DNA from: Coriobacteriaceae bacterium
GTDB taxonomy: Bacteria; Actinomycetota; Coriobacteriia; Coriobacteriales; UMGS124
Direction of reading: 5' to 3'
Length of the DNA: 64,000 nt
Assembly: GCA_019421015.1 (NCBI GenBank)
Contig: JAHZGC010000015.1
Span: 15,795 to 79,794, forward strand
Shown: positions 1-64,000 of the stretch, in pieces
How the letters are laid out: each line of letters begins with the position of its first letter
How positions within the stretch are numbered: the stretch's first letter is position 1
Notes under the pieces: generated by a model
Seen by the model: only the letters and a program-made list of their open reading frames with translations
Databases searched by the model: none
Told to the model about the DNA's origin: nothing
Made by a program: the position numbers and the translations under genes

Positions 1-1375
1 CGCCCGCGGCTCCCTCGCTCAGCCCTTCGCCAGCCGCTTCGTTCTCCGTTGGCCCCTCCGTGTTGAACGCGATCTCGCTCGACGAGAGTGGCACCGAGAA
101 CCCAGCGTCGCCCGCGCCGGCCCTACGCCGGCTCAGCAGCACGAGCGTCATCGAGAGCAGGTAGATTGCGATCGCCACCATAAGCAGCAGTTTCATCACG
201 TCGTCAAAGTGCTCGTGGGCCCGCAGGTAGTCCCCAGCCACCAGGCTGGCCGAGAGGCACAGCCGCGCCACGATCATCGACACCGCCACGGCGGCCACCG
301 GCGGCGCTTGGCGCACGCGGGCGGTCTCGAGCAGCAGGAATAAAAACGATATGTTCACCACACTGCTGGTAAAGATCAACACCGCGCAAAAGAGCCCCTC
401 GTAGGCGGCGCCCAAAAATGGCAGCACGATGAGCAGCAGGCCGATGCAGGGCAGCACCCCGCTGAAAAGGCGCCGCAGGTCGAGCACGCGGTTCGTGCCA
501 AACGCAAGGCACAGCACAAGGAGCGCCGCCCCCACCGAAGCCACCGTCTGCATCAGCCGTTCCTCGGCGGAGTAGCCCGTGGCCAAAAACGCGGTCACAA
601 AGCCAGTTAACATCGTGAGCGACGCGTAGATTACCAACTGGCTCCACAGCTCGCCGTACAGCCGGTAGACGCGCCGCAGCGCCTCACGCGGGCTGGCAGC
701 GGGGTGCGCGTCGGCCCGGGGCATCTCCACCTTGCGGTAGGCCGAAGGACGCGCCGGGTTCCCTATGGTCACGTTGCCGAGCTGCCACAGTATGGCCGCG
801 CTTACCACCCCAATCGCCGCCAGCGCGAACGCCTGGGGTACCGTGGCCAGCTCCTGGAGGGCCCAACCTGTGAGCGAGCTTGCGAGTATCGAGGTCACCA
901 GCGTGGCCAGGCAACGCTTGGCCCCTAGCGTGGCAAAAGGCACGAGCCACGCGGTGTTGGCAACGATGGACGTCAGGCCGTATATGGCGGGCAAGAACAC
1001 GCCCATCCAGGGCGCTCCCTCCACTGAGAGCGCCCCTATCCCCGAGCAGAGATTGATAGCCGCGAGCGCCAGGATCGACGCGGTGCCGGCGCGCCGCAGC
1101 GTAAGGCTCGGCCGCAACGTGCTTGCCACAAAGAGTCCTATACATACCGTGATGATTGAGAGCGAGACCGTTAACGCAAAGTCAACGTTGGCCCCGCTCA
1201 TAGGGTGCGCGCCCGGCACGGTCGACATGGCTGTGGAATAGGTCGAGTTCATGAGCGTGCGGAACGGCCCGTAACCCAGCATCAGTGCCAGGCAGTAGTG
1301 GTCGACACGGGCGATGTGATGGGGGAGCGCGGCGGATGAGACGGTCTCGCTGGGTTGGGCGCAACGTGGTCTCAT
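1..1375 (-). CDS. Polytopic membrane protein, probably the membrane/sensor domain of a membrane-anchored LuxR-type regulator (3' end outside the window)
   Basis: Absent from the ORF track because it runs off the left edge. Manual minus-strand translation from ATG 1375-1373 (AAGGAGG 6 nt upstream) gives MRPRCAQPSETVSS... and stays open for about 458 codons to position 1. It is rich in hydrophobic helix-like segments (LALAAINLCSGIGAL, VLPCIGLLLIVLPFLGAAY). The architecture matches the complete membrane-LuxR proteins in this window. No HTH lies inside the window. Confidence 0.6.
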   Translation of the reverse strand, partial: MRPRCAQPSETVSSAALPHHIARVDHYCLALMLGYGPFRTLMNSTYSTAMSTVPGAHPMSGANVDFALTVSLSIITVCIGLFVASTLRPSLTLRRAGTASILALAAINLCSGIGALSVEGAPWMGVFLPAIYGLTSIVANTAWLVPFATLGAKRCLATLVTSILASSLTGWALQELATVPQAFALAAIGVVSAAILWQLGNVTIGNPARPSAYRKVEMPRADAHPAASPREALRRVYRLYGELWSQLVIYASLTMLTGFVTAFLATGYSAEERLMQTVASVGAALLVLCLAFGTNRVLDLRRLFSGVLPCIGLLLIVLPFLGAAYEGLFCAVLIFTSSVVNISFLFLLLETARVRQAPPVAAVAVSMIVARLCLSASLVAGDYLRAHEHFDDVMKLLLMVAIAIYLLSMTLVLLSRRRAGAGDAGFSVPLSSSEIAFNTEGPTENEAAGEGLSEGAAG

Positions 1376-1699
1376 CGGTTCCTCCTTGGCTAGCGCGGCG
1401 CTGTAGCAACCCGATTGCGGAGGATGAGCGGTATAACGTCATCCGCCAGCGGATTGGAGGCTTTTCATTATCGCCGTTTTTACAGTGCAGGGGGCCGCGC
1501 GTTTTGCAGGGGTTGCCCACCTAACGAACCCCTGGGAATCCACGAAAAGCTGGGGCTTGACGCGCCGTGCCCTGCAGCCACTGTCTAAAACAGGCAAAAG
1601 TACCGTTTTTTCCGGTAACTCTGAACTCTCCGCTCCCGTGCGCATTTATCGAATGCTATGCCCGGGACAATCCGCCACAAAGGGGCTTTTCCGTACCCC

Positions 1700-3532
1700 T
1701 TACGCCGTCGCCAGCCGTGCGGCACCTTCGCCGGCAATGCGGCCGAAGACCGTGATGTCGGCCACGGCGGTGGTGCCCAGGCGGTTGGTGCCCATGATGC
1801 CGCCGGTCACCTCGCCGGCCGCGAACAGGCCGGGAATGACCTCGCCGTCCTCGTTGATCACGTGGGCGTCGCGGTCGATCTGCACGCCGCCCATGGTGTA
1901 GTGCACGGTGGGCGTTACGGGGAAGGCCACGTAGGGGCCCTCGCCGATGGGGAACATCTGGGCGCGGTAGCCAAACTGGCTGTCGGAGTTCTTTTCGACG
2001 TCGGCGTTCCAGGTGGCCAGGGTCTGGGCCAGCCCCTCGGGGTCGATGCCAAAGGGCTCGCAGACCTCTTCCAGGGTCTCGCCGATCACCCAGGTGCCGT
2101 TGGCGTACATGGTGGCCGTCTCGTCGTAGGTCTCGGGGGTGTAGCCCTCGGCGGCCGCGTCGGCCTCGGTCATGACCATGTAGCCCACGCCGCCCTCCTG
2201 GGCCAGGATGCCCTTGCTCACCACGTCGCGGCGCTCGAGCTCCTCCACGAAGCGCTGGCCCGCGGTGTTCACGAGCACGGCGGTGCCGCTGGTGCGCACG
2301 CCGCCGCAGTCGAGCATGGTGCCGTCGGTGGTGCTGCCGTAGGGGTGGGTCTGGATCCACTCCATGCCTACCAGGTTGGCGCCCAGCTCGGTGGCCAGCG
2401 CGATGCCGTCGCCGTCGGCTCCGCGCGAGTCGGTGCAGCGGTAGCGTTCGTCGAGCTCGGGGTCCCACTGCGAGCGCATCTGCACGTTGGCACCGAAGCC
2501 GCCGGTGGCTAGCACCACGGCCGGGGTGGCCACGGTGACCTCCTCGCCGGTGAGCTTGTCCTCCACCTTGACGCCGGTCACGGCGTCGGCCTCGTCGGTC
2601 AGGATCTGGCTCACGCGGGCGTCGTTGAACATCTGGACGCCGGCTGTGCGGGCCTTCTTGGTCAGATGCACCACCGCGCCCGCACCGTAGTCGACCGGGC
2701 AGGTGGAGCGGGCGCAGCTGTGGCCGCCGTCCTGCACCACAAAGGAGTACCAGGGCATCCCCACGTTAAAGGTGAGCCAGTTAAAGGAGTCCAGGGCGCC
2801 GTCGCACAGGGTGTGCACCAGCTCGGGGTCGCCCAGGTTGTCGCCGCCCACGAGCATGTCCTCGGCCAGGGCGTCTGCACTGTCCTCGATGCCCTTGCGC
2901 TGCTGGGCCCAGCTGCCGGGGGCCGCGTAGCCAAAGCCCGAGAGCGCCGTGCTGCCGCCAAAGATGTCGAGCTTCTCCAGGAGCACCACCGACGCCCCCG
3001 CCTGTGCCGCGCTGATGGCTGCGGCCAGGCCTGCGCCGCCGGAGCCCACCACCACGACGTCGGCCTGCTCGGGGATCGCGGCCTCGCGGGTGCGCTCGGC
3101 CTTGGGGCGCTTCTCCCACTCCGAGGTGTCCTCGCCGGCATCCTCCAGGGCCGCGGCGATGGCGGCCTTGTAGGCAAAGCTCGTGATGGTGGCACCGCTC
3201 ACGGAGTCGACGTTCAGGGTCTGGTCGCGCAGCACGAGCTCGCGGATGATGTCCTGGGCCGCGGTGCCCACGCTCAGGGTCTCGTGGGAGCGTAGCTCGT
3301 GGATGCGCACGAGTTTTCCGTCCTCGAGCGACACCTCCACGGTGAGGTCGCCGCCCTTGCCCTGGCCGGTGCCCACCCCGCCGTAGAAGCCGGGCGTGGC
3401 CGTGGCGTCGGCGCTCTCGTCGGCATAGGCGGCCGAAGCGGCCCCGAGGGCACAGGTCCCGGCGAGGGCCGCGGCCCCCGTCACGAACGAGCGGCGCGTG
3501 GTGGGGCAGGCGGGTGCGATGCGGTGCGTCAT
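1700..3532 (-). CDS. Tat-signal flavoprotein reductase: FMN-binding domain plus FAD-dependent fumarate/urocanate-reductase-like domain
   Basis: ORF 1700..3655, with the start trimmed to ATG 3532 (GGAGAG upstream). Twin-arginine signal TTRRSFVTGAAALAG. FMN_bind-type flavinylation motif DSVSGATITS. FAD motif VVVVGSGGAGLAAAISAAQAG. C-terminal GLFAAGEVTGGIMGTNRLG as in FrdA/flavocytochrome c relatives. Confidence 0.85.
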   Translation of the reverse strand: MTHRIAPACPTTRRSFVTGAAALAGTCALGAASAAYADESADATATPGFYGGVGTGQGKGGDLTVEVSLEDGKLVRIHELRSHETLSVGTAAQDIIRELVLRDQTLNVDSVSGATITSFAYKAAIAAALEDAGEDTSEWEKRPKAERTREAAIPEQADVVVVGSGGAGLAAAISAAQAGASVVLLEKLDIFGGSTALSGFGYAAPGSWAQQRKGIEDSADALAEDMLVGGDNLGDPELVHTLCDGALDSFNWLTFNVGMPWYSFVVQDGGHSCARSTCPVDYGAGAVVHLTKKARTAGVQMFNDARVSQILTDEADAVTGVKVEDKLTGEEVTVATPAVVLATGGFGANVQMRSQWDPELDERYRCTDSRGADGDGIALATELGANLVGMEWIQTHPYGSTTDGTMLDCGGVRTSGTAVLVNTAGQRFVEELERRDVVSKGILAQEGGVGYMVMTEADAAAEGYTPETYDETATMYANGTWVIGETLEEVCEPFGIDPEGLAQTLATWNADVEKNSDSQFGYRAQMFPIGEGPYVAFPVTPTVHYTMGGVQIDRDAHVINEDGEVIPGLFAAGEVTGGIMGTNRLGTTAVADITVFGRIAGEGAARLATA

Positions 3533-3676
3533 GGTGTTCTCTCCAATCGTCGATGTGCGTTTGTGCGCGGGTTCGGGTGCGAGCTCCGCGGCCCGGTGGG
3601 GGCGTGGCGTCGCTTGCTGGCCACAACGGTAGGACAGAGGGTCTAGACAAAGCATCGGTTGTGGGACGATGGGTGA

Positions 3677-3724
3677 GCTTATTTGCCTAAGCAGGTCTAT
3701 AAGCGTCTAAACATGCAGGTAGAT
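3677..3724 (-). promoter_or_regulatory. Candidate promoter/operator box upstream of the 1700-3532 reductase (site 1 of a recurring motif)
   Basis: The plus strand reads GCTTATTTGC-N13-TAAGCGTCT-N4-ATGCAGGTAGAT. The site upstream of the 7160-9808 gene (9914-9962) is nearly identical. In gene sense it reads ATCTACCTGCAT..AGACGCTTA..GCAAATAAGC and ends about 145 nt before the ATG. Confidence 0.4.
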
Positions 3725-3891
3725 GGGCTGATAAGTGCGATGTCTAGGCTGCGCTCGCTCCCGTCGCTGGGCCCCGTATCCCGACCTAACCCGACTCCTC
3801 GGCGCACAGACTTACGCGGCTGCGCTACCATGCCACCGAGAGAGGCGGGAGTGCGCCGGGAAGGCGACGTCCCGCAGGGGAGGAAGGCATC

Positions 3892-5289
3892 GTGATCCAG
3901 AGTCTGTACAAGAAGCTCAAGTCTATCCCGCTGGTCCTTCTGGGCCTGGGCCTGTGCCGCGCCTGGTCGGTGGCCATGTTCTCGGGGGCGTATCCCAACG
4001 GCTTTGCGGGTGCGTTCATGCTCTTTGCGGCGAGTACCGCGGTGGGAGGCCTGGTGCTGGCCGCGCTGGCTCCAAGGGTTTCTCCGCTGTACAAGAACAA
4101 GCACCTGCTGCTTGCGGCCGCCCTGCTCATGGGGCTGGGGACCGCCGGCTTCGGGCTGTTTTCCTTTGCCATCCCCAACCAGGCCATCTTGGCCGTCATG
4201 ACCGTGGGGGCGGGCCTGGGCGGCGCGGTGCTGCAACTGGCTTGGTGCGAGTGCCTGGGATGCTTCAACCCCATGCGGGTGTGCCTGTACCACGCAGGGG
4301 CCATCGGGCTGGGGGCCGTGCTTGCGATTCTGATCTATGGGTTGGTGCCGTTGTGGGTGGCGGTGGTTTCGGTGATCCTGCCGCTCGTCTCGCTGCTGTG
4401 GTGTCACGAGGGTATCCAGCTTGCCGACGAGCGCGACCTGCCCACCGGTCGCAAAGACTCCGATGCCGTGACCTTTCCATGGAAGCCTGTGGCGCTCATG
4501 GCGGTGTGCGCGTTCGCTTCGGGGTTCAATAACATGGACATGCAGGGCGACGGCATGAACCTCATCGGCTCGCTCGGTGAGCTCTGCGTGATGGCCGCCG
4601 TGGTGCTGGGCGTGCTGGCCGACCGGCGGCGCTTCAACTTCGCCTCGCTCTTTAAATTCGCCATGCCGCTTACGGTGATCAGCCTCATGCTCGTTGTGCC
4701 GGCGCTGGGGTCGATGGCGCCCATTTCGGCGTTCTGCTACTCGGGCGGCGACGCGGCACTCTCGGTGCTCGTGATGGTCATCATGTGCAGCCTGGTGTAC
4801 CGCTTCGGCGTGAACGCCGTGCGCCTGAACGGCATCGAGCGCGGCGTGCGCTACCTGTGCCTGGCGGGCGGCTGGATGCTGCGCGAGCTTGTGGCGGGCG
4901 CGCTCACGGCCGAGGCGCTGGCCGTGGTGCAGGTCGTGGCGCTCGCCCTGGTGGTGGTGGCGTTCGTGGCCATCTTCTACACCGAGGACAGCCTGGCGTC
5001 GCTGTGGGGCGCGGCCGTGAAGACCGCCGAGGTCACCCCCGAAGCAGAAATGCGAGCCGCCCGGGCCATCGCGGCCGGACGACTCGCCAAGGAGTACGGT
5101 CTGACCCCGCGCGAGGGCGAGGTCCTGCAGCTGCTCGCCCAGGGGACGAGCCTGCTCGATATCGAGAAGAGCCTGTTCATCGCCCAGGGGACGCTGCGGG
5201 CCCACATCAACCACATCTACACCAAAATGGACATCCATAGCCGCGACGAGCTGCGGGGCCTCATCGAGAAGGCCGTGGAGGCGGTGTAG
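3892..5289 (+). CDS. Membrane-anchored LuxR-family transcriptional regulator (multi-TM N-terminus, C-terminal GerE/LuxR HTH)
   Basis: GTG start with GGAGGAAGG upstream. The N-terminal ~380 aa are hydrophobic. The C-terminus is YGLTPREGEVLQLLAQGTSLLDIEKSLFIAQGTLRAHINHIYTKMDIHSRDEL, a LuxR-type HTH. Divergent from the flavoprotein gene. Confidence 0.85.
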   Translation: MIQSLYKKLKSIPLVLLGLGLCRAWSVAMFSGAYPNGFAGAFMLFAASTAVGGLVLAALAPRVSPLYKNKHLLLAAALLMGLGTAGFGLFSFAIPNQAILAVMTVGAGLGGAVLQLAWCECLGCFNPMRVCLYHAGAIGLGAVLAILIYGLVPLWVAVVSVILPLVSLLWCHEGIQLADERDLPTGRKDSDAVTFPWKPVALMAVCAFASGFNNMDMQGDGMNLIGSLGELCVMAAVVLGVLADRRRFNFASLFKFAMPLTVISLMLVVPALGSMAPISAFCYSGGDAALSVLVMVIMCSLVYRFGVNAVRLNGIERGVRYLCLAGGWMLRELVAGALTAEALAVVQVVALALVVVAFVAIFYTEDSLASLWGAAVKTAEVTPEAEMRAARAIAAGRLAKEYGLTPREGEVLQLLAQGTSLLDIEKSLFIAQGTLRAHINHIYTKMDIHSRDELRGLIEKAVEAV

Positions 5290-5340
5290 GGGAGCGGGGA
5301 TGTGGAGGGGCGGCGGGATGACGCCGAAGACCCAGATACA

Positions 5341-5535
5341 TCCGCATAATCAGGGTTCTGGATAGGCGCGGGAACCGCGTTGGCGGTCGCGTTGGGCGAC
5401 AGAGAGCTCGAGTGGCTGGGGACGTTCGATAAAACCGCAGGTGAGCAGGGTGTTGGCTGCAGGGGGCTTCTCGCCTCGCGGTCGAGCCGGGAACATCGGG
5501 GCCCGGCGGCCTATCCAGAACCCTGATTATGCGGA
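5341..5535. repeat. MITE-like palindromic element with perfect 27-bp terminal inverted repeats
   Basis: TCCGCATAATCAGGGTTCTGGATAGGC at 5341-5367 is the exact reverse complement of 5509-5535. The element is 195 bp, with AACCGCAGGT (5433-5442) at the dyad centre (5438). It lies between convergent gene ends. No clear target-site duplication. Confidence 0.7.
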
Positions 5536-5616
5536 AAGATCTCGGGTTTTAGAACGTGCCCGATTCCCGGTTGCAAAGAGTGCTTGCCCGATTCCCGGCT
5601 TGCCTCGTCCGCGAAC

Positions 5617-6390
5617 CTACCTTCCGGTACCGCCCACGGCCGCCAGTTCGGCTACCACCTGGGCCGCCGCCTGCGGGTACAGCCGCGCCCTGCGTACCAG
5701 GGGAGAGGCCCCCAGCTCGTCGGAGAACCTCTCCGCCCACGGTCGCATGTGCTCGGTCGCAAAGGCGTCGCGCTCCGCCAACGCCGCGTCGCAGGAAGCC
5801 CGGTCGCCCCTGTCGAGCGCGTCGCAGGCTGCGTAGGTGAGCTCGGCCAAAAACGCCAGCTCAAAGGCCAAGTGATCGTCGGCCTCGTGGGGGTAACCGC
5901 TGGGGAGAAACCCGCGGGCCGCATAGGCCCTGCGCACCGCGAGCGTCTCGGAGCCAAAGAGCGCGCCGTCGGCCTCGAGGTAGCACGACCCCCAGGGCTG
6001 GGCTGACCTGGCCCCGGGCCTCTCAAGCAGCACGGTGTACTCGTCGCCAAGCCTGTCGAGCGTCGCGGCGGGGTCGCGCCCCCAGGCGTCGGTCAGCTCG
6101 GCGAGGGCGCGGGGAAGGGGGCCGTTGTCGGCCACGGGCACCTCGCCGTTGGCCACGGCGCCCCCGTCGCTCGGCACGTCGGCGCCGGCGCCCTCGAACA
6201 CCTGCGCCGCCTCGGGCCGGCCCAGCGCCGCGAGCAGCCCCTCGCTCGGCTTTTGGCCGAACACCGCCGCCAACAGCTCAAAGGCTCGTCCCTGCCGCTC
6301 GAGCTCTGCCGCCTGCGCTGCAGAGAAAACTCCGACCTCCGCGGTCTTCTCACCGCACGCCCTCTCGTCGCGTGCCCCCGCCGCGCCCAT
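5617..6390 (-). CDS. TorD/DmsD-family molybdoenzyme maturation chaperone
   Basis: Motif YPHEADDHLAFELAFLAELTY and the overall length fit TorD-like redox enzyme maturation proteins. The start ATG overlaps the stop of the upstream Fe-S gene (TAATG), which suggests translational coupling. Confidence 0.75.
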   Translation of the reverse strand: MGAAGARDERACGEKTAEVGVFSAAQAAELERQGRAFELLAAVFGQKPSEGLLAALGRPEAAQVFEGAGADVPSDGGAVANGEVPVADNGPLPRALAELTDAWGRDPAATLDRLGDEYTVLLERPGARSAQPWGSCYLEADGALFGSETLAVRRAYAARGFLPSGYPHEADDHLAFELAFLAELTYAACDALDRGDRASCDAALAERDAFATEHMRPWAERFSDELGASPLVRRARLYPQAAAQVVAELAAVGGTGR

Positions 6391-7013
6391 TACGCGATCT
6401 CCTCGGGGGAGTTGCCCAGGCTTCCCTCACCGCCCAGCGCGCAGAAGCGCGAGGTGCCGATGACCATCGAGGGTCCGGTGGCCTCGGGCGACGCCAGCGG
6501 CTCCAGCCATGCGCCCTCGCCGTGACGCTCGCGCAGCTCGTCGATGTCGCCCCAGTCCAGGCAGCGCATGAGGCAGGCGTCCACGCAGGCGGGGTTCTGG
6601 CCGGCGTCCACCAGGTCGCGGCACAGGTCGCACTTGCCCATCACGCCGGCGGCGCTTATGAGGTGCGGGGCGTTGTAGGGGCAGGCCTGGGCGCAGGCGC
6701 CGCAGCCGACGCAGATTTCCTGGTCCACGTAGACAATGCCGTCGTCGCGCTTGGTCATGGCACCGGTGGGGCAGGCGGCCACGCAGGCCGGGTCGGCGCA
6801 GTGCATGCACGAGACCGACACGCTGTAGGCGTACACGCCGGCGGGCACGGGCACGCCGCTGCCGTTGTCCTGCCAGCTGCCGACCTCCCAGTCGATGACG
6901 CGGCGGTACTTCTCACCTGCGGCGGAGCCGTTCTTGTCGATGCAGGCCGCCATGCAGGCGCGGCACGACCCGCAGCGGTCGGCGTCAAAGTAGAACCCAA
7001 GCTGCTTGCTCAT
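6390..7013 (-). CDS. 4Fe-4S ferredoxin-type electron-transfer subunit (DmsB-like)
   Basis: Several Cys clusters: CGSCRACMAAC, CMHCADPACVAACP, CVGCGACAQACP, CDLC...C. The N-terminus MSKQLGFYFDADRC is typical of DmsB-family subunits. Confidence 0.85.
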   Translation of the reverse strand: MSKQLGFYFDADRCGSCRACMAACIDKNGSAAGEKYRRVIDWEVGSWQDNGSGVPVPAGVYAYSVSVSCMHCADPACVAACPTGAMTKRDDGIVYVDQEICVGCGACAQACPYNAPHLISAAGVMGKCDLCRDLVDAGQNPACVDACLMRCLDWGDIDELRERHGEGAWLEPLASPEATGPSMVIGTSRFCALGGEGSLGNSPEEIA

Positions 7014-7040
7014 GAAAGTCGTCCTTTCGGGTATGGGGAG

Positions 7041-7085
7041 AAAGGCCTCGTGGCCAAGGGCCGGTCCTGAGGTCGCGAGGCCTTT
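7041..7085. other. Intercistronic stem-loop between the molybdopterin and Fe-S subunit genes
   Basis: AAAGGCCTCG (7041-7050) and CGAGGCCTTT (7076-7085) form a perfect 10-bp inverted repeat around a 25-nt loop, inside the 146-nt gap between the two genes. Confidence 0.5.
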
Positions 7086-7159
7086 TCCGCCGGGGGTTTA
7101 CGAAAACGTGGCACCGTTCCTGGAAGCGAAGCGGCGTCCTTGGGAACGTGGCGCTGTTC

Positions 7160-9808
7160 CTACTCGATTACGGGTATCACAGGGGGCTGCAGGTAGTCGG
7201 GCTCGAGCGGCTCGCCGTCCCAGGGCTCCACGTTCACGAGCACGGTGTTCGACGCGCACTGCCCCGCGCCCACCAGGATGCCGCCGGTCAGGGTGTTCAC
7301 GTTGCAGCCGCGGTCCACGCCGGTCTGTTCGTCCAGGGCGGTCCAGTTGCCCTGGCCCACCAGGACTACGCCCGGCATCACGCGCGGGGTGGTGCGCACG
7401 CGGCGCAGCGCCTGGCCGTGGTCGTTGGAGAGCAGCGCGGTCTGGCCCGACTCAAGGCCGGCGGCCGCGGCGTCGGCGGGGTTCATGAACAGGTCGTTCG
7501 AGAAGATCTCGTTCAGGCTCTTGACGTTGGGCATGGCCGAGTGGGCCTGGCGCGCCACGTGGATGCCGAGCATCTGGAAGGGGTGCGCGCCCTTCTGCTT
7601 GGCCTTCCAGTCGGCAAAGGTCTCCTCGTAGCCCTCCACGGCCGGCATGTACTTGGGGATGGGATCGATGGGCGTGGTGCCGTAGTTGTCCATGCGCTCT
7701 ACCAGGGCACGCGAGAAGATCTCGAGCTTGCCGGTGGCCGTGTCCACGGGGCACCCCTCGGGGTCGGCCTTGAAGTCGGCCAAGGCGCACCACTCCAGGG
7801 CGTCTCCCTCGCTGCGGGGCACCTGGTAGCCGCCGTTGGCGTGCAGCTCCTCCAGCGGCACGCGGCCGTCGTGGGGCTCGCAGGTCAGACCGTACTTCTC
7901 GATGTCCTCGGCGCTCACCTGGGCCAGCGGCTCCCAGCCCGAGCCGTCGGGGAGCATGACTTGGGCCTCCGCCACGAGCATGGCGGCGTCGGTCTCCTGG
8001 TCGGCCGGGGCCACGATAGCCGGGTCGATGCCCAAACGCTTGGCCAGCTCCACGTCGACCCACCAGTCGGGCTTGGCCTCGAAGCAGGGCTCTACGATCT
8101 TGCTGCCCCATACCACGGTCTCGGCGTTGATGGCGTCGGCGTAGCCGTTATCGCGCTCCCAGGGGGTGGCGATGGGCAGCACGATGTCGGCAAACTGTGC
8201 GTCGGGGCACATCACGAAGTCCGAGACCACCACGAAGTCCACCTTGCCCGGGGCCCGGTAGGCCTCGATGGCCGTGGTCTGGTCCACGTTCTGATTGAAC
8301 TGGCCGCTGGGCCCGATCTTGGCCAGGCACTTGATGTTGACCGTGCGCTCGCCGCGGGTGAAGTCGGTGTGTTTGCCGGTGAGCACAGCCTTCCAGAACT
8401 CGGCGTAGGCGATGCCGTAGTACTGCTCGGGGTCGTAGATGCCGTGCTCCAGCGCCCAGTCGCCGCGCGGCAGCGTGCAACCCACGTTCTCGATCCAGGG
8501 GGTCACGCCGTCGCCCAAGGCCACGAGCGAGCGGCTGCCCACCACGCCCTTGGAGCCGTCGGCGGTGCCTACCTCGGCGCCCGGCTCGCCCACGTTGCCG
8601 GTCATCCAGCCCACGGTGTAGAGCATGTGGGCCGTTTGGGCGCCGTTCCAAGTGCGGCCGATGGCCTGGCCGGCCTTGAGGGTCATGGGCTTCACCGTGG
8701 CCATCTGCTCGGCCAGGCTGCGGATCTGGGCCGGGTCGGTGCCGCAGATCTCGCTGGCCCACTCGGGGGTCTTGGGCACGCCGTCGTTGACGCCCAGGAT
8801 GTAGTCCTTGAAGTTCTCGGAACCATCCTCGCCCTCGGGCATGTGGTCGGCGTCGAAGCCCACGCAGTGGGTGTCCAGGAACTCCTGGTCCTGCCAGCCG
8901 TTCTCGATCATGGTGTAGGCGATGGCGGCCAAAAGCGCGCCGTCGGTGCCGGGGCGCACGGGCACCCATTCGTCGGCCAAGCTCTGGCAGCTGGGGCTGA
9001 ACCACGGGTCGACCACGATCACCTTGGCACCGGCGTCCTTGGCCTGGCGCAGGTAGTGGGTGTTGCTGCCACCCAGCGAGTAGATGGGGTTCAGGCCCCA
9101 CAGCACGATGAGCTTGGCCTTGCGCAGGCTCAGGCGGTCATTGTTGCCCTTGCCGTAGCTGCCGTTCACCGTGTTGCCCACCAGGGCCCAGCCGCCCTGG
9201 GACTGCTGGCCCCAGATGCTCGTGTAGCCGCCCGAGGCGGAGAGGATGCTCACCGGCGCGAGGCTCGGCGAGGCGATCGAGAGGTCGCCGTAGGTGGAGC
9301 GGATGCGCGTGAACTCGCTCGCGATGTAGTCGAGCGCCTCGTCCCACGAGATGCGCTCCCACACGTCGCGGCCGCGCAGGGAGTTGTCGCCCGTACCGCC
9401 CGGCTCCCAGTGCTTGCGCTTCATGGGGTAACGCAGGCGGTCGGTGCCGCATACGAGCTGACGCAGGCTGTGGCCCTTGACGCAGCTGCGCTGCTGGGGA
9501 AAGTCGGGGGTGTCGGGGTGGCTGTCGTCGGTCTTCTGGCGCACCACCAGGCCGTCGACCACGTAGGCCTTGTTGATGCAGCCGCAGTGGCAGGTCATCC
9601 AGCAGCCGGCCGTGCGCCACTCGCCGCCGTCGAGGTCCAGGGCGTCGAGCCGCTCGTCGGTGGCCTTCTCGAGCGCACGGGCCGAAGGCGCGTTCACGAG
9701 CGTGGCCCCTCCCAGGGCCGCCAATCCAGCCACGAAGTTGCGACGGGTCAGATGGGGTACGCCGGAGGCGGTGGTGCTATTGCTTTGCGTGGGTGCCGTA
9801 GGTGCCAT
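7160..9808 (-). CDS. Tat-signal molybdopterin oxidoreductase catalytic subunit, DMSO-reductase family (DmsA-like)
   Basis: ORF 7160..9874, with the start trimmed to ATG 9808 (GAGGAG upstream). Signal LTRRNFVAGLAALGGATLV. N-terminal Cys group GCWMTCHCGC (C-x3-C-x3-C, DmsA type). Large conserved MopB-like body, followed by Fe-S and TorD-like genes. Confidence 0.85.
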   Translation of the reverse strand: MAPTAPTQSNSTTASGVPHLTRRNFVAGLAALGGATLVNAPSARALEKATDERLDALDLDGGEWRTAGCWMTCHCGCINKAYVVDGLVVRQKTDDSHPDTPDFPQQRSCVKGHSLRQLVCGTDRLRYPMKRKHWEPGGTGDNSLRGRDVWERISWDEALDYIASEFTRIRSTYGDLSIASPSLAPVSILSASGGYTSIWGQQSQGGWALVGNTVNGSYGKGNNDRLSLRKAKLIVLWGLNPIYSLGGSNTHYLRQAKDAGAKVIVVDPWFSPSCQSLADEWVPVRPGTDGALLAAIAYTMIENGWQDQEFLDTHCVGFDADHMPEGEDGSENFKDYILGVNDGVPKTPEWASEICGTDPAQIRSLAEQMATVKPMTLKAGQAIGRTWNGAQTAHMLYTVGWMTGNVGEPGAEVGTADGSKGVVGSRSLVALGDGVTPWIENVGCTLPRGDWALEHGIYDPEQYYGIAYAEFWKAVLTGKHTDFTRGERTVNIKCLAKIGPSGQFNQNVDQTTAIEAYRAPGKVDFVVVSDFVMCPDAQFADIVLPIATPWERDNGYADAINAETVVWGSKIVEPCFEAKPDWWVDVELAKRLGIDPAIVAPADQETDAAMLVAEAQVMLPDGSGWEPLAQVSAEDIEKYGLTCEPHDGRVPLEELHANGGYQVPRSEGDALEWCALADFKADPEGCPVDTATGKLEIFSRALVERMDNYGTTPIDPIPKYMPAVEGYEETFADWKAKQKGAHPFQMLGIHVARQAHSAMPNVKSLNEIFSNDLFMNPADAAAAGLESGQTALLSNDHGQALRRVRTTPRVMPGVVLVGQGNWTALDEQTGVDRGCNVNTLTGGILVGAGQCASNTVLVNVEPWDGEPLEPDYLQPPVIPVIE

Positions 9809-9913
9809 GGGTCTCCTCTTCCTCTTGTTGCCGTTGGTTCGCTCTTGCTGCGATCCGGTGCCCACAATAGGCAAGGGCGTCCGGCGGCGAATCAGCGACG
9901 GGAGGTGGAGGTG

Positions 9914-9962
9914 GCTTATTTGCTACTTACGGGCGTGTAAGCGTCTGTTTATGCAGGTAGAT
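9914..9962 (-). promoter_or_regulatory. Candidate promoter/operator box upstream of the 7160-9808 operon (site 2)
   Basis: GCTTATTTGC-N14-TAAGCGTCT-N4-ATGCAGGTAGAT, matching site 1 (3677-3724) block for block. The ATGCAGGTAGAT block starts 143 nt upstream of the ATG. Confidence 0.4.
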
Positions 9963-10059
9963 TGTGGTGTTGAGAGAGGCGTTCAGATTGTGGGCTCCTA
10001 GCCGGCGCGCGCATGGCCGGCGTGTGGGCTAGGCGCCCTCTCCCGTAGGCCTCCTCCCA

Positions 10060-10283
10060 TGGACGAAATCGGAGGAATGCGACTTTGCAGGGGGTGCGCG
10101 TGGACGAGATCGGAGGAATGCGACGCGGTTTTGGGAGTCTGCCGGCGGATCGCGGATAAGCTCTCCCCTTTTACCAGGGGAGATACCCGCATCACCAATC
10201 GTGCTACCGACAAACCACGTCGCAAACTTCCTATCTCGTCCACTGCTGTCCTGCCAAAAGTCGCAAACCTCCGGTTTCAGCCA
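10060..10283. repeat. Symmetric four-unit array (2 direct + 2 inverted 24-bp units)
   Basis: Units: TGGACGAAATCGGAGGAATGCGAC (10060-10083), TGGACGAGATCGGAGGAATGCGAC (10101-10124), and the inverted copies 10219-10242 and 10260-10283. Spacing is 41 bp in both arms. Outer and inner pairs share one dyad centre (10171.5), which falls in the hairpin TCTCCCC..GGGGAGA. Confidence 0.7.
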
Positions 10284-10382
10284 GCATCGATCCCGACCCG
10301 TCTCTTTGGACCACCCACGACGTGTCTGCTGGCCCTCGGTCCACATTCTTGGCTACGGGGCGGCGGTTTATCGCGGCGTTCG

Positions 10383-11510
10383 TTACTTCTGGGCGGTAGG
10401 CGGCTCGGCACTCAGGATGAGCTTGACCTGGTCTTTGTCGAGTTCGTAGTTGAAGTACTCCTTGTAGAAGTCCTCAACCGCCTGCTCCTCGTCGAAGTCC
10501 TTGAAGAGGTCGGGGTGGATGACGGCGGCCGCCCACTGGACCTGCAGCAGGAGCTCGGCCCCGGGTTCGCCCCAGGGGGAGGCACCGGCAGGGTTGGTGT
10601 AGACATGCTTGTTCTTAACGGCTTTGGTCTGGGCCCATTCCTTGGAGTCCATGATGGCCTGTGCCTCGCCGGGGGTTGCCGTGAGGATGTAGTCGGGGTT
10701 GAGGGCGGCCAGATCCTCGACGGCGCACGGGGCGTCGGCGGTCCCTGAGCCGCCGGTGTTGGCGTTTGCAGCCCCGGCTGCGCTCAGCCATTCATCGGCG
10801 ATCGTGCCCGCGCCTGCGACGACGCCGGTTGCCACCGAAGGCCCGTAGAGCACGGTCGGGCGGTCCGACTCGTCCACGGTATCGGTCTGCTGCTTTATGG
10901 CGTCAAGCATCTTGGTGAGGGCGTCGGTGTATTTTTGGGCGTTCACCTGAGCCCCTTTGCCGATGATCTGGGCGCTGAGCTCGATGGACTGAGCCATCTG
11001 GTCAAACGTGGCGAAGGAGCAGTCGACCAGGGGGATACCCTGCTCCTCCAAGGCCTTGCGCAGCGCGTCTCCCTTTGCAAAGGCCAGCTGGGGCCCTTGG
11101 TCGGCCACGGAGGCGGCTTCGGCGCTCGCATCCTGGTGAGCGGGGATCGTGGCGGCGTTCTTCATGTTGGGGCACATCTCGTACATCCAAGGGTGGGTGT
11201 CGCGGCTCACGGGGGTGGCCACCAGGCCTTTGGCACCGTCGAGCACGATGTCTATGGAGGCATGGTCGGCCCAGGTGTCGGCGTAGGAGCTTACGGCGTC
11301 GGGCAGCTCCACGGCGGTTCCTCCCATGTCGGTGACGCTGGTGGGCGTGGCGTCGCCGACCTGTCCCTCGGTTGCATCCGCAAGGGCTGCGTGCGGGCGG
11401 GCGGAGGCGACGACGGCGGCCAGGCAGATGCAGCCGCTTGCGGTTATGAATCCGCGGCGCGTTGTTAGGGATTGGGCGGCCAGTGAAGTGGTGTGGTCGG
11501 ACGTGCTCAT
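10383..11510 (-). CDS. Orphan solute-binding protein (ABC-type periplasmic binding fold, siderophore/cobalamin-like class) with a Tat-like signal
   Basis: The C-terminal part of ORF 10383..12197, with the start set at ATG 11510. The N-terminus is MSTSDHTTSLAAQSLTTRRGFITASGCICLAAVVASA. The body has SBP-like features (DRPTVLYG, LNPDYILTAT, KNKHVYTNP). No permease or ATPase gene is nearby. Confidence 0.6.
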   Translation of the reverse strand: MSTSDHTTSLAAQSLTTRRGFITASGCICLAAVVASARPHAALADATEGQVGDATPTSVTDMGGTAVELPDAVSSYADTWADHASIDIVLDGAKGLVATPVSRDTHPWMYEMCPNMKNAATIPAHQDASAEAASVADQGPQLAFAKGDALRKALEEQGIPLVDCSFATFDQMAQSIELSAQIIGKGAQVNAQKYTDALTKMLDAIKQQTDTVDESDRPTVLYGPSVATGVVAGAGTIADEWLSAAGAANANTGGSGTADAPCAVEDLAALNPDYILTATPGEAQAIMDSKEWAQTKAVKNKHVYTNPAGASPWGEPGAELLLQVQWAAAVIHPDLFKDFDEEQAVEDFYKEYFNYELDKDQVKLILSAEPPTAQK

Positions 11511-11713
11511 GATGGGTCCTCTCTGAATAAGGCCGTGGGCGCCTACGGTGGTTCGAGGCCGTGCCGAGCGCCGTGCCGTGGGCAGTGCCTGAGGGAGGTG
11601 TACCCAGCGTGCGGCCCCAGTTTGCCCGTGGGCGAGAGCTACAAAAAAGAGGGGCCGAAAGCCCACGACGGCTTTCGGCCCCCAACCAGATGCCTGTTTC
11701 GCAACGTGCTTAG

Positions 11714-12244
11714 TTACGACACGAACGTCGCGGGCATGGTCTCGCCCTCCAGGCGTGCCCCGCCCTTCTCGGCCGCCAGGGCCTCCATCTCCTCGATCGG
11801 GCCGAAGTGCAGGGCCTTGGTGGGGCAGGTGGCCACGCAGTGGGGCTCGTCCTCGGGGGTCTTGCCGCAGGAGGCGCACCCGTCGCACTTGTCCATCTTG
11901 CCGTCCTCGGGGCGGTACTGGGGGATCCCGAAGGGGCACACGGAGGCGCAGGTCTGGCACCCGATGCAGGCCTGCTGGTCCACCACGACCAGGCCGTCCT
12001 CCTCGCGCTTCGTGATGGCCCCGACGGGGCAGTTCTCCACGCACGCCGGCCTCTCGCAGTGGTTGCAGGCCTGGGAGGTGAACACGCGGTTCGCGTCGGG
12101 GAACTCGCCGACCCACTCCTCGGCCACGGTCCTGCGGGCCACGGTGCCCGCGGGTATCTGGTTCCACTGCTTGCAGGCCACCTGGCAGGCCCAGCACTTG
12201 ATGCAGCGGCTGGTGTCCACGTAGAAACCGTACTGTTCGCTCAT
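11714..12244 (-). CDS. 4Fe-4S ferredoxin-type subunit of the 12384-14789 molybdoenzyme
   Basis: ORF 11714..12379, with the start trimmed to ATG 12244 (GGGAGAGG upstream). MSEQYGFYVDTSRCIKCWACQVAC, CNHCERPACVENCP, CIGCQTCASVCP, CDGCASC. Confidence 0.85.
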   Translation of the reverse strand: MSEQYGFYVDTSRCIKCWACQVACKQWNQIPAGTVARRTVAEEWVGEFPDANRVFTSQACNHCERPACVENCPVGAITKREEDGLVVVDQQACIGCQTCASVCPFGIPQYRPEDGKMDKCDGCASCGKTPEDEPHCVATCPTKALHFGPIEEMEALAAEKGGARLEGETMPATFVS

Positions 12245-12292
12245 GATGGGGTACCTCTCCCTCTCTCTTGCGGGGGTTCGCCGTTTTCCAAG

Positions 12293-12377
12293 GGGAACCG
12301 TCTCTCGCAAGGCGTCGGGAGGCGATGCGTACTGGTGGTACGTGAGCCTCCCGGGAACGCGGCGAGAGACGGTTCCC
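12293..12377. repeat. Nested-hairpin repeat, family 1, copy A (between the catalytic and Fe-S subunit genes)
   Basis: Perfect 16-bp outer stem GGGAACCGTCTCTCGC / GCGAGAGACGGTTCCC. Inner stem TCGGGAGG/CCTCCCGG around the conserved core GATGCGTAC-TGGT-GGTACGTGAG. Related copies at 25887-25964 and 47151-47222. Confidence 0.75.
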
Positions 12378-12383
12378 AACTCG

Positions 12384-14789
12384 CTACGCCGGGATCTCGG
12401 ACTCGTCGAGCTTGCTGATCTTGACGAGCGTCTGCTTGGCCATGGCGGAGTGGAAGCGGTCGAACTTCTCGATCGTCGAGTCGTAGAGCACGTTGACCTC
12501 GCTGCCGCCGTCGGTGCAGCCGTAGCCGGGCAGGCCCAGCTCCTCGCAGCTCTGCCACCAGCCGCGGCGGCTCATGAGCACGTCGGGCGGAATGGTGGGC
12601 AGTACGCGTGCCACGAGCTTGACCCAGCCGTGCAGGCTCTCGACGCGGCACCAGTCGCCGTCCTCGATGCCGTACTGGGCGGCCGTGGCCGGGTTGATCT
12701 TGAACCAGGGCTCGGGCTGCATCTCGCGCAGGTAAGGGATGTTCACATAACAGCTGTGGTTGGCCAGGCGGTAGGCGTGGACGTCCGAGAACACCAGCGG
12801 GTATTCGTCCACCAGCTCGGGGGTCTCGGCGATGCCCTCGGGCGGACCCTGGTAGATGGGCAGGTAGGGAAGCACGTCGAGCTCAAGGTTGTCGAGCTTG
12901 CCGCCCATGTACTCGTTGTAGCACTGCACCTTGCCGTTGGGGAGCTTCTCAAAGAGCTCCGCGTAGCGCCGGTACTCGGGCTCGGTGGGCTCGGCGCCGT
13001 CGGTGCGCTCCACGAAGATGGAGCCCTTCTCGCGCAGCTCGTCGAGGTCGATGCCGGTGCCGTCGAGCTGCTCGCGCAGGCAGGCGTCCATGTCGCCGCC
13101 CCAGAAGTCGTCGCCGTAGCCCATGGCCACGGCCAGGTCAAGGTAGAAGTCCCAGTCGCTCTTGCCCTCGCCGATGGGGTCCACGACGACCTGGTTCATG
13201 CCGATCCAGGTGCCGGCCTTGGAGTTCTTGGTGGCGAACTGCTGGCTCGTCTCGTAGTTGGTGAGTGCCGGCAGCACGATGTCGGCGTAGTCGCACGAGG
13301 GGTTCCACGCGGTGTCGACCACCACGTAGTAGTCGAGCGCCTTGAGGCACTCGATGATCTCTTTGGGCTGGCGCGTGGCCGAGAGCGGGTTGGAGTTCTG
13401 GCCGATGACGCAGCGCAGCGGGTAGGGCTCGCCGGTCAGGATGCTCTTGAACGCCTTGTGGTAGGCGCTGGTGGGGCCGGGGCCGCCGCCAAAGGTGTAG
13501 GAGTTCTGGTACCAGCGGGGGAACTCGTTGGCCACGAGCTTGCTCATGCCGGCAGCGTAGCCCTTCTCGACGTCCTCGTCGGTGGCCTCGAGGCGCTCGG
13601 TGAGCATCGAGACGGGGTTGGTCTTGAAGAGGGGAGCGGGAGCCACCTTACCGGCGCCGCCGCCGCCCGGGATGTCGAGGTTGCCGGTGATGGCCTCGAT
13701 GAGGCAGATGCAGATGCAGGCCCAGTTGCCGTCGTTGGCCTGGTCGCCGATGCCGTTGCCGTAGAGGATGCCCATGGGCTTGGTGGTGCCCATCTTGCGG
13801 GCCACCTCAAAGATCTGCTCCTCGGGGATGCCGGTTATGGGAGAAGCCCACGAGGGCGGGAACTGCTTCACGTGCTCGGCCAGCTGGTCAAAGCCGTTGC
13901 ACCAGTTCTCGGTGAAGTCGTGGTCGTAGAGGTCCTCCTCGCAGATCACGTTAAGCACCGCAAGGGCCAGCGCCAGGTCGGTGCCGGGGCGCACGGGCAC
14001 CCAGATGTCGGCCTTGGAGCCGATGCCCTCGCGCATGGGGCGGATGTCGATGAGCTCCATGCCGCGGTCCAGGGCGTCCATGATGGCCTTGGGCTTGCCG
14101 CGGTTGATCTCGGAGTTCTCGGGGTTGGCGCCCCAGATCACCAGGAGCTCGGTCTTGTCGAGCTGGGCGGGGTAGGTGTCGGCCGGTTTGCCGATGCTGA
14201 TCACGCGGCTGGCGGCGCGCTGCATGGCGCAGATGGCGCTGTGCATGTAGTTGGGGCTGCCGTGCACGTTCAAGAAGCGACGGCCGAGCGTCTGGATAAC
14301 GGCCCACGCCTGGGGCGAGAGGATGCCCAGGCTCTCGGGGCCGTAGAGCTCCTTCTGCTCGAGCAGCTTGGCCGCGATCTCCTCGATGGCCTCGTCCCAG
14401 GTGATGCGCTCGAACTTGCCCTCGCCCTTCTCGCCCACGCGCTTCATGGGGTAGAGCAGGCGGTCGGCCGCGTAGGGCACCTGCATGGCCGAGTTGCCCT
14501 TGGCGCACAGCGAGCGGCTGCCGCGGCCCCAGTTGTTGCCGGCCTCGGGGTTGCCCTCGACGTTGGCGAAGCGGCCGTCCTTGAGGTGGCACAGCGTGGA
14601 GCAGTACGTGCAGGCGGGGCCGCACATCTGGCAGAACGCGTGGCGCACCTCGTCAGAGCCCTCGGAGCCTTCCAAGGCCTGGGCTGGACGCTCCTCGAGC
14701 CAGGTTGTGCCCCCTGTCGCCGCGAGCGCGCCGAGCGCGGCGCCGGCGGCCAAAAAGCCACGGCGGCTGAGGTTGCTCGTCATGTTCAT
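12384..14789 (-). CDS. Tat-signal molybdopterin oxidoreductase catalytic subunit (DMSO-reductase superfamily, Psr/Phs/acetylene-hydratase-like size class)
   Basis: MNMTSNLSRRGFLAAGAALGALAATGG twin-arginine signal. N-terminal Fe-S motif CQMCGPAC...C. 801 aa MopB-like protein. Substrate cannot be assigned from sequence alone. Confidence 0.85.
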   Translation of the reverse strand: MNMTSNLSRRGFLAAGAALGALAATGGTTWLEERPAQALEGSEGSDEVRHAFCQMCGPACTYCSTLCHLKDGRFANVEGNPEAGNNWGRGSRSLCAKGNSAMQVPYAADRLLYPMKRVGEKGEGKFERITWDEAIEEIAAKLLEQKELYGPESLGILSPQAWAVIQTLGRRFLNVHGSPNYMHSAICAMQRAASRVISIGKPADTYPAQLDKTELLVIWGANPENSEINRGKPKAIMDALDRGMELIDIRPMREGIGSKADIWVPVRPGTDLALALAVLNVICEEDLYDHDFTENWCNGFDQLAEHVKQFPPSWASPITGIPEEQIFEVARKMGTTKPMGILYGNGIGDQANDGNWACICICLIEAITGNLDIPGGGGAGKVAPAPLFKTNPVSMLTERLEATDEDVEKGYAAGMSKLVANEFPRWYQNSYTFGGGPGPTSAYHKAFKSILTGEPYPLRCVIGQNSNPLSATRQPKEIIECLKALDYYVVVDTAWNPSCDYADIVLPALTNYETSQQFATKNSKAGTWIGMNQVVVDPIGEGKSDWDFYLDLAVAMGYGDDFWGGDMDACLREQLDGTGIDLDELREKGSIFVERTDGAEPTEPEYRRYAELFEKLPNGKVQCYNEYMGGKLDNLELDVLPYLPIYQGPPEGIAETPELVDEYPLVFSDVHAYRLANHSCYVNIPYLREMQPEPWFKINPATAAQYGIEDGDWCRVESLHGWVKLVARVLPTIPPDVLMSRRGWWQSCEELGLPGYGCTDGGSEVNVLYDSTIEKFDRFHSAMAKQTLVKISKLDESEIPA

Positions 14790-14981
14790 GGGTGTCTCCT
14801 TCCCTTCCTCCTCCTGTGGGCTCCCGACGCACGCCGACGCTCGAACGTCGAGGCGGGTCGGGGGTGCAGACGCGGCTCCGAACCGCGTCGGCCTGTGGAC
14901 CGATCCTAGCGATGGCCTGCACCAAGGTCATGCCATGGTCGATGGGAGGAACCCAGGACTGTCTCCCATCTTTTGGGGGAG

Positions 14982-15004
14982 AAACGCTTTAATCGCAGGT
15001 AGAC
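14982..15004 (-). promoter_or_regulatory. Candidate promoter/operator box upstream of the 12384-14789 operon (site 3)
   Basis: AAACGCTTTAATCGCAGGTAGAC. In gene sense this is GTCTACCTGCGATTAAAGCGTTT, about 200 nt upstream of the ATG. It shares TCTACCTGC and an AGCGTTT/AGACGCTTA-like block with sites 1 and 2. Confidence 0.35.
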
Positions 15005-15185
15005 GGCTTGTTGCTTGAGTTCGGAGCGGTTTGGAAAAGCTTCAAGGGTGCCTATCCCCCATGCTCCGCCTTGACACGCGGGCCCGCACGCAGCGACCCG
15101 GCGCGTCCTGTGGCGACGCCTCTGCGTTTTGCTATAGAATGGCCGTGCCGGTCCCGGGGGACGGGATGGGCGGGGGAGGAAGATT

Positions 15186-15860
15186 TTGGAGACGCAGACC
15201 TTGGAGACCCCGGCTGTGGTGGTGGCGATCTTTTTGGCCGCGGTCTTTGGCTATTTGGTCTTGGGCTGGGAAGACGGCGTCTACGTGGTGGCTTCGGCCC
15301 GATCGGCGCTCGACTGCCTGTGGTGGGTCGTGCTGTGCTTTGTGGTCCAGCGCGAGAAGCTCCCTGCGGTGACAGCTTTTTTGCTGTGGGGCTGCGCCAC
15401 CTGGGCCCTCCAGTGGCTTGTGTGCTACTGGGTCCTTCCACGCCTTCTGTTCGATGGAGCCTGGGGCGTCTCGCCGTGGGGCGTGGTCGTGGGCGTGCTC
15501 TTGCTGCTGGTCTGTGCGCTGCTGGCCCTGTGCGCCGTGCTGTTGGCCGTTCGGTGACGCGGGGTGTCGGCTGCGGGGCGCGGGACGGCCGGAGATGAAG
15601 GGCGCGACGCGTGGGGAGAGGCTGCCGGTTCCCCCGTTGACCGGGGAGTGTCGGCCGAGCAGCGTCTCGTGGAGGGCTATGGCCTCACCGAGCGGGAGGC
15701 CCAGGTGGCGGTGCTGTTCGCCGAGGGCTTTAGCCTCGGGGCGGTGGCCGAGCGGTTGGGCATGGGCAAAAGCACGGCCCAGAGCCACAGCAAGGCCATC
15801 TACCGCAAATGCGCGATCCACACTAAAGACGAACTCATTGCCATCGTGCGGGGGACGTAG
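15186..15860 (+). pseudogene. Short 4-TM LuxR-type regulator interrupted by a single in-frame TGA (either split into a 123-aa membrane part and a 98-aa HTH part, or recoded)
   Basis: ORFs 15186..15557 and 15564..15860 share one reading frame and are separated only by TGA at 15555-15557 plus two sense codons. The first part has a TTG start after GGGGGAGGAAG and is hydrophobic. The second part carries YGLTEREAQVAVLFAEGFSLGAVAERLGMGKSTAQSHSKAIYRKCAIHTKDEL (LuxR HTH). Confidence 0.6.
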
Positions 15861-15943
15861 GGGCATGCCTTGCTCGAAAGGCTTGACGAGGCTGCGGCCC
15901 CCGACCTTTCCCGTGCGAGAGGTCGGGGGCTCGGCCGTGCTGG

Positions 15944-17467
15944 CTAGCGGCTGGCCGCCTGCTCGCCGGCGATGCGCCCGAAGATCAGGCAGTCGGCCAC
16001 CGACGTGCCGCTGCCGGGGTACTCGCCGTAGATGCCGCAGGACGAGCGGCCGGCGGCATAGAGGCCGGCGATGGGGTTGCCGTCCAGGTCGAGGACCTCG
16101 GCGTTGGCGTTGATACGCAGGCCGCCCAGGGTGTGGAAGCCGGGGATGACGGGGCCGTAGTCAAAGGCATAGAACGGGGCCGTGCGCACACCGGTGCCCA
16201 GGTACACGCTGTCCTTGCCCCAGTCGGAGTCGGTGCCTTCGTCGCACAGCTGGTTGTAGCGCTCTACCGTGTTGGCGACGTTGGAGACCGGGAGCCCAAC
16301 CGCCTCGCACAGCTCTTCGAGGGTATCCGCCTCGGCTGCGATGGTCAGGCGGCTGTCGTAGCCCTCCTCCTGCAGCTTGGCCCAGGTTGTGGCGTCTATG
16401 ATGGCGTAGGTGTTGTCGATAAGCTGGGTGGTTGTCGCGCGGCCGACCCAGGCGCCGTACCAGTCTTCGGCGGCGAAGCGCAGGCCGTTCCAGTTCACCA
16501 GCACGCCTTCGGGCAGCGAGCCGAGTGCGTAGAGGTTCTCCGAGACGTTCATGCGCGACATTGAGCGCGTGGCGGCGCCCAGTTTCATGGCCATGAGGAT
16601 GCCGTCGCCCGTGTCGGTGGGGGTGCCCACGCGGCCGCGGCACAGAAGGCCCTCGGGGGCATAGTTGGCGAGCATCTCGTCGTTGTAGCAGAAGCCTCCG
16701 GCGGCGATAACCACGCCCTTGCGGGCCTCGACGGCCACGGTGTTGCCGTCGGTGTCGATCGCCAGGACGCCCGTCACGGCTCCGTTCTCGTCGCATACTA
16801 GCTCGGTGGCGCGGGTGTTGTAGAGTGCCTTGCCGCCCTCGACCACCCTGGACTCGAGGGCGTCGCAGATGGCGGCGCCGCCGCCGTTGGGGGTGTGGCC
16901 GCGCGGGGCCGGCTCGGCGATGGCGGCATAGGGGATGGCGCGCTCGTTGCCCGAGTAGGTGAGGCATACGCCCTCGGGGGCGATGACCACGTGCCTCTCG
17001 ATCTCCGCGTCGCCCTCGAACGTGATGCCCTTCTCAACGAGCCAGTCGAACAGGTCGAGGTTGTTAGCGCAGAACACATCGAGTAGCTCGGGGTCCGAGC
17101 TCGGGCCCAGGGCCGCGTTCAGGTAGGCCTTCATGGCGTCGGTTGAGTCCTTGACCCCAAAGCGTTCTTGGACGGGCGTGCCTCCTCCCAAATATACCAG
17201 GCCGCCGCATATGCGCGTCGAGCCGCCGCCCTGCTCGTTGCACTCGATGGCGATGACCGAGGCCCCCTTGTCGAGGGCGGCCACGGCGGCGGCGTCGCCG
17301 GCACCGCCGAGTCCGATGACCACGACGTCGGCGCTGTCGTCCCACGTTACGTCGGTGCTTGCGGCCGCGTGGGCTTGCGGGATGGCTGCGAGGGCGCAGG
17401 CGGCGGCTCCTGCGCCTGCGCTGGAGATGAACGAGCGGCGGGAAACTGCCATAGGCTTAGATGACAT
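15944..17467 (-). CDS. Tat-signal FAD-dependent flavoprotein reductase (fumarate-reductase / KstD-like family, no FMN_bind domain)
   Basis: ORF 15944..17623, with the start trimmed to ATG 17467 (CAGGAGGAA upstream). MSSKPMAVSRRSFISSAGAGAAACALAA signal. DVVVIGLGGAGDAAAVAALDKG FAD motif. C-terminal GLYAAGRSSCGIYGEYPGSGTS. Confidence 0.85.
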   Translation of the reverse strand: MSSKPMAVSRRSFISSAGAGAAACALAAIPQAHAAASTDVTWDDSADVVVIGLGGAGDAAAVAALDKGASVIAIECNEQGGGSTRICGGLVYLGGGTPVQERFGVKDSTDAMKAYLNAALGPSSDPELLDVFCANNLDLFDWLVEKGITFEGDAEIERHVVIAPEGVCLTYSGNERAIPYAAIAEPAPRGHTPNGGGAAICDALESRVVEGGKALYNTRATELVCDENGAVTGVLAIDTDGNTVAVEARKGVVIAAGGFCYNDEMLANYAPEGLLCRGRVGTPTDTGDGILMAMKLGAATRSMSRMNVSENLYALGSLPEGVLVNWNGLRFAAEDWYGAWVGRATTTQLIDNTYAIIDATTWAKLQEEGYDSRLTIAAEADTLEELCEAVGLPVSNVANTVERYNQLCDEGTDSDWGKDSVYLGTGVRTAPFYAFDYGPVIPGFHTLGGLRINANAEVLDLDGNPIAGLYAAGRSSCGIYGEYPGSGTSVADCLIFGRIAGEQAASR

Positions 17468-17802
17468 AGGTGCGTTCCTCCTGTTTGTACGGGTCTGTGC
17501 GAATCGTCGCAGGCGTGTGCCTACGGTCGATCGGTTGACTGGGCGTAATCTGACCAATGTGGTTCGAAAGAGAGGGGTCGATATTTTCTTCGGGTATACC
17601 GGGTCTAACGTCCGCTGCGGCATGCCCTACGGTACTATGGTCTTGCTGCGCGCCGCAATCGTCCGCACTCGTTTTTGCACGCTCACCCGGACGTGTCTTT
17701 ACGGCGTTGCCTGCAGATGAGGGGCTCATCCAAACGGATGACCCCGCTTGGCCGTGGGGTTTGTGCCGGGCGGGTGAGGGATAATAGGGACGAGACAGCT
17801 GG

Positions 17803-19182
17803 ATGGGGGCGTGCATGCCGGTGACCACCGAACGTGGATGGCGTTTGCTGCCCGAGCGAAACATGGCATGGGCACTGGGCGTTTCTCCACTGCTGATCTG
17901 TGTGTTCCAGTTTCTCTTTTATACTCCCAGCTCGGTCGAGGCGGCCAAGTCGGCGCTGCTGTACGGTGCCGCCCTGGTGGGATCTATTGCGGGCTGTTTG
18001 GTATGCATGGTGGCGGCACGCAGGGGAGGGGGACGAAGCCGGGCTCTTGCGGTTGGTTTTGGCTGTATGCTTGAGGCCGCATGGATCATCCTGTTGGTGG
18101 ACTATCGAACCCAAGGATTGCCGACGTGCATCGCATCGTTCTTCGTGGGTGCGTCGGCAGTGGGCCTGCTCGTGCTGTGGGCGTGCGTGGACCGTTCAAA
18201 GAGCCCTCGTTGCGAGTTGGCTCAGTGTGCTCTGGCGGTCGCGGTCGCCTTTGCCATGCAGATGGTGTTTAACGGGGCGCTCAATTTGTCGTTTTTGAGT
18301 CACGCGTGCACCGTGCTGACGACGGCGCTCCTGGTCGTGTTTCAAACAAAGCTCCGAGACGACCCGGGCGCGGACGACATGCGTAAACAAAGGGCCGGTG
18401 ATGCCCGGTATTGCTTAAAGAGTTCTTCTTGGCTGGTCAGCATCGTCGTTGTGGGTGTCCTCGGTGCGGGTTTGGCCGTGCTGGGGCACGGAGGCCACCA
18501 TATCGAATATGCCGCGGGGCTGTTGTGCGTCATGAGTGCCGTCCCCCTTTTTGCACGAGGAGAACAATCCTTCCCGCTGCTTGGCGTAGAGGCGCTCCCG
18601 GCCTCCATGGTGGCGCTGTGCGCGGCGGCCCTGCTCGACAGCATGCTCCCCTTCGTGCTTTACATGGCGGCGGTGTGCCTGTTCTTGATGTGGACGGTGC
18701 TGCACGATCGCGTAGAAGGGCAGATGCTTGCGGCCGCAGACCTGGGGGAGACGGCCCGCAGCGTGCTGTGGGTTACGGTCGCACTGGCGGTGGGGTTTGC
18801 GGCGGCGTGCTGTGCCTTGCGGGCGAGCGACTGCACGATGGTGCAGGCGTGTATGGTGCTTGTCGCGTTGCTCGCCGTGGCCGGCTATGCCTGGCTTACC
18901 GTGCTGTTTGTGTTTGACGACCGGGTGCACGGCGATAGGGCGTCCGTCGAGGGGGACGTGAAAGGGGCGTTTGCGGCATGGGGGTTTTCTCCTCGTGAGG
19001 CCCAGGTGGGCCAACTGCTTTATGAGGGGCATAGCCTCGACGAGATTTGCCGTGCGCTTGACATGGCCGAGGGGACGGCTAAAACCCACGTGCGCCACAT
19101 CTACGAGAAGAGCGGGACACACAGCAAGGTGGAGCTCCATATAGCCGTGAACAAGAGGCTGGGCAGCCCCGACCGCGCGTGA
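17803..19182 (+). CDS. Membrane-anchored LuxR-family transcriptional regulator
   Basis: Hydrophobic N-terminal ~380 aa. C-terminal GFSPREAQVGQLLYEGHSLDEICRALDMAEGTAKTHVRHIYEKSGTHSKVEL. Divergent from flavoprotein 15944-17467. The exact start is uncertain (alternative ATGs at 17815 and 17863). Confidence 0.8.
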   Translation: MGACMPVTTERGWRLLPERNMAWALGVSPLLICVFQFLFYTPSSVEAAKSALLYGAALVGSIAGCLVCMVAARRGGGRSRALAVGFGCMLEAAWIILLVDYRTQGLPTCIASFFVGASAVGLLVLWACVDRSKSPRCELAQCALAVAVAFAMQMVFNGALNLSFLSHACTVLTTALLVVFQTKLRDDPGADDMRKQRAGDARYCLKSSSWLVSIVVVGVLGAGLAVLGHGGHHIEYAAGLLCVMSAVPLFARGEQSFPLLGVEALPASMVALCAAALLDSMLPFVLYMAAVCLFLMWTVLHDRVEGQMLAAADLGETARSVLWVTVALAVGFAAACCALRASDCTMVQACMVLVALLAVAGYAWLTVLFVFDDRVHGDRASVEGDVKGAFAAWGFSPREAQVGQLLYEGHSLDEICRALDMAEGTAKTHVRHIYEKSGTHSKVELHIAVNKRLGSPDRA

Positions 19183-19202
19183 CCCTCTCGTCTACCGCGC
19201 CC

Positions 19203-20786
19203 CTATGCTCCCAGATCCTCCACCATGTCGAGCAGCCCCTGGCGATTGCGGACGCCCATCTTTTGGTAGATGTGCCGCGTGTGGGTGCTTACCGTGCCCT
19301 GCGAGATGTGCAGCTCCTCCTGGATGCGGGCTATGGTGCGTCCTTTGATGATGAGCGGCAGCACCTCGGCCTCGCGCGGGGTGAGCCCGTAGCGCCCTGC
19401 GAGCAGGCTGGCCACGGCGGCGGTGCGGTCCTCGCGCGGCGCGGACGTCCCGTCCCCTCTTTCGGCGGTGTCGGGCTCGCGGTAACCCTCTGCGCTCCCG
19501 CCCTCTTCGTCGGTCATCTCGCCGAGGCTCGTCTCGGTCAGGTCCTTCTCGGTGAAGAGAAAGAGGTTTGCGACCACGATGATTAAGGTGAGCACCAGGG
19601 CAACGACGTTCAGATGGGCCACGCCCATCCCCATGACGTCTACAAGCAGATGGCCCAGGCCGTTGCCGGCCAGCTCCCCGGCGTACAGGGCGCAGAAGGC
19701 AAGGCCAAAGGTGCGCGTCGCATATTGGTCGAAGTAGTTGCTGATGTCGATGCACACCGCGCTCAGGACCACGGCGAAGGCCGTGTACGCCCCAAAGACG
19801 ACCACGTTCGAGTAGATGAACGAGCCTCCGAACACGAAGGGCGTCATGAGGCAGCCCACGGCCATGAGCAGGGTGGTCGCCCGGTAGGCGTAGGTCACAA
19901 AGCCGTGTTTGCAAAAATGGGCCACGGCGAGGGCCACGGCAACGACGGCCACGACGCCCAGGGCGAGCAGGACCTCGTAGTGCTGGGGCACAGGAACGAA
20001 CTTGAACCCCGTGAGCACGTCTGAAAAGCCCGCCACCAGGCCAAACAGTGCGCAGGCCGCCAGGCCGCGGGCGAACATGCGCCGGGTGCGCCGCATGAGC
20101 CCGTGGGGGCGCGCAGGACGGGGCCGCTCCGGTCGGTGGAAGGCGGCCCGACGCAAGAGCCATCCCGAGGCGCCCACGCCGAGCAGCACCGCCACGCTTG
20201 CGGCCAGCGGGGGTACCAGCGAGAGCACGATGTCGAGCGCGGCCGCCGCCATCCAGGCGAGCGATATCTCGGCCATGGCGCGGCGGGCCCCCACATCGCT
20301 GTAGAGGCGTCCCCAGCCCAAAAAGAGCGTGCCCGAAGCGAGGCCGGTGCCCACGGCACTCACCACGATGAGCACCGCGCTCAGGCCCTCGATGGAGTTC
20401 ACGAACAGAAGCAGCGACGTGGAGGCCACCAGGGCCGCGGTGGCGCCTGCGATGACGTTGCGCGAGAGCACCCGCTTGTCAGAGTTGCGCACGGCAAAGG
20501 AGAAGGACCCCAGCGCCACGGCGAGCAGGGCCAGGGAGAGCATCTGGTCAAAGTAGAGCACCGGCCGTGTCTCCCCCTCGGCCGAAAGAAAGAAGAACGT
20601 GTTGTAGAAGATGGCGCACAGCCACAGGTTGTACAGCGCGTAGCCCGCGATGCGCAGGGCCGAGAGCGGCCGGGGTGTGGCAGGTCCCGCCTCGCCGCCG
20701 CGCGTCTGCAGGACGTCGGCCGACGGCGTGCTGCGGTTTTTTTCGGCCATGGCGGCGACGCTGCGGCGCACTCCTGCGATGCCCAT
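19203..20786 (-). CDS. Membrane-anchored LuxR-family transcriptional regulator
   Basis: ORF 19203..20819. ATG 20786 is preferred as the start (GGGAGAGAGGGAA upstream). Multi-TM body. C-terminal YGLTPREAEVLPLIIKGRTIARIQEELHISQGTVSTHTRHIYQKMGVRNRQGL. Divergent from the 21236 operon. Confidence 0.8.
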   Translation of the reverse strand: MGIAGVRRSVAAMAEKNRSTPSADVLQTRGGEAGPATPRPLSALRIAGYALYNLWLCAIFYNTFFFLSAEGETRPVLYFDQMLSLALLAVALGSFSFAVRNSDKRVLSRNVIAGATAALVASTSLLLFVNSIEGLSAVLIVVSAVGTGLASGTLFLGWGRLYSDVGARRAMAEISLAWMAAAALDIVLSLVPPLAASVAVLLGVGASGWLLRRAAFHRPERPRPARPHGLMRRTRRMFARGLAACALFGLVAGFSDVLTGFKFVPVPQHYEVLLALGVVAVVAVALAVAHFCKHGFVTYAYRATTLLMAVGCLMTPFVFGGSFIYSNVVVFGAYTAFAVVLSAVCIDISNYFDQYATRTFGLAFCALYAGELAGNGLGHLLVDVMGMGVAHLNVVALVLTLIIVVANLFLFTEKDLTETSLGEMTDEEGGSAEGYREPDTAERGDGTSAPREDRTAAVASLLAGRYGLTPREAEVLPLIIKGRTIARIQEELHISQGTVSTHTRHIYQKMGVRNRQGLLDMVEDLGA

Positions 20787-20963
20787 GCGGTTCCCTCTCT
20801 CCCGTGATGGGGCAAGCATACCTCATAGGGGCCGCCCGTTTCTCCCGGCGGCCGTGCAAAGGTGTCGCAACTTTTTATGATAGGTGCCCGGCGCGTGCCG
20901 CACGGGGGGCTCGCCTGCGGTGCGTCTGCCAGAACGGCGGGGCGGCCCCTGTGGGGTGCCCGG

Positions 20964-21005
20964 GACGCTTAATAGATAAAAAACAAGGCGTTTACCTGCG
21001 TCGAT
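20964..21005 (+). promoter_or_regulatory. Candidate promoter/operator box upstream of the 21236 operon (site 4)
   Basis: GACGCTTAAT..GGCGTTTACCTGCGTCGAT in an A+T-rich patch, about 236 nt upstream of the ATG. It carries TTTACCTGCG in gene-sense orientation plus a GACGCTTA block, as in sites 1 and 2. Confidence 0.35.
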
Positions 21006-21235
21006 TCAGGTCAATCAGAATAATTTACGATGTCTTTCTCGTGCCTTTATCACGCTTCTTCATGACTTCAAAACTTCCGCTCATAACTCTCGGAGATGTG
21101 CGGCGGCCCCCGGGCCGGCAAACTGTGGAACCAGCGTCGCGATGCCGCCCGCAGGTGCCCGGAATCACCGGGGCGGCCGTGACGCCCCCGATTTACACGA
21201 GCACCACCTACGAGAAGGAAGAGAGAGGAGAGGGA

Positions 21236-24217
21236 ATGGGACGACTGAATCTCACGCGTCGAGACTTCGTCAAGGCCGCCGCCGTCACCGCCGCCGCTGC
21301 TGCGTTTGCAGGTGGCACAACGGCTGCCCTGGCCGAGGTCGAGCACGCTGAGACCATCACGACCATCATGGACACCGACACGATCGCCGTTAAGACCTGC
21401 TGCCGCGGCTGCGGCAAGATGGAGTGCGGCGTGAAGGTCATCGTCAAGGACGGCCGTGCCATCCGCGTGGAGGGCGACGAGGGCGCCTACCAGTCGATGG
21501 GCAACTGCTGCACCAAGAGCCAGTCCTCCATCCAGGCCGCCTACCACCCCGACCGCCTGCTCTACCCCATGAAGCGCACCAACCCCAAGGGCGACAACGA
21601 CCCGGGCTGGGTCCGTATCAGCTGGGACGAGGCCATCGACACCATCTGCACCAAGATGAAGGAGATCCAGGACCAGTACGGCGGAGAGGCCATCGCGCTG
21701 GAGGTCGGTACCTCGCGCATCTGGTGCATGCATGCCGAGTCCTGCCTCAAGATCCTGTTCAACACCCCCAACAACCTGGAGGCTTGGCAGATCTGCAAGG
21801 GCCCGCGCCACTTTGCCACCTCGAACTACGCCGACTCCTGCCGCACCACCGTCGACGTGGCCACCCGCGCCGACGTGCACATCTCGGTCGACCCGCGCCA
21901 GGCCAACCTGGGCAAGGAGGCCGACTACTGGCAGTCGCTGCGCACCGGCACCGACGGCGCCCTGGCCCTGGCCTGGACCAACGTCATCATCGAGAACGGC
22001 CTGATCGACGAGCTCTACACCAAGAAGTGGACCAACGCCCCGTTCCTGGTGTGCGAGGACATCGAGCCGAGCGGCTTCCCGGTGAACCTGAACGACGGCT
22101 CCTACTACGACCTCAAGACCCGCCTGCTCAAGGAGTCCGACGTCGTCGAGGGCGGCTCTCCCTACAAGTTCTTTGTGCACGACGACAACTGGGAGGCCCT
22201 CAAGGCCGACGGCATCGAGCACCAGTACGGCGAGTTCACCTGGTTCAACGCCGACCAGGAGGGCGTCATCGACAACACCGGCGGCTTCTGGGAGGGCGAG
22301 AACTACGACTCCATGAGGGCGCGCGAGGGCAAGGAGGCCAACCAGGCCAACCTGCTCAAGGGCCAGACCCAGGGCCACGTGCCGGATCTGATGCCCTTTG
22401 ACCCGGCCATCGACCCCGCCCTCACCGGCGAGTTCGAGATCGAGCTCAAGGACGGCAAGAAGCACAAGGTGCGCCCGGTCTGGGAGTACTACCGCGAGCG
22501 CGCCGCCGAGTTCTCGCCCGAGATCGCGGCCGAGATCACCGGCATCCCCGCCGAGGAGATCGTCGCCGCGGCCACGGCCTATGGCACCCGCATCGACCCG
22601 GAGACCGGCTACGGCAACGGCGGCATCCAGTACATGCTCGCCATCGAGCACGCCTGTAACGCCATCCAGAACTGCCGCGCCCTCGACAACCTCACGGGCA
22701 TCACGGGCAACATCGACATCCCCGGCGGCAACCGCTCCACCACCATCGTCCCGATCGACGGCGACCTGCAGGGCTTCGGCGCCTGGGTCCCCGGCGCTTC
22801 TCAGCCGGCCCCCGAGGTCAACGCCAAGCAGCTCGGCCGCGAGCCCTTCCCCGTGCTCGGCTGGTGGGGCAACTGGGCCGACATGAACACCACGTTCAAC
22901 GCGATGCTCACCGGCGAGCCCTACCCCGTGCGCGCCCTGTGGAACGAGTCGGGCAACTTCATGTGCGCCTGCAACTCGACCTTTGCCTGGGAGGCCCTGA
23001 ACTCGCTCGACTTCATGGTCGACCTGAACCTGTGGCACGCTCCCTCCACCGATGCGGCCGACATCATCCTGCCCGTCGCCCACTGGATCGAGCTCTCGAG
23101 CCCGCGCGCCAGCCAGGGCTCGGCCGGCGCCATGGGCGCCACCGTCAAGTGCGTGGAGCCGCCGGCGGAGGCCCTGTACGACCCCGAGATCGTCATGAAG
23201 GTCTACGAGGGCATGGGCGTGCCCTGGACCAACGAGGAGGGCAACGAGTGGCCCGACATCAACTGGCAGCTCGACGACTCCATCAAGCTCTTCTCCGACG
23301 AGGAGTACATCAAGCAGTACTGGACCGTTGAGAACGGCCAGGTCGTGAACGTGGAGCAGAAGGGCAAGCCCTTCAGCGAGCTCAAGCCCAAGTACGAGCA
23401 CTGGGCCGACTACGTGCGCGACTTCCAGAACAACGGCTGGTGGCAGGCCAAGGATGTGGAGCCCGAGATGTGGGGCACCTACCGTCGCTACCAGACCGGC
23501 GGCTTCCGCGGCCGCGACAAGCTCTGGGCCCGTCTGGACTGCACCTCCGGCCTGCCCGGCGTGGGCGACTGGAAGCCCGGCTTCTTCACGCCCACGATGA
23601 AGCAGGAGATCTGGTCCACGGTCATGGAGACCTACATGCCCGACCACCCCGAGTGGGTGCTGCCCAGCTGGGAGGAGGGCCCCCACGGCCCCAACTCGGC
23701 CGACGCCGAGGAGTACCCGCTCACCTGCACCACCGGCCGCCGCATCCCGGTGTACTTCCACTCCGAGCACCGTCAGCTGCCCTGGTGCCGCGAGCTGTGG
23801 CCTGTGCCCCGCGTCGAGATCCATCCCGAGACCGCCGCTGAGTACGGCATCGAGCAGGGCGACTGGGTGTGGATCGAGACCCCCTACGGCAAGATCCGCG
23901 AGTGCGCCGACCTCTACTACGGCGTGGACCGCAAGACCATCAACTGCGAGCACACCTGGTGGTACCCGGAGGTGCAGGATTCCGGCCACGGCTTCCAGCT
24001 CTCCCAGGTCAACCAGCTCATCGACCGCAACGCCCAGGACCCGATCTCGGGCACCTCGAACCTGCGCGCCTACCAGGTGAAGATCTACAAGGCCACGCCC
24101 GAGAACTCGCCGTTCGGCAACCCCGTTCCCTGCGACTCCAACGGCGTCGAGATCATCCACGACGCCAGCGACCCGCGCCTCAAGGAATGGCTGCCCACCT
24201 ATGAAGGGAGGCTCTAA
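21236..24217 (+). CDS. Large (993 aa) Tat-signal molybdopterin oxidoreductase catalytic subunit, DMSO-reductase superfamily
   Basis: The real start is ATG 21236 (GAGAGAGGAGAGGGA upstream) inside the 1216-aa track ORF. MGRLNLTRRDFVKAAAVTAAAAAFAGG signal. Fe-S motif CCRGCGKMEC...CC. Followed by Fe-S and membrane subunits. Confidence 0.85.
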   Translation: MGRLNLTRRDFVKAAAVTAAAAAFAGGTTAALAEVEHAETITTIMDTDTIAVKTCCRGCGKMECGVKVIVKDGRAIRVEGDEGAYQSMGNCCTKSQSSIQAAYHPDRLLYPMKRTNPKGDNDPGWVRISWDEAIDTICTKMKEIQDQYGGEAIALEVGTSRIWCMHAESCLKILFNTPNNLEAWQICKGPRHFATSNYADSCRTTVDVATRADVHISVDPRQANLGKEADYWQSLRTGTDGALALAWTNVIIENGLIDELYTKKWTNAPFLVCEDIEPSGFPVNLNDGSYYDLKTRLLKESDVVEGGSPYKFFVHDDNWEALKADGIEHQYGEFTWFNADQEGVIDNTGGFWEGENYDSMRAREGKEANQANLLKGQTQGHVPDLMPFDPAIDPALTGEFEIELKDGKKHKVRPVWEYYRERAAEFSPEIAAEITGIPAEEIVAAATAYGTRIDPETGYGNGGIQYMLAIEHACNAIQNCRALDNLTGITGNIDIPGGNRSTTIVPIDGDLQGFGAWVPGASQPAPEVNAKQLGREPFPVLGWWGNWADMNTTFNAMLTGEPYPVRALWNESGNFMCACNSTFAWEALNSLDFMVDLNLWHAPSTDAADIILPVAHWIELSSPRASQGSAGAMGATVKCVEPPAEALYDPEIVMKVYEGMGVPWTNEEGNEWPDINWQLDDSIKLFSDEEYIKQYWTVENGQVVNVEQKGKPFSELKPKYEHWADYVRDFQNNGWWQAKDVEPEMWGTYRRYQTGGFRGRDKLWARLDCTSGLPGVGDWKPGFFTPTMKQEIWSTVMETYMPDHPEWVLPSWEEGPHGPNSADAEEYPLTCTTGRRIPVYFHSEHRQLPWCRELWPVPRVEIHPETAAEYGIEQGDWVWIETPYGKIRECADLYYGVDRKTINCEHTWWYPEVQDSGHGFQLSQVNQLIDRNAQDPISGTSNLRAYQVKIYKATPENSPFGNPVPCDSNGVEIIHDASDPRLKEWLPTYEGRL

Positions 24218-24220
24218 GCT

Positions 24221-24907
24221 ATGCAGAAGGCAATCATCACCGACCTCAACCGCTGCGTCGGCTGCCTGGCCTGCAGCGTCGCCTGCAAGGCCCTGAACGA
24301 AGTGCCCATCGGCCAGTTCTGGAACCGCGTGGTGCGCGTGGGACCGAACCCCGAGTTCGAGGGCGCCGACTACCCAGACGTGTACATGTACTTCCTGCCG
24401 GTCACCTGCCAGCACTGCGCCACCCCCGAGTGCACCGCGGTGTGCCCCACCGGTGCCAGCGTCAAGACCGAGGACGGCACCGTGCAGATCGACAAGGAGC
24501 TCTGCATCGGCTGCGGCGCCTGCCTCGACGCCTGCCCCTACGGCGTGCGCTACATCAACGCCGACACCAACGTGGCCGAGAAGTGCACCATGTGCGCCCA
24601 GGCGCTCTCTGAGGACGACAACGCCGTGCCCCAGTGCGTCTCTCAGTGCGGCGGCAACGCCCGCTGGGTCGGCGACATCGACGAGGGCTACGACTCCTTC
24701 GTCGGTGCCTTTGAGACCGACGGCGACATCACCGGCGAGCGTCGCCGCATGATGGAGTTCATCGAGCCCTTTACCGACGACCAGGTCTACAGGCTCCCCG
24801 ACCTGGGCAACGGCCCGCAGTGCGCCTACATCCTGCGCGGCCACAAGTGGTACGGCAACGACGGCGGCCTCGACCCGGCCCACACGGCCCAGCACCAGGG
24901 GGAGTAG
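24221..24907 (+). CDS. 4Fe-4S ferredoxin-type subunit
   Basis: CVGCLACSVACK, CQHCATPECTAVCP, CIGCGACLDACP, CTMC...C. GGGAGG RBS. Starts 4 nt after the catalytic subunit stop. Confidence 0.85.
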   Translation: MQKAIITDLNRCVGCLACSVACKALNEVPIGQFWNRVVRVGPNPEFEGADYPDVYMYFLPVTCQHCATPECTAVCPTGASVKTEDGTVQIDKELCIGCGACLDACPYGVRYINADTNVAEKCTMCAQALSEDDNAVPQCVSQCGGNARWVGDIDEGYDSFVGAFETDGDITGERRRMMEFIEPFTDDQVYRLPDLGNGPQCAYILRGHKWYGNDGGLDPAHTAQHQGE

Positions 24908-24910
24908 GCC

Positions 24911-25801
24911 ATGGGCGTGTCGTGGCTTTTGCTCGGCTACGCCGTGTGCGCGATCGTGGCATGCGGCACCCTGGGGGCGCAGGGCGTCTGCGCCCTCAGG
25001 GGCCACGGCACCAAGGTCTCGATGCCCGCCACCGTGATCGCGTTGGCTGCCGCTCTTCTGAGCGGCGTCTTCGCGGTCGCGCGGCTCGGGCGCGTCGACC
25101 GCTTCCTCAACGTCTTCGGCAACCCCTCCTCGGCCATCGCCCAGGGCTACTACGCCCTGGTGATCCTGCTGGTGGTGGCCGTCGTGGCGGTGGTGGTCAT
25201 GCGCCGCGCCGAGACGCCGGGGGAGATGCCCGCGTGGTGCGCCGCCCTGTGCGTGCTGGTGGGCCTGCTGGGGGTCTACGCCCTGGCGGCCAACCTCACG
25301 GCCACGGTGCACAACGCGGCCAAGACCTGGCTCACGGCGGCCTACGTGCTCTGCGCCGCCGTGGCCGTGGGAACGTTCGTCTGTGCGGCCGTGGAGGCCG
25401 TGCGCTCCCGCACCGTGGCTAAGGGCCTGGCCCTTGCGGCTGTGGGGGGGAGTGCCGCCACGGGCGTCATGGCGGTGGTCTACGCCCTGGTGGCTCCGGG
25501 TCTGGGGCTGCGCGTGGCGACGCTCACCACCTCGACCTACGGCATCGTGCCCGGCCACCCCTCGGGGACCTCGATCTCTGACGTGGCGGCCGGCCCCGGC
25601 ATCGAGTCGCCCCTCTTCTGGGTCGTCGCGGTGGCGGTGGGGGCGGTTGTGCCCCTGGTGCTCGGTTGGATTACCCGCAAGGCCGAAGGCGCCTCCCGCG
25701 CCGTGGCGAGCGCCCTGTGCGCCGTCGCCGTGCTCGCGGGCGCCGGCGTGACCCTGGGGATGTTTGCCCTGGGGACCAGCGCCACCAAGATGTTCATGTA
25801 A
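24911..25801 (+). CDS. Integral membrane subunit (probable quinol-interacting anchor, DmsC/NrfD-like role)
   Basis: 296 aa, almost entirely hydrophobic helices (LLGYAVCAIVACG, VILLVVAVVAVVVM, WCAALCVLVGLLGVYALA and others). GGGGGAG RBS. Tightly packed after the Fe-S subunit. The family call rests on context only. Confidence 0.55.
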   Translation: MGVSWLLLGYAVCAIVACGTLGAQGVCALRGHGTKVSMPATVIALAAALLSGVFAVARLGRVDRFLNVFGNPSSAIAQGYYALVILLVVAVVAVVVMRRAETPGEMPAWCAALCVLVGLLGVYALAANLTATVHNAAKTWLTAAYVLCAAVAVGTFVCAAVEAVRSRTVAKGLALAAVGGSAATGVMAVVYALVAPGLGLRVATLTTSTYGIVPGHPSGTSISDVAAGPGIESPLFWVVAVAVGAVVPLVLGWITRKAEGASRAVASALCAVAVLAGAGVTLGMFALGTSATKMFM

Positions 25802-25886
25802 CTGCTTGCTTCGCGTGAGCCGCCCGGTCCTCCCCGTGGGCCGGGCGGCCGCGAAAGCCTCTGGTGAGGTACTGGCGATTTGTGGC

Positions 25887-25964
25887 GGGCGCCGCTCGCC
25901 GCGTTCCGCAGGCGCTCACGTACGTCCAGTACGCATCGCGCCTGCGCGCCTCGCGACCGGCGCC
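25887..25964. repeat. Nested-hairpin repeat, family 1, copy B (reverse orientation on the plus strand)
   Basis: GCGTTC-CGCAGGCG-CTCACGTACG-TCCA-GTACGCATCG-CGCCTGCG-CGCCTC is the reverse complement of the copy A/C layout. The inner stem has a different sequence but is still perfectly paired (CGCAGGCG/CGCCTGCG). It lies between the anchor gene and the polyferredoxin gene. Confidence 0.75.
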
Positions 25965-26114
25965 TTTGCTTAAGAGGACGGCGGCCAGTAGGCGTTCTGC
26001 ACCTCTCAGCTTCTCACCAGGGGCTTTCGCCGCGACGCCGCGGGTGTGGCCTCCCCGGTCCTGCTCGCGGAGTTGTTCCCCGTGCCCATGTTCGTATCCC
26101 CGAAAGGAGCTGCC

Positions 26115-27328
26115 ATGACCAGTGCTGCCCGCAACGTGCTCGGCGTGCTCGAGCGCTTGGAGGGCCCCGACGTGGCGGTGCACCAGATGCGCTGCATCGA
26201 CGTGCGCAACCGCAACGCCGGCTGCACCGCCTGTGCAGACGCCTGCACGAGCGGCACGATCAGCCTCGAGGACGGGCTGCTGAGCGTGCGCCCCGAGCTC
26301 TGCATTGGCTGCGGCACCTGCGCCACCGTGTGCCCCACCTGCGCCCTCGAGGCGCGCCATCCCACCGACGAAGACCTTTTGGCGAGCTGCCTTGCCGCCA
26401 TGGAGGCTTCCGGCGGACACAGCCTGCTCGTGCTGTGCTCCAAGAACGCCGACGGTGCCTTCGGCCGCTACGACGAGGCCGTCTGTGCCGTGGTCGGCTG
26501 CCTGGGGCGCCTCGACGAGAGCCTGCTTGCCGGTCTGGCCGCCCGCGGCTGCGAGTCGGTCGAGCTGGTGGTGCGCGGCTGCGAGGGCTGCGCCCATGTG
26601 AGCGGTCTGCGTACCGCCGAGGCGGTGTGCGCCAGCACCTCCGAGCTGCTCGAGGCCTGGGGCAACCCCATCTCCATCGCCCTGGTCGACGACATCCCCG
26701 CCTGGGCCCGCTCCACCGCGCCGCTGGGCATGGTTTCCGAACGCCCCGCGGTGGCACCCGATGCCCAGGGTTTCTCCGCCGGTGACCTTTGCGCCTGCGA
26801 CGCCGAAGCCGTTTCCGAAGCGCTTGAGGCCGCCCTGCTTGGGGCACCGTCTCCTGAGGACCCCGCCGCCCCGGTAGGGGAGAAGGCCCCGGAGCGCAGC
26901 CTGCCCCAGAAGGTGGGGCGCGACGGCACCCTTGCCCACCACAAGCCCACGCGCCGCGGGGTTCTTCTCCAGGCCCTGGGCGAGCTGGGTGAGCCGGCCC
27001 CCGTCACCGTGAGTACCCGCCTGTGGGGCGCCCTCTCCATCGACACCGAGGCCTGCGGGTCGTGCCGCCTGTGCGCGGTGTTCTGCCCCACGGGTGCCCT
27101 GCGCAAGTTCGACGACCGCGCGACTGCGTGCATTGCGGCTGCTGCGAGGCCATCTGCCCCAAGGGCGCCATTCACCTGGCAAACGAGGTCTTTGCCCCCG
27201 ACCTGGTCGACGGGCATGTGGAGCGCTTCGAGATGCGCCCGCAAGAGATCGTGTCCGGCAAGGCGACCACCGTGGTGAACAAGATGCGCAAGCTGCTCGT
27301 GGGCTCCAAGGCCGTCAACTTCGCCTAA
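26115..27328 (+). pseudogene. Polyferredoxin-like protein (two 2x[4Fe-4S] modules) with an apparent single-base frameshift near 27116-27122
   Basis: Start ATG 26115 (AAAGGAG upstream). N-terminal CTACADAC and CIGCGTCATVCP. Near the C-terminus CGSCRLCAVFCP is in frame A, while the partner motif CVHCGCCEAICPKGAIHL and the natural-looking end ...KAVNFA-stop (27328) are in another frame (track ORF 27023..27328). The switch point is the CGCGCG tract at 27116-27121. Confidence 0.65.
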
Positions 27329-27411
27329 GGCTCGCGTGCGGTGAGTGCTTCCCGGAGTAAAAAACCAGCCGAGGGTGCGATGGCCAGGGCTGGCGATTTG
27401 GCCCGGATTAC

Positions 27412-27554
27412 AAAAACCGGCCGAGGGCGTGACGATATCTCGAAAATTTATATAAATCTGAGAAAAATTCACGCTTTACCTGCGGTTCTTTTTCTATCCT
27501 CCACATATATTTAATCAAAAATCGCAGCAAGTCACACCCTCGGCGCGTTTTTGG
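27412..27554. repeat. Dyad-symmetric element flanking an A+T-rich promoter-like core (also site 5 of the TACCTGC box)
   Basis: AAAAACCGGCCGAGGGCGTGAC (27412-27433) faces GTCACACCCTCGGCGCGTTTTTGG (27531-27554). A third, direct copy AAAAACCAGCCGAGGGTGCGA starts near 27360. ACCTGCGGTT (27478-27487, reverse complement of AACCGCAGGT) spans the dyad centre (27483), about 207 nt upstream of the 27692 ATG. Confidence 0.6.
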
Positions 27555-27691
27555 TTTTGCGCCCCCGTCCGCATCCTTTTGCGCTCGCCTAGCAAGGTCG
27601 TGCATCTGCCTTGCGCCCGTCCAAGCCCTTTTCTTCCGACGCTGAGCCGTCCTGTGTGCATTCATTCCCGCTTCTGTAAGGAGACGCTACT

Positions 27692-28543
27692 ATGAACGCT
27701 GCCCCTTTGAACCCCAACGCCTACGAGGCCTCCGACGACCTGGTGCTCGACGACGGCTTTGACCCCCTGGCCTGCGAGGGAGCCGACCGCGACGAGACGG
27801 TCGCCGGCATGGCGGGTACCGCCGCCGAGGCCGAGCGCGAGGCCGCCCCCGACGAGGAGGACGTGCTGCCCTACCTGGGCGACCCCGACGCGAACCACAT
27901 CCCCGAGCCCGTGGTCGACGACCGTCCCGCCTCGGTGCGCACCGAGGAGCTCTTCAGCCGCATGAAGCCGCGCCGCAGGGTGCTGCTCGGCGTGCTCGAC
28001 CTGTGCCGCGAGCCGGCCGGGGTCGACGCCGTGAACGCCCGCATCGACGAGCTGCAGTCCGAGCAGCGCTCGGTCTTTGACGGCGCCGCCCTCACCGCGC
28101 TGCTGGAGCGCGCCGGTGCCCTCGAGAAGCTCCAGGACGTCGAGGAGCAGGAGCCTCGGACCGTGGTGGTCGACGGCGTGGAGTATCTGGAGCCGGCGGC
28201 CAAGATCGAGGTGCGCTACCGCACCACCGAGGCCGGCCAGGCCATGCTCGACGCCGACCGCCCCGCGGACCTCCTCCACGAGGTGTTGGAGCGCGACGCC
28301 GTGTACAAGCCCATCTACCTGCGCATCCTCAAGGCCTGCGACGAGGAGGGCGGCAAAACTGCCAAGGAGCTGGGCGCGCTCGTGGACTCCGACCCCCTGG
28401 TGCAGCAGCCGCGGTTTTGGGCCGCCCACTTCTTCAACATCCTGGGCGAGTGCGACGCGCTGACCTGGAACCGCACCTGGCAGACCACCGACCTGGGGCG
28501 TACGGCCATCGAGGAGCTCGAGCTCGAAGGCGTCAGCGCCTAG
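27692..28543 (+). CDS. Hypothetical protein: acidic N-terminal region followed by two possible winged-helix-like segments
   Basis: AAGGAGA RBS. The N-terminal ~80 aa are rich in D and E. Later segments RRVLLGVLDLCREPAGVDAV and IYLRILKACDEEGGKTAKELGALV resemble wHTH recognition regions, but this is only a weak pattern-level call. Confidence 0.5.
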   Translation: MNAAPLNPNAYEASDDLVLDDGFDPLACEGADRDETVAGMAGTAAEAEREAAPDEEDVLPYLGDPDANHIPEPVVDDRPASVRTEELFSRMKPRRRVLLGVLDLCREPAGVDAVNARIDELQSEQRSVFDGAALTALLERAGALEKLQDVEEQEPRTVVVDGVEYLEPAAKIEVRYRTTEAGQAMLDADRPADLLHEVLERDAVYKPIYLRILKACDEEGGKTAKELGALVDSDPLVQQPRFWAAHFFNILGECDALTWNRTWQTTDLGRTAIEELELEGVSA

Positions 28544-28642
28544 GAGCTGCTTCCCTCTCACCCGCCGTTCCCGCGGGTGGCCGCCTTCCTGCCACCGCCC
28601 GGCCCCGTTACCCCATTTCCCCGTTGCCCAAAGGAGATACCC

Positions 28643-29341
28643 ATGACCACCGCAGCCGACCAGCTGAGCCTCGAAGAGTTCGCCGCCCTGAACGAGCGCC
28701 GCGCGCGCTCCTACGACCTGCTCGCCCGCCTGTACGCCAAGGAGGTGGACCAGGCCCTGCTCGACGAGCTGCACGCCACGCGTTTCCCCGCGTCCACCGG
28801 CTCCCCGGAGGCCGACGAGGGCATGCGCCTCATGGCCGGTTATCTGAGCAACGTGTGGGAGGGGACCCTGCAGGAGCTGGCCGTGGACTACGTGCGCTGC
28901 TTTATCGGCAGCGGCATGGACGCCTTCAGCGCCGCCTACCCCTTTGAGAGCGTCTACACGAGTCCCAAGCGCCTTATGATGCAGGAGGCCCGCGACGAGG
29001 TGCTCGCCATCTACCGCAGCCAGGGGCTCGAGAAGGCCGCGGGCTGGAAGGAGTCCGAGGACCACATCGCCGCCGAGTGCATGTTCATGGCGACGCTGGC
29101 CGAGCGCACGGCCGAGGCCTGCAGGGCCGGCGACGAGGACAAGGTCGCCAGCCTGCTTACCGTGCAGCTCAACTTCCTGCGCGACCACCTCTACGCCTGG
29201 ACCGGCATGATGACCTCGGACCTGCGCGGCTACGCCCGCACCGACCTCTACAAGGGCCTTGCAGCCTATACCGACGGATTCCTGGCCAGCGACGTCGAGC
29301 TGCTCCAGGGCATCCTGGGCGACGACGGGGCCGACGAGTAG
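28643..29341 (+). CDS. TorD/DmsD-family molybdoenzyme maturation chaperone
   Basis: ATG 28643 after AAAGGAGA. SYDLLARLYAKEVDQALLDEL, AVDYVRCFIG, ESEDHIAAECMFMATLA, the same layout as 5617-6390. Confidence 0.7.
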   Translation: MTTAADQLSLEEFAALNERRARSYDLLARLYAKEVDQALLDELHATRFPASTGSPEADEGMRLMAGYLSNVWEGTLQELAVDYVRCFIGSGMDAFSAAYPFESVYTSPKRLMMQEARDEVLAIYRSQGLEKAAGWKESEDHIAAECMFMATLAERTAEACRAGDEDKVASLLTVQLNFLRDHLYAWTGMMTSDLRGYARTDLYKGLAAYTDGFLASDVELLQGILGDDGADE

Positions 29342-29365
29342 AACCGCACCGCCTGTGCGACGGGG

Positions 29366-29465
29366 GGCGATTCGCAGAATCGCCGAGACAAGGCGCGCGA
29401 GGGCGCGGTGTGCCGGAGCACATAAGCCCGAGCGGAACGCAGTATCGGCGATTCTGCGGATCGCC
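29366..29465. repeat. Nested-hairpin repeat, family 2, copy D
   Basis: Outer inverted repeat GGCGATTCGCAGAATCGCCGA / TCGGCGATTCTGCGGATCGCC. Inner AAGGCGCGCGAGGG-CGCGGTGTGC-CGGA-GCACATAAG-CCCGAGCG-GAACGC. Second copy at 47795-47901. It shares AAGGCGCGCGAGGG and GAACGC with family 1. Confidence 0.75.
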
Positions 29466-29591
29466 CCGGGGCTCTGCGAAGAGGGACGGCCCGGCATTGG
29501 GCACACGGGGAGGGCCGTCCCTCCCCTCAGGGCCCCGGTCCGCAGGCGGCTGGCAGATCTTCTCGGCACGATTCGGTAGGGAGATTTCAGT

Positions 29592-31472
29592 ATGGATTCG
29601 ACGATCGATTCGACGGGCCTGTACGCCGGCCCGCAGGCAAAGACCGCCCTGGTTGGAGGCCCCGGCTCCGGTAAGACCCAGGCCCTCGTGGAGCGCGTGG
29701 CCCAGGCTATTCAGGAGGGGGAGAGCCCCGACGACGTGCTTGTGCTCGCGGTCAGTCCCACGGCGGCCGCCGCGCTGCGCGAGCGCCTGGAGCGGGCTGG
29801 TGTCGCCGGCGTGGTTCCGACCACGCCCATGGCGCTGGCCCAGGAGGGCCTTGCCGGCGCGGGGGTGCCCCGGGCCCACCGGCTGGCCTCCTTCGAGGAG
29901 ACGTTCTTCCTTGAGGACATGCGCGTCACAGGCATGGCGCCCCGCCGCCTGCGCGAGATGCTCAAGTTCCTGGAGCGCGGCTGGTCCGAGATGCGCGACG
30001 ACGAGCCCGGCTGGCTCGTGACCAAGGAGGAGGAGGGGCTGAACGGCTTTGCCCGCACCTGCCTCGCCTCCATGGGCGCGCTGCACCCGACCGAGGTCGC
30101 GGCGGCCTACGTGTGCCTGCTCGCCGAGCGCCCGGAGACGCTGGCGGATGCTCAGAGACCCCTCGTGTTTGCCGACGACTACCAGGCCATGAGCCGCGCG
30201 AGCCAGCGGCTGGCCCGCATGCTGGCCGCCCGGGAGCTCACGGTGGCGTGGAGCCCCGTCGCGGGGCTCAAGGGCGAGGAGTTCTACGGCTACCGGGACG
30301 GTCTGGCGGAGCTCGGTGCCACCCAGGTTGTCGCGCTCGATCGGAGCTGCCTGGCGGCTGCCCCTGCGCAGGCGGTCGAGAACCTCTGCAGGCAGGAGTG
30401 CCTGGCCGCCGTGGACGCCCCGGCCTGCACCCCCGACGCGCCCGTCGGCACCTTCGAGGTCGTCTCGGCCGCAGACCTCTCCGAGGAGCTCGATGCCGTG
30501 GTGTCCGCCGTGCGCGGCCTGCTCGACGAGGGGTTTGCCTGCAACGAGCTCTACCTGGCCCAGCCCAACGACGCCTGGGTGCGCCGTGTGACGGCCGCCT
30601 TGGTGTGCGCCGGCATCCCGGCGAGCGGCGTGCAGGAGCGCCAGGCCCTGGGCGGAGACGTGCGCGACGCCCACAAGTCCACGGCACCCCTGGCCTATAC
30701 GGCGCTCCATCTGGCCGCCGACCCCCAGAGTGCCACGGCCTGGCGCTGCTGGTGCGGCTTTGGCGACTACCTGACCTGCTCCTCGGGCATGACGAGGCTG
30801 GCGCAGCTGGGGGCCGACACCGGCCGTACCCTGCCCGAGCTTTTGGCAGCCCTGGAGGCCGGCGAGCTCGACGTGGCCCTGATCGACCGCGACGCCATCC
30901 TGGGCCGCTACCGCGCCGGCCGCGCGCTGCTCGAGGCAGCCGAGGGCCTCAAGGGGTCGGAGCTGCTGGCGGTGCTCGCCAAGGGCACCACGGGGTCAGC
31001 CGAGGTCCCGTCCGCCCTGGCTGCGCTGGTGGGGGAGGCCGGCGCCGACGAGGACGCCCCGACGCTCTACGCCCGCGCCCAAAAGGCCCTGCTCGAGCCG
31101 GTCTTCTCTCCCGGTGCCGTGCGCGTGGGCGGCTTCGACGCGGCCCTGGGCCAGAACCCCCGCGCCCTGGTATGTTGCGGCATGGTGAACGGCCTGGTGC
31201 CCCCCATGGGATACTTCGAGCTCACTCAGACCACCATCGACGCCCAGAACAAGATGCACGAGCGGCTGGTGGAGCGCCTGACGGCCTTGGCCGGCAAGGC
31301 ACGGGAGGCCCTGGTGTGCGTCACCTTTAAACGCGCCACCCTCGTCGAGGCCGAGACGCTCAAGCTCAAGACCGAGCGCGTGCGCCTGCGCGACGGGCAG
31401 CGCCTCTGCGACCTGGGGTCGAGCGTCTGTATTGACTATCTGACCGGTGCCAAGCTGGCCTACGTGCGGTAG
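29592..31472 (+). CDS. SF1 (UvrD/AddB-like) helicase-family protein with degenerate motifs
   Basis: Walker A VGGPGSGKTQ. Motif Ia-like AVSPTAAAALRERL. Motif II-like VFADDYQAM (DDYQ in place of DEFQ). Late motif VRVGGFDAALGQNPRALVCCGMVNGLVPP resembles the UvrD motif V/VI region. No nuclease motif was recognised. Confidence 0.6.
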   Translation: MDSTIDSTGLYAGPQAKTALVGGPGSGKTQALVERVAQAIQEGESPDDVLVLAVSPTAAAALRERLERAGVAGVVPTTPMALAQEGLAGAGVPRAHRLASFEETFFLEDMRVTGMAPRRLREMLKFLERGWSEMRDDEPGWLVTKEEEGLNGFARTCLASMGALHPTEVAAAYVCLLAERPETLADAQRPLVFADDYQAMSRASQRLARMLAARELTVAWSPVAGLKGEEFYGYRDGLAELGATQVVALDRSCLAAAPAQAVENLCRQECLAAVDAPACTPDAPVGTFEVVSAADLSEELDAVVSAVRGLLDEGFACNELYLAQPNDAWVRRVTAALVCAGIPASGVQERQALGGDVRDAHKSTAPLAYTALHLAADPQSATAWRCWCGFGDYLTCSSGMTRLAQLGADTGRTLPELLAALEAGELDVALIDRDAILGRYRAGRALLEAAEGLKGSELLAVLAKGTTGSAEVPSALAALVGEAGADEDAPTLYARAQKALLEPVFSPGAVRVGGFDAALGQNPRALVCCGMVNGLVPPMGYFELTQTTIDAQNKMHERLVERLTALAGKAREALVCVTFKRATLVEAETLKLKTERVRLRDGQRLCDLGSSVCIDYLTGAKLAYVR

Positions 31473-31625
31473 GGTGTTTTTGGCAGAGTTCCCGTCCGCT
31501 GGGCGTTCGCGCGCGGCGCATTGAGGTACATACGCCCCGATGCACCGCGGCCCGAGGCGTTGCCTGCAGACGTCCCGGAGCGCCCGGATCCCGTTTTCTG
31601 TTCGTCCTTCCCCGAGGAGCCCATC

Positions 31626-32771
31626 ATGAACGACCTCTCATCCCTGTCTGCCCTGCTTGCCCATGTCCCCGAGCATCCCGTGCCCCACGCCGGCGACGCG
31701 GTGCGGCTCGACTATGCCCCGGATCCCCGCGGCGTGGCCGTGAGCGTGCGCGCCGCGGCCGACGGCGCGGCCACGCTGACTGTGACCGCCCCGGCCGACG
31801 AGGTAGAGCGTTCGGTTTCGGCGGCCCAGGCAGCCATTGTGCGCAGCCACGGCGGCGACCCCCGCGATGCGCAGGCCTTTGAGCAGGCGCGTGCCCGCAT
31901 GGGCATCATGGCGTTCGCCAACGCGGTGAACCGCCTGGTGCGCCAGCGCCTGTTCTCGCTGGCCGTCATGCTCACGGGTATCCTGCCGTTTTTTGCCCCC
32001 CGCTACCTGGAGGGCGCCGCCCCTCGTCCCGGCGAGCCCTATACCTTCGAGGTCGAGGTGCTGCTCCGCCCTGCCTCGGAGCTGAGCACTTACGAGCCGG
32101 CCCGCGTCTCTTTGCCTGCGACGGCCCCCGTCACGGAGGACGACGTGGAGCAGGCCCTGGGGGCGATGCTCGGCGGCTCGATCAACTTTACCAACGTGCC
32201 CGACGAGGCCCGCGCCTCCTTTGACCGCCTGCGCGACGAGGCGCGCTCGCAGCTTGAGGCCCAGCGCGCGTCCGAGCGCACCGCGGCCCTGATCGACCGG
32301 GCGACCGACGCCCTGGCCGAGCGCCTGGTGTCCCAGCCACCCCAGGGCTACGTCGAGCTTATGCGCAACCAGATGGCCAACCAGTTCGCCGCCTCGGTGG
32401 AGGCGTCGGGCACCCCGTGGGACAGCTACACCGCCGACCCCTCCTACAACGAGGAGGCCTTCAAGGCGTCCATGACCGCCCAGGCCCTGCAGGCGCTGCG
32501 CCGCGGCATGGTGCTCGACGCCGTGACGGCCCACGAGGGCATTCGCCTCACCCTCGACGACGTGCTGGCCGCCCTGGGCTCGGTGGCCCGCGGCCGAGAG
32601 ACCGTGGCCGCGCAGGCCATGCTCGACAACGGCCAGCTTCCCCAGCTCTGCGAGGTAGCCCTGCGCGCCAAGGCCGGCGAGTGGGTCGCACGTCATGCCG
32701 AGGATGCTGCAGGCGAGAAGCCCTCGAACGCCGGGGGCGTCTCCGCCGCGGGCCGCCCTGCGTCCGCGTAG
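31626..32771 (+). CDS. Trigger-factor-like protein lacking the PPIase domain and the ribosome-docking signature
   Basis: ATG 31626 (GAGGAG upstream). EPYTFEVEVLLRPASELSTYEPARVSLPATAPVTEDDVEQALGAML matches the end of the trigger-factor N-domain and linker. It runs straight into a Trigger_C-like helical region (...MVLDAVTAHEGIRLTLDDV). No GFRxGxxP motif and no FKBP insert. Confidence 0.5.
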   Translation: MNDLSSLSALLAHVPEHPVPHAGDAVRLDYAPDPRGVAVSVRAAADGAATLTVTAPADEVERSVSAAQAAIVRSHGGDPRDAQAFEQARARMGIMAFANAVNRLVRQRLFSLAVMLTGILPFFAPRYLEGAAPRPGEPYTFEVEVLLRPASELSTYEPARVSLPATAPVTEDDVEQALGAMLGGSINFTNVPDEARASFDRLRDEARSQLEAQRASERTAALIDRATDALAERLVSQPPQGYVELMRNQMANQFAASVEASGTPWDSYTADPSYNEEAFKASMTAQALQALRRGMVLDAVTAHEGIRLTLDDVLAALGSVARGRETVAAQAMLDNGQLPQLCEVALRAKAGEWVARHAEDAAGEKPSNAGGVSAAGRPASA

Positions 32772-32782
32772 GGGAGGCCGGC

Positions 32783-33670
32783 ATGGACGACGAACGCGCC
32801 TGGGCCCCCATCGACTTCACGGTGCCCGACTTCACCGTGGGGCTGCGGCGCAACCTGCTGTTCGCCCAGCTCATGGCCGACTGCCCACAGTTCTTCTACG
32901 ACGATGTGCGCATCCACAGCGTCTACGGGTGCTTCCCGGGCTGCGCGGTGAACGGCGGCCGCGCCTACGTGCGCGAGCCGTGGACCCGCTCTCAGATGGA
33001 GGACGCCTTCTCGGCCCTGGACGAGCGCGGCATCGGTGCCCGACTCACCCTCACGAACATGCTCGTGGAGGAGAAACACCTCGAAGACCCCTACTTCAAC
33101 CAGATCCTCGACGTGGCGGCGGAGCACGGCGCCGGCGTGATCGTGTACTCCGAGCTTGTGAACGAGTATGTGCGGGCGTGCCACCCGCACATGGAGCGCG
33201 TGCTCTCCACCACGCGCGAGATCCTGGACCCCGCCGAGCTCAACCGCGAGTTGGGCCGCTACGACCTTGTGGTGCTCAACTACAACAAGAACAAGGACCG
33301 GGAGTTCCTTGACGCGGTGGAGAGGCCCGAGCGCCTGGAGGTCATGGCCAACGAGCTGTGCAACCCCGGCTGCCCCCACCGCACCGAGCATTACCTGCAC
33401 CACAGCCGCGACCAGCTCGAGGGGCGCGTCACGGAGTTCCGCCGCTGCAACCTGGCCGGCCACGACTTCTGGCGCGAGGCGCCCACGAGCCCCACGATCC
33501 TCTCGAACGACGACGTGCGCGCGCTGCGCGACCGCTACGGCGTGCGGCGCTTCAAGCTGGTGGGGCGCGGGGTGGCAAGCGCCATGAACCTCGAGAGCTA
33601 CCTATACTACCTGGTACGCCCCGAGCACCGCGACGGCCTGCGCCGGGCGATCCAGCAGATGGGGGTGTAG
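32783..33670 (+). CDS. Hypothetical protein (295 aa), family not recognised
   Basis: ATG 32783 after GGGGAGG, 11 nt after the upstream stop (operonic). Codon usage is coding-like. Cys/His-rich segment ELCNPGCPHRTEHYLHH. No confident domain call. Confidence 0.5.
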   Translation: MDDERAWAPIDFTVPDFTVGLRRNLLFAQLMADCPQFFYDDVRIHSVYGCFPGCAVNGGRAYVREPWTRSQMEDAFSALDERGIGARLTLTNMLVEEKHLEDPYFNQILDVAAEHGAGVIVYSELVNEYVRACHPHMERVLSTTREILDPAELNRELGRYDLVVLNYNKNKDREFLDAVERPERLEVMANELCNPGCPHRTEHYLHHSRDQLEGRVTEFRRCNLAGHDFWREAPTSPTILSNDDVRALRDRYGVRRFKLVGRGVASAMNLESYLYYLVRPEHRDGLRRAIQQMGV

Positions 33671-33801
33671 GGGAGAAGAGCGCGAGACTTTGCCTGAACA
33701 GCGCAGGCCGCGGGGCTCTCACTCACGCCTGCGGCTTGCGCTGCATTTCTTGGGTTTCTTCCGCCGCGGAGTATGCAATTTAGCCGGAAGGGCCCAAAGC
33801 T

Positions 33802-33974
33802 GGCCGCATCGCGGCATCGTGCGGGGTCGGTCGGGCCTTTGGTGCTTCCTCAGAGGTCGGTTCTAAGCCTGCCAGATTAATCAAATTACTAAAACCGCAG
33901 GTACCATCGACGGGACTATGATGGCATGGGAGGCGTGCGGCCTGGGACATCCCGCACGACCCTCGCATGCGGCC
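33802..33974. repeat. Imperfect dyad-symmetric element between convergent genes
   Basis: GGCCGCATCGCGGCATCGTGCGGGG (33802-33826) faces CCCGCACGACCCTCGCATGCGGCC (33951-33974). An A+T-rich core contains AACCGCAGGT (33893-33902) close to the centre (33888). Confidence 0.5.
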
Positions 33975-34095
33975 ACCAAAGGTGCCCAATGTCCAAAAAC
34001 GCCCCCGAACCCGCATCTTGCACGGGTCCGGGGGCGCACATGAGCCCTTGGGAGCTCTGCTGTTGCTGGCGGTGCGCCGCCGCGCCCACAGGCCT

Positions 34096-35715
34096 TTACG
34101 CCACCGGCGTCTCCAGGGCGGCGTTCTGGCCGGCGATACGGCCAAACACCATGTAGATGCTGATCTTGCCATGGCCGCGGTCCTCGCCCACGTAGCCGCC
34201 CACGCACTCGCCGGCAGCGTAGAGGTGGGGGATGACCTCCTGGTCGTCAAGGGCGATGGGGTCGGGGCCAAAGTGCTGCGAGCGCTTGCAGACCTGGGCC
34301 TTGGTGTTGGCCAGGATGCCGCCCATCTGGTCGTGGGCAAAGAACTGCATGCGCACCGCATAGAAGGGGGCCGTGGCGATGGGGGCCGTCATGTCCTGCT
34401 TGCCGAACTCCTCGTCGGTGCCACCCTCCACATAGCCGTTGTAGGTGGCAATTTGGTCCACAAAGGCATCGGTGGGAACACCCATCTGGGTGGCCAGATC
34501 CTCGAGCGTGTCCGCCACGGCCACGTACTCGGGGGCGAGGAAGGGCTTCGCGTTCTCGTCGGGGGTGCTGAGCACGCTTACATCCCAGCCCAGCTCCTCG
34601 GCCACGGTCGAGTCGACCACGGCCCATACCATGCGGGGGTTCTCCTGGTTCAGGTAGGCCTCGTAGAAGGGCTCCTGCGGGTATTCCTTGGCGGCGTTCT
34701 CGTTCACGAAGCGGGTGCCGTCGGCCTTGACCATGACCACGTTGTTAAAGCTCTTGAAGGTCATGCCCGTGCCGGTGGCGGGCGGGTTGTCGATGCTCAC
34801 GGGGTCCCAGGCCTGGTAGATCTTGGTGCCCCACTTAAAGCGGAATTCGCAGACAAACGACATGTCGGTGGTGCCGGCGCCGATGTTCACGGCCTCGTTG
34901 ATCATCTCGCCCGTGGTCTGCACGTAGGGCAGGCCGCCGGCCGAGAGGTCGCTGTTGAGACGCGGGTCCCACTGCAGGCGCATGGCCACGTTCGACTTCC
35001 AGCCGCCGCTGCCCAGGATCACGGCCTTCTTGGCCTGGAAGCGCTTGGTGCCGTCGGGGGTCTCCACCACGGCGCCGATGACCGTGCCGTCGTCGGCCTG
35101 CACCAGCTCGGTGGCCTTGTGCTCCAGCAGCATCTGCACACCGAGCTCGGTTGCCTTGGTGTACATGGCGTACCAGTAGGAGATACCGCCCTTGCCGGGG
35201 TAGTTAGGCGACTCGTCGGGCATGAGCGAGCAAGGCACCGAGTGGCCCTCGTTCTGGGTCACGTTCTCGCGGAACACGATGCCCAGGTCGTTCTGCAGCC
35301 ACTCCACGCACTCGTTGGAGTGGTCCACGAAGGTGTGGAGAAGCGCGGGGATCGCGCGGTGCTTGCCGTAGGCAAAGACCTCGTTGTAGAAGCGCTCGGG
35401 GTCGTCGTCGATGTCGGCGGCCTCCTGCACCACGTTGCCGCCGCCGAACTGGGCGTTGCCAGCGCAGAGGATGGAGTTGCCGCCGTAGACGGTGTTCTTC
35501 TCGATCAGCGTGACCGAGCAGCCCGCGGCCGCGGCCTCGATGGCGGCGCACATGCCCGCGTAGCCGCTTCCGATGACCAGGATGTCGCTCTCGGCGTCCC
35601 AGCCGGCGGCCTCGTCGGCCAGGGCGGCGGAGCAGCTCAGCGCGGCGGCCCCGGCGGCCACGGCACCGGCGCTCTGTACGAAACCACGGCGGGACATATG
35701 GGTGTTCAGACTCAT
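34096..35715 (-). CDS. Tat-signal FAD-dependent flavoprotein reductase (fumarate-reductase-like family, no FMN_bind domain)
   Basis: ORF 34096..35757, with the start trimmed to ATG 35715 (GAAAGGA upstream). MSLNTHMSRRGFVQSAGAVAAGAAAL signal. DILVIGSGYAGMCAAIEAAAAG FAD motif. C-terminal HLYAAGECVGGYVGEDRGHGK. Confidence 0.85.
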   Translation of the reverse strand: MSLNTHMSRRGFVQSAGAVAAGAAALSCSAALADEAAGWDAESDILVIGSGYAGMCAAIEAAAAGCSVTLIEKNTVYGGNSILCAGNAQFGGGNVVQEAADIDDDPERFYNEVFAYGKHRAIPALLHTFVDHSNECVEWLQNDLGIVFRENVTQNEGHSVPCSLMPDESPNYPGKGGISYWYAMYTKATELGVQMLLEHKATELVQADDGTVIGAVVETPDGTKRFQAKKAVILGSGGWKSNVAMRLQWDPRLNSDLSAGGLPYVQTTGEMINEAVNIGAGTTDMSFVCEFRFKWGTKIYQAWDPVSIDNPPATGTGMTFKSFNNVVMVKADGTRFVNENAAKEYPQEPFYEAYLNQENPRMVWAVVDSTVAEELGWDVSVLSTPDENAKPFLAPEYVAVADTLEDLATQMGVPTDAFVDQIATYNGYVEGGTDEEFGKQDMTAPIATAPFYAVRMQFFAHDQMGGILANTKAQVCKRSQHFGPDPIALDDQEVIPHLYAAGECVGGYVGEDRGHGKISIYMVFGRIAGQNAALETPVA

Positions 35716-35859
35716 GGCAGATCCTTTCAAGATAGGGACGGCCTGTTCTGTGGCCACGGGTGGCCCTCGATGGGGGTCAAGGGGCCCGCAGCCTTCTCAA
35801 ACCATAGTCCTGAGCTGCACCGATGTCTGTCCCCTCAAACGCGACGGCGGGTTTTTGCC

Positions 35860-35882
35860 GTGTCCCCGACAACGGGGGACAC
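35860..35882. promoter_or_regulatory. Perfect palindrome in the divergent flavoprotein/LuxR promoter region (candidate operator)
   Basis: GTGTCCCCG-ACAA-CGGGGGACAC. A TATAAT hexamer lies at 35953-35958, 34 nt before the regulator ATG. Confidence 0.35.
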
Positions 35883-35991
35883 GGGTTGCGGAGGTTCACC
35901 CTTGTGCCCTGGGATCGCGGCGGCCCTTGCTGCAAGGACGGGACTCTCGTCCTATAATGCGCTAGGGGATTTTGGGGGACGGGGGAGGACC

Positions 35992-37443
35992 ATGCAGAAT
36001 TGGTCGGCATCGGTGCGCGGGGGCGCTGTGATCCGGGCCGTATTGTTCTTGGTTTGCTTTGCCTGCTTTTGGGCGTCGAGCCTTACGGTGCGCCATGTCG
36101 CGTCAAACGTGCCGGTCTCTCTGCACTATACGAGCCGCGTGGTCGAGATCGGGCTGTGCCTGGCCATAGCCGCCGTGGCGTGGCGCCGCGGGGTGTCCGA
36201 GCGGTCCGTGCGGCGTTGCGCCTTTGCGGCCGTGGGCGTCTATGTCGCGGTGGAGCTCGTGCGTATCCTCTGGGTTTCGTCAGCGGTCTCCGAAGGGGTT
36301 TCCATGGCGCTGAGCGCTGCGAGTGGCGTGGCCAACGGCGCGGCCGTGGCGTCCATGTCGTTGCTGCTCGGCCGTGGTCTGCTCTCGTTTGGCCCACGGG
36401 CCGTCGCGGTGATCGTTCCGTCTGCCCTCGGCTGTGCCCACGGAATCTTTTTGCTCTCTGACCTGCTGCCCGGCTCCGCTGCGCCCTGGCTCAAAATCGC
36501 GCTCCTCCTGGTGGCGGTGGCGGGGTTTGCGCTGTGGAACCGGCTTGGAGGCCCGCAACCCCTGCCGGCGGCCACAGGTCGCCTCGACAAAGACTCGGGC
36601 CTGGTTTTTGGTCCCCCGCTGGCCTCTCTTTCGCTGTGGCTGGGCATGGTGGTGTTTCCGCTGCTATACGGATTCATGGCCCAGATTTGCACCACGGCCC
36701 ACGTGAGCTCGGGCCTGTTCGACATCTCGACGGAGCTGGTGGGCATCGGCTTCATGGCGCTTTTGGCCGCGGGGAGCCTGTTTTTTCATGAGCGGCTCGA
36801 CACCGAGGCGCTGTTTGCGGTGGTCCTCTCGGTGTTCGCCACAGCGTTTCTGTTTTTGCCGGTGTTCTGGAACAACGAGGTGTTTGTGGCCGGCTTCATC
36901 ATGAAGTGCGGCTTCACGGTGTACACGGCCATGCTGTGGGTGCTGCTCCCGCGCCTGGTCGGGCCCAACGCCCCTGCCCGCTGCTTCTGGGTGCTCGGCC
37001 TGGCGTTTGGCGTGTACCATGCGGCGCTTATGGTGGGGCGCCTAACGGCCTACTTGCTTACCGCCAACCACCTGCTCTCTTATCAGGCGCTGTCGTTCGT
37101 GGCCCTGGCCGTGGTATGGCTGCTTTCGATGACCGCCTTGGTGGTCGTCCTTGCCAACCGGCGCTCGCGGGCGGCGTCCAGCAACGCCGAGGCCGACCAT
37201 CCCCGCAGCTACGACGAGACCTTCGACGCCTTCGCCGCGGGTTGCGGCCTCTCAAGTCGCGAAGGGGCCGTATGCAGGGAATACGCGCGCGGCCGTACGG
37301 TCGAGCATATCGCAGACGCCCTGGGGGTCTCTCAGGAGACGGTAAAGACCCACCTCAAGCGCTCCTACGCCAAGTGCGGGTGCCATAGCCGTCAAGAGCT
37401 GATCGACCAGATCGACGGCCATCGCGACCGTTCCATGGCATAG
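35992..37443 (+). CDS. Membrane-anchored LuxR-family transcriptional regulator
   Basis: The real start is ATG 35992 (GGGGGAGGA upstream) inside the 1158-aa track ORF. Multi-TM body. C-terminal GLSSREGAVCREYARGRTVEHIADALGVSQETVKTHLKRSYAKCGCHSRQEL. Confidence 0.85.
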   Translation: MQNWSASVRGGAVIRAVLFLVCFACFWASSLTVRHVASNVPVSLHYTSRVVEIGLCLAIAAVAWRRGVSERSVRRCAFAAVGVYVAVELVRILWVSSAVSEGVSMALSAASGVANGAAVASMSLLLGRGLLSFGPRAVAVIVPSALGCAHGIFLLSDLLPGSAAPWLKIALLLVAVAGFALWNRLGGPQPLPAATGRLDKDSGLVFGPPLASLSLWLGMVVFPLLYGFMAQICTTAHVSSGLFDISTELVGIGFMALLAAGSLFFHERLDTEALFAVVLSVFATAFLFLPVFWNNEVFVAGFIMKCGFTVYTAMLWVLLPRLVGPNAPARCFWVLGLAFGVYHAALMVGRLTAYLLTANHLLSYQALSFVALAVVWLLSMTALVVVLANRRSRAASSNAEADHPRSYDETFDAFAAGCGLSSREGAVCREYARGRTVEHIADALGVSQETVKTHLKRSYAKCGCHSRQELIDQIDGHRDRSMA

Positions 37444-37560
37444 GGCTTGCTGACGGAACGGCCTGCGGGGTGGCCGGGTGCTCCATGAGTGCTAGAATGC
37501 CGTCTTTCATCGAGTCCGCGTCCGCGCGTTCAGCGCGTCCAGAAATAGAAAGGCACCCTT

Positions 37561-38061
37561 ATGCAACGGCCTATGCGACGCAAACGGCAGGAGCTGCCCA
37601 TCGAGGAGACGTACTCCCTTATAGACCAGGCCACTTCGGGGGTCCTTGCCCTTGTCGACGGCGGGGCGCCCTATGCGGTGCCGCTGAGCCACGTCCGTGT
37701 GGGGGGAACCATCTATTTCCACTGCGCTCCCGAAGGCCGAAAGCTCGACGCCGTGCGCGAATGTGGGCGGGCGAGCTTCTGCGTCATCGGCCAGGACGCC
37801 GTGGTTCCCGAACGCTTTACGACCTATTTCCGGAGCGCGGTGGCCGAGGGTCCCGTTCGTATCGTCGACGATGAGGCCGAGAAGCTCCTTGGCCTGCGTG
37901 CCCTGGGGGAGAAGTTCTCACCCGGCAACGAAGACGGTCTTAAGGCCGAGATCGACGGGGCCTTTGCCCGCGTGTGCGTGCTTGCCCTCGACATCGAGAG
38001 CCTTACGGGCAAGGAGGCCATCGAGCTGGTCCGTATGCGCGGCTGCGAGGGGGAGGGGTAA
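37561..38061 (+). CDS. Pyridoxamine 5'-phosphate oxidase-like FMN-binding split-barrel protein (Nim/PNPOx family)
   Basis: 166 aa. GVLALVDGGAPYAVPLSHVRVGGTIYFHCAPEGRKLDAV and SFCVIG...FTTYFRSAVAEGPVRIV match the PNPOx-like fold pattern. Confidence 0.7.
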   Translation: MQRPMRRKRQELPIEETYSLIDQATSGVLALVDGGAPYAVPLSHVRVGGTIYFHCAPEGRKLDAVRECGRASFCVIGQDAVVPERFTTYFRSAVAEGPVRIVDDEAEKLLGLRALGEKFSPGNEDGLKAEIDGAFARVCVLALDIESLTGKEAIELVRMRGCEGEG

Positions 38062-38063
38062 CG

Positions 38064-38606
38064 GTGAACATCTGCGTGTTTTGCGCCTCGGCGCGCGACC
38101 TGCCCCAGTCCTATAAAGACGCCGCTCGCGATTTGGGCCGTGCCATCGGCGAGAACGGCCACAACCTGGTGTTCGGCGGCTTCGACACGGGTCTCATGGG
38201 CTTGGTTGCCGAGGCTGCCAAGGAGGCCGGCGCCCAGGTGATCGGCGTGCTGCCCTGCGAGGCCGGGGGATTGGGGGGACGGCCCGTCTTTGCCTGCGAC
38301 GAGCTGTTGGAGACCTGCGCCATGGCCGATCGCAAGGCCGTCATGGCCCAGCGCTCCGACGCCTTCGTGGCGCTTCCGGGATCCTACGGAACGCTAGACG
38401 AGTTCTATACCGTTCTCTCGGAGGAGAAGCTCATGGGCGGGGAGGCGCGCCCCATTGCCCTGTACAACGTCGATGGCTTTTACGATCCGCTGGCCGAGCT
38501 CGACCGCCGCATGGTCGCCGACGGCCTTCTGGCTCCCGAGAAGGCGACGCTGTACCGGATGTTCGACGAGTTGGTTCCTCTGATGGACTATGTGTGCAAA
38601 CGGTGA
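38064..38606 (+). CDS. LOG-family (TIGR00730) nucleotide phosphoribohydrolase-like protein
   Basis: GTG 38064 after GGGGAGGGG. VFGGFDTGLMG and ALPGSYGTLDEF correspond to the GGGxxGxM and PGGxGTxxE LOG motifs. Confidence 0.75.
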   Translation: MNICVFCASARDLPQSYKDAARDLGRAIGENGHNLVFGGFDTGLMGLVAEAAKEAGAQVIGVLPCEAGGLGGRPVFACDELLETCAMADRKAVMAQRSDAFVALPGSYGTLDEFYTVLSEEKLMGGEARPIALYNVDGFYDPLAELDRRMVADGLLAPEKATLYRMFDELVPLMDYVCKR

Positions 38607-38678
38607 CGTCCTTAATTCTCGTTGACGTGGCTGGTTCATCGGCGTAGTATAAATCCTTGCCGAAAGGCACTTAGGAAT

Positions 38679-38755
<77 letters not shown>

Positions 38756-38989
38756 GTAAATTCGCAGGTCAGAGGCTTAGAGCTTCTGGCCTGTTTTCGT
38801 ATGGTATCCACTCGACATCCGTTTATGGAATCCGGGTTCTGACGGCTGCTCCAACGGGACGGCAATGCAGAGAAGTTCAGGGCGGACCATGGTGAGCCCC
38901 ATTCTCACGCCTTGACCAAAAGGGTTGACAAGTACTGCGGTCTTACTCCCGAGAACCGCCGAGAGCATGGCGACCTCCTGCTCGCCGCA

Positions 38990-39290
38990 CACATGGGGCG
39001 GCGTGCGTCTGCCTCCACGCTTTTCTGGCTTTGTTCTTTATCCCACTTGAAGAGCAATGTCCCACGACGTGCGTCGGTGGGTGGTATGCACTACACCAGC
39101 CCCGAGAATATCCACGGGGTCATCGGCCCGCTTTTCCAGGATGCCCTGCGTGGGGAGCCCGATGGCATCCTCACCAAGCAGAACCCGTCGGCCAGGACCG
39201 GGGCGCCCAGAGCATATCGGGACAAGCTGGGCAGCCTTTCGTTCCTCGACCCGTTCCTCGACCCCACCTGCGATTCGGGCAACTTTTTCA
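38990..39290 (+). pseudogene. Fragment of an MmeI-like/type IIG N6-adenine DNA methyltransferase-restriction gene
   Basis: Within track ORF 38912..39379: RRASVGGMHYTSPENIHGVIGPLFQDAL....KLGSLSFLDPFLDPTCDSGNFF. This is the HYTSxxNI...PLFxDxL block plus SAM motif I (DPxCGSGNF-like). There is no continuation of the enzyme on either side, and the region is visibly less G+C-rich. Confidence 0.5.
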
Positions 39291-39744
39291 CTCGGCACCC
39301 TGCTGACGGCCGACACAGCGATCGGGAACGCCAGTGGCTCCCATGTCTCCAACATTTCCCGGGCTCTCGGTACGCCTAGGGTGGGGGAAAGCGGTTCTTC
39401 CATGCGTCGCTCGATGTCGTTGGAGGGTGTTGCGAGGGTATCGCCGTATAGCCTCACGAGGAGGCGGCTCGGCGTTGGGACGGCCGTTTGGCCGTTCGGA
39501 GTGCCCGAGAAGAAAGACCTCGGGGGATTTCGGACGAGGGCCCCGGACAGAGAATCGAGATACGGTGAGGCGCGGCAACACAGGTCCTGGCGTCAGGGCC
39601 GCGCCCCACCAGCCCGCGGAGATTGGCTTGCTTGGCAAGCGCCAGCCAAGTCTGATGCCCGGTGCCACTGGTTTCGCAAAGGTGTGCAGGATAGACATAC
39701 GCCCTGTTCTGGCTGCGTGTTGCTCCGGCTGCCAATGTCTGTCG

Positions 39745-40068
39745 TTAGTGGAAGACGGTCCCATGGTGGTAGTGCTCTTCGGCCATGGACTTCGCCCGCT
39801 CCACGGCGTCCCTAACCTCATCTAACGGCACCGTAGACTCGGCGATGTTGTCTACCCAGCACCAAATGTCATGTTTACCATCCCCGGGCGTAGAGACTTC
39901 GATGGTGAACGTAACGCAGACGGAATAGCCGTTTCCGCACACGGAGGGCAATGCGGTAACGCTGTAACAACCGCCGCTGACGTCGGCGAGCCAACAGTCA
40001 TGCAGGTCATGCACATCATCCCAGCTCAGGCTACTGCCATCCGAGTTCCAAGTATCAGATTTATTCAC
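39745..40068 (-). CDS. Hypothetical small protein (107 aa)
   Basis: GTG start preceded by GGGAG. Lies in the less G+C-rich remnant region. No recognisable motif. Confidence 0.35.
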   Translation of the reverse strand: MNKSDTWNSDGSSLSWDDVHDLHDCWLADVSGGCYSVTALPSVCGNGYSVCVTFTIEVSTPGDGKHDIWCWVDNIAESTVPLDEVRDAVERAKSMAEEHYHHGTVFH

Positions 40069-40273
40069 AATGCTCCCAGCTTTAGTGATTCAAAATGGCA
40101 TTGTACGTCCATACAATACTGAGTGATATTAAAATGTCTGGTGGGAGTTGTCCAGGTGGTCCCACGATGATGACGGCCGAGAACGTTGCGATGGGGGACG
40201 AGAGCGCCGCTGACACATGTGCAAGCATGTGTTTGTATTCTTTGAGCGTCCTAGCGCGGTGACCCCGGGCCCC

Positions 40274-40981
40274 TTACACCCACGCGAAGTTCTCCACCCC
40301 CGCGCCCAGCTCAAAGTGCAGCTTCACGATGCCCAGGTCCACGGCGGAGTAGGGGCCGCCCGTGGACCGCAGCGACACACGGGCCTTCTCTCCGGCCGCC
40401 GCGCCTTTGATCAGCTCGATCTTGAAGTTCTGCTGGTTCATCGCCGTTGGAGCCAGAAGGGCCGCCGCCACGCCGGCGTCGAACCATGCGGGTCGCTGGA
40501 TTCCCGCCGCCGCGGGACTCACCTCGTCGGCGCCCTTGCTCTTGCGCGACATGCCCTGGGTGGTGCCGTGCCCCAGGGCCACCACCAGGCTCAGCTTGTT
40601 GCCTCGGTCCACGGCCTTTTTTACCAGCCGCTTTTTAAACGTAAGGGCTACCCAGCAGCTGTTGAGACCCAGCGTTTGGGCCAGCAGCACCAGGCGCTCC
40701 CCGTAGTAGCCGCAGCGCTCGTCGAGGTCTGGGGCGTCGGGACCGGCGAGCACCAGGTAGTTGCGCACGTTGGTGAACTTGCCATAGTGGGCCAAGAGCG
40801 AGTCAAAGGCCTTGGGTTCGTTGCAGACGAGCTTGATAGACAGGCCGCTCTTGCCGTTGCAGCGCTGGATCTCGGAGCGCAGGGTGGCTTGGTCTGCGAC
40901 GCTTAGGGGCTCGTCGGTAAAGCTGCGCACCGAATGGCGCGTCCTCATGGCCTTGAGCAGGGCGGGGGTGGTTGTCTCCAT
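40274..40981 (-). CDS. Nitroreductase-family flavoprotein
   Basis: RTRHSVRSFTDEPL N-terminal nitroreductase signature. LLAQTLGLNSCWV. ATG 40981 (METTTPALL) is preferred as the start over 41044. Confidence 0.75.
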   Translation of the reverse strand: METTTPALLKAMRTRHSVRSFTDEPLSVADQATLRSEIQRCNGKSGLSIKLVCNEPKAFDSLLAHYGKFTNVRNYLVLAGPDAPDLDERCGYYGERLVLLAQTLGLNSCWVALTFKKRLVKKAVDRGNKLSLVVALGHGTTQGMSRKSKGADEVSPAAAGIQRPAWFDAGVAAALLAPTAMNQQNFKIELIKGAAAGEKARVSLRSTGGPYSAVDLGIVKLHFELGAGVENFAWV

Positions 40982-41101
40982 GGAAATCTCTCTAGGTGGG
41001 GCAAAGGCTCCCTGCTCGGTGCTTCTGGTGGTGTGCATGTGCAATCTTCCCCCTGTCAGTATTGGCTGCGCTCCACCCTGGACGAGGGAGGACCAACGTA
41101 T

Positions 41102-42397
41102 CTAGTTATTGCCCGCTCCGTTAGGGCGGATTTCCTGCCTGTGGATCGCGTGCCGATTTGTGGTGTATGAGGGGGCCGGGGCCTCGGGCCTCTCCCAGGC
41201 CCTGGCCCCCGACTCGGGGGAGAAGACCCTGTTGTGGGTCCAGGCGTCCTCCTCCTCGAGCATGACGGCCCCCACGAGCCTCATGAGGCTCTCCCTGGAG
41301 GGGAACGACCGCACCGAGCGGCAGCGGCGCTTTATCTCGCGGTTCGCGCGCTCCTGCACGTTGTTCGTGCGCACCCGCCTCCAGTGCTCCCCGGGCAGCG
41401 AGAGGTACTGCAGGGCGTCGTCTCGCGCCGCCTCCAGCAGCTCGGCGCAGCCGGCCTCGCCGGCGCCGCGCATGGCGTCGCAGGCGAGGCCGTAGGCCGC
41501 CCTGCACACCATCGCGTCCCCCTCCGCGAACACGGCCTTGGCCAGCTCGCGCACCAGGCCCGCGTTCCTCGCGGCCTTGACCTTGGCCGACAGGTTGCGC
41601 TGCAGGTGCACCGTGCAGCGCTGCCAGGCGCAGCCCTGGAAGACCTCGCGCAGCGCCCTGACCAGCCCCCCGTGGTCGTCGGAGACGCACAGGACCAGCC
41701 CGGAGAGGCCCCGGGCGCGCACCGAGGCCAGGAAGGCCCTCCAGTCGTCGTAGGACTCGGTGTCCACGCAGTCCAGGCCCACCAGGCGCTTGCGGCCGTC
41801 CTCGCCCAGGGCGATGGCCGTCACGACGGCCTGGGAGACCGAGCGGCCCCCGACCCTGCACTTCACGTAGGTGGCGTCCACCCACAGGTAGCAGTGGCGC
41901 TGGTCGTCGAGCGCCCGGCCCCTGAGCTCGTCGACCTGGGCGTCCAGCTCGGCGGTCGGTCTCGACACCTCGGAGGCCGACAGCGAGGAGACCCCCAGCG
42001 ACTGGGCCAGCAGCGACATGTCGCGGGTGGAGACCCCGTTGACGTAGGCCTCCACCACCAGCGCGGCCAGGCCGGCCTCCACGCGCGACCACCTCGTGAG
42101 GATCGACTCCGGGTAGTACGTCCCGCGCCTCAGCTTGGGCACGTCCAGCTCCACGTCGCCCGGGGACGTCTTCAGCGAGCGCGTCCGGTAGCCGCTGCGG
42201 CTGTTGGCGCGCGCCTCGGAGCGCGCCCCCCAGGGCGCCCCGCACAGCGCGTCGGCCTCCGCCGCCATCAGCGCGTCTATCGCCAGCCTCAGCACCCGCG
42301 CCCCGAACTCGCGCAGGTCGCAGCACTCCGACATCAGCGACATCAGCGCCTCGCCCGCGTCGGGGCCGCCCTGTAGTACACTCTGCAACGCGGTCAT
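41102..42397 (-). CDS. IS256-family (mutator-type) transposase
   Basis: 431 aa with family hallmarks: VSTRDMS, YLWVDATYVKCR, VSDDHGGLVRALREVFQGCAWQRCTVHLQRN, TNNVQERANREIKRRCRSVRSFPS. The ORF reads through the left inverted repeat. Its last 14 codons are encoded by flanking DNA. Confidence 0.9.
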   Translation of the reverse strand: MTALQSVLQGGPDAGEALMSLMSECCDLREFGARVLRLAIDALMAAEADALCGAPWGARSEARANSRSGYRTRSLKTSPGDVELDVPKLRRGTYYPESILTRWSRVEAGLAALVVEAYVNGVSTRDMSLLAQSLGVSSLSASEVSRPTAELDAQVDELRGRALDDQRHCYLWVDATYVKCRVGGRSVSQAVVTAIALGEDGRKRLVGLDCVDTESYDDWRAFLASVRARGLSGLVLCVSDDHGGLVRALREVFQGCAWQRCTVHLQRNLSAKVKAARNAGLVRELAKAVFAEGDAMVCRAAYGLACDAMRGAGEAGCAELLEAARDDALQYLSLPGEHWRRVRTNNVQERANREIKRRCRSVRSFPSRESLMRLVGAVMLEEEDAWTHNRVFSPESGARAWERPEAPAPSYTTNRHAIHRQEIRPNGAGNN

Positions 42398-42512
42398 CTT
42401 CCGGTCCTTTCCTCGTCACCCAAATCCAACGACGATTCTAGGCCGGCCGGGCCGCGCGAGGGGGGGGAGGGGGCATGCCCCCTCCCCCCTCGTACACCAC
42501 TTCTCGTCACAC
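41146..42512 (-). mobile_element. IS256-family insertion sequence (~1.37 kb)
   Basis: Imperfect terminal inverted repeats at 41146-41175 (..GCGTGCCGATTTGTGGTGTATGAGGGGG) and 42485-42512 (reverse complement GTGTGACGAGAAGTGGTGTACGAGGGGG), with a 16-bp core GTGGTGTAYGAGGGGG. Flanked directly by 14-bp direct repeats TTCCTGCCTGTGGA (41132-41145 and 42513-42526). Confidence 0.75.
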
Positions 42513-42522
42513 TTCCTGCCTG

Positions 42523-42766
42523 TGGACAGTATCAAGACTTTCTTGACCGTTGTGCCCCATTGGCGGTCCTCTTTGGACGGAATCGTGACTTTCTCGACCG
42601 AATTCGTCAACACTTCGACAACTGTTGCAGTAGAACCGCAGGTAGACAGGGTGTACGTTCTTGACTACAGGGGGAGGGGGATCGGAACCGGTCGAGAAAA
42701 TCGCGGTTTCGTCCACAGACCGCCCCTACACGCCCGGAACGGTCAAGAAAGTCGCCATCTCGTCCA
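42523..42766. repeat. Symmetric four-unit array (2 direct + 2 inverted 26-bp units), related to 10060-10283
   Basis: Units: TGGACAGTATCAAGACTTTCTTGACC (42523-42548), TGGACGGAATCGTGACTTTCTCGACC (42574-42599), and the inverted copies 42690-42715 and 42741-42766. Spacing is 51 bp in both arms, with one shared dyad centre at 42644.5. AACCGCAGGT (42634-42643) ends at that centre. Confidence 0.7.
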
Positions 42767-42918
42767 GGGCTTGCCTTCAGGACGGAGCGCATCCATGGAT
42801 ATATCCCGACGCATGTAATCGGCGGAGAGGCGCCCGCCTGCACAAAAGCCGGGCGGCCTCGCGAAGGTCTGCGCTGTTGGGCGACCTATGCGCGTGATAC
42901 GTGGACACGACCAACTTT

Positions 42919-42953
42919 GTTTGATACCATACGTTTGATACCTAACGTTAGGT
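42919..42953 (+). promoter_or_regulatory. Probable MarR operator
   Basis: Direct repeats GTTTGATACC (42919-42928 and 42933-42942), the second overlapping a perfect 14-bp palindrome ACCTAACGTTAGGT (42940-42953). The palindrome ends 27 nt upstream of the MarR ATG. Confidence 0.5.
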
Positions 42954-42979
42954 GCCTAACGATTGGAGGACGCCGCCCT

Positions 42980-43444
42980 ATGGACGCTTCCCTCACCTGT
43001 GCCAGCGACTCCGGAGTACCGTCGACCCTGGCCCTCCTCCAGCAGTTTCGCCGCTGCGCCCACCTGCAGCGCCACACCTCGGCCCCCCACGGCGGAACGC
43101 GCATCCTGATCAAGCTCCTCACCAACGGTCCAATAACCCAGCGCGCCCTTGCCGACCTACTCGAGCGCACGCCGGCCACCCTGAGCCAGCAGCTCGAGCC
43201 CCTGGAGCAGGCGGGCCTTATCGAGCGCGCGCCGCTCGAGACCGATCGGCGCACCATGGTCGTGCGGCTTACGGAGTCCGGCGCGACCGCCGCCCATGAG
43301 GCCCAGGCCTGGCGTCAACAGGTGGCCGACGAGCTGTTCGGGCAGCTCGACCCTCGGGACCGCCGCGACCTCCTGCGCATCCTCGCAGACCTCGAGTCCT
43401 CCTGGCGCGCCCGGGCGGCCGGCGACGGAGAGGCCTCGCGATGA
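42980..43444 (+). CDS. MarR-family transcriptional regulator
   Basis: ATG 42980 after GGAGGA. ILIKLLTNGPITQRALADLLERTPATLSQQLEPLEQAGLIERAPLETDRRTMVVRLTESG is a winged-helix MarR core. Its stop overlaps the next start (ATGA). Confidence 0.8.
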   Translation: MDASLTCASDSGVPSTLALLQQFRRCAHLQRHTSAPHGGTRILIKLLTNGPITQRALADLLERTPATLSQQLEPLEQAGLIERAPLETDRRTMVVRLTESGATAAHEAQAWRQQVADELFGQLDPRDRRDLLRILADLESSWRARAAGDGEASR

Positions 43445-45207
43445 GGCTCGCCTTCTCCTATCTGCGCCACCACCTGGGGCTGTACCTCGTTGCCCTGCTC
43501 TTCCTCGTGGTCGAGGCCCTGTGCGACCTCGCGCAGCCTTCGCTCATGGCCCTTGTGGTCGACCATGGCGTGCAGACGCGCGACGTGGGCACCATCCTTT
43601 CCTACGGCATCGCCATGGTCGGCGTTGCCCTGGGAGGGGCGTTGGCGGCCGTGGTTCGCAACAACGTCGCGAACCACGTGGCCCAGACCGTTGGCTACGA
43701 GATGCGCGGCGACCTGTACCGGGCGGTTCAGGCCCTCTCGGCCGAGAACATCGACCGCCTTCAGACCGCCTCCGTCATCACGCGCATGACCAACGACGTT
43801 ACGACGGTCGTGAACTTCGTGAACTCCACGATGCGCATCGCCGTCAAGATGCCCATCACCTGCATAGGCGCCGTGGCGCTCATCATCTACCAGACCCCGC
43901 GCTTCGCCCCCGTGCTCCTGGTGGTCGTGGCCGCCGTCGTGGTGCTCGTCGTTCTGAACATGCGCCTGAGCAGCCCGCGTTACCGGGGCCTCCAGCGTGC
44001 CATGGACCGGCTGAACGGCGTGAGCCGCGAGTTCCTCTCCTCGGTGTGCACGGTCAAGGCCTTCGGCGCCCAGGAGCAGGAGAGGACCCGCTTCACGGGT
44101 GCGGCCACCGCCACGGCTCAGGCGGGCATCCATGCCATGGCGCTCCCGTCGGTGCTCTCGCCCCTGGTGACCCTTGCGGTGAATCTGGGCATCGTGGTGC
44201 TCCTGTGGCTGTCTCGGGCCCAAAACGCCGACGAGATCGGTCGCCTCATGGCGTCGCTCAACTACATGACCCAGCTCGTGCAGTCGCTGGGGATGCTCAA
44301 CATGGTCGTGAACTCCGCGGCGCGCTGCAACGTCTCATCCGCCCGCATCGAGGAGGTGCTCCGGGAGCAGCCAGCTCAGTCGTGGCGGCCATTGGGCGAT
44401 AAGCCCGCGCAGATCCTGGGCGCCGTGGCCTTCCGCGACGTTTCGTTCACCTATGCCGGCTCCTCTCGCCCCGCCTTGGAGCAGGTGAGCTTCGAGCTGG
44501 ATCCCGGGCAGACCTTGGGGATCATCGGTCCCACCGGTTCGGGCAAAACCACGCTTGCCGATCTCGTCGCCCGACTGTACGACGCCACCGAGGGCACGGT
44601 GCTTCTTGATGGGCGCGATATCCGTTCGATTCCCGTCGAAGAGCTGCGCAAGGGGGTCTCGTTGGTTCCGCAGGCTTCGACCCTGTTTGCCGGAACGGTG
44701 GCGGAGAACCTGCGTTGGGGCGACGAGGACGCCTCGATGGCGCAGTTGCGCGAGGCGTGCCGCATCGCCCAGGCCGACGAGTTCGTCGAGAGGCTCTCCC
44801 ACGGGTACGACTCCGTGCTGGGGCAGGGGGGCGTGAACCTCTCGGGAGGCCAGCGCCAGCGTCTCTGCCTTGCAAGGGCGCTCGTGCGCCGCCCCAGGGT
44901 CCTTGTACTCGACGATTGCACGAGCGCCCTCGACGGTTCGACCGAGCGGGCCGTGCTCGAGGGGCTCCGCACTCATCTGACCCGCACCACGGTGCTTCTG
45001 GTGAGCCAGCGCATCGCCACGGTGCGCGGCGCCGACCTCGTTCTTTGCCTCGAGAACGGCCGTGTGAGCGGTCTGGGGACCCACAACGAGCTGCTGCGTT
45101 CCTGCGACGCCTATCGGGCCATCGTCTCCTCGCAGCTCGGCTCCGACGCCCTGCCCCCCAAAGCCGCAGACCTCGATTCCCAGGAACGGGAGGCGCGCCA
45201 TGGATAA
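43441..45207 (+). CDS. ABC exporter, fused permease/ATPase (half-transporter 1)
   Basis: Six-TM N-terminal domain. Walker A GPTGSGKTT. Signature LSGGQRQRL. Walker B VLVLDD. Confidence 0.85.
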   Translation: MRLAFSYLRHHLGLYLVALLFLVVEALCDLAQPSLMALVVDHGVQTRDVGTILSYGIAMVGVALGGALAAVVRNNVANHVAQTVGYEMRGDLYRAVQALSAENIDRLQTASVITRMTNDVTTVVNFVNSTMRIAVKMPITCIGAVALIIYQTPRFAPVLLVVVAAVVVLVVLNMRLSSPRYRGLQRAMDRLNGVSREFLSSVCTVKAFGAQEQERTRFTGAATATAQAGIHAMALPSVLSPLVTLAVNLGIVVLLWLSRAQNADEIGRLMASLNYMTQLVQSLGMLNMVVNSAARCNVSSARIEEVLREQPAQSWRPLGDKPAQILGAVAFRDVSFTYAGSSRPALEQVSFELDPGQTLGIIGPTGSGKTTLADLVARLYDATEGTVLLDGRDIRSIPVEELRKGVSLVPQASTLFAGTVAENLRWGDEDASMAQLREACRIAQADEFVERLSHGYDSVLGQGGVNLSGGQRQRLCLARALVRRPRVLVLDDCTSALDGSTERAVLEGLRTHLTRTTVLLVSQRIATVRGADLVLCLENGRVSGLGTHNELLRSCDAYRAIVSSQLGSDALPPKAADLDSQEREARHG

Positions 45208-47065
45208 TAACGTTGCCGACGGCCGCCCGATGGCGGACGGCCTTCCTCCGCAAAAGCACGGCCCTGGCCCCGGTGCCCGTTTTGCGCCCCCGACCAAGGC
45301 CGCCGACGGCCGCGGTACCGTGCGGCGCCTGCTCGACCTGGCCCGCGGCCATTGGCGCCCCCTGGTCGGCGCGGCCCTGCTCTCGTGCCTGATCGCAGCC
45401 GTTTCGGTGACCGCCCCGCTCGTGATCGGCTGGGCCGTGAACCTCGTTGAGGCGGGCGACCCCATAGGTGTTGCGGCCCTGGTCCTCACGGCGCTCTACG
45501 TGGGCAACGCCCTCACGAACATGGCCCAGGGGCTGCTCATGAACACGGTTGGCCAGCGCATCGTTCTCGACGCCCGGCTTATGCTGTTCAACGCCATGGA
45601 GCGGCTGCCCCTGTCGTTTTTTGACCGCCACCGCCACGGCGACCTCATGAGCCGCATCACCAACGACGTCGACAACATCTCGAGCACCATCTCCGCCTCT
45701 CTGGCCGAGCTCATGGTGCTTGCCATAACCATCGTGGGCATGCTGGTCGCCATGGTGAGCCTGAGCCTGCCGCTGACCCTGATCGCCCTTGTAGCGGTGG
45801 GGTTCATCTTCTGGTTCACGGGGTTTCTCACCCGTCATACGAGGCCTTTGTTTTTGGAGCAGCAGCGCGCGTTGGGTGAGCTGAATGCCCAGATAGAGGA
45901 GGGCATCGGCGGCTTGGTCCTGGTAAAGGTCTTTGGGCGCGAGGCGCGCATGACCGAGCGCTTTGAGGGTCTCAACGCTTCCTATGCCTCGGTGGCCACG
46001 CGGGCCCAGATCTGGTCGGGCTACCTCATGCCCATCACGGGGGTCGTGAACAACCTCACCTACGTGGGGGTGGCCGTCGCCGGCGGCGTCATGGCCGCCC
46101 GGGGCGCCGTGGACGTGGGCCTGGTGACGAGCTTCCTGCTCTATGCTAAGCAGTTCACCCGGCCCTTTGTGAACATCGCGAGCATCTACAACACGCTGCA
46201 GTCGGCCCTTGCCGGCGCGGAGCGCGTGTTCCAGGTCGTCGACGAGACCCCTGAGCCCGAGGACACCCCCGACGCCCTGCCCCTTGAGGACCCCCGTGGC
46301 CATGTGGTCCTGGACCATGTGACCTTTGGCTACGACCCTGACCACCCGGTCCTCAAAGACGTGTCCCTCGACATCCCCGCGGGGACCCGCGTTGCCGTGG
46401 TGGGCGAGACGGGCTCGGGCAAGACGACCCTTGTGAACCTGCTGGCGCGTTTTTACGACGTAGACAGCGGGTCGGTGCTCATCGACGGCCACGACGTGCG
46501 TGACTATCGCCTCGACGACGTGCGGGCCGCCTTTGGGACCGTGCTCCAGGAGGGGACCCTTGCCACGGCGAGCGTCTACGAGAACGTGGCCTATGGGTCG
46601 GTCGCCCGTGGTGGGGATGGGGCGGAAGGGGAGACGTCGCTCGACCCCGAGACGAAAAAGGCCGTTGAGCGGGCCGTGCGCGCCGTGGGCGCCGACGGCT
46701 TTGTGGAGCGGCTTCCCCAGGGATACGACACGGTGCTCGATCAGGGCGGAGCCCAGCTGAGCCAGGGGGAGCGCCAGCAGCTGACCATCGCCCGCGCCGT
46801 GATGGCCAACGCCCCCATCCTCATCCTCGACGAGGCCACGAGCTCGGTCGATACCGTTACCGAGCAGCGCATCCGCCGGGCGATTCTCGACCTTTCCAGC
46901 GATCGGACTTCGATCGTCATCGCCCACCGGCTTTCGACCGTGCGCGACTCCGACCTCATCGTCGTCCTCGACAACGGCCGCATCGTCGAGCAGGGGACCC
47001 ACGACGAGCTTGTGGCCCAAGGCGGCCGCTACGCCGCGATGTGGAAGGCCCAGACGGGGGAGTAA
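45200..47065 (+). CDS. ABC exporter, fused permease/ATPase (half-transporter 2)
   Basis: Overlaps the upstream gene by 8 nt. Walker A GETGSGKTT. Signature LSQGERQQL. Walker B ILILDEATS. Likely heterodimer partner. Confidence 0.85.
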   Translation: MDNNVADGRPMADGLPPQKHGPGPGARFAPPTKAADGRGTVRRLLDLARGHWRPLVGAALLSCLIAAVSVTAPLVIGWAVNLVEAGDPIGVAALVLTALYVGNALTNMAQGLLMNTVGQRIVLDARLMLFNAMERLPLSFFDRHRHGDLMSRITNDVDNISSTISASLAELMVLAITIVGMLVAMVSLSLPLTLIALVAVGFIFWFTGFLTRHTRPLFLEQQRALGELNAQIEEGIGGLVLVKVFGREARMTERFEGLNASYASVATRAQIWSGYLMPITGVVNNLTYVGVAVAGGVMAARGAVDVGLVTSFLLYAKQFTRPFVNIASIYNTLQSALAGAERVFQVVDETPEPEDTPDALPLEDPRGHVVLDHVTFGYDPDHPVLKDVSLDIPAGTRVAVVGETGSGKTTLVNLLARFYDVDSGSVLIDGHDVRDYRLDDVRAAFGTVLQEGTLATASVYENVAYGSVARGGDGAEGETSLDPETKKAVERAVRAVGADGFVERLPQGYDTVLDQGGAQLSQGERQQLTIARAVMANAPILILDEATSSVDTVTEQRIRRAILDLSSDRTSIVIAHRLSTVRDSDLIVVLDNGRIVEQGTHDELVAQGGRYAAMWKAQTGE

Positions 47066-47066
47066 A

Positions 47067-47098
47067 CCAAAAAGCCCGACCCCACCGTGGGGCCGGGC
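47067..47098 (-). terminator. Stem-loop terminator candidate for dfx (minus strand)
   Basis: GCCCGACCCCA (47074-47084) pairs with TGGGGCCGGGC (47088-47098) with one mismatch. On the plus strand the stem follows an A-run, so on the minus strand it is followed by TTTTTGG. Confidence 0.5.
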
Positions 47099-47150
47099 TC
47101 CAAAGGCGTCCCCGCAATTTGGCGAGACGGACACCCGATAAAAAGAGAAT

Positions 47151-47222
47151 CCCCGCTCGCAAGGCGCGCGAGGGTGATGCGTACTGGACGTACGTGAGCC
47201 CTCGCGGAACGCGGCGAGACGG
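47151..47222. repeat. Nested-hairpin repeat, family 1, copy C
   Basis: AAGGCG-CGCGAGGG-TGATGCGTAC-TGGA-CGTACGTGAG-CCCTCGCG-GAACGC-GGCGAGACGG. It lies between the dfx stop and the terminator hairpin. Confidence 0.75.
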
Positions 47223-47237
47223 CAATCTCAACAAACT

Positions 47238-47615
47238 TTAGAAGTCGGCTTTCCAGAGGCCGTGGAGATTGCAGTACGCATACACCACACCGTGCTCGGT
47301 GCCGTGGAAGTCGGTCTCGGGCTTCTCGCCGGGCGACAGGTAGTGCAGCTCGAGACGGCCGCCGTTGGCCAGGCAGATCCACTCGATGTAGTGCTCCTCG
47401 AGCATGGGGTGGGGGACCGAGCCCACCTGGACGTGGGTCACATGGCCGTTGTTGGTCTGAGTGACCACGGGCACGTGCTTCTCAGTGGCGGCGTCGGTGG
47501 AGTCGGCTACGAGCAGCTCCATGGGCTCGCCGCAGCAGACCGGGTTCACGTTGGCGTCGTGGACCATGAGCACGATGTTGCCGCAGTGGTTGCAGCGGTA
47601 GAACTTGACTTCCAT
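47238..47615 (-). CDS. dfx: Desulfoferrodoxin (2Fe superoxide reductase)
   Basis: N-terminal desulforedoxin motif YRCNHCGNIV...CCGEPM. Centre II residues EKHVPV, HPMLEEHYIEWI, CNLHGLW. Confidence 0.9.
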   Translation of the reverse strand: MEVKFYRCNHCGNIVLMVHDANVNPVCCGEPMELLVADSTDAATEKHVPVVTQTNNGHVTHVQVGSVPHPMLEEHYIEWICLANGGRLELHYLSPGEKPETDFHGTEHGVVYAYCNLHGLWKADF

Positions 47616-47794
47616 GGGATACCCCTTTCCTTTCTAAAACAGTGCGTCGAAACGGTTTGGTGCGCCGCCGAAACATCGAGGCCCTGCGGCGTGCCATCTT
47701 TCGTCTCCTTGTTCCCAACCGTGCTTTTGCCATGCACGGGACGGGGCCGATCACACAATCCGCTATGATTTGGCCCGCATCGGCCCAGGCGAAT

Positions 47795-47901
47795 CTATAG
47801 CAATCCACAGAATGGGTGGACAAGGCGCGCGAGGGCGCGGTGTGCTTAGGCACATAAGCCCGAGCGCAAGGAAGTATCGGCAATTCTGTGGATTGCTATA
47901 G
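47795..47901. repeat. Nested-hairpin repeat, family 2, copy E
   Basis: Perfect 19-bp outer inverted repeat CTATAGCAATCCACAGAAT / ATTCTGTGGATTGCTATAG. The inner core matches copy D apart from the loop (TTAG versus CGGA) and part of the 3' spacer. It ends 4 nt before the dtd RBS. Confidence 0.75.
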
Positions 47902-47916
47902 ACGCGGGAGGTTTTT

Positions 47917-48363
47917 GTGCGCGCACTTATCCAACGGGTCGAAGAGGCCCAGGTCGCTGTCGACGGTGGGGTTGTAGGCTCCATCGGGCGGGGGTTGCTC
48001 ATTCTGCTCGGCGTGGGCCAGACCGACGGGCGCCCCGAGGTGGACCGCTTGTGGGAGAAGACCCGCAAGCTGCGGATCTTCGAGGACGCCGCCGGCAAGA
48101 CGAACCTGTCGCTGGCAGACGTTGGCGGCCAGGTGCTCGTGGTGAGCCAGTTCACGCTCTACGCAGACTGCCGTCACGGCAACCGTCCCTCGTTTACGGC
48201 GGCCGGTGCGCCCGCGATCGCCGAGGAGCTGTACGGGTATTTTTGCAGCCTGGTGGAGCGCGACCTCGGAACGGTGGCCACCGGTGTGTTCGGGGCCGAC
48301 ATGAAGGTGTCGCTCGTGAACGACGGTCCGTTTACGGTATGGCTCGACACCGACGAGCTGTAA
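47917..48363 (+). CDS. dtd: D-aminoacyl-tRNA deacylase
   Basis: MRALIQRV..., [30 protein letters not shown] start after GGGAGG. Confidence 0.9.
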
Positions 48364-48411
48364 TCCTCTTCGACCATGGCGACCGTTGACATCACAACTA
48401 AGGAGTGCCCC

Positions 48412-49014
48412 ATGCCCCATGACGCGCGTGACCCTTTGCCTGTCTCTTTGCGTGTCGCCCGGGTCGAGGACGCCCCGGCACTCGCAGCTATCTACCACCC
48501 CTACGTCACCGACACCGCCATCACCTTTGAGGTGGAGCCTCCCGACGCCGCCGAATTTGCCCGGCGCATAGCGCACACGCTCGAGAAATACCCCTACCTG
48601 GTGGCGGAGGACCCTGTGACGGGCGAGTTGCTGGGCTATGCCTACACCGGGGCGTTCAAGGGGCGGGCGGCCTACGACTGGTCGGTCGAGACGTCCATCT
48701 ACGTTGCACAGGGTGCGCGCGGCCGGCAGGTGGGTGCGAGGCTGCACCGCGGCCTGGTTGAGGCGAGCCGGCTGCAGGGCGTCACCAACCTCGAGGCCTG
48801 CATCGCCTACCCCGACGAAGGCGGCTCGGTCGGCTTCCATGATCGGCAGGGCTACCGTATGGTGGGGCGGTTCGACGCCTGCGCCTACAAGCTGGGGCGC
48901 TGGTGGGACATGGTATGGATGGAGCTCCACATCGCCGAGCACCTGGATGCCCCGGCTCCGCTGCGACTGTTTTCAGAGGTGCGCAGGGGGTTTGAGGCGA
49001 CCTTGGGCCGGTGA
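48412..49014 (+). CDS. GNAT-family N-acetyltransferase (phosphinothricin-acetyltransferase-like)
   Basis: ATG 48412 after AAGGAG. LRVARVEDAPALAAIYHPYV, YVAQGARGRQVGARL, GFHDRQGYRMVG fit the PAT-like GNAT layout. Confidence 0.75.
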   Translation: MPHDARDPLPVSLRVARVEDAPALAAIYHPYVTDTAITFEVEPPDAAEFARRIAHTLEKYPYLVAEDPVTGELLGYAYTGAFKGRAAYDWSVETSIYVAQGARGRQVGARLHRGLVEASRLQGVTNLEACIAYPDEGGSVGFHDRQGYRMVGRFDACAYKLGRWWDMVWMELHIAEHLDAPAPLRLFSEVRRGFEATLGR

Positions 49015-49224
49015 CGTGCGGGCAGAAATCCGAACTTTGCGACTCGGTCAGGGGTGCCTGTGGCAGGCAACCTGCGGGCCCCACGGTGCCCCTGGCCACC
49101 AAAAAGCCCGGGCGCGTGTGGGCGTCCGGGCTTGGACAAAGTGACTTCCTTACGGGCAGCGCTTCCTTGCGGGCGCGCTTTTCTGCGCCTCGGCCTTCGC
49201 ACGCGCCGGTCTTTGCGCGCGTCC

Positions 49225-49887
49225 CTACTCCTTCGACCCTTGAGCCTGCAGCTTGCGCAGCTTCTCGGCGAGCTCCTCGGCAGCGTGGCGGCGGTGGGAG
49301 ATGGCGTTCTTCTGCTCCTCGGTCAGCTCGGCCATGGTCTTGCCCGGGGCGTCGTCGGGCCAGAACAGCGGGTCGTACCCAAAGCCGTTCTCGCCGTGGG
49401 GCTCGCGGCCGATCCGGCCCTCGCAGAAGCCGACGGCGCTCGTACTGATCTGGTTCGAGACAAAGGCGAGGCTGCAGACGAAGCGGGCGGTGCGGTCGAT
49501 GTCGGCGACGTCTTTCATGGCTTCGAGCAGCTTTGCGTTGTTCGCCGCGTCGTCGCCGTGGACCCCGGCATAGCGGGCGGAGTGGACGCCGGGTGCGCCG
49601 TCGAGGGCGTCGACCATGAGGCCCGAGTCGTCGGCGATGACCGGCATCATGGTGAGGTTGTGGATGGCCTCGGCCTTGATGAAGGCGTTCTCCTCAAAGG
49701 TGCTCCCCGTCTCCTCGGGGACCGGGAAGCCGCCGATCTCACGCATCGGCTTGAAGTCCATGCCGGGAAGCACGTCCGAGAGGATGTCGCGGATCTCGGC
49801 CACCTTGTGGTCGTTGTTGCTGGCGATGACCACTACGCGGCGGCTCGCTTCTTCGGGCGTGAACAGGTTGTCATAGGAATCGGACAT
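49225..49887 (-). CDS. rdgB: Non-canonical purine NTP pyrophosphatase (RdgB/HAM1)
   Basis: Start trimmed to ATG 49887 (GGGAGG upstream). IASNNDHKVAEI, FEENAFIKA, ADDSGL, SARYAG, FGYDPLF. Confidence 0.9.
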   Translation of the reverse strand: MSDSYDNLFTPEEASRRVVVIASNNDHKVAEIRDILSDVLPGMDFKPMREIGGFPVPEETGSTFEENAFIKAEAIHNLTMMPVIADDSGLMVDALDGAPGVHSARYAGVHGDDAANNAKLLEAMKDVADIDRTARFVCSLAFVSNQISTSAVGFCEGRIGREPHGENGFGYDPLFWPDDAPGKTMAELTEEQKNAISHRRHAAEELAEKLRKLQAQGSKE

Positions 49888-50072
49888 GGTGTGCCTCCCC
49901 AATCGTTTTCGGGCCCGCGGGGGTCCGTGCCATCGGCTGCCTATGCGGGTGAAAAACCTTTCGCAGCGTCTTTCATCCATCTACCCAAGTTGACAGTACG
50001 TCATGCAAGACCGGGCGGCCTTTGGCCCGAGCAGAGAAGCCCAACAGAACCTCCACGTCGCGTTGCGGCTGG

Positions 50073-51017
50073 TCAGGGCCGGGCAAGTTCTTCGAGTTCC
50101 TCGAGGTCGATGCGCTCGATGCTTGCGAGGGGACGCCCAAAGATGAACTGCCCTGCAGCCGCAAAGGTTGTGATGTCGTCGCCGGTGGTGGCAAAACGGT
50201 GCCGCACGAGGCTGCCTGGGCGGGCGAGCTGGTTGCGGCGGGCCAAGGTCTGGGCCACCTCGCGGGTGGTTTCCTCGGCTGAGCTCACGATGCTCACCTC
50301 ACGACCCAGCACGGAGCGGATGGCGGGGGTGAGCAGCGGGAAGTGCGTGCAACCCAGCACGAGGGTGTCGATGCCCGACCCCTTGAGGGGGGCGAGGTCC
50401 TCATGGACCACCTCAAGGACCTCGTCGGTCATGAACACGCTGTGGTTGCGGCGCCAGTCCTCGTGAAGGTGGCGCCCCGTGGCGAGCTCGGACTCCACGA
50501 GGGGCACGAAGCGCGGGGTTGCCAGCGAGCGAACGTGCACGCCGGCATCCATACGGTGGATGGCACGGGCATAGGCGTCGCTTTCGATGGTGAGCGGCGT
50601 GGCGATGACGCCGACGCGCCTCGTGACGCTGGCTTGGATCGCCGCGCGGGCCCCGGGCACGATGACGCCGATCACCGGCACGTCGAAGGTGCGCTGGGCG
50701 AGCGGCAGGGCTGCGGCGGTCGCGGTGTTGCAGGCGATGACGATGAGCTTGACCGAGCGTTGGGCGAACCAAAGGCCGATCTGCCGCACGAACTCCCGGA
50801 TCTCGCTCGGCTCGCGCACGCCGTAAGGACAGCGCTTGGTGTCGCCCACATAATAGATGGACTCGTCGGGCAGGGTGGCGGCGATGCTGCGCGCCACGGT
50901 GAGGCCGCCCATGCCCGAATCAAAGATGCCGATCGGCGCGTTCTGGGGAGAGCCGGGCTGGGTCTGCCACGCGGTCCGCCCGGGCGTGGGGTCTTCGGCT
51001 AACGGGGACGACGCCAT
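50073..51017 (-). CDS. murI: Glutamate racemase
   Basis: Start trimmed to ATG 51017. IGIFDSGMGGLTV, IACNTATA, LGCTHFPLL. Confidence 0.9.
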   Translation of the reverse strand: MASSPLAEDPTPGRTAWQTQPGSPQNAPIGIFDSGMGGLTVARSIAATLPDESIYYVGDTKRCPYGVREPSEIREFVRQIGLWFAQRSVKLIVIACNTATAAALPLAQRTFDVPVIGVIVPGARAAIQASVTRRVGVIATPLTIESDAYARAIHRMDAGVHVRSLATPRFVPLVESELATGRHLHEDWRRNHSVFMTDEVLEVVHEDLAPLKGSGIDTLVLGCTHFPLLTPAIRSVLGREVSIVSSAEETTREVAQTLARRNQLARPGSLVRHRFATTGDDITTFAAAGQFIFGRPLASIERIDLEELEELARP

Positions 51018-51288
51018 GGCCTGCCTTTCATACGGTGACTCCCGCAGGACGGCTCGCTTGAGGGGCCGCCGTTGGGGCGCGCAACGCGCGGGTGCCATTG
51101 TAGCCCCAAACTTACAGGGGAGCGCAATGTCTTGGGAGATTGCCTGAAACGCCCGCAGCACTGTCGTGACGGCCGTTCCCGTCGTAAAATCTAGCAAGAG
51201 CTGCACGAGACCGCCTCCGACGCGGTCGACCATTGCATAGTAGGGCGCCGTCCCCACCTGTGGCCGGCGTCTGTGAGGAGTTTATAGA

Positions 51289-52806
51289 ATGGCGCTTTCG
51301 AACATACCGGCCCAGCGGGTCCCAGAGTCCGCCCCCCACACCCCCGTTGCTCCCCGGGAGACGGCCCCCTATTCCCGCGTTCGAGGTGGGACGCGCTACA
51401 CCCAGGTCGCCTCGACGCGCAGGCGCCGTCGAAACCTGGTGCTGGGCGTGGTGGCCACGGTGCTCGCCATGGTGGTGTTGGGCGCGGCCATCGCATTCGG
51501 CAGCGCCGCATCGTTCATCAACTCCATCGGCAACCGTCTGAACGAGAACGTCTCGGCCGCCACCAAGGCGGTCCTCGCCGAGCAGCAGGCCTCGGCGGTG
51601 CAGCTCACGAGCAACTGGACCGACATGTCGCCCTTTTATATGCTTTTACTTGGCGTCGACTCCAACGAGGCGCGCCTGGACGGCAGTGAGGTGGGCGACG
51701 TGGGGGCCTACGGCGCGGGTCAGGAGAACTACCGCACCGACACCATGATCCTCACCCGCGTGGATCCGGGTAATAAGAAGGTCACCCTCGTGTCCATCCA
51801 CCGCGATACGCTGTATCCCGTGGACGGTACCGACCGGCCGCAAAAGATCAACCAGGCCTACTCCATCGGCGGCGTGCCCAAGACCATCGAGGTGGTGAGC
51901 GACTTCGCTGGTGTGCCCATCTCCCACTACGCCGAGATCAACATCGACGGCCTCTACGCCATCGTCGACGCCCTGGGCGGCGTCGAGGTCGACGTGCCCT
52001 ACGACATCGACGACTGGTGGACGGGCTGGCACCTTGACGCGGGCCTGCAGACTCTGAATGGCGAGGAGGCCGAGATCTTCACCCGCTCGCGCCACGCCTA
52101 CGACGAGATCGGCGACGGCGACCGCTACCGCGCCGCCCACCAGCGCCTGTTCCTCGCGGCCGTGCTCAACAAGCTCATGGCGGCGAGTCCCATCGACATG
52201 GTGAGCGCGATCAACACCCTCTCGAACTACGTGACTACCGACCTCAGCCTCGACCAGATTATCAACCTGGCCCTCGCCATGCGCGGCATCGACGCCGAGA
52301 ACGACGTCTATTCAACCATGAACCCCACCGAGGCCGTAGTCATCAACGAGACCTATTACGAGCAGAACCAGGACTCCTATTGGCGCCAGATCATGGAGCA
52401 GGTCGACGAGGGCCTCAAGCCCGACTCCGACACCGCCTACCGTGCGGTGAACGACGACATCAACAACCCCAACCACGTGGCCGACGACGCCGCTGCGGCC
52501 TCCGGCCAGACCTCCGCGCCCATTCAGCCCGCCTATGTGAGCGACGCGCGGGTCGTCGTGCGCTCCTCGCCCGACTATGAGAGCGTGGCCGACGAGGTGC
52601 TCGCCACGCTGCAGGGGGCCGGCTACCGCGCCGAGGAGGGGAACACGGCCAACGTCACGCCCAACGGTCCCCGCGTGGTGTACGAGGATGCCGCCTACGC
52701 CTCGGTGGCCAAGGACATCGCCGGACTCATCGGGGGCGTCGCCACCGAAGCCGGTGACACCTGGTTGGTGACCGGCGACATCATGGTGGTCGCGGGTCCC
52801 AAGTAG
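51289..52806 (+). CDS. LytR-CpsA-Psr (LCP) family cell-envelope phosphotransferase
   Basis: N-terminal TM anchor (LVLGVVATVLAMVVLGAAIAF). YRTDTMILTRVDPGNKKVTLVSIHRDT and NIDGLYAIVDALGGVEV LCP core. Confidence 0.85.
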   Translation: MALSNIPAQRVPESAPHTPVAPRETAPYSRVRGGTRYTQVASTRRRRRNLVLGVVATVLAMVVLGAAIAFGSAASFINSIGNRLNENVSAATKAVLAEQQASAVQLTSNWTDMSPFYMLLLGVDSNEARLDGSEVGDVGAYGAGQENYRTDTMILTRVDPGNKKVTLVSIHRDTLYPVDGTDRPQKINQAYSIGGVPKTIEVVSDFAGVPISHYAEINIDGLYAIVDALGGVEVDVPYDIDDWWTGWHLDAGLQTLNGEEAEIFTRSRHAYDEIGDGDRYRAAHQRLFLAAVLNKLMAASPIDMVSAINTLSNYVTTDLSLDQIINLALAMRGIDAENDVYSTMNPTEAVVINETYYEQNQDSYWRQIMEQVDEGLKPDSDTAYRAVNDDINNPNHVADDAAAASGQTSAPIQPAYVSDARVVVRSSPDYESVADEVLATLQGAGYRAEEGNTANVTPNGPRVVYEDAAYASVAKDIAGLIGGVATEAGDTWLVTGDIMVVAGPK

Positions 52807-52838
52807 GCAGCTGCACGCCCTGCGCGGACGATGGAAAA

Positions 52839-52892
52839 AGACGCGGGCCGCCGTCGAGGGGGAGGTTCCCAACTCGACGGCGGCCCGCGTCT
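52839..52892 (+). terminator. Strong stem-loop after the LCP gene
   Basis: Perfect 20-bp stem AGACGCGGGCCGCCGTCGAG / CTCGACGGCGGCCCGCGTCT with a 14-nt loop, flanked by AAAA upstream and CTTT downstream. Confidence 0.6.
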
Positions 52893-53024
52893 TTGACAGT
52901 TCCGTGGTGTGCCACGGTTCTGGTATGGCTGTCTTTGCAATAATAAAAGTCTGTGCAATAAAAAACGAACCACCATCAAGCTCGAAATCATCCCGGCTAG
53001 ACGGTAGTTCGCATTTGTTTCCAA

Positions 53025-53380
53025 TGGTGGAGGCGCGGAGAATCGAACTCCGGTCCATGACCATCCCCTGGGGGGCATCTCCAGGCTCAGATTCCGTTTT
53101 GATCTCGGGCGGCGGTCATACGGCGTCAGACAACCGCAGCCCCAGTCCGTTCGGTCTTAGCGCACGGCATACAGACTACGTCCGTGCGAGCAGGCCTCAT
53201 ACATGGCGTCGCCCCGGGGCTAAGGCCGGACCCCGGTTTGACGTCGCTGGATTAATTAAGCAGCGAGGGCATAGCTATAGTTCTTGTCATTTATTTTGAC
53301 AAGTACCCCTGTTTAACGTGGCGAGGAGACCACGGCCTGCTTCCCCCCTCAGGACAACCATGTCGAAACCAGTCGCCCCC
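53025..53380 (-). ncRNA. ssrA: tmRNA (SsrA)
   Basis: Minus strand. 5' GGGGGCGACTGGTTTCGACATGG... and 3' ...CGGAGTTCGATTCTCCGCGCCTCCACCA (tRNA-like acceptor with a G:U third pair). The internal tag frame ends ...GAC AAG AAC TAT AGC TAT GCC CTC GCT GCT TAA (..DKNYSYALAA-stop). Confidence 0.9.
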
Positions 53381-53522
53381 AGATAGACCAGGCGCTGCGT
53401 TCCACCTTGTCAAGATGCGCCTGCCAGGCCCGATGAGCCAGGCACAACACAGGAGATGCATATTACGCGGGTAAAGTACCCAAGTCAAATTCTCTGCCGA
53501 TCTCACGAAAGGAATGCAATCC

Positions 53523-54380
53523 ATGAAGCCAAACAGCGCCCTGGTACTCGAAGGCGGCGGGTTCCGCGGGGTCTTTTCCGCCGGGGTCCTCGACGTCCTC
53601 ATGGAGCGCGGCGTCGGCGGGTTCACGTCGGTCTGGGGCGTCTCCGCCGGTGCCCTTGTGGGCTCAAACTTTGTGTCACGACAAATCGGACGGAGCATTC
53701 GCATAAACCTTGCCTTCCGCGACGACCGCCGGTACATGAGCCCCTACCAGCTGGCGACCACCGGTAACATCATGAGCCCCACCTTTCTGTATGCCGACGT
53801 CCAAAACGAGCTCGATCCCTTTGACTTCGATGCGTTCAACGCCAGCGCCACGCGGCTCTACGCCGTGTTGAGCGACGTGACCTTTGGTCGCCCGCACTAT
53901 GTCGAGATAGACCGTCTGCCCGAGAAGACCGATTACCTGCGCGCCTCGGCCAGCCTGCCGGTGGTCTCCCAAATCGTCGAGCTCGACGGCGGCTGCTACC
54001 TCGACGGCGGCACCTGCGACTCGGTTCCCCTCGAGCGGGCGCTCCAGGAGCCCGACGCCGACCGCGCTCTGGTGGTGCTCACGCGGGAACGGGGGTTCGA
54101 GAAGAAGCCGTCGCCCCTTACGCCGGCGGCCAACCGCCTCTACGGCGACTATCCCTATTTCCTCGATGCCTTTGAGAGCCGTCCCGAGCGCTACAACGCC
54201 CAACGCGACTATATCTGGGAGATGGAGCGCAGAGGCACGGCCTTTGTGATCGCCCCCGAGAAGCCCGTGGAGGTGGCGAACATGGAGCACGACGGCAGTC
54301 GCCTCATCGACCTGTACATCCAGGGGAGAACCGCCGCGAGCCGGCGTTTTGACGAGCTGGCGGAGTTCTTGGGGCTCTAA
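53523..54380 (+). CDS. Patatin-like phospholipase
   Basis: ATG 53523 after GAAAGGA. LVLEGGGFRG oxyanion motif and GVSAGA nucleophile elbow. Confidence 0.85.
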   Translation: MKPNSALVLEGGGFRGVFSAGVLDVLMERGVGGFTSVWGVSAGALVGSNFVSRQIGRSIRINLAFRDDRRYMSPYQLATTGNIMSPTFLYADVQNELDPFDFDAFNASATRLYAVLSDVTFGRPHYVEIDRLPEKTDYLRASASLPVVSQIVELDGGCYLDGGTCDSVPLERALQEPDADRALVVLTRERGFEKKPSPLTPAANRLYGDYPYFLDAFESRPERYNAQRDYIWEMERRGTAFVIAPEKPVEVANMEHDGSRLIDLYIQGRTAASRRFDELAEFLGL

Positions 54381-54531
54381 AACCTCTCTTTGGCTCTACC
54401 ACACGAAACCGATTTGGGGAATAATACGCCCCGACGAACGGTGACACTCCCTGTCAGAGCATCGACACGGCACCGCTCACGACACCTATGGGCTGCCCTG
54501 CGGGGCACGAGTTGTTAAAGGAGGGGTGCCC

Positions 54532-55962
54532 ATGGAGGCGTTGGCAGATGCCGTTATGCCCGACCGCATACAGTTCGCGGCGACGGCCCTGTTCCACTTC
54601 CTGTTCGTACCGCTCTCGATCGGGTTCGGCCTCATCTTGGCCATTCTGGAGACCAAGGCCTACCGAACCCGCGACCCCCACGACGAGGCGCTCGCGCGCT
54701 TCTGGCTGAGGCTCTTCACGGGCACCTTCGCGGTGGGTGTGGCGACCGGTATCACGATGGAGTTCTCGTTCGGCACCAACTGGGCCGACTACTCCCGCTT
54801 TGTGGGCGACGTCTTTGGCGCGCCGCTGGCCGCCGAGGCCTTGTTTGCCTTCTTCCTCGAGTCGGTCTTCCTCGGTATCCTCCTGTTCGGGCGCAACAAG
54901 GTGTCGCGCGGCCTCTATGTGGCGAGCTCCTGGCTCGTCTGGTTCGGCTCGATGCTCTCCGCCCTGTGGATCCTCATCGCCAACTCCTGGATGCAGACCC
55001 CGGCCGGCTACGAGGTCGTTGAGACGGAAGGGTCGGTCCGCGCCATCATGACCGACTTCTTTGCCTCGGCCTTCAACCCCTCCACCGTGCAGCGTTACGC
55101 CCACACGGTGATCGCGCTGCTTATCATGGGCGCCCTGGTCTGCATCGCCGTCGGTGCCTACTACAAGCTCAAGAATCGCGATGGGCGCGCTGCAGACCGT
55201 CTGCTCAAGGTGGGCCTTATCACCGGCATCGTGACCACGATCCTCATGCTTCCGGCCGCCCATAGCCAGGCCGTGGTGGTGGCTGACTACCAGCCCACCA
55301 AACTGGCGGCCATGGAGGGGCAGTACGAGGAAGGTCCCGTGGAGCTCTCGCTCTTCGGCTGGGTCGACGAAGAGACGCAGACCACCTACGCCCTGGGCAT
55401 TCCCGGCGGCACGTCGTTCCTCGCCGACGGCAGCTTCGACACCGTCTACCCCGGCCTCAACGACTACCCGGTCGAGGACCAGCCCGGCGCGGTGAACCTC
55501 ATCTTCCAGTCCTACCACATCATGGTGGCTATGTTCGGCGCCATCGTGCTCGTCTTGATCCTTGCCGCGCTGGTCTACGCCGGTAAGCTCAAGAACCATA
55601 AGTGGCCCCTGTACATCCTGATGATCGGTTGGATCGCGCCCATCTTGGCCATCGAGTTCGGTTGGGTCGTGGCCGAGGTCGGTCGTCAGCCCTGGATCGT
55701 CTGGGGCGAGCTGCGCACGGCCGACGCCATCTCTGAGGCGGTTCCCGCCGGTCAGGTCATCGCGACGCTCGTTGGGTTCTTCGCGGTCTACGCCCTGATC
55801 TACATCGCCTGGATCCGTTCGGTGGTCAAGACCGTGAAGAAGGGCCCCGACGTCTACCTTTCTGGCTCCGAGGGTCGCAACGGCGAGGCCCCTGCGGTTT
55901 CTGATGGCGGTCGTGCGGCCCAAGGCTCTGCCGACGCCGCAAAGGAGGTGGGGACCCGATGA
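54532..55962 (+). CDS. cydA: Cytochrome bd oxidase subunit I
   Basis: ATG 54532 after AAAGGAGGGG. FHFLFVPLSIGFG, GTNWADYSRFVGDVFG, EFGWVVAEVGRQPW are typical of CydA. Confidence 0.9.
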   Translation: MEALADAVMPDRIQFAATALFHFLFVPLSIGFGLILAILETKAYRTRDPHDEALARFWLRLFTGTFAVGVATGITMEFSFGTNWADYSRFVGDVFGAPLAAEALFAFFLESVFLGILLFGRNKVSRGLYVASSWLVWFGSMLSALWILIANSWMQTPAGYEVVETEGSVRAIMTDFFASAFNPSTVQRYAHTVIALLIMGALVCIAVGAYYKLKNRDGRAADRLLKVGLITGIVTTILMLPAAHSQAVVVADYQPTKLAAMEGQYEEGPVELSLFGWVDEETQTTYALGIPGGTSFLADGSFDTVYPGLNDYPVEDQPGAVNLIFQSYHIMVAMFGAIVLVLILAALVYAGKLKNHKWPLYILMIGWIAPILAIEFGWVVAEVGRQPWIVWGELRTADAISEAVPAGQVIATLVGFFAVYALIYIAWIRSVVKTVKKGPDVYLSGSEGRNGEAPAVSDGGRAAQGSADAAKEVGTR

Positions 55963-56987
55963 GCGCCCTTGCGATTCTGTGGTTCGTCCTGGTTGCCGTG
56001 CTCATCGCCGGCTACTTTGCCCTCGACGGCTTTGACCTGGGTGTCGGCGTGCTGTATCCCTTTATCGGCAAGGGCGAGCGCGACAAGGCCGTGATGCGTC
56101 GGGCCATCGGCCCGGTGTGGGACGGCAACGAGGTCTGGATCCTCACGGCCGGAGGCGCCCTCTTCGCGGCGTTCGCCCCCGCGTACGCCACCACGTTCTC
56201 CGGGTTCTACCTTGCGGTGATGCTCGTGCTCTTTGGCCTTATCGTGCGTGCGGTTGCCATCGAGTTCCGTGGTCACGATCCCGAGTGGAAAGGCCTGTGG
56301 GACGTCCTGTTCTTTGTGGGCAGCCTTCTGCCCGCTCTGCTGCTCGGCGTGGCGGTGGGCAACGTCGTGGGGGGTCTTCCCCTCGACGCCAACGGCGACT
56401 ACCTCGGCTCCTTCTTTGACCTGCTCAACCCCTTTGCGCTTGCCTGCGGCGTGCTCGGCTTGGTGCACATGCTCATGCAGGGGGCTTCGTGGATAGCCTG
56501 CAAGGCACCGGTCGACGACGAACTGCGTGTTAAGGCGGCTCGCCTGCGCCGGGTCCTCTGTGTGGTCGACCTGGTTGTCTTTGCCCTGGTGAGCGTGCTC
56601 TTCTTTACGGTGGTCGTGCCCAACTCGGCCGTGGGCATCGGCGCGACGCCCGTGGCCGGCGTGTTCGCCCTGGTGTACATCGTGTCGACGGTAGCGACCT
56701 TGGCCCTTGCGCCCGGCGAGCCTGCGCGTGACAAGTTTGCGCCGCTCCTTGCCGGCGTAGGTGCCTTTGGGCTGGTGGGGACTATGGCTGCGACGCTCTT
56801 TCCCTACCTCGTGCCCGCCACCGACCCTGCGATGTCGGTCACGGTGGCCAACGCCGCCGCCAATGAGACCTCGCTCATGGCGATGACGATCATTGCCTGT
56901 ATTGGTGTGCCGCTCGTCCTCGTGTACCACGTCGTGATCTACCGCGTCTACCGCGGCCGCGTTGCGGTGGAGGATCTCTCCTATTAG
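55959..56987 (+). CDS. cydB: Cytochrome bd oxidase subunit II
   Basis: ATGA overlap with cydA. FALDGFDLGVGVLYPF, IGPVWDGNEVWIL are typical of CydB. Confidence 0.9.
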   Translation: MSALAILWFVLVAVLIAGYFALDGFDLGVGVLYPFIGKGERDKAVMRRAIGPVWDGNEVWILTAGGALFAAFAPAYATTFSGFYLAVMLVLFGLIVRAVAIEFRGHDPEWKGLWDVLFFVGSLLPALLLGVAVGNVVGGLPLDANGDYLGSFFDLLNPFALACGVLGLVHMLMQGASWIACKAPVDDELRVKAARLRRVLCVVDLVVFALVSVLFFTVVVPNSAVGIGATPVAGVFALVYIVSTVATLALAPGEPARDKFAPLLAGVGAFGLVGTMAATLFPYLVPATDPAMSVTVANAAANETSLMAMTIIACIGVPLVLVYHVVIYRVYRGRVAVEDLSY

Positions 56988-57141
56988 CGCGCAAGGGGGA
57001 AATTAACCGACTTGACACGGGCGCACCCGTTTGCCGAGGGGTATGATTTCCCCGCTTGCATCTAAGGTTTCCCATGGGTGGGGCCGGCCTTCTGGCTTGT
57101 GATGCCAGGGCCGGCCCCGCTTTCGTAGAAAGGCACGAATC

Positions 57142-59076
57142 GTGAGAATCGCACTTGCTCAGATGGGGTCGGTGCAAGGGGCCTTCTCGGCCGATGTCGA
57201 TCGCATGCTCCAGATGGCCGAGCAGGCTGTCCGCCAGGGGGCTGAGCTTGTGGTGTTTCCCGCCACGGTGTTGAGCGGCGCCTACCCGCTCGCTTTGGGG
57301 GAGCGCCGTGCCTATGTGCTCGACCTGCTCGAGGCCATACGGGACTTCGCCTCCCGGACGCCGGTGACCGCGGTGGTTCCGGCCTATCTGTCCGACGGCG
57401 TGGCCGGCTATCTGGAGGTGTTCCTCTGCGGGGAGGGGGAGGCGTGTCCGCTGCGCCGCCGCGAGGTCAACCGTGTGAACGCGGAGCACGAGGTGGCCGC
57501 TGAGGCGACGGCCAGTTGTACGTTGGACGGCGTGTCGGTGCAGTTCCTCACGGGCGACACGTCGGTGGCGCCCAACGAGCTGAGCTGCGACGTGGCCGTG
57601 GCCCTCACCCCGCTGCCCTACTGCTTCGACGACAGCTCCTCGTTGGGGGTGGCGGGGCTGGCGGGCAGTGTGCTGCTGCCGTTGATCGAGGAGAGCTCCT
57701 GTTCCGTCGCCCTCGTGCAGGGGGTGGGCGCCTACGACGACGTGGTCCTTGCCGGGGGCAGCTTCGCCACCGACGAGAACAGTGTCGTCGTGGCGGCCGC
57801 CCCGCTGTTTGAAGAGTCGCTTGCGGTCTTTGAGGTTGCAGCGCCGGGCGAGGCGGAGCAGGATGGGGTGCGCGGCGTTTTTGATGGGCTGCTCACATCA
57901 TTTTCTCCTTATGTGGGGCTGCCCGCTTCGGCCGTCCCAACGCCCACCTACGACGACAGCCTGGGCTACCTCTATCGGGCACTGACCGTGGCTGTGCGCG
58001 ACTATGTGAGGAAGGCGGGGTTCTCAGATGCGCTCGTCGGGCTTTCGGGCGGAATCGACTCTTCGCTCGTCGCCTCCCTCGCCGTCGACGCCTTGGGTCC
58101 CGAGCATGTCGTGGGCGTCTTGATGCCCGGCCCCTACTCGTCGGGGCACTCGGTCGACGATGCGCTCGACCTGGCGTCACGGCTTGAGATGCGCACCCGT
58201 ACCGTTCCCATAACGGGGCTCTATGAGGTTGCCTGCCCCCTGCTCGCCGACGCATTGGGTGCCCCGTTCGAAGGCATTGCCCGTGAGAACATCCAAGCCC
58301 GCCTGCGCGGGACGGTGCTTATGGCCGTGTCGAACGCAACGGGGGCGTTGGTGCTCAACACCGGCAACAAGTCCGAGTCGGCGATGGGCTATTCGACGCT
58401 TTACGGCGACACCGTGGGTGCCTATGCGCCTCTAAGCGACGTCTATAAGACCCGGGTCTACGAGCTTGCCCGCTGGCGCAACGCCCGCGGGCCCCATGCC
58501 GTGATTCCCCGGCACGTGCTCGACAAGCCTCCGTCGGCCGAGCTCTCGGAGGGACAGACCGACGAGGGCTCTTTGGGGGCCGCCTACGCCCAGATCGACC
58601 AGATTTTGAACCTCCATGTGGAGCGCGGCCTCGACGCCCAGGACATCGTCGATGCCGGGTTCGATCCCGCCTTGGTCAACCGGGTCCTGCGTGCGTGTGT
58701 GACGGCGGAGTACAAACGGCGCCAGGAGCCCATGGGCCCCGTGGTCTCGCTCGCCCCCTTCGTCGACCGCGGCTGGCCCGTCGTCATGGGGTGGCAGGAC
58801 CGAGCCCAGGGGCCAGCCCCTGCCAGACGGAACGGGGAGGGCGCCGCGAGATGCTGTGGGTTCACCCTGGACGCCGAGGAGGTCGCCGACGCGGCCGAGG
58901 CAGAGATGCCGGAGCGGATCGAGGTGGACGAGGTCCTCGACGCCATGCTTGCCCACGCTGCCCGCCAGGAGCAGGTCATGGGCATGGTGGGCGACGTGGT
59001 CTTTGGCGCGTTTGTCTCGGGCAGGGGTTCCGACATGGACGACTGCCTGGGGATGCCCCTCTTCTCCAAAAACTAG
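57142..59076 (+). CDS. nadE: Glutamine-dependent NAD+ synthetase (CN-hydrolase domain + NAD synthetase domain) with a C-terminal extension
   Basis: GTG start after GAAAGG. The N-terminus MRIALAQM... is nitrilase-like. LSGGIDSSLVASLAVDALG PP-loop. NKSESAMGYSTLYGD. Confidence 0.85.
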   Translation: MRIALAQMGSVQGAFSADVDRMLQMAEQAVRQGAELVVFPATVLSGAYPLALGERRAYVLDLLEAIRDFASRTPVTAVVPAYLSDGVAGYLEVFLCGEGEACPLRRREVNRVNAEHEVAAEATASCTLDGVSVQFLTGDTSVAPNELSCDVAVALTPLPYCFDDSSSLGVAGLAGSVLLPLIEESSCSVALVQGVGAYDDVVLAGGSFATDENSVVVAAAPLFEESLAVFEVAAPGEAEQDGVRGVFDGLLTSFSPYVGLPASAVPTPTYDDSLGYLYRALTVAVRDYVRKAGFSDALVGLSGGIDSSLVASLAVDALGPEHVVGVLMPGPYSSGHSVDDALDLASRLEMRTRTVPITGLYEVACPLLADALGAPFEGIARENIQARLRGTVLMAVSNATGALVLNTGNKSESAMGYSTLYGDTVGAYAPLSDVYKTRVYELARWRNARGPHAVIPRHVLDKPPSAELSEGQTDEGSLGAAYAQIDQILNLHVERGLDAQDIVDAGFDPALVNRVLRACVTAEYKRRQEPMGPVVSLAPFVDRGWPVVMGWQDRAQGPAPARRNGEGAARCCGFTLDAEEVADAAEAEMPERIEVDEVLDAMLAHAARQEQVMGMVGDVVFGAFVSGRGSDMDDCLGMPLFSKN

Positions 59077-59153
59077 AGCAATTTTATGTTCTGCCACAAG
59101 ACAATTCTTGGAAGACAATTCTTGGGATTTTTCGGAACAGGTAAAACGAAAAC

Positions 59154-59193
59154 GCCCCTGCACAGGGCACCCAGAGGCGCGGTGTGCAGGGGC
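59154..59193 (-). terminator. Stem-loop terminator candidate for mscL
   Basis: Perfect 11-bp stem GCCCCTGCACA / TGTGCAGGGGC. On the minus strand it is followed by GTTTTCGTTTTACC. Confidence 0.5.
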
Positions 59194-59224
59194 GCATGTG
59201 TGTCAGCAATTGTTAAGGGCTGCT

Positions 59225-59662
59225 CTAGGACTCGACGGAAGGCAGCTCGGAGGTGCAGTGGGGGCAGCGCGTGGCGTCCTGGGCGACCTCTTCTTTGCAA
59301 TAGGGGCACAGGCGCGGGGCCGGCTGCTCCTCCGCTTTCTTTCCGGTGGCCTTGTTGGCCATGTCGTGGACCTTGTTGACGCCTTTCACGAGCAGGAACA
59401 CCACGAACGCGATGATGATGAACTGGATGAGCGCATTGAGGAACGAGCCGATCATGATGCCGTCGCCTTTATCGTCAAGCGGGATCACGAAGTTCTCGAA
59501 GGAGACGCCCGAGGTAAAGACGGCGATGATGGGCGTGATGACGTCGGTGACGAGCGAGTTCACGATGGCGGTAAAGGCGGCACCGACGATGATGCCGACT
59601 GCCATGTCGATGACGCTTCCTCGGGCGATGAAGTCGCGGAACTCAGAAAAGAACTTCTTCAT
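59225..59662 (-). CDS. mscL: Large-conductance mechanosensitive channel with a C-terminal CPxC...CPxC zinc-ribbon tail
   Basis: MKKFFSEFRDFIARGSVIDMAVGIIVGAAFTAIV... is the canonical MscL N-terminus. The tail is RLCPYCKEEVAQDATRCPHCTSEL. AAGGAGG RBS. Confidence 0.9.
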   Translation of the reverse strand: MKKFFSEFRDFIARGSVIDMAVGIIVGAAFTAIVNSLVTDVITPIIAVFTSGVSFENFVIPLDDKGDGIMIGSFLNALIQFIIIAFVVFLLVKGVNKVHDMANKATGKKAEEQPAPRLCPYCKEEVAQDATRCPHCTSELPSVES

Positions 59663-59744
59663 GGACTGCCTCCTTGGCTAGAAGACGGGGTTCGGCCGAC
59701 GGTTTAAGACCGCTGCGGCGGGCCGCACCTCGCAGCCCAGAACC

Positions 59745-60047
59745 TTATCCCTCACTCAAGATCGCCCAAACCACTATGGCAAACACCGCAACAAGAATTA
59801 TGCCTACCATTACGCCGGTACGAATCTTCTTTCGCCGTTCTTCGGCAGAGAAGATTTTGAACTTGGCCGTAGAGCGCTCGAGATACCGGTCGTAGTCGAG
59901 GGTAGCGTTACGGCGTTCGGGGAGGGGGTGGGCCGGCCGTGACGCAGCCGGTGCCCCGGGATCCGGCCGGGTTCGGTTGGTAGGGGAGGCGCCCTGCGGG
60001 CGCGGTGCCTCGTTCATGCGGTCGGTTGTGCTGTCGACGTGCGCCAC
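59745..60047 (-). CDS. Hypothetical small protein with a C-terminal TM anchor
   Basis: GTG start after AAGGAG. Pro/Arg-rich N-terminus, then GVMVGIILVAVFAIVVWAIL. Confidence 0.45.
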   Translation of the reverse strand: MAHVDSTTDRMNEAPRPQGASPTNRTRPDPGAPAASRPAHPLPERRNATLDYDRYLERSTAKFKIFSAEERRKKIRTGVMVGIILVAVFAIVVWAILSEG

Positions 60048-60277
60048 GAAAGACTCCTTGTGGATTCCGATGCCATCGAGCTGCGGTTCCTCTGCTGGCC
60101 TTAATCATACCCGTACATATGTGCTCACAAAACCTTTTCCGCCCATCTTGGAGGAATTGGCAGAATCTCCCTGGTTCTTTTCGATCTCCTTGGGTCTTAT
60201 AGGACGCTGTTCTTTGGGATAGAAGATATCCTAAGTGTGTAGATGAAGTAAATCTATATATAAGTGACTTAGATTAC

Positions 60278-60306
60278 TTGCTTTAGAGTTGTGAAGAGGT
60301 TATAAC
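60278..60306 (+). promoter_or_regulatory. Sigma-70-like promoter candidate for hsp20
   Basis: TTGCTT (60278-60283), a 17-nt spacer, then TATAAC (60301-60306), in an A+T-rich block about 90 nt upstream of the ATG. Confidence 0.45.
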
Positions 60307-60395
60307 TGGAGCATCAAATCACGGCGGTGGTGGGATACCTTACCCCGACCTATCGCATAAGCGCCGTAGGCGCAGAAGGTAAAGGAGCGTGTGCC

Positions 60396-60833
60396 ATGGC
60401 AACAATGGTTCCTTATGGTCGTCGGGGTTCGCTGGGCGACTGGTTCGGCACGAGCGACTGGATCAACGCGATGAACGAGCTTGCCGGTGCAGGACGGCCC
60501 GAAAGCTCGGGTGCCTCTTTTTTGATGGATGTGCAGGAGAACCCTGACGGTTACGTGGTCGAGGCCGTTATTCCCGGCGTGGCGCGCAACGAGGTCGACG
60601 TCGAGCTCAACGAGGGCCACTTGAACATCTCCGTCGACAAGCAGGATACCGAGGAGGTCGCGCGTCGCAACTACGTGCACCGCGAGACCTCGGCTTATCG
60701 TGCGGTTCGCAGCGTCTACCTTAAGGACGCCGACACCGTGGGTCTGACCGCCGTTCTTAAGGACGGTGTGCTAACTGTGAATGTTCCCAAGAAGAGCCAG
60801 ACCGGTAACGTTACAAAAGTCGAGATTGGGTAG
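60396..60833 (+). CDS. Hsp20/alpha-crystallin small heat-shock protein
   Basis: ATG 60396 after AAAGGAG. MDVQENPDGYVVEAVIPGVARNEVDVELNEGHLNISV ... GVLTVNVPK is an alpha-crystallin domain. Confidence 0.9.
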   Translation: MATMVPYGRRGSLGDWFGTSDWINAMNELAGAGRPESSGASFLMDVQENPDGYVVEAVIPGVARNEVDVELNEGHLNISVDKQDTEEVARRNYVHRETSAYRAVRSVYLKDADTVGLTAVLKDGVLTVNVPKKSQTGNVTKVEIG

Positions 60834-61030
60834 AAGAGCCTCAACGAAGCACTGAGGCGAAACTTCGAAGAACCAATACCACCGCTACTTGGGAATCCGG
60901 GCCCAGACAGTAGCAAACCAAACGCCTCCCTCTTCCCGAGCTCCTGACGATTCCTCTCCTGTCGTCAGGAGCATTTTTGTGTCCAAGGTGGGAAGGCCGA
61001 GGCATCGTTCGGGAGATGCTTGCAAAGACC

Positions 61031-61921
61031 CTACAGGCAGGTGAGGGGCGTGGTCTGGCTCGCCACCATGACGCGGAGCTGGCCTGCATCCGACGAGATG
61101 CCGCGTCTGCCTAGGAGCAGGGTCTCTCGGCAGGTCATGGGCAGGTTCGTGTGCTGGGAGATGTGCATGGCCACAACCGTCTGAGTCCGTGAGGTCGCCA
61201 GGGAGGGGAGCGCCTGGGCGGCCTGGCTGTTCGAGAGGTGCCCGGAGTCGCCGGCGATGCGCTTTTTGAGATGATGGGGATAGCCGCCATAGGACCACAG
61301 CATCGATTCGTCGTGGTTGCTCTCGAGGGCGAGGATGCGCGCATCTGAGAGGTACGTGCCCGCCTCTTCGGTTACGCAGCCCAGGTCGGTGCAGTATCCC
61401 ACGGCGTCGCCCGCACGCTCAAAGCGGTAACCAAACGGTTCGAGCGCATCGTGGGGGACGGAGAAGGGCGTCACGGTAACGCCGCACACGGTGATAGGGG
61501 AACGTGCGGTCAGGGGATGGGCGCTGACCCCGCCCGCGTCGGCCCATGACGATGAAGCAAGGGTGCCTGTGCTGGCGTAGACGGGGGCGCCGAGCTTTTT
61601 TGCCGTGACCCTGAGCCCCCCAATGTGGTCGGTGTGCTCGTGGGTGACCAGGATCGCGCGCACGCGCGACGGGTTGAGCCCGAGGGACTCCATGCGGGTG
61701 CAGATTTGACGGCAGGAGATGCCGGCGTCCACGAGAATGAGGCCATCGGGGCACTCGATGACGCAGCAGTTTCCTTGGGACCCCGACCCGAGCACATGGA
61801 GGCGCAGCCCGTCTTGCTCCCATGCCACAAGGGCCGTGTGGGCTTGGAGCGATATGCTGCAGCCGCTAGCCAGGTCGGCCTGGATGTGGTCGGGGGTCGA
61901 TAGGGGCTGTGCGGTCGGCAT
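61031..61921 (-). CDS. MBL-fold metallo-hydrolase
   Basis: Start trimmed to ATG 61921 (AGGAGA upstream). ILVDAG..., VTHEHTDHIGG (HxHxDH motif). Confidence 0.8.
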   Translation of the reverse strand: MPTAQPLSTPDHIQADLASGCSISLQAHTALVAWEQDGLRLHVLGSGSQGNCCVIECPDGLILVDAGISCRQICTRMESLGLNPSRVRAILVTHEHTDHIGGLRVTAKKLGAPVYASTGTLASSSWADAGGVSAHPLTARSPITVCGVTVTPFSVPHDALEPFGYRFERAGDAVGYCTDLGCVTEEAGTYLSDARILALESNHDESMLWSYGGYPHHLKKRIAGDSGHLSNSQAAQALPSLATSRTQTVVAMHISQHTNLPMTCRETLLLGRRGISSDAGQLRVMVASQTTPLTCL

Positions 61922-62021
61922 TACGGCGGTCTCCTGTGCGACAATGGTAGGGAACAACAGGCGATTATCGCCCAACTCAAGCCGATGATGCACGTCAATC
62001 CCCCTGGGAGGACCGGTTTTC

Positions 62022-63623
62022 ATGATTAACGCCCTGCAAGCCGTGCCCCTTGCGCCTACGCCGTCATCCCCGGTCATCCTTATGGTGAGCGGCGGGTCGG
62101 ACTCCACGGCTTTGCTGGTGCGGGCCGTCTTGGGCGAGCTCGACCTGTTCGACGGCCAGGGGCCGCAGAAGGTCGACCCGAGCCGGCTGGTCGTTCTCCA
62201 TGTCAACCATTGCCTGCGTGGCGAGGCTTCCGACGGCGACGAGGCCTTTGTGCGCGAGCTGGGGAAGCGCCTGGGCGTCGCGGTCCATGTGCTGCGGGCC
62301 GACGTGCCCGGGATGCTGGCGGCCGGCGGCAATATGGAACAGACCGCGCGCGAGGTGCGCTATGGGGCCGCCTGGGACTTGGCGGGAGAAGCGGCCGGGC
62401 GGCGCGGCGTTGCCCGCGAGACGTCCCGCATCTTGGTGGCCCATACCGCCGACGACCGGGTTGAGACCTTTCTCATGCGTGCCACCGAAGGGGCCGGGAC
62501 GTCCGGCCTGACGGGCATGAGGCCGACGAGGGGCATCGTGGTGCGCCCGCTGTTGGGGGAGACGCGCGCGGCGTTGCGGGCCTACCTTGCTGACCGCAGC
62601 ATCGGCTGGAGGGAGGACGCCACCAATGCCGAAGACGCGGCCCTGCGGTCGTACATCCGCAACCGCGTGGTTCCCTCCCTTGTGGAGCGCAACCCACGCC
62701 TGCACGAATCGGTCGGCCGCATGCTCGACGTCATGGCCGACGAGGACCGGCTGCTCGAGGGACTTGCTGCCCGCACGCTCAAAAAGGCGCTGCGCCCGTC
62801 TCGCGCAGGGACCTTGGCCCTGGACGTTCGGGTCCTCTCCGAAGAAGACCCCGCCATTGTGCGGAGGGCGCTGCGCTGCGGGCTCAGGCGGCTGCTGGGC
62901 GAAGAGGGGTTTCTCGACGGTAGGTTCGAGGGGCGCCATGTCGAGGCCCTGCTGCGGCTGGTACGGGCGCGGGCGGGGTCTTGTTCGCTGCCCCGGGCGT
63001 TGGATGCCCGCATTGACCGGGGAGAGCTAGTTATCTCAACCTCTACATCAACTATAAGTTCACCTTTAACTAAACCGTTAGTTTTTTTGAGCGATACCGC
63101 AGATGATCGGGTATTTTTTCAAGGTTGCCCCGCACATGTCAAAACAGCGGCGCGATGGGGGGAGTATGTTGTGCGCGCCCGCCTTGTGCCGGTTCCCCCC
63201 AGCAGCGACGGGGTCGTCTATGCCCGGGACGAAGCATGCCGGCTGGAGCGGGATGAGGGTTTGACGGAAGGTCGCGACTTTGTTCTCGTCGACGCGGCTG
63301 CCGTCGGGCTGGGCCGGGGGGGAGTGCTCGAGGTGGGGGGTCCCAGAACGGGGGAGCGTATGCGCCCGTTGGGGATGGCCGGCAGCAAGCTCGTCTCCGA
63401 CGTGCTTTCGGACGCGCATGTCCCCGTGCGCGACCGCCGTTGGACCCCGGTCGTGCGGACGAACGACGCCGTCTACGGCGAGGGGACGGGCTCGGGCGTT
63501 GTGTGGGTTGGAGGAATTCGCCTCGATGGCCGGGCCGCGTACCGGCCAGAAACGCGGGCGTTGGTAGAATTGACGTTCTGGAAGCCCGCAAGCGGCGGGG
63601 ACGGGGCCGTGCCCCACGAGTAG
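62022..63623 (+). CDS. tilS: tRNA(Ile)-lysidine synthetase
   Basis: PP-loop VILMVSGGSDSTALL. LVVLHVNHCLRG. Conserved tilS-hpt gene order. Confidence 0.85.
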   Translation: MINALQAVPLAPTPSSPVILMVSGGSDSTALLVRAVLGELDLFDGQGPQKVDPSRLVVLHVNHCLRGEASDGDEAFVRELGKRLGVAVHVLRADVPGMLAAGGNMEQTAREVRYGAAWDLAGEAAGRRGVARETSRILVAHTADDRVETFLMRATEGAGTSGLTGMRPTRGIVVRPLLGETRAALRAYLADRSIGWREDATNAEDAALRSYIRNRVVPSLVERNPRLHESVGRMLDVMADEDRLLEGLAARTLKKALRPSRAGTLALDVRVLSEEDPAIVRRALRCGLRRLLGEEGFLDGRFEGRHVEALLRLVRARAGSCSLPRALDARIDRGELVISTSTSTISSPLTKPLVFLSDTADDRVFFQGCPAHVKTAARWGEYVVRARLVPVPPSSDGVVYARDEACRLERDEGLTEGRDFVLVDAAAVGLGRGGVLEVGGPRTGERMRPLGMAGSKLVSDVLSDAHVPVRDRRWTPVVRTNDAVYGEGTGSGVVWVGGIRLDGRAAYRPETRALVELTFWKPASGGDGAVPHE

Positions 63624-63647
63624 CGCAAGTCCAAGGAGGGCTACACT

Positions 63648-64000
63648 GTGTCAGAACGGATGAGCGACGACATCGAGCGCGTCCTGTTCAACGAGGAACA
63701 GCTTGCGGAGCGGGTTCGCGCCATGGGAGCGCGCATCACCGAGGACTACGCCGGATCAAAGCCCCTTATGGTGTGCATCCTCCGGGGCGCGTCGATCTTC
63801 TTTGCCGACTTGGTCCGCAGCATCGACCTGCCCATAGAGATCGATTTCATGGCGGTGTCGAGCTACGGCAAGGCGGCCAAGTCTTCGGGGATCGTGCGCA
63901 TCGTCAAGGACCTCGACACGCCGTTGCGCGACCGCGACGTGATCATCGTCGAGGACATCCTCGACTCGGGTCTGACGCTCAAGTACCTTTCGGCGAACCT
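63648..64000 (+). CDS. hpt: Hypoxanthine phosphoribosyltransferase (3' end outside the window)
   Basis: GTG 63648, 8 nt after AAGGAGG. LMVCILRGASIFFADL and VIIVEDILDSGLTLKYL (PRPP-binding motif). The ORF runs to the window edge and is absent from the ORF track. Confidence 0.85.
   Translation, partial: MSERMSDDIERVLFNEEQLAERVRAMGARITEDYAGSKPLMVCILRGASIFFADLVRSIDLPIEIDFMAVSSYGKAAKSSGIVRIVKDLDTPLRDRDVIIVEDILDSGLTLKYLSAN

Follow-up and report, generated by a model that had tools for sequence, protein, structure and literature searches.

Palindromic intergenic elements with family-specific arms and a shared, promoter-like central box in a gut Eggerthellaceae bacterium

The stretch of DNA analysed here, 64,000 nucleotides long and referred to below as the window, comes from a high-GC gut member of the Eggerthellaceae whose nearest named relatives belong to Adlercreutzia, and contigs identical to window DNA are present in human metagenome assemblies. 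In bacteria of this family, drugs, dietary polyphenols, and neurotransmitters are transformed by the products of reductase operons, of which they carry dozens, and every such operon has as its partner an unusual LuxR-type regulator bound to the membrane. Several operons for molybdopterin and flavin reductases are present in the window, all accompanied by regulator genes of the GerE/LuxR family, and between the genes of the window lie five elements with long dyad symmetry, here called E1 to E5. In order of position, the elements, their units, and their central boxes are as follows.

5331-5545, no strand assigned: E1, a dyad with 37-nt arms at 5331-5367 and 5509-5545, centre 5438
5430-5443, + strand: central box of E1, TAAAACCGCAGGTG (− strand CACCTGC GGTTTTA); the dyad centre, 5438, is the box centre
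10060-10283, no strand assigned: E5, with 2+2 units at 10060-10086, 10100-10131, 10212-10243, and 10257-10283
27360-27553, no strand assigned: E2, with 23-nt arms at 27411-27433 and 27531-27553, centre 27482
27477-27490, + strand: central box of E2, TACCTGC GGTTCTT, the reverse complement of AAGAACCGCAGGTA
33801-33975, no strand assigned: E3, with 25-nt arms at 33801-33825 and 33951-33975, centre 33888
33890-33903, + strand: central box of E3, TAAAACCGCAGGTA, the right side of a small inner inverted repeat
42523-42766, no strand assigned: E4, a dyad with 78-nt arms at 42523-42600 and 42689-42766, centre 42644.5
42523-42549, 42574-42600, 42689-42718, and 42740-42766: the 2+2 units of E4, consensus TGGACrrnATCnnGACTTTCTyGACCG
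42631-42644, + strand: central box of E4, TAGAACCGCAGGTA (− strand TCTACCTGC GGTTCTA)

E1 separates a LuxR-family gene (3892-5289, + strand) from a gene for a NarJ/TorD-like chaperone (5617-6390, − strand), two genes with convergent 3′ ends. Mapping of its arms confirmed the perfect 27-bp inverted repeat about 5438 that a first-pass annotation of this DNA had described (5341-5367 and 5509-5535), and its sequence is unchanged in five other assemblies of the species. E2 had likewise been placed between convergent gene ends, but the genes that flank it are co-directional, both on the + strand (26046-27278 and 27692-28543); its box lies on the sense strand, 215 nt upstream of the gene start at 27692, and its left unit is repeated directly at 27360-27380, 51 bp upstream, giving a third copy of the arm. 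E3 precedes a large gene of the LuxR family (GerE), the start of which is at 33967 or 33989; each arm of E3 reads TGGCCGCAT-N7-TCGTGCGGG, and the inner inverted repeat, CCTGC...GCAGG, encloses an AT-rich 24-nt loop. E4, in which each arm is made of two direct 27-bp units 51 bp apart, has an IS256-family insertion on one side and a MarR gene on the other. The fifth element, E5, lies upstream of a Mo-reductase operon and is of the same build without the exact 10-mer that marks the centres of the other four. Its units have the sequence TGGACGArATCGGAGGAATGCGAC, and at its centre, 10171.5, the box is present in degenerate form only, as TTTTACCAGGGGAG, or, on the opposite strand, TCTCCCCTGGTAAAA followed by GCTTAT.

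Across the elements, each side holds one or two units of 25-35 bp that are inverted across the centre and specific to the family, with the inner units ~45-75 bp and the outer units ~90-125 bp from the centre, distances that are constant across families. Six elements were counted in ~50 kb of DNA rich in LuxR and reductase genes, versus none in ~26 kb of adjacent housekeeping DNA. When E1-E5 are compared in pairs outside the core, no significant similarity is seen between their arms. The first-pass annotation had proposed that a 10-mer core is all that these elements have in common; the unrelatedness of the arms stood, but the shared core proved longer, as anchored alignment extends it to WARAACCGCAGGTR, and about 25 nt around it are common to E1 and E4. 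The central box has a consensus of ~14 bp, TArAACCsCAGGTr, which on the opposite strand is yACCTGsGGTTyTw (that is, yACCTGs joined to GGTTyTw), and it contains the heptamer TACCTGs, often as TCTACCTGC. Relative to neighbouring genes and to transcription, the orientation of the core is inconsistent and looks random among the elements.

The 10-mer, AACCGCAGGT, occurs four times in the window, at 5433-5442 (+), 27478-27487 (−), 33893-33902 (+), and 42634-42643 (+). Dinucleotide-preserving shuffles contained a mean of 0.16 copies and at most one, so the suggestion that four copies exceed chance expectation is borne out. Equally sound is the observation that every copy lies at or near a dyad centre: the offsets from the centre of the wide dyad span 0-10 bp, being 0 in E1 and in E2, 10 bp (to the right of 33888) in E3, and 5.5 bp (to the left of 42644.5) in E4. 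In E1 and E2 the centre is the middle base of a mini-palindrome, ACC-GCA-GGT. An unbiased scan of the window for wide dyads placed E1, E2, and E4 within the top seven by strength, and at random window positions a score of 18/24, the level of E3, was reached in 3% of trials and one of 20/24 in 0.75%. Dyad symmetry was also scored around matches elsewhere, a comparison that the first-pass annotation had recommended and that separates relatives from unrelated genomes. Specifically, in 190 kb from the window species and close relatives, all seven matches to AACC[GC]CAGGT (six distinct sites) lie ≤12 bp from a dyad scoring at least 18/24, whereas the best score around 108 chance matches to the 10-mer in unrelated genomes was 17/24, so that none of the 108 is at such a centre. 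A pattern scan for AACCGCAGGTNNNCAGGGTG across 185,579 species genomes returned 105 matches, all of them chance occurrences in unrelated taxa; the sole match within the Coriobacteriaceae falls in a priA-like coding sequence.

Orthologous and paralogous loci of relatives were retrieved via protein lookups, and several of them carry dyads of the same design, with arms unrelated to those in the window. In the species represented by loci L112 and L113, whose NarJ is ~71-75% identical to that of the window, the gap between the NarJ and LuxR genes contains a 2+2 dyad (L112n/L113n) with units that begin TGGACAGATG, and the exact centre of the L113 dyad, at 4970, reads AAACCCCAGGTAGA. Another arm family, with GTGGCGGATCGTCCAGGGATGTGTACGA units, is present upstream of the Mo operon in L112 (L112a) and at a second locus, L113b. 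These two elements are ~85% identical across 250 bp, their centre, TCTACCTGCGATGATAC, is perfectly conserved, and in L113b ACCTGCG falls exactly at the dyad centre, 8998.5. In a third species, L199, the dyad is again upstream of the Mo operon, and its centre at 4362 reads GAAACCCCAGGTC. Dyads are found in the Mo-operon upstream regions of three species, and by visual comparison their units share ATCG...GTGTACG / GCGAC; these upstream elements may be orthologous, which would favour conservation in place over mobility. In Adlercreutzia equolifaciens, no dyads were seen at the loci examined, and the corresponding promoter box is degenerate. Metagenome contigs matched in a scan with the 4Fe-4S subunit included two short ones from the species; the remainder came from distant environmental relatives. 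The link between the box and the dyad architecture holds statistically in three related species.

The heptamer of the dyad centres also heads promoter-like elements. A conserved form, cATCTACCTGC-N8-ACGCTTA-N13/14-GCAAwTAAGc, is found on the two operons that flank the orthologous LuxR gene, and a looser form, TACC(T/A)G(C/G)-N8-nnGCTTA-N13/14-..TAAG, at 13 sites in five species, a count that includes L112 650 and 1567, which are duplicates of each other. All 13 sites are upstream of reductase genes that adjoin a LuxR gene. The promoter-like elements and isolated boxes in the window are as follows.

3676-3724, − strand: the same promoter-like element as at 9913-9962, before an FMN/FAD reductase gene (called start 3532)
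9913-9962, − strand: promoter-like element of the Mo-reductase operon, ATCTACCTGC-N8-ACGCTTA-N14-GCAAATAAGCC
14995-15003, − strand: TCTACCTGC box in the context gTCTACCTGCGATT, outside any dyad
20991-20999, + strand: TTTACCTGC box, outside any dyad

The Mo-reductase element precedes the start codon at 9808 by ~150 nt, and its heptamer, TACCTGC, is the heptamer of the dyad centres. A second Mo-reductase gene (12384-14789, −) has the box at 14995-15003 in front of it, at a distance of 214 nt, and a third (start 21237, +), which is divergent from a LuxR gene (19203-20819, −), has the box at 20991-20999 at a distance of 246 nt. In the window as a whole TCTACCTGC occurs six times and the 8-mer CAGGTAGA seven times, versus 0.69 expected for the latter, with four of these occurrences at promoter or dyad sites. 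Besides the copy in E4, TCTACCTGC/CAGGTAGA boxes stand on the sense strand 150-250 nt upstream of three reductase genes, with TTTACCTGC before a fourth, and the boxes of E2 and E4 are likewise in the sense orientation relative to a gene that starts 215-250 nt downstream. Identity between dyad and promoter boxes extends to as many as 11 bases: ATCTACCTGCG is common to the L112a dyad centre and the L112 promoter, in L199 both promoters read TACCTGG and the dyad centre reads ACCTGG, and TACCAG variants occur in both settings (the L116 promoter; the E5 and L112n dyad centres). The second block differs, with GGTTyTA directly after the heptamer in the dyads versus ACGCTTA 8 bp away at the promoters. 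The promoter-like element can be read as a −35 hexamer CTTAyA and a −10 hexamer TAAGCy separated by a 16-17 bp spacer; the heptamer would then fall at about −56 to −47, and transcription is predicted to start ~55 nt downstream of ATCTACCTGC. Outside coding-like sequence, the heptamer by itself shows no enrichment (7/23, p=0.24), and the promoter link thus rests on the longer matches of 8-12 nt, in only two or three species. Several elements are located between convergent 3′ ends, where a promoter is unexpected. Because the dyad centres carry the box of LuxR-linked reductase promoters, this box is a candidate docking site for a regulator.

Second copies are known for two of the element families (~85 kb of the species covered): E3 has a diverged copy, E3b, at L111:19039-19213, ~2.6 kb to the left of the window, and L112a is paired with L113b. 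The copies seen are few in number and, at 15-20% divergence, old. The paralogous copies are alike over their full length, the spacers between the units included, which points to duplication of the entire element. All elements are 140-280 bp in size with arms that are 71-100% complementary, as in MITEs, and no ORF with coding-type GC3 was found inside them. The gap between the NarJ and LuxR genes is ~300 bp or more where it contains an element, in the window and in L112/L113; without one, it is 6 bp in L116-L118 and 120 bp, free of dyads, in L199. At the L116/L118 orthologous operon the promoter is present and the dyad is absent. Short-read contigs end at element edges. However, 5-bp direct repeats flank only two of nine elements, namely the E3 family (CAAAG) and L112n/L113n (CCGGC), and visual inspection revealed no target-site duplication at E1, E2, E4, E5, L113b, or L199. 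CAAAG was dropped as a target-site duplication of E3, both copies carrying it in the same relation to the arms; as E3 and E3b share the same flanks, it may belong to the element. No autonomous element that shares their ends turned up in the window, the fetched loci, or the plasmid collection, the last of which gave zero matches to E1 and E4. The only transposase encoded in the window belongs to the IS256-family element, whose inverted repeats are unrelated to those of the elements, and an origin of the elements as MITEs derived from this neighbour was dropped. Differences in presence or absence between strains, which the first-pass annotation had named as a sign of mobility, were not seen: E1 and E4 are identical in all assemblies of the species.

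The reading that we favour, tentatively and without quite calling it probable, is that E1-E4 belong to a superfamily of palindromic repeats, intergenic and restricted to one lineage, that would act as dispersed protein-binding modules, with a predicted transcription-factor or promoter box at the apex. In this model, the arm units are predicted binding sites for family-specific proteins, and the central box is a putative docking site for a common transcription protein. The many membrane-bound LuxR regulators, docking through their GerE/LuxR-type helix-turn-helix, would be the likeliest candidates, with an RNA-polymerase-associated factor as the alternative; we infer this from context alone, and the earlier pointer to LuxR-type regulators appears apt. 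The elements would have spread through the genome by copying, much as MITEs or foldback elements do, and at present they may serve near reductase and LuxR loci as additional platforms for protein binding, whether as docking sites for regulators, as decoys, or as loop anchors. Among the three explanations that the first-pass annotation had offered, a MITE with a protein-binding core comes closest to the evidence and is partly supported. The non-coding, inverted-repeat-bounded structure, at least two multi-copy families, the empty orthologous sites, and a core that matches a promoter box speak for it, while target-site duplication at only two of nine elements and the failure to find an autonomous element with matching ends in the DNA searched speak against it. 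Doubtful, in our estimation, is the proposal that TACCTGs is the generic recognition box of the transmembrane LuxR-type regulators that switch on the reductases with which gut Eggerthellaceae metabolise drugs and dietary compounds, and that the palindromes are mobile or duplicated carriers with paralogue-specific operator units; if this is true, then the elements would be a regulatory module in portable form, by which loci under LuxR control are rewired, titrated, or looped.

An unlikely alternative, though one with several points in its favour, is that the elements are plain MITEs or foldback transposons, the arms being transposase-binding ends and the likeness of the centre to promoter boxes a coincidence. 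The centre might then be conserved merely as the apex of a hairpin (ACC-sCA-GGT) or as the site of a transposition cofactor, for which the Correia elements with their central IHF site offer a precedent. Terminal inverted repeats, the size range, the absence of coding capacity, the multi-copy families, the empty orthologous sites, and the breaks in short-read contigs at element edges would all be expected of such elements, as would two binding-site-like units per end with TGG..CCA termini. However, target-site duplication is inconsistent, the search for an autonomous partner in the window, in the fetched loci, and among the plasmids came up empty, and the adjoining IS256-family element has unrelated ends. 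Moreover, because it is the centre that is conserved across families and species, and the ends that vary, the elements reverse the logic of ordinary MITE families, and an identity of 9-11 nt to promoter boxes is unlikely to have arisen by chance.

Also rather improbable is a model in which the elements are non-mobile cis-regulatory operator arrays that evolved in place, with family-specific operators (for example, a set for each LuxR paralogue) flanking a generic box. The units would assemble a looped nucleoprotein complex as in the gal and nag repression loops, and the duplicates would mark members of a regulon. Such a model is consistent with the unit geometry, constant across families at ±45-75 and ±90-125 bp, with the promoter heptamer at the centre, and with the enrichment of elements in the LuxR/reductase region; the upstream elements of the Mo-reductase operon in three species, with unit sequences that agree by eye, and the sense-strand boxes of E2 and E4, which stand at the same distance from a gene as at true promoters, fit it as well. 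In contrast, E1, L113n, L113b, and L199-E are directed into the 3′ ends of genes, the orthologous operon of L116/L118 keeps its promoter without a dyad, and the resemblance of paralogues extends to the inter-unit spacers, which indicates that the entire element was duplicated. On whether these are mobile elements that carry regulator sites or operator arrays conserved in place, the evidence points both ways: whole-length similarity of paralogues together with the empty sites leans towards mobility, and the unit pattern shared by eye among the upstream-of-Mo elements of three species leans towards conservation.

The first-pass annotation had also raised the possibility that the elements are sites of recombination or transposition, and the comparison of E3 with E3b bears on it. 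In their arms, flanks, and subterminal regions the two copies agree in one orientation, and in the central ~50 bp they agree in the other; modelling E3b as E3 with this central segment flipped gave a score of 113, versus 61 and 45 unflipped, and the inverted segment is bordered by the small inner inverted repeat. Since only the inner part is inverted, the change fits hairpin-mediated template switching, which would also explain the random-looking orientation of the core among the elements. Invertons, or site-specific recombination sites whose inverted repeats flank a flipping segment and so turn an internal promoter, would account for this inversion, for the perfect 27-bp repeats of E1, for the relation of the central box to promoters, and for the varied core orientation. 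However, a single orientation was seen in all independent assemblies (5-6 for E1 and three for E4), no recombinase gene was found near any element, the arms differ from element to element such that one invertase could not recognise all of them, and the E3 flip is confined to the inner part rather than spanning the segment between the arms. The recombination-site proposal has indirect support only, the one inversion seen being an evolutionary one between the paralogues E3 and E3b, and we consider invertons very unlikely.

The elements are best explained as working at the level of double-stranded DNA, with arms that bear no RNA-type signature. The 95 arm mismatches comprise 18 G:T, 15 A:C, and 62 other pairs, the random ratio of 1:1:4 without wobble bias. 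Direct repeats occur inside single arms, where pairing would not need them, and copies within one element family drift around the unit consensus without paired compensatory change; the contrast with two hairpin families of the same window, F2 and F3, which show clean compensatory changes, is informative in this respect. Together, the mismatch types, the direct repeats, and the uncompensated drift argue that the units are repeats of a DNA-level, protein-binding type. An Rfam search of the elements, one of the checks that had been recommended, gave zero matches both at the gathering threshold and at E ≤ 5. E1, E2, and E4 fold far better than shuffled sequences (z=−8.2, −4.6, and −6.7), but these values are uninformative for RNA, since any DNA palindrome yields them, and E3 reaches only z=−1.9. 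A structured RNA, in the form of long 5′ or 3′ UTR hairpins with a conserved apical loop that act in mRNA stability or protein binding, is therefore disfavoured and scarcely credible despite the folding values and the probable transcription of the element regions, given the weak folding of E3, the lack of a G:U preference, the repeats within arms, the missing compensation in paralogues, the varying strand of the core relative to transcription, and the empty Rfam result.

Other identities considered for the centre were each dropped. A match to the antisense of the 16S rRNA 3′ end was to the sequence of E. coli and not to the actinobacterial one. The Hin/Gin crossover site (AAACC-GA-GGTTT) is alike in its left half only, and the consensus of an IHF site is approached only by the E3 family; Actinobacteria, moreover, are not known to possess IHF. 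The spacing is unsuitable for a sigma-54, sigma-28, or ECF promoter, and a DNA mini-hairpin with a GNA triloop at the apex (C-GCA-G) does not accommodate the CCA variants.

No published account of the elements or the box emerged from a literature search that covered the motif, MITEs, and the LuxR binding sites of Eggerthellaceae, and this family of 140-280 bp palindromic repeats from a gut Eggerthellaceae bacterium appears to be previously undescribed. The LuxR-type regulators of reductase operons have been established genetically in a study that did not report their DNA site (PMC9734109); the motif matches in its supplement are merely PaqCI cloning sites in primers. The box that heads reductase promoters in five species is a testable candidate for the DNA site of these LuxR regulators and, if confirmed, would permit prediction of regulons from sequence. 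The elements would furthermore be a useful case of the joint spread of regulatory sites and palindromic repeats.

Several known systems combine palindromic arms with a distinct centre. The ssoA origins of rolling-circle plasmids are imperfect palindromes of 150-250 nt with variable stems and a terminal loop that contains the conserved CS-6 sequence. They resemble the elements described here in having variable palindrome arms around a short conserved centre. However, they are plasmid-borne, strand-specific, and single-copy, whereas the present elements are chromosomal, have their core in either orientation, and contain direct repeats in the arms. At the gal operators OE and OI, with HU, and at nagE-nagB, with CAP, operators ~90-115 bp apart are symmetric around the site of another protein, and similarly the inner units here are ~80-100 bp apart around the box. 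These loops differ in that they form at promoters from single-copy operators of 16-20 bp, while several of the present elements lie between convergent gene ends and have diverged duplicates. Regulators of the NarL/GerE family recognise the heptamer TACYYMT, arranged 7-2-7, and lux-type boxes have the form ACCTG...CAGGT. TACCTGs fits five of the seven positions of the NarL heptamer, begins like a half-site of the lux/las box (ACCTGC), and is found upstream of anaerobic reductase operons that adjoin genes for GerE-domain regulators. In contrast to these boxes, only one half-site is present; there is no 7-2-7 or 20-bp palindrome, and the partner blocks are not inverted copies of the heptamer.

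Among dispersed repeats, the ERIC/IRU and BIME-1 (RIP) elements of enterobacteria are imperfect intergenic palindromes of ~100-130 bp, often at operon ends, ERIC with a well-conserved central part and BIME-1 with a central IHF site between inverted REP units. Each of these has one whole-element consensus per genome, a property that defines the REP/BIME/ERIC class and that the present elements do not share; here, the 25-35 bp units are family-specific, frequently with two on a side, the sequences resemble neither of these repeats, and no Rfam family is matched. The Correia elements (CREE/NEMIS) of Neisseria are short, non-coding, intergenic, and bounded by inverted repeats; their long form has a central IHF site, and they can contribute promoter elements. 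They are the best analogue of a palindromic repeat with a central protein site, a site that is putative in the present case. In Correia elements, the ends are conserved in all copies, which number in the hundreds and are flanked by TA duplications, whereas here the ends vary by family, only the centre is shared, flanking duplication is inconsistent, and few copies were observed. Furthermore, the shared centre of the Eggerthellaceae elements is not an IHF site but a promoter-type heptamer.

A conserved promoter-like element of ~50 nt, cATCTACCTGC-N8-ACGCTTA-N13/14-GCAAwTAAGc, is present in five species, where it sits 150–230 nt upstream of Mo-reductase and FMN/FAD-reductase genes, both of which flank one orthologous LuxR gene. 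This element is probably the target promoter of the flanked LuxR regulator. Its copies in the window and in fetched loci (L) from the same or related species are as follows:

9913–9962, minus strand, window
3676–3724, minus strand, window
L112, at 650, 1567, and 7720
L113, at 584 and 6682
L116, at 163 and 6009
L118, at 203 and 6317
L199, at 4748 and 10517

An apparent 56-nt inverted repeat at 19056–19314 was rejected as an element: it consists of the gene ends that encode the GerE helix-turn-helix in a convergent pair of LuxR genes:

17803–19182, plus strand
19203–20819, minus strand

Two families of hairpin repeats, F3 and F2, were also found in the window, neither with a match in Rfam. The F3 copies lie immediately 3′ of operons:

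12290–12385, plus strand
47140–47235, plus strand
25875–25975, minus strand

Their apex, GATGCGTACTGGACGTACGTGAGC, is invariant, and compensatory double changes occur at 10 of 33 predicted pairs, although only these three copies were compared. F3 has the appearance of a structured RNA or REP-like element that has not been described before. The second family, F2, has two copies:

29364–29467
47794–47902

These share a near-identical core of ~60 nt (AAGGCGCGCGAGGGCGCGGTGTGC..GCACATAAGCCCGAGCG..GTATCGGC) and are distinguished by five compensatory changes in the outer stem.

Two RNA genes were confirmed by both ARAGORN and Rfam:

38679–38755, tRNA-Met
53025–53380, minus strand, one-piece tmRNA

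ARAGORN also called a tRNA-Ser(gct) at 9034–9108 (plus strand), within the Mo-reductase coding region; because Rfam does not confirm it, this call is probably a false positive. Just outside the window, about 2–4 kb left of its start, lie type I-E CRISPR-associated genes, cas2, cas1, cas6e-like, and cas5 (L001 13816–16195).

Between E1, one of the palindromic intergenic elements, and the stop of a NarJ-like gene, GCCCGATTCCCGG occurs as two direct copies 30 bp apart (5559–5600). In an Adlercreutzia-like genome, a strong dyad (L201 15947–16095; 28-nt arms, 93% complementary) is centered on ACACCAGCTGGGGAAACATCTGGTTC; it may be distantly related to the palindromic family, with a box that has diverged.

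Another palindromic element, E4, adjoins an IS256/Mutator-family insertion that is also present in three other assemblies:

41149–42513, insertion
41102–42397, minus strand, transposase ORF

The ORF extends past the inverted repeat by ~48 nt of flanking DNA. On either side of the insertion lies a copy of a 14-bp direct repeat, TTCCTGCCTGTGGA (41133–41146 and 42514–42527), which is longer than the usual 8–9 bp duplication.

Follow-up and report, generated by a model that had tools for sequence, protein, structure and literature searches.

The window analyzed here is a 64-kb stretch of Coriobacteriaceae DNA. It comes from an Eggerthellaceae-like organism with a G+C content of 66%, for which metagenome assemblies are the only source, and is rich in molybdopterin and flavin reductase genes that are accompanied by LuxR-type regulators. 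It carries only two arrays of TGGAC-headed repeats, A1 and A2 (Table 1). A1 is situated upstream of a DmsA-like gene (7160-9808, minus strand), at a distance of 252 bp from its start codon, and downstream of a Peripla_BP_2-like gene (10383-11510, minus strand), at 100 bp from its stop codon. A2 is located between a gene encoding a TM1586-type nitroreductase (40274-40981, minus strand) and a MarR-ABC operon that starts at 42980. In the window, an IS256-family element is inserted on the nitroreductase side of A2; in strain L190, which does not carry this insertion sequence (IS), A2 is found 167 bp upstream of the nitroreductase start codon. The coordinates, sequences, spacings and shared centers that the initial annotation had assigned to both arrays were reproduced to the base, both by reading and with a repeat finder.

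Table 1. Features of the two arrays and of their surroundings, in coordinates of the 64-kb window
Feature	Position	Strand	Remarks
Promoter-like block upstream of DmsA-like gene	9932-9993		GGCGTGTAAGC (reverse complement GCTTACACGCC), then TAAG; conserved at four orthologous loci
Array A1	10060..10283	.	224-bp imperfect palindrome; four TGGAC-headed units, heads outward
A1 outer-left unit	10060..10083	+	TGGACGAAATCGGAGGAATGCGAC
A1 inner-left unit	10101..10124	+	1 mismatch to outer-left unit; 41 bp from outer unit
A1 central hairpin	10162..10183	.	TCTCCCCT-TTTACC-AGGGGAGA; 8-bp stem, 1 bp off array center
A1 inner-right unit	10219..10242	-	TGGACGAGATAGGAAGTTTGCGAC
A1 outer-right unit	10260..10283	-	TGGCTGAAACCGGAGGTTTGCGAC; head degenerate
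IS256-family element (Transposase_mut)	41144..42515	-	~130-bp internal deletion; inserted at A2 outer head
Array A2	42523..42766	.	244 bp; four units TGGAC-N8-GAYTTTCTYGACC, 51-bp period, 78-nt arms
A2 outer-left unit	42523..42548	+	first 2 nt overlapped by IS target duplication
A2 inner-left unit	42574..42599	+	
A2 inner-right unit	42690..42715	-	best internal dyad, GGWCGARA-N9-TYTCGWCC; opposite-strand score 15
A2 outer-right unit	42741..42766	-	
Possible solitary degenerate unit	49020..49043	+	GGGCAGAAATCCGAACTTTGCGAC; intergenic; score 20, weak

The spacing within A1 is 41 bp in both arms, and its outer and inner pairs are both centered on 10171.5. Palindromy extends over nearly the whole length of this array, which folds at -129 kcal/mol (z -8.7). 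The unit heads of A2 lie at 42523(+), 42574(+), 42715(-), and 42766(-) around a single center at 42644.5; here, palindromy is confined to the arms, the center is non-palindromic, and the fold has a z of -4.5. A1 and A2 have the same inner head-to-head span, 142 bp, and periods that differ by exactly 10 bp. Two nested pairs on one center, in two arrays, are far beyond chance, and shuffled sequence yielded inverted repeats of array quality 4-15 times less often. An extra inverted pair (TTTGGACC ... GGTCCACA) at 10307-10343, in the stretch that separates A1 from the upstream gene's stop codon, may be a decayed further unit pair, or may have arisen by chance.

The units of A1 and A2 share a common frame, which consists of TGGAC-G-A-R-A-Y, six free bases, WWT, two or three bases, and GAC. 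As had been noted initially, the heads TGGACGAGAT and TGGACGAAA are present in both arrays; near-matches to them number 15, against 4.5 expected, and seven of the 15 fall within the arrays. We made a position-weight matrix from the eight A1 and A2 units and scanned the 64-kb window with it, which returned only the eight array units (scores 29-36) and the look-alike at 49020, and shuffled sequence gave nothing above about 12. When the units of a third array (A3, described below) are included, the head of the family reads TGG(C)AC-S-R-R-A-Y and is followed by an A-tract/T-tract dyad, in a unit of 24-26 bp. The A2 units have an internal dyad, GGWCGARA-N9-TYTCGWCC; in the A1 and A3 units, as read from their sequences, there is a dyad of just 3-4 bp. 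Four of the heads read GTCCAC, and DnaA boxes were therefore considered as a candidate; these were rejected, as the trailing bases are unconserved and the conserved entity is the 24-26-bp unit.

Comparison of the two arms of each array revealed which parts of the arrays have been kept. Within A1 and A2, arm-to-arm identity is 77-85% for the units, as opposed to 35-48% (near random) for the spacers (Fisher p = 1.6e-5) and 38% for the halves of the center. Spacer lengths, however, are identical between arms (17/17 in A1 and 25/25 in A2). Between A1 and A2, only the unit motif and the layout are held in common, and spacers and centers cannot be aligned. Given that the units are conserved and the spacers are near random yet equal in length, the units and their phasing have been under constraint, and therefore have been retained, whether at their present sites or in an ancestral element. 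The suggestion in the initial annotation that the repeats are phased sites for a multimeric protein gains support from these data, as the units are kept, the spacers have diverged, spacer length is exact, and the periods of the three arrays are 41, 51, and 41 bp.

A1 was found in about 10 strains (L001, L068, L192-L199). In an alignment of six contigs besides the window (of ten shown, with 23 carrying the gene) together with L068, strain variation was seen in only one spacer and the center, where L068 has a 1-bp deletion, and none fell within the units, although these counts are too small for significance. L063 and the IS-less strain L190 have an A2 identical to that of the window. Beyond these strains, the picture is different. 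Operons orthologous to that of the DmsA-like gene are found in L003, L005, and L006 (protein identity of 77%, 69%, and 64%, respectively), with a LuxR-type gene adjoining the operon in the first two and a two-component system in its place in the third, and no array units are present upstream of any of the three. What is kept at these array-free loci is the promoter-like block, GCTTACACGCC...TAAG, a region that is a better candidate than the array for holding the operator and promoter for LuxR. The stretch between A1 and the DmsA-like gene also has two direct repeats of the AGATTGTGG type, which lie 26 bp from each other and have recognizable counterparts only in L005, whose whole LuxR-dmsA intergenic region comprises 262 bp. 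The position-weight scan also detected no arrays in the other LuxR-reductase intergenic regions of the window. The link to regulation of the DmsA-like operon by a LuxR-type protein that was implied initially is therefore not borne out, since both the orthologous operons and the other LuxR-reductase pairs are array-free.

The intergenic region of L003 equivalent to that of A1 (4243-4483) has its own unrelated inverted repeat, with 29-nt arms 133 bp apart, and a strong terminator-like hairpin. We considered the inverted repeat upstream of the L003 operon (4267-4457) as a homologue of the arrays and rejected it, as the alignment scores were within the range of shuffled sequences.

At the A2 locus, the sister species represented by L189 (ABC protein 86% identical) is collinear with the window up to 38812, just past a tRNA-Met gene (38679-38755), and again from 42920. 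The 4.1 kb in between (38813-42919) is a variable block without an integrase gene, in which the nitroreductase gene and A2 are accompanied by two unannotated ORFs. In its place, L189 has T5orf172, MarR, and TauE genes and no array units. The conserved MarR promoter region starts 150 bp beyond A2. Comparison of orthologous intergenic regions gave no conservation at either locus in sister species, and both A1 and A2 sit in segments that have been replaced between species. This absence, together with the replacement of the segments, identifies the arrays as additions to variable DNA that are specific to the lineage. Immediately ahead of the MarR gene, a promoter-like site (TGGACA-17-TACCAT) coincides in part with a tandem GTTTGATACC motif at 42919-42946; this motif is conserved in the sister species and is probably the MarR operator.

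The initial annotation had stated that an IS now separates A2 from the nitroreductase gene, and this is correct, as the site is intact in strain L190. We defined the ends of the IS and its 9-bp duplication from contig L202, which carries the closest full-length relative (transposase 97% identical), with ends GAAGTGTGA...CACGCGATC. The target duplication in the window, CTGCCTGTG, is 9 bp long, lies at 41135-41143 and 42516-42524, and extends 2 nt into the outer-left head of A2. An apparent 14-bp duplication turned out to be this normal 9-bp duplication plus a chance extension, once the ends had been set from L202. Compared to the L202 copy, the window IS is missing about 130 bp between two GGCCCCC repeats, and the C-terminus of its transposase is altered (431 aa vs. 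439 aa). The element also contains a G-rich perfect palindrome at 42462-42489, upstream of the transposase start codon. In another strain (L066, 1-386), an IS5-type element, of which the transposase N-terminus is visible, precedes the start codon of the nitroreductase gene by about 15 bp; the intergenic region upstream of the nitroreductase gene is a repeated IS target.

Removal of the IS from L202 revealed a third array, A3, at the reconstructed empty site. Its TGGCACC heads are located at 123, 164, and 205 (+) and at 293 and 334 (-) of this site, so that the layout is one of three direct and two inverted units, with neighbors within each arm 41 bp apart (41/41/41). The A3 units (e.g., TGGCACCAAACTCGCGCTTTGTAAGC) can be aligned with those of A1 and A2 over their first two thirds, comprising the head and the T-tract. 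The right tip of A3 is CGG, and the array lies downstream of a truncated AraC-type gene. A sigma-54 promoter or NtrC sites were considered for the TGGCAC heads of A3 and rejected, as there is no -12 element and a multi-copy layout in two orientations would make no sense.

The IS in L202 has CATGCGTGG as its target duplication, which reaches 3 nt into the head of A3's middle direct unit. Thus, both of the two IS256-like copies (window and L202) are inserted at equivalent positions of a unit head, which we estimate is not due to chance (about 1e-5, even when intergenic DNA alone is considered) if arrays are as sparse elsewhere as they are in the window. The similarity of the IS256 terminal repeats to the unit heads is within the range of shuffled sequences. 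End mimicry was therefore rejected as the cause of the targeting, which, given that the terminal repeats are unlike the units, is more likely to proceed via DNA shape or a bound protein. A head also marks the end of a 7.6-kb deletion in strain L198 (L198 1236-1650; about 2467-10065 of the window), in which the dmsA-like operon is lost in its entirety, together with its LuxR gene and half of a flavin reductase gene. At the junction, which falls between G6 and A7 of the outer-left head of A1, there is 1 nt of microhomology, and no second site was found. Unit heads are preferred points for insertion of IS256-family elements and for the endpoint of a deletion.

Searches for related arrays and for a partner gene were negative. 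The inner-head pattern TGGACGRRAY-N122-RTYYCGTCCA had 55 matches among GTDB representatives (without the source genome), all in unrelated phyla; none had full units, and we therefore take all of them to be chance matches. The matches listed for the arm pattern in JGI metagenomes were tandem coding or simple repeats, and pattern scans of viral contigs gave nothing, or one chance match in a coding region. Neither A1 nor A2 had a blastn match in plasmid and phage collections, and Rfam models gave no match on the arrays and only hairpin noise outside them. No target-site duplication of 4-9 bp was evident at the borders of A1 and A2, including the IS-less allele of the latter, and A3 has 4/5 matching positions at best. 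The window contains no cognate DDE (rve, Mu, IS21, Tn7), HUH, RAYT or recombinase gene besides the unrelated IS256 element, and L202 contains no recombinase gene. In the literature, we found no report tying such elements to the Eggerthellaceae; the known inversion repeat of E. lenta differs in sequence from the arrays.

Our best reading of these results is that A1-A3 are not operators of the adjacent reductase genes. Instead, we tentatively favor, as a distinct possibility, the idea that they are lineage-restricted foldback modules, resembling transposon ends or REP elements, that assemble a multimeric end-binding protein. A1-A3 would then constitute one family of non-coding foldback modules of about 210-245 bp. 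We infer that a multimeric, transposase- or recombinase-like protein, encoded elsewhere or now lost, would occupy the units; its location on one face of the helix would explain the periods of 41 or 51 bp. The protein would pair both arms into a bent nucleoprotein or foldback structure, and the modules may have entered, or arisen in, variable intergenic DNA, outside the conserved control region of their neighbors. Their mobility and any present-day function are likewise presumptive.

Several features of the arrays agree with such a module. A1 and A2 start with TGG and end with CCA, and, as the two arms are inverted, the module ends in 5'-TG...CA-3'. There are two direct repeats at each end of A1 and A2 (2+2) and three and two at the ends of A3, an asymmetry (3+2) that is typical of transposon ends, and the size, intergenic position and lineage restriction of the arrays fit a miniature or relic element. 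A non-autonomous element had been offered initially as an alternative to a multimeric protein bound on one face of the helix, and it fits better than the regulatory link: the TG...CA tips, the L1/L2-R2/R1 layout, the lineage-specific segments, and the 3+2 repeats of A3 all speak in its favor, although the arrays have no target-site duplication and no match to a catalogued element. The missing duplications, the tail variant that is peculiar to each array, and the absence of a partner gene from the window count against a simple MITE; with a different tail in each array, one transposase could hardly serve all three. The end-binding module is also disfavored by the occurrence of just two arrays in 64 kb, by the dissimilarity between the IS256 terminal repeats and the units, and by the lack of related arrays in the collections scanned. 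In addition, periods that differ by exactly one turn of the helix are seen more typically with cooperative regulators than with transposase end sites.

Resemblance to known systems is partial in each case. At the ends of IS21, Mu, Tn7, and Tn552, where a transposase tetramer assembles on L1/L2 and R1/R2, there are also two to three direct repeats per end in inverted orientation with TG...CA tips, the repeats keep their sequence and spacing although the intervening DNA can vary freely, and a 3+2 asymmetry is possible (PMC10122671). Each end of IS21 has two direct repeats, both of which are needed for tetramer assembly (PMC10122671). However, the period of the arrays is 41 or 51 bp, compared to about 25-27 bp in IS21, and unlike these elements, the arrays have neither a target-site duplication nor a transposase gene, measure just 212-244 bp as a whole module, and possess a unit variant of their own. 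REP elements are specific targets of five IS families, including IS256, which insert at one fixed point of the unit (PMC1525189). The arrays share with REP, BIME and REPIN sequences this targeting by ISs, as well as short extragenic clusters of direct and inverted copies, foldback, and the absence of target duplications (PMC1525189). In contrast to these, the units of the arrays appear mostly not to be hairpins, are ordered direct-direct-inverted-inverted rather than alternating, and vary strongly between arrays. MITEs and foldbacks of the Correia, ERIC and RUP type are imperfect palindromes of 100-250 bp that are intergenic, lineage-specific, and often located at the 3' ends of operons. Those elements occur in multiple copies whose interiors are homologous, usually with target duplications, whereas the arrays have unrelated interiors and share only their phased units. 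The strict four- or five-turn phasing and the precise targeting of unit heads by IS256-family elements are unusual compared to known dispersed repeats.

Four other explanations were weighed against an end-binding module. That the arrays are cis-regulatory, with four phased operators for a multimeric factor (e.g., a paralogous LuxR-type protein) that loops or wraps about 220 bp upstream of reductase genes, provides the best account of the whole-turn spacing, and would accommodate the integral-turn periods (41, 51, and 41 bp), the conserved units with free spacers, the equal 142-bp inner span of A1 and A2, their positions 252 bp before the dmsA-like and 167 bp (IS-less strain) before the nitroreductase start codon, units without SNPs across the aligned strain contigs, and the missing target-site duplications, which are to be expected of operators. 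We nevertheless consider it unlikely. Phased operator arrays of looping regulators are similar in whole-turn spacing and symmetry, but A1 and A2 are not conserved with the supposedly regulated genes in relatives: they are absent from L003, L005, L006, and L189, and the dmsA-like operon has a separate, conserved promoter block, so that the explanation fails on conservation. Furthermore, arrays are missing from the other LuxR-reductase intergenic regions of the window, 150 bp separate A2 from the start of the conserved MarR promoter region, and A3 follows a truncated AraC-type gene. An IS between A2 and the gene that it would presumably control is tolerated by the window strain, and the three different tails would require three regulators. 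It seems improbable, too, that the units are REP- or REPIN-like, i.e., mobilized or kept as single-stranded hairpins by a Y1 (RAYT-type) enzyme, with the nested inverted pairs forming one long hairpin. The units of A1 and A3 alone would form no stable hairpins, the spacers are not complementary between arms, the units are heterogeneous between arrays, and the window has no RAYT gene and only two arrays in 64 kb; on the other side stand the absence of target-site duplications, the extragenic clustering, the strong foldback (z -8.7 for A1 and -4.5 for A2), the weak dyads of the A2 units, and the insertion of the IS at the same unit point in two of two cases, as is observed for REP-targeting elements, including those of the IS256 family.

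Platforms for site-specific recombination, on which several recombinase dimers would bind phased 24-26-bp dyads in a res- or att-like site left by integrative elements, are very unlikely. The hix and res subsites are comparable to the array units in size and in having a weak dyad with an A-tract and a T-tract, A2 is found at the border of a variable block that adjoins tRNA-Met, and endpoints of rearrangements fall in the heads. However, no recombinase or integrase gene is located near any array, an att-type direct repeat of the tRNA 3' end was not seen, and the deletion junction has just 1 nt of microhomology and no second site. Finally, the arrays could be platforms for a possibly domesticated Eggerthellaceae protein that wraps about 220 bp in a helically phased complex, and serve as a new class of chromosomal landmarks, or a host- or element-encoded "landing pad", directing IS256-family insertions and local deletions to precise positions at the heads, in contrast to ordinary MITEs or operators; this, we think, is a rather improbable variant. 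We therefore retain the end-binding module as our working explanation.

The Eggerthellaceae are medically interesting gut bacteria, in which accessory reductase clusters are abundant and variable between strains. Repeat modules that mark variable DNA would give a handle on the gain, loss and rewiring of reductase loci; the arrays have drawn an IS to a fixed point, and one coincides with the endpoint of a deletion by which an entire reductase operon was lost. Should there be a dedicated binding protein, the strict four- or five-turn spacing would offer a simple, testable model of its architecture. If the arrays are ordinary relics of transposon ends, they would still warn against reading them as operators of the DmsA-like or nitroreductase genes.

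Some additional observations were made in and around the window. Two independent short-read contigs have ends near the arrays: L002 starts at 10100 of the window, at the start of the inner-left unit of A1, and L064 starts at 42781, 15 bp past A2. These ends could reflect repeats or strain heterogeneity at the sites. ARAGORN called a tRNA-Ser at 9034-9108, inside the DmsA-like coding region, which is probably a false positive, as it was not reported by Rfam. Genes for type I-E cas2 and cas1 are present at 13816-14652 of L001, about 2 kb outside the left end of the window. Between the 3' ends of a LuxR gene and a chaperone gene, at 5331-5545, there is a second, unrelated foldback of about 215 bp, in which 37-nt arms that are 89% complementary (core ATCCGCATAATCAGGGTTCTGGATAGGC) surround 141 bp; this could be an invertible segment or a MITE.

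Follow-up and report, generated by a model that had tools for sequence, protein, structure and literature searches.

The window, a 64,000-nt stretch of a Coriobacteriaceae genome, carries three operons that encode molybdopterin oxidoreductases along with Fe-S subunits and two NarJ-like chaperones (5617-9874, 11714-14789 and 20567-29341), together with three FAD_binding_2 flavoprotein genes (1700-3655, 15944-17623 and 34096-35757), a gene content typical of Eggerthellaceae. In the catalytic ORF at 20567-24217 a TAT signal first appears at residue 228, so the true start of this ORF is probably later. The window also holds a tmRNA gene (53025-53380, minus strand, 157.7 bits), a tRNA gene (38679-38752, plus strand) and an IS256/Mutator-family transposase gene (41102-42397, minus strand; Pfam Transposase_mut, E 1e-96), the ends of which show no similarity to the hairpin elements described below. 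The interval from the transposase gene to a MarR-family gene (42917-43444) contains four units of about 27 nt (GGAC(A/G)G.ATC..GACTTTCT.GACCG, 42520-42766), two direct and two inverted, which could be operator sites or IS-end repeats, and beside them lies a palindrome of G and C runs, GGGGGGGGAGGGGGCATGCCCCCTCCCCCC, at 42457-42492.

Three copies of a nested hairpin, here called A, B and C, are dispersed in the window (Table 1). The sequence-only reading had proposed a common core for them, and we found an exact 23-nt match, GATGCGTACTGGNNGTACGTGAG, at 12324-12346 (plus strand), 25915-25937 (minus strand) and 47176-47198 (plus strand), with no match in 100 dinucleotide-preserving shuffles. The strings AAGGCG and GAACGC frame the inner stems as had been described, with AGGCG in copy B. 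The inner stems differ between the copies yet are fully paired (TCGGGAGG/CCTCCCGG, CGCAGGCG/CGCCTGCG and CGCGAGGG/CCCTCGCG), and the outer stem of copy A is indeed a perfect 16-bp pairing. All three copies fold at -45 to -66 kcal/mol on either strand, with z-scores of -4.1 to -8.5; the better-folding strand, which we call the GATG strand, is the plus strand for copy A and the minus strand for copy B. A truncated second copy precedes each of A, B and C. The core can also be read as a mini-ORF, ATG CGT ACN NNN NGT ACG TGA (M-R-T-x-x-T), at 12325-12345 and in the other exact cores, which needs a 5-nt loop, and we judged it coincidental because the frame is lost in the 4-nt-loop variants.

Table 1. 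Hairpin elements of the window and the genes next to them, with model scores where available.
Feature	Position	Strand	Score, source or detail
4Fe-4S subunit gene, downstream of copy A	11714-12244	-	Pfam
Molybdopterin oxidoreductase catalytic subunit	12384-14789	-	Pfam
Partial copy 5' of copy A	12270-12290	+	3'-arm-like gcgggggttcgcc plus linker gttttcca; truncated
Copy A, full element	12291-12378	+	R1 96.8 bits, E 7e-19
Copy A, outer stem	12293-12308/12362-12377		
Copy A, AAG	12309-12311		
Copy A, GCG/CGC pairing	12312-12314/12358-12360		
Copy A, inner stem	12315-12323/12346-12354		
Copy A, G.A/A.G and bulged T	12324-12326/12344-12345		
Copy A, apical stem	12327-12332/12338-12343		
Copy A, loop	12333-12337		
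Copy A, GAA bulge	12355-12357		
Copy B, full element	25883-25970	-	R1 76.9 bits, E 1.5e-14
Half-copy beside copy B, truncated near the apex	25980-26009	-	plus strand reads ggcggccagtag gcgttc tgcacctc tcag
Sister-subfamily copy (formerly a second family)	29372-29458	+	R1 78.3 bits
Partial copy 5' of copy C	47122-47142	+	ggcgagacgg plus linker acacccgataa
Copy C, full element	47143-47230	+	R1 85.8 bits; core 47176-47198
Desulfoferrodoxin (dfx) gene	47238-47615	-	Pfam
Second sister-subfamily copy	47805-47890	+	R1 43.2 bits
Terminator-like hairpin between a plus-strand gene and the tmRNA gene	52837-52893	+	R1 24 bits

Copy A had been placed between the catalytic and Fe-S genes of an operon, and Pfam agrees with both assignments; the stop codon of the catalytic gene is 6 nt from the 3' end of the copy. 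Copy B had been described as lying between anchor and polyferredoxin genes. The downstream gene is ferredoxin-like (Fer4; 26046-27278, plus strand), and the claimed anchor encodes 296 aa with no Pfam match (24911-25801, plus strand). A separate G+C-rich hairpin (25803-25835) stands right after the stop codon of this 296-aa gene, ahead of copy B. Copy C lies in the dfx 3' UTR, as had been thought likely, 8-15 nt past the desulfoferrodoxin stop codon and before a terminator at 47071-47101, a G+C-rich hairpin of the canonical kind that dfx shares with the convergent gene for an ABC transporter. Copies A and B, in contrast, are internal to operons. In all three cases the orientation relative to the upstream gene is the same, and the mRNA of that gene would carry CTCACGTAC...GTACGCATC.

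A covariance model, R1, built from 53 related copies, detected five members of the family in the window with E-values between 7e-19 and 4e-7. The three copies counted at first sight are real, but there are five members rather than three because what had been set aside as a second family falls in the same superfamily. The sister copy at 29372-29458 keeps the AAGGCG..GAACGC frame, has the apex GCGGTGTGC-CGGA-GCACATAAG with two compensatory pairs and is sense to its flanking genes, and the other, at 47805-47890, is in the divergent promoter region between dfx and a D-Tyr-tRNA deacylase gene; both break the orientation rule seen for copies A to C. This second repeat family also has a weak partial match at 59159-59197. 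In related loci the AAGGCG...GAACGC frame occurs with further variant tips, for example GATGTGTAC-TGGA-GTACATGAG, where a C-G pair is replaced by U-A. The loop and stem of the terminator-like hairpin ahead of the tmRNA gene contain GGTTCCCAACTCG, 13 nt identical to the 3' end and tail of copy A, and this hairpin is possibly an element remnant or a target-like site. The earlier reading had not recognised the family, and a check against Rfam 15 gave no match in any lineage tested: in the window only the tmRNA and tRNA reached the gathering threshold, with generic miRNA-hairpin matches alone below it, and nothing was found in 10 loci from other lineages. Literature searches with the core strings returned primers only, those on REP/RAYT in Coriobacteriia and on G.A-hairpin repeats returned nothing matching, and the module was not found in the viral contigs, plasmids and E. 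coli genomes searched. The repeat family is new as judged by these searches, none of which matched it to a known family.

We then applied the structure written from copy A to the alignment of the 53 copies (A1). Standard pairs were formed in 94.7% of the cells, both sides had changed in 25 of the 34 pairs and 9 of 9 inner-stem pairs covaried, although these counts, like those of strand asymmetry given below, are not independent events because the copies share descent. None of 500 shuffles reached the observed values, and when the partner was slid by 1-3 columns as a control, 28-49% of the cells were paired. The compensatory changes claimed from three copies are thus real in 53. Selection on the operon mRNA is not borne out as their cause, as it is the complement of the mRNA that is favoured by the fold energies and by the oppositions G.U, G.A and G.G. 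Templated repair between the arms of a DNA palindrome can be an alternative source of covariation.

The asymmetry between the strands was found throughout the family. In the inner stems of Coriobacteriia, read on the GATG strand, sporadic mismatches were G.U in 11 cases and A.C in none; three G.U positions are fixed, as are the G.A pairs. Across phyla, the non-Watson-Crick oppositions of the inner stem were A.G (61), G.A (27), G.G (27), G.T (21) and T.G (10), with the reverse types C.T (3), T.C (3), C.C (6), C.A (11) and A.C (5). Of 105 copies among the matches listed, 98 had the more stable fold in the GATG strand, with a mean gain over the complement of 3.2 kcal/mol in Coriobacteriia and of 8.5-13.5 kcal/mol elsewhere. 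It is this strand that is antisense to the adjacent gene, that is, complementary to the neighbouring mRNA. A fixed orientation relative to transcription had been proposed from the three copies, and it holds more widely: co-directional contexts in Coriobacteriia, taken from codon-aware gene calls, were antisense in 14 cases and sense in 2, and those of one Desulfobulbia type (type 1) were antisense in 8 and sense in none, with one locus (L028) sense by eye, the gene calls in these loci having been made for this analysis and being crude for mid-GC genomes. The 3' end of the GATG strand lay 1-9 nt from an opposite-strand stop codon in 23 Coriobacteriia cases, and its 5' end was at a sense stop codon once only. 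Proteobacterial copies lie next to stop codons in the same way in 10 of 11 cases, and so do many of those from Desulfobulbia.

Tolerated insertions are to be found near stop codons because 3' UTRs and intercistronic gaps are short, which leaves the orientation unexplained. A DDE-type MITE should insert either way round, so the bias suggests selection. Possible causes are selection against the more stable strand in the transcript, against the GATG strand on the non-template strand, against the GATG strand on the lagging-strand template, or for some activity of GATG-strand RNA. In the window, GC skew tracks gene direction and does not tell an effect of replication from one of transcription.

The elements are inserted DNA that varies between strains and recombines with one another. 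In orthologues of the catalytic subunit next to copy A (62-80% identity), the distance from the stop codon to the start of the Fe-S gene is about 0-25 nt. In the window it is 139 nt, and the surplus consists of copy A and its truncated second copy, so that the partial copy also belongs to the inserted DNA. The spacer between dfx and the convergent ABC-transporter gene measures 105, 172 or 196-201 nt in strains with identical Dfx, and recombination between repeated GCC-GCGTTC-CGC segments accounts for the differences among its alleles. Copy C is recombinant too: its 5' arm comes from one tandem copy ('Y') and its 3' arm from another ('X'), which is why the outer arms do not match. Polymorphism for presence or absence at orthologous sites, a mark of MITEs, was found for the copy A operon and the dfx spacer. 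Copy B showed no variation among nine contigs, and a further search for empty sites of copies A and B yielded only identical alleles or a single short contig. Head-to-tail arrays of the elements, joined by linkers of about 10 nt, are seen in related Coriobacteriales genomes; the gene-distal member of an array is regularly a 5'-truncated copy, and across the Coriobacteriales loci there are about 25 orphan 3' arms and very few orphan 5' arms. The pattern of one copy plus one 5'-truncated copy fits a rolling-circle or retroposition model, and it is equally explained by erosion at the gene-distal end of an array together with recombination. Larger variants occur in seven Coriobacteriales loci (L005, L015, L029, L053, L059, L094 and L101); some have an apical stem of about 20 bp (gatgtgcgcggtgcgggcctttgg...ccaaaggtgcgcaccgcgcgtgag), others bear an additional side hairpin (cacggagcgccctttgcgacgagtcccgtg) ahead of GAACGC, and the GAUG/UGAG loop is retained in all of them.

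We further studied how widely the hairpin tip is distributed. The exact 18 specified bases, GATGCGTAC-N5-GTACGTGAG, were found at at least 108 genomic loci, against about 17 estimated by chance. Among the matches listed, most are at the apex of long hairpins in lineage-specific multicopy families, and a few fall within coding sequence and are due to chance. The lineages among these matches are Coriobacteriales, two Desulfobulbia types, Rhizomicrobium and other Alphaproteobacteria, Nevskia, Pseudodesulfovibrio, Family XIII Firmicutes, a Clostridia/Bacteroidaceae type, Paracaedibacteraceae and a Yanofskybacteria genome; some bin labels, such as Acutalibacteraceae, are probably mis-binned Coriobacteriia contigs. 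A C precedes the core in 92 of 98 distinct copies among the matches listed, and the motif is therefore C-GAU-GCGUAC...GUACGU-GA-G, comprising a C-G pair, tandem G.A/A.G pairs, a bulged U, a G.U pair and a loop of 4-5 nt. Below it stands a variable stem of 8-9 bp framed by AAG-GCG and (G/C)AA-CGC. The 8-bp 'inner stem' of proteobacterial copies consists of more tandem G.A pairs (CGAGGAGC/GCGACGAG), and the AAGGCG/NAACGC frame is retained. The neighbouring genes vary as well. The link to molybdoenzymes that the sequence-only reading drew from the window does not extend to the family, as related copies from several phyla adjoin genes of many kinds, those for ABC transporters and histidine kinases among them. 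All-against-all clustering of the ORFs near the elements, in search of a partner protein, returned only ABC transporters, histidine kinases and spurious ORFs over the repeats.

The elements that carry this tip differ between lineages. Outer stems are inverted repeats of 13-26 bp in all copies, and the families of Desulfobulbia and Alphaproteobacteria each have outer sequences of their own and are present many times in a genome. Desulfobulbia type 1 consists of elements of about 152 nt bounded by GTAACTATTCAGC...GCTGAATAGTTAC, with 13-bp terminal inverted repeats; in 8 of 13 copies the two 8-nt flanks agree at 7 positions or at all 8, and they did so in none of the controls that paired the flanks of different copies. 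GTAAGCG inverted repeats with 8-bp direct repeats are a hallmark of the IS66 family (PMC11946415; PMC12888890). The type-1 carrier is a classical transposon-derived MITE, and no full-length IS between GTAA ends was found in the loci examined. Desulfobulbia type 2 starts with GTAAGCGGTCACAGGG, and one copy has an 8-bp duplication, CTTGTCGT. Several Desulfobulbales type-2 elements (L056, L091, L104, L072 and L108) have a second repeat of about 55 nt (gcacccagagggtataagtttcgctagggcagacaagctgcccagctcagctat) at one and the same point of the left arm, in tandem in L091, which is one repeat nested inside another. In Rhizomicrobium, about half of the copies have TA on both flanks. Neither a target-site duplication nor an IS-like or clean terminal repeat nor a cognate transposase was found for copies of the Coriobacteriia type, A, B and C among them. 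Since the ends differ among Desulfobulbia, Coriobacteriia and Rhizomicrobium, the module rides in carriers with different ends.

We compared these elements with known classes of dispersed repeats. Like REPs and REPINs, they are extragenic, multicopy, imperfect palindromes that fold in one strand and lie at gene ends and inside operons, by analogy they may stabilise the upstream mRNA, and they form inverted doublets in a few lineages (L003, L040 and L083). REPs are species-specific, and their cognate RAYT/Y1 gene is single-copy and often REP-flanked. The centre of the present elements, in contrast, is conserved across phyla. A REP is described as an imperfect palindrome of 20-40 nt with a GTAG or CGTC head (PMC3733652); the elements here are nested hairpins of 88-150 nt without a conserved GTAG or CGTC at either end, and the Coriobacteriia-type arrays are head-to-tail rather than inverted doublets. 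REPIN-like mobile hairpins had been named as one option from the window, and this is the closer of the two options offered with respect to the insertions, the strain variation and the inverted repeats with 8-bp duplications of Desulfobulbia; a REP/RAYT system is not supported, however, as the GTAG/CGTC head is lacking and tblastn with an IS200 TnpA query, a weak test, found no Y1 transposase in about 1 Mb (the window and the loci).

MITEs with IS66-type ends resemble the elements in that the whole element folds as a hairpin, presence varies by strain, and in the relatives from Desulfobulbia terminal inverted repeats of the form GTAA(G/C).. go together with target duplications of 8 bp. Correia, RUP and ERIC are functional analogues among MITEs. 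MITEs and REPs normally conserve their ends and not their centre, and a near-invariant apex is unusual. The copies in the window, by contrast, show neither target duplication nor IS-like ends, the conserved part is the centre, which is common to carriers with different ends, the fold is strand-specific, and one orientation prevails beside stop codons. There is also an analogy, and no more than an analogy, with integron attC sites, which likewise are imperfect palindromes right after an ORF, vary in sequence while keeping their structure, have unpaired bases that mark one strand, and fold in the strand complementary to the coding strand. The attC boxes are R'' RYYYAAC and R' GTTRRRY. By reading, the elements have no such boxes, their ends being GCGGAAC.. 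and ..GTTCCGC or GTTCTG with pyrimidines at purine positions, and unlike attC they are dispersed at ordinary gene ends without integrase or attI context. A dispersed terminator-like repeat has been described that looks like a hairpin with a U tract after genes (PMC10969869); in contrast to it, the present elements have a U tract in the Coriobacteriia type only, fold better in the non-transcribed strand, and occur in operons and upstream of a true terminator. Nor do they have the make-up of an intrinsic terminator, as a terminator scan finds none at copy A and flags only a 5-pair sub-hairpin at copy C, the real dfx terminator lying beyond the element. Again by reading, a K-turn is rejected because the 3-nt bulge that it would have 5' of a G.A pair is absent, and the similarity to loop E/sarcin-ricin, the hammerhead core and group II domain V is superficial only.

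Given that the hairpins stand after stop codons and that their tip recurs in several phyla, mobile DNA is a likelier explanation than a regulator of molybdoenzyme operons. At a probability of roughly 0.6, we propose that copies A, B and C and the two sisters are palindromic, non-autonomous repeats akin to MITEs and REPs, with a conserved and strand-specific hairpin module at their centre. An alternative that we consider improbable is a cis-acting mRNA signal, acting in processing, stability or attenuation, that sets how much of the upstream subunit is made relative to the downstream one. Such a signal would agree with the fixed orientation relative to transcription, with the site directly past the stop codon of the upstream cistron, with the presence of copies A and B within operons, and with the mRNA-sense strand of copies A to C, which still folds at -45 to -63.5 kcal/mol. 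It does not agree with the non-Watson-Crick positions and energies that favour the other strand, with a proteobacterial inner stem that is half C.U/U.C in the mRNA, with insertions that are recent and missing from orthologous operons, or with unrelated neighbour genes in many phyla, and tandem arrays and truncated copies are ill-suited to a tuned signal. The location just past stop codons would also suit mobile or duplicated intrinsic terminators, like SPRITE of S. pneumoniae, that are kept for ending transcription. Consistent with these, gene-sense TTT(T) follows the Coriobacteriia hairpin (TTTTTAT in copy C, TTTGCTT in copy B and GTTT(T)AG in relatives), and in one locus (L060) the element occupies the entire gap between two convergent stop codons. 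However, the U tract is missing from copy A, where no terminator is predicted, and from the proteobacterial and Desulfobulbia copies, dfx owns a canonical terminator past copy C, copies A and B are inside operons, and the transcript strand, which should fold best in a terminator, does not; we therefore regard this possibility, too, as quite doubtful.

A different question is whether the GATG strand has a function of its own, as a small structured RNA or an ssDNA site that mobile elements carry passively, for example as an insulator against antisense transcription, a protein-binding decoy or a self-processing RNA. The tandem-G.A apex is near-invariant across phyla while the carriers differ, stability is strongly strand-specific, and the variants that enlarge the apical stem or add a side hairpin keep the GAUG/UGAG loop; a classical MITE that moves as dsDNA has no obvious need for a strand-specific fold. 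Moreover, the sense orientation is avoided in co-directional pairs even for the classical MITEs of Desulfobulbia, which suggests that GATG-sense RNA has an activity. Against this, no promoter-like site was found ahead of the elements, no Rfam family and no associated protein were found, and the strand is antisense to its neighbours, so that its transcription is only putative. This reading appears unlikely to us on balance. More broadly, and still tentatively, the tandem-G.A hairpin might be a functional RNA or ssDNA module that is recognised by a factor which very different bacteria share or which is passed between them, rides in at least two kinds of carrier in at least five phyla, and is tolerated beside genes only if the mRNA does not contain its folding strand. 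If this is true, the module would define a new class of elements that depend on orientation; it might, for instance, block antisense transcription, act as an RNA that binds a protein or processes itself, or be a new signal for single-strand transposition.

Under the proposal of MITE/REP-kind repeats, the folded GATG strand, as ssDNA or RNA, would be recognised by a factor, either a mobilising enzyme or a conserved host protein, and this recognition, rather than mRNA regulation, would keep the stems paired. The hairpin module would then be the unit under selection, probably through its recognition as a single-stranded nucleic acid. Copies would survive only at tolerated sites, between a stop codon and the next signal, and mainly in the orientation that gives the mRNA the weaker-folding strand; those between subunit genes would be there because insertion is limited to few tolerated sites. 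An effect on mRNA stability, read-through or subunit ratio is plausible by analogy, since the mRNA gains a very stable hairpin after the upstream cistron: as a by-product, this hairpin could slow 3' exonucleases or cut read-through, as REPs do, and so shift the subunit ratio.

The 23-nt tandem-G.A tip is near-invariant in Coriobacteriia, Desulfobulbia, Alphaproteobacteria, Firmicutes and candidate phyla, with a constant strand and a constant position relative to the stop codon. A shared tip under such a rule is atypical of REPs or MITEs and points to a partner, a host factor or a mobilising enzyme; its conservation across phyla and the rule of strand and stop codon are the interesting part of these results. 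For the respiratory operons of Eggerthellaceae, repeat families should be checked before intergenic hairpins are called dedicated regulators. In gut Eggerthellaceae, these stable hairpins have been inserted between genes that are translationally coupled in relatives, and they may therefore alter subunit expression.
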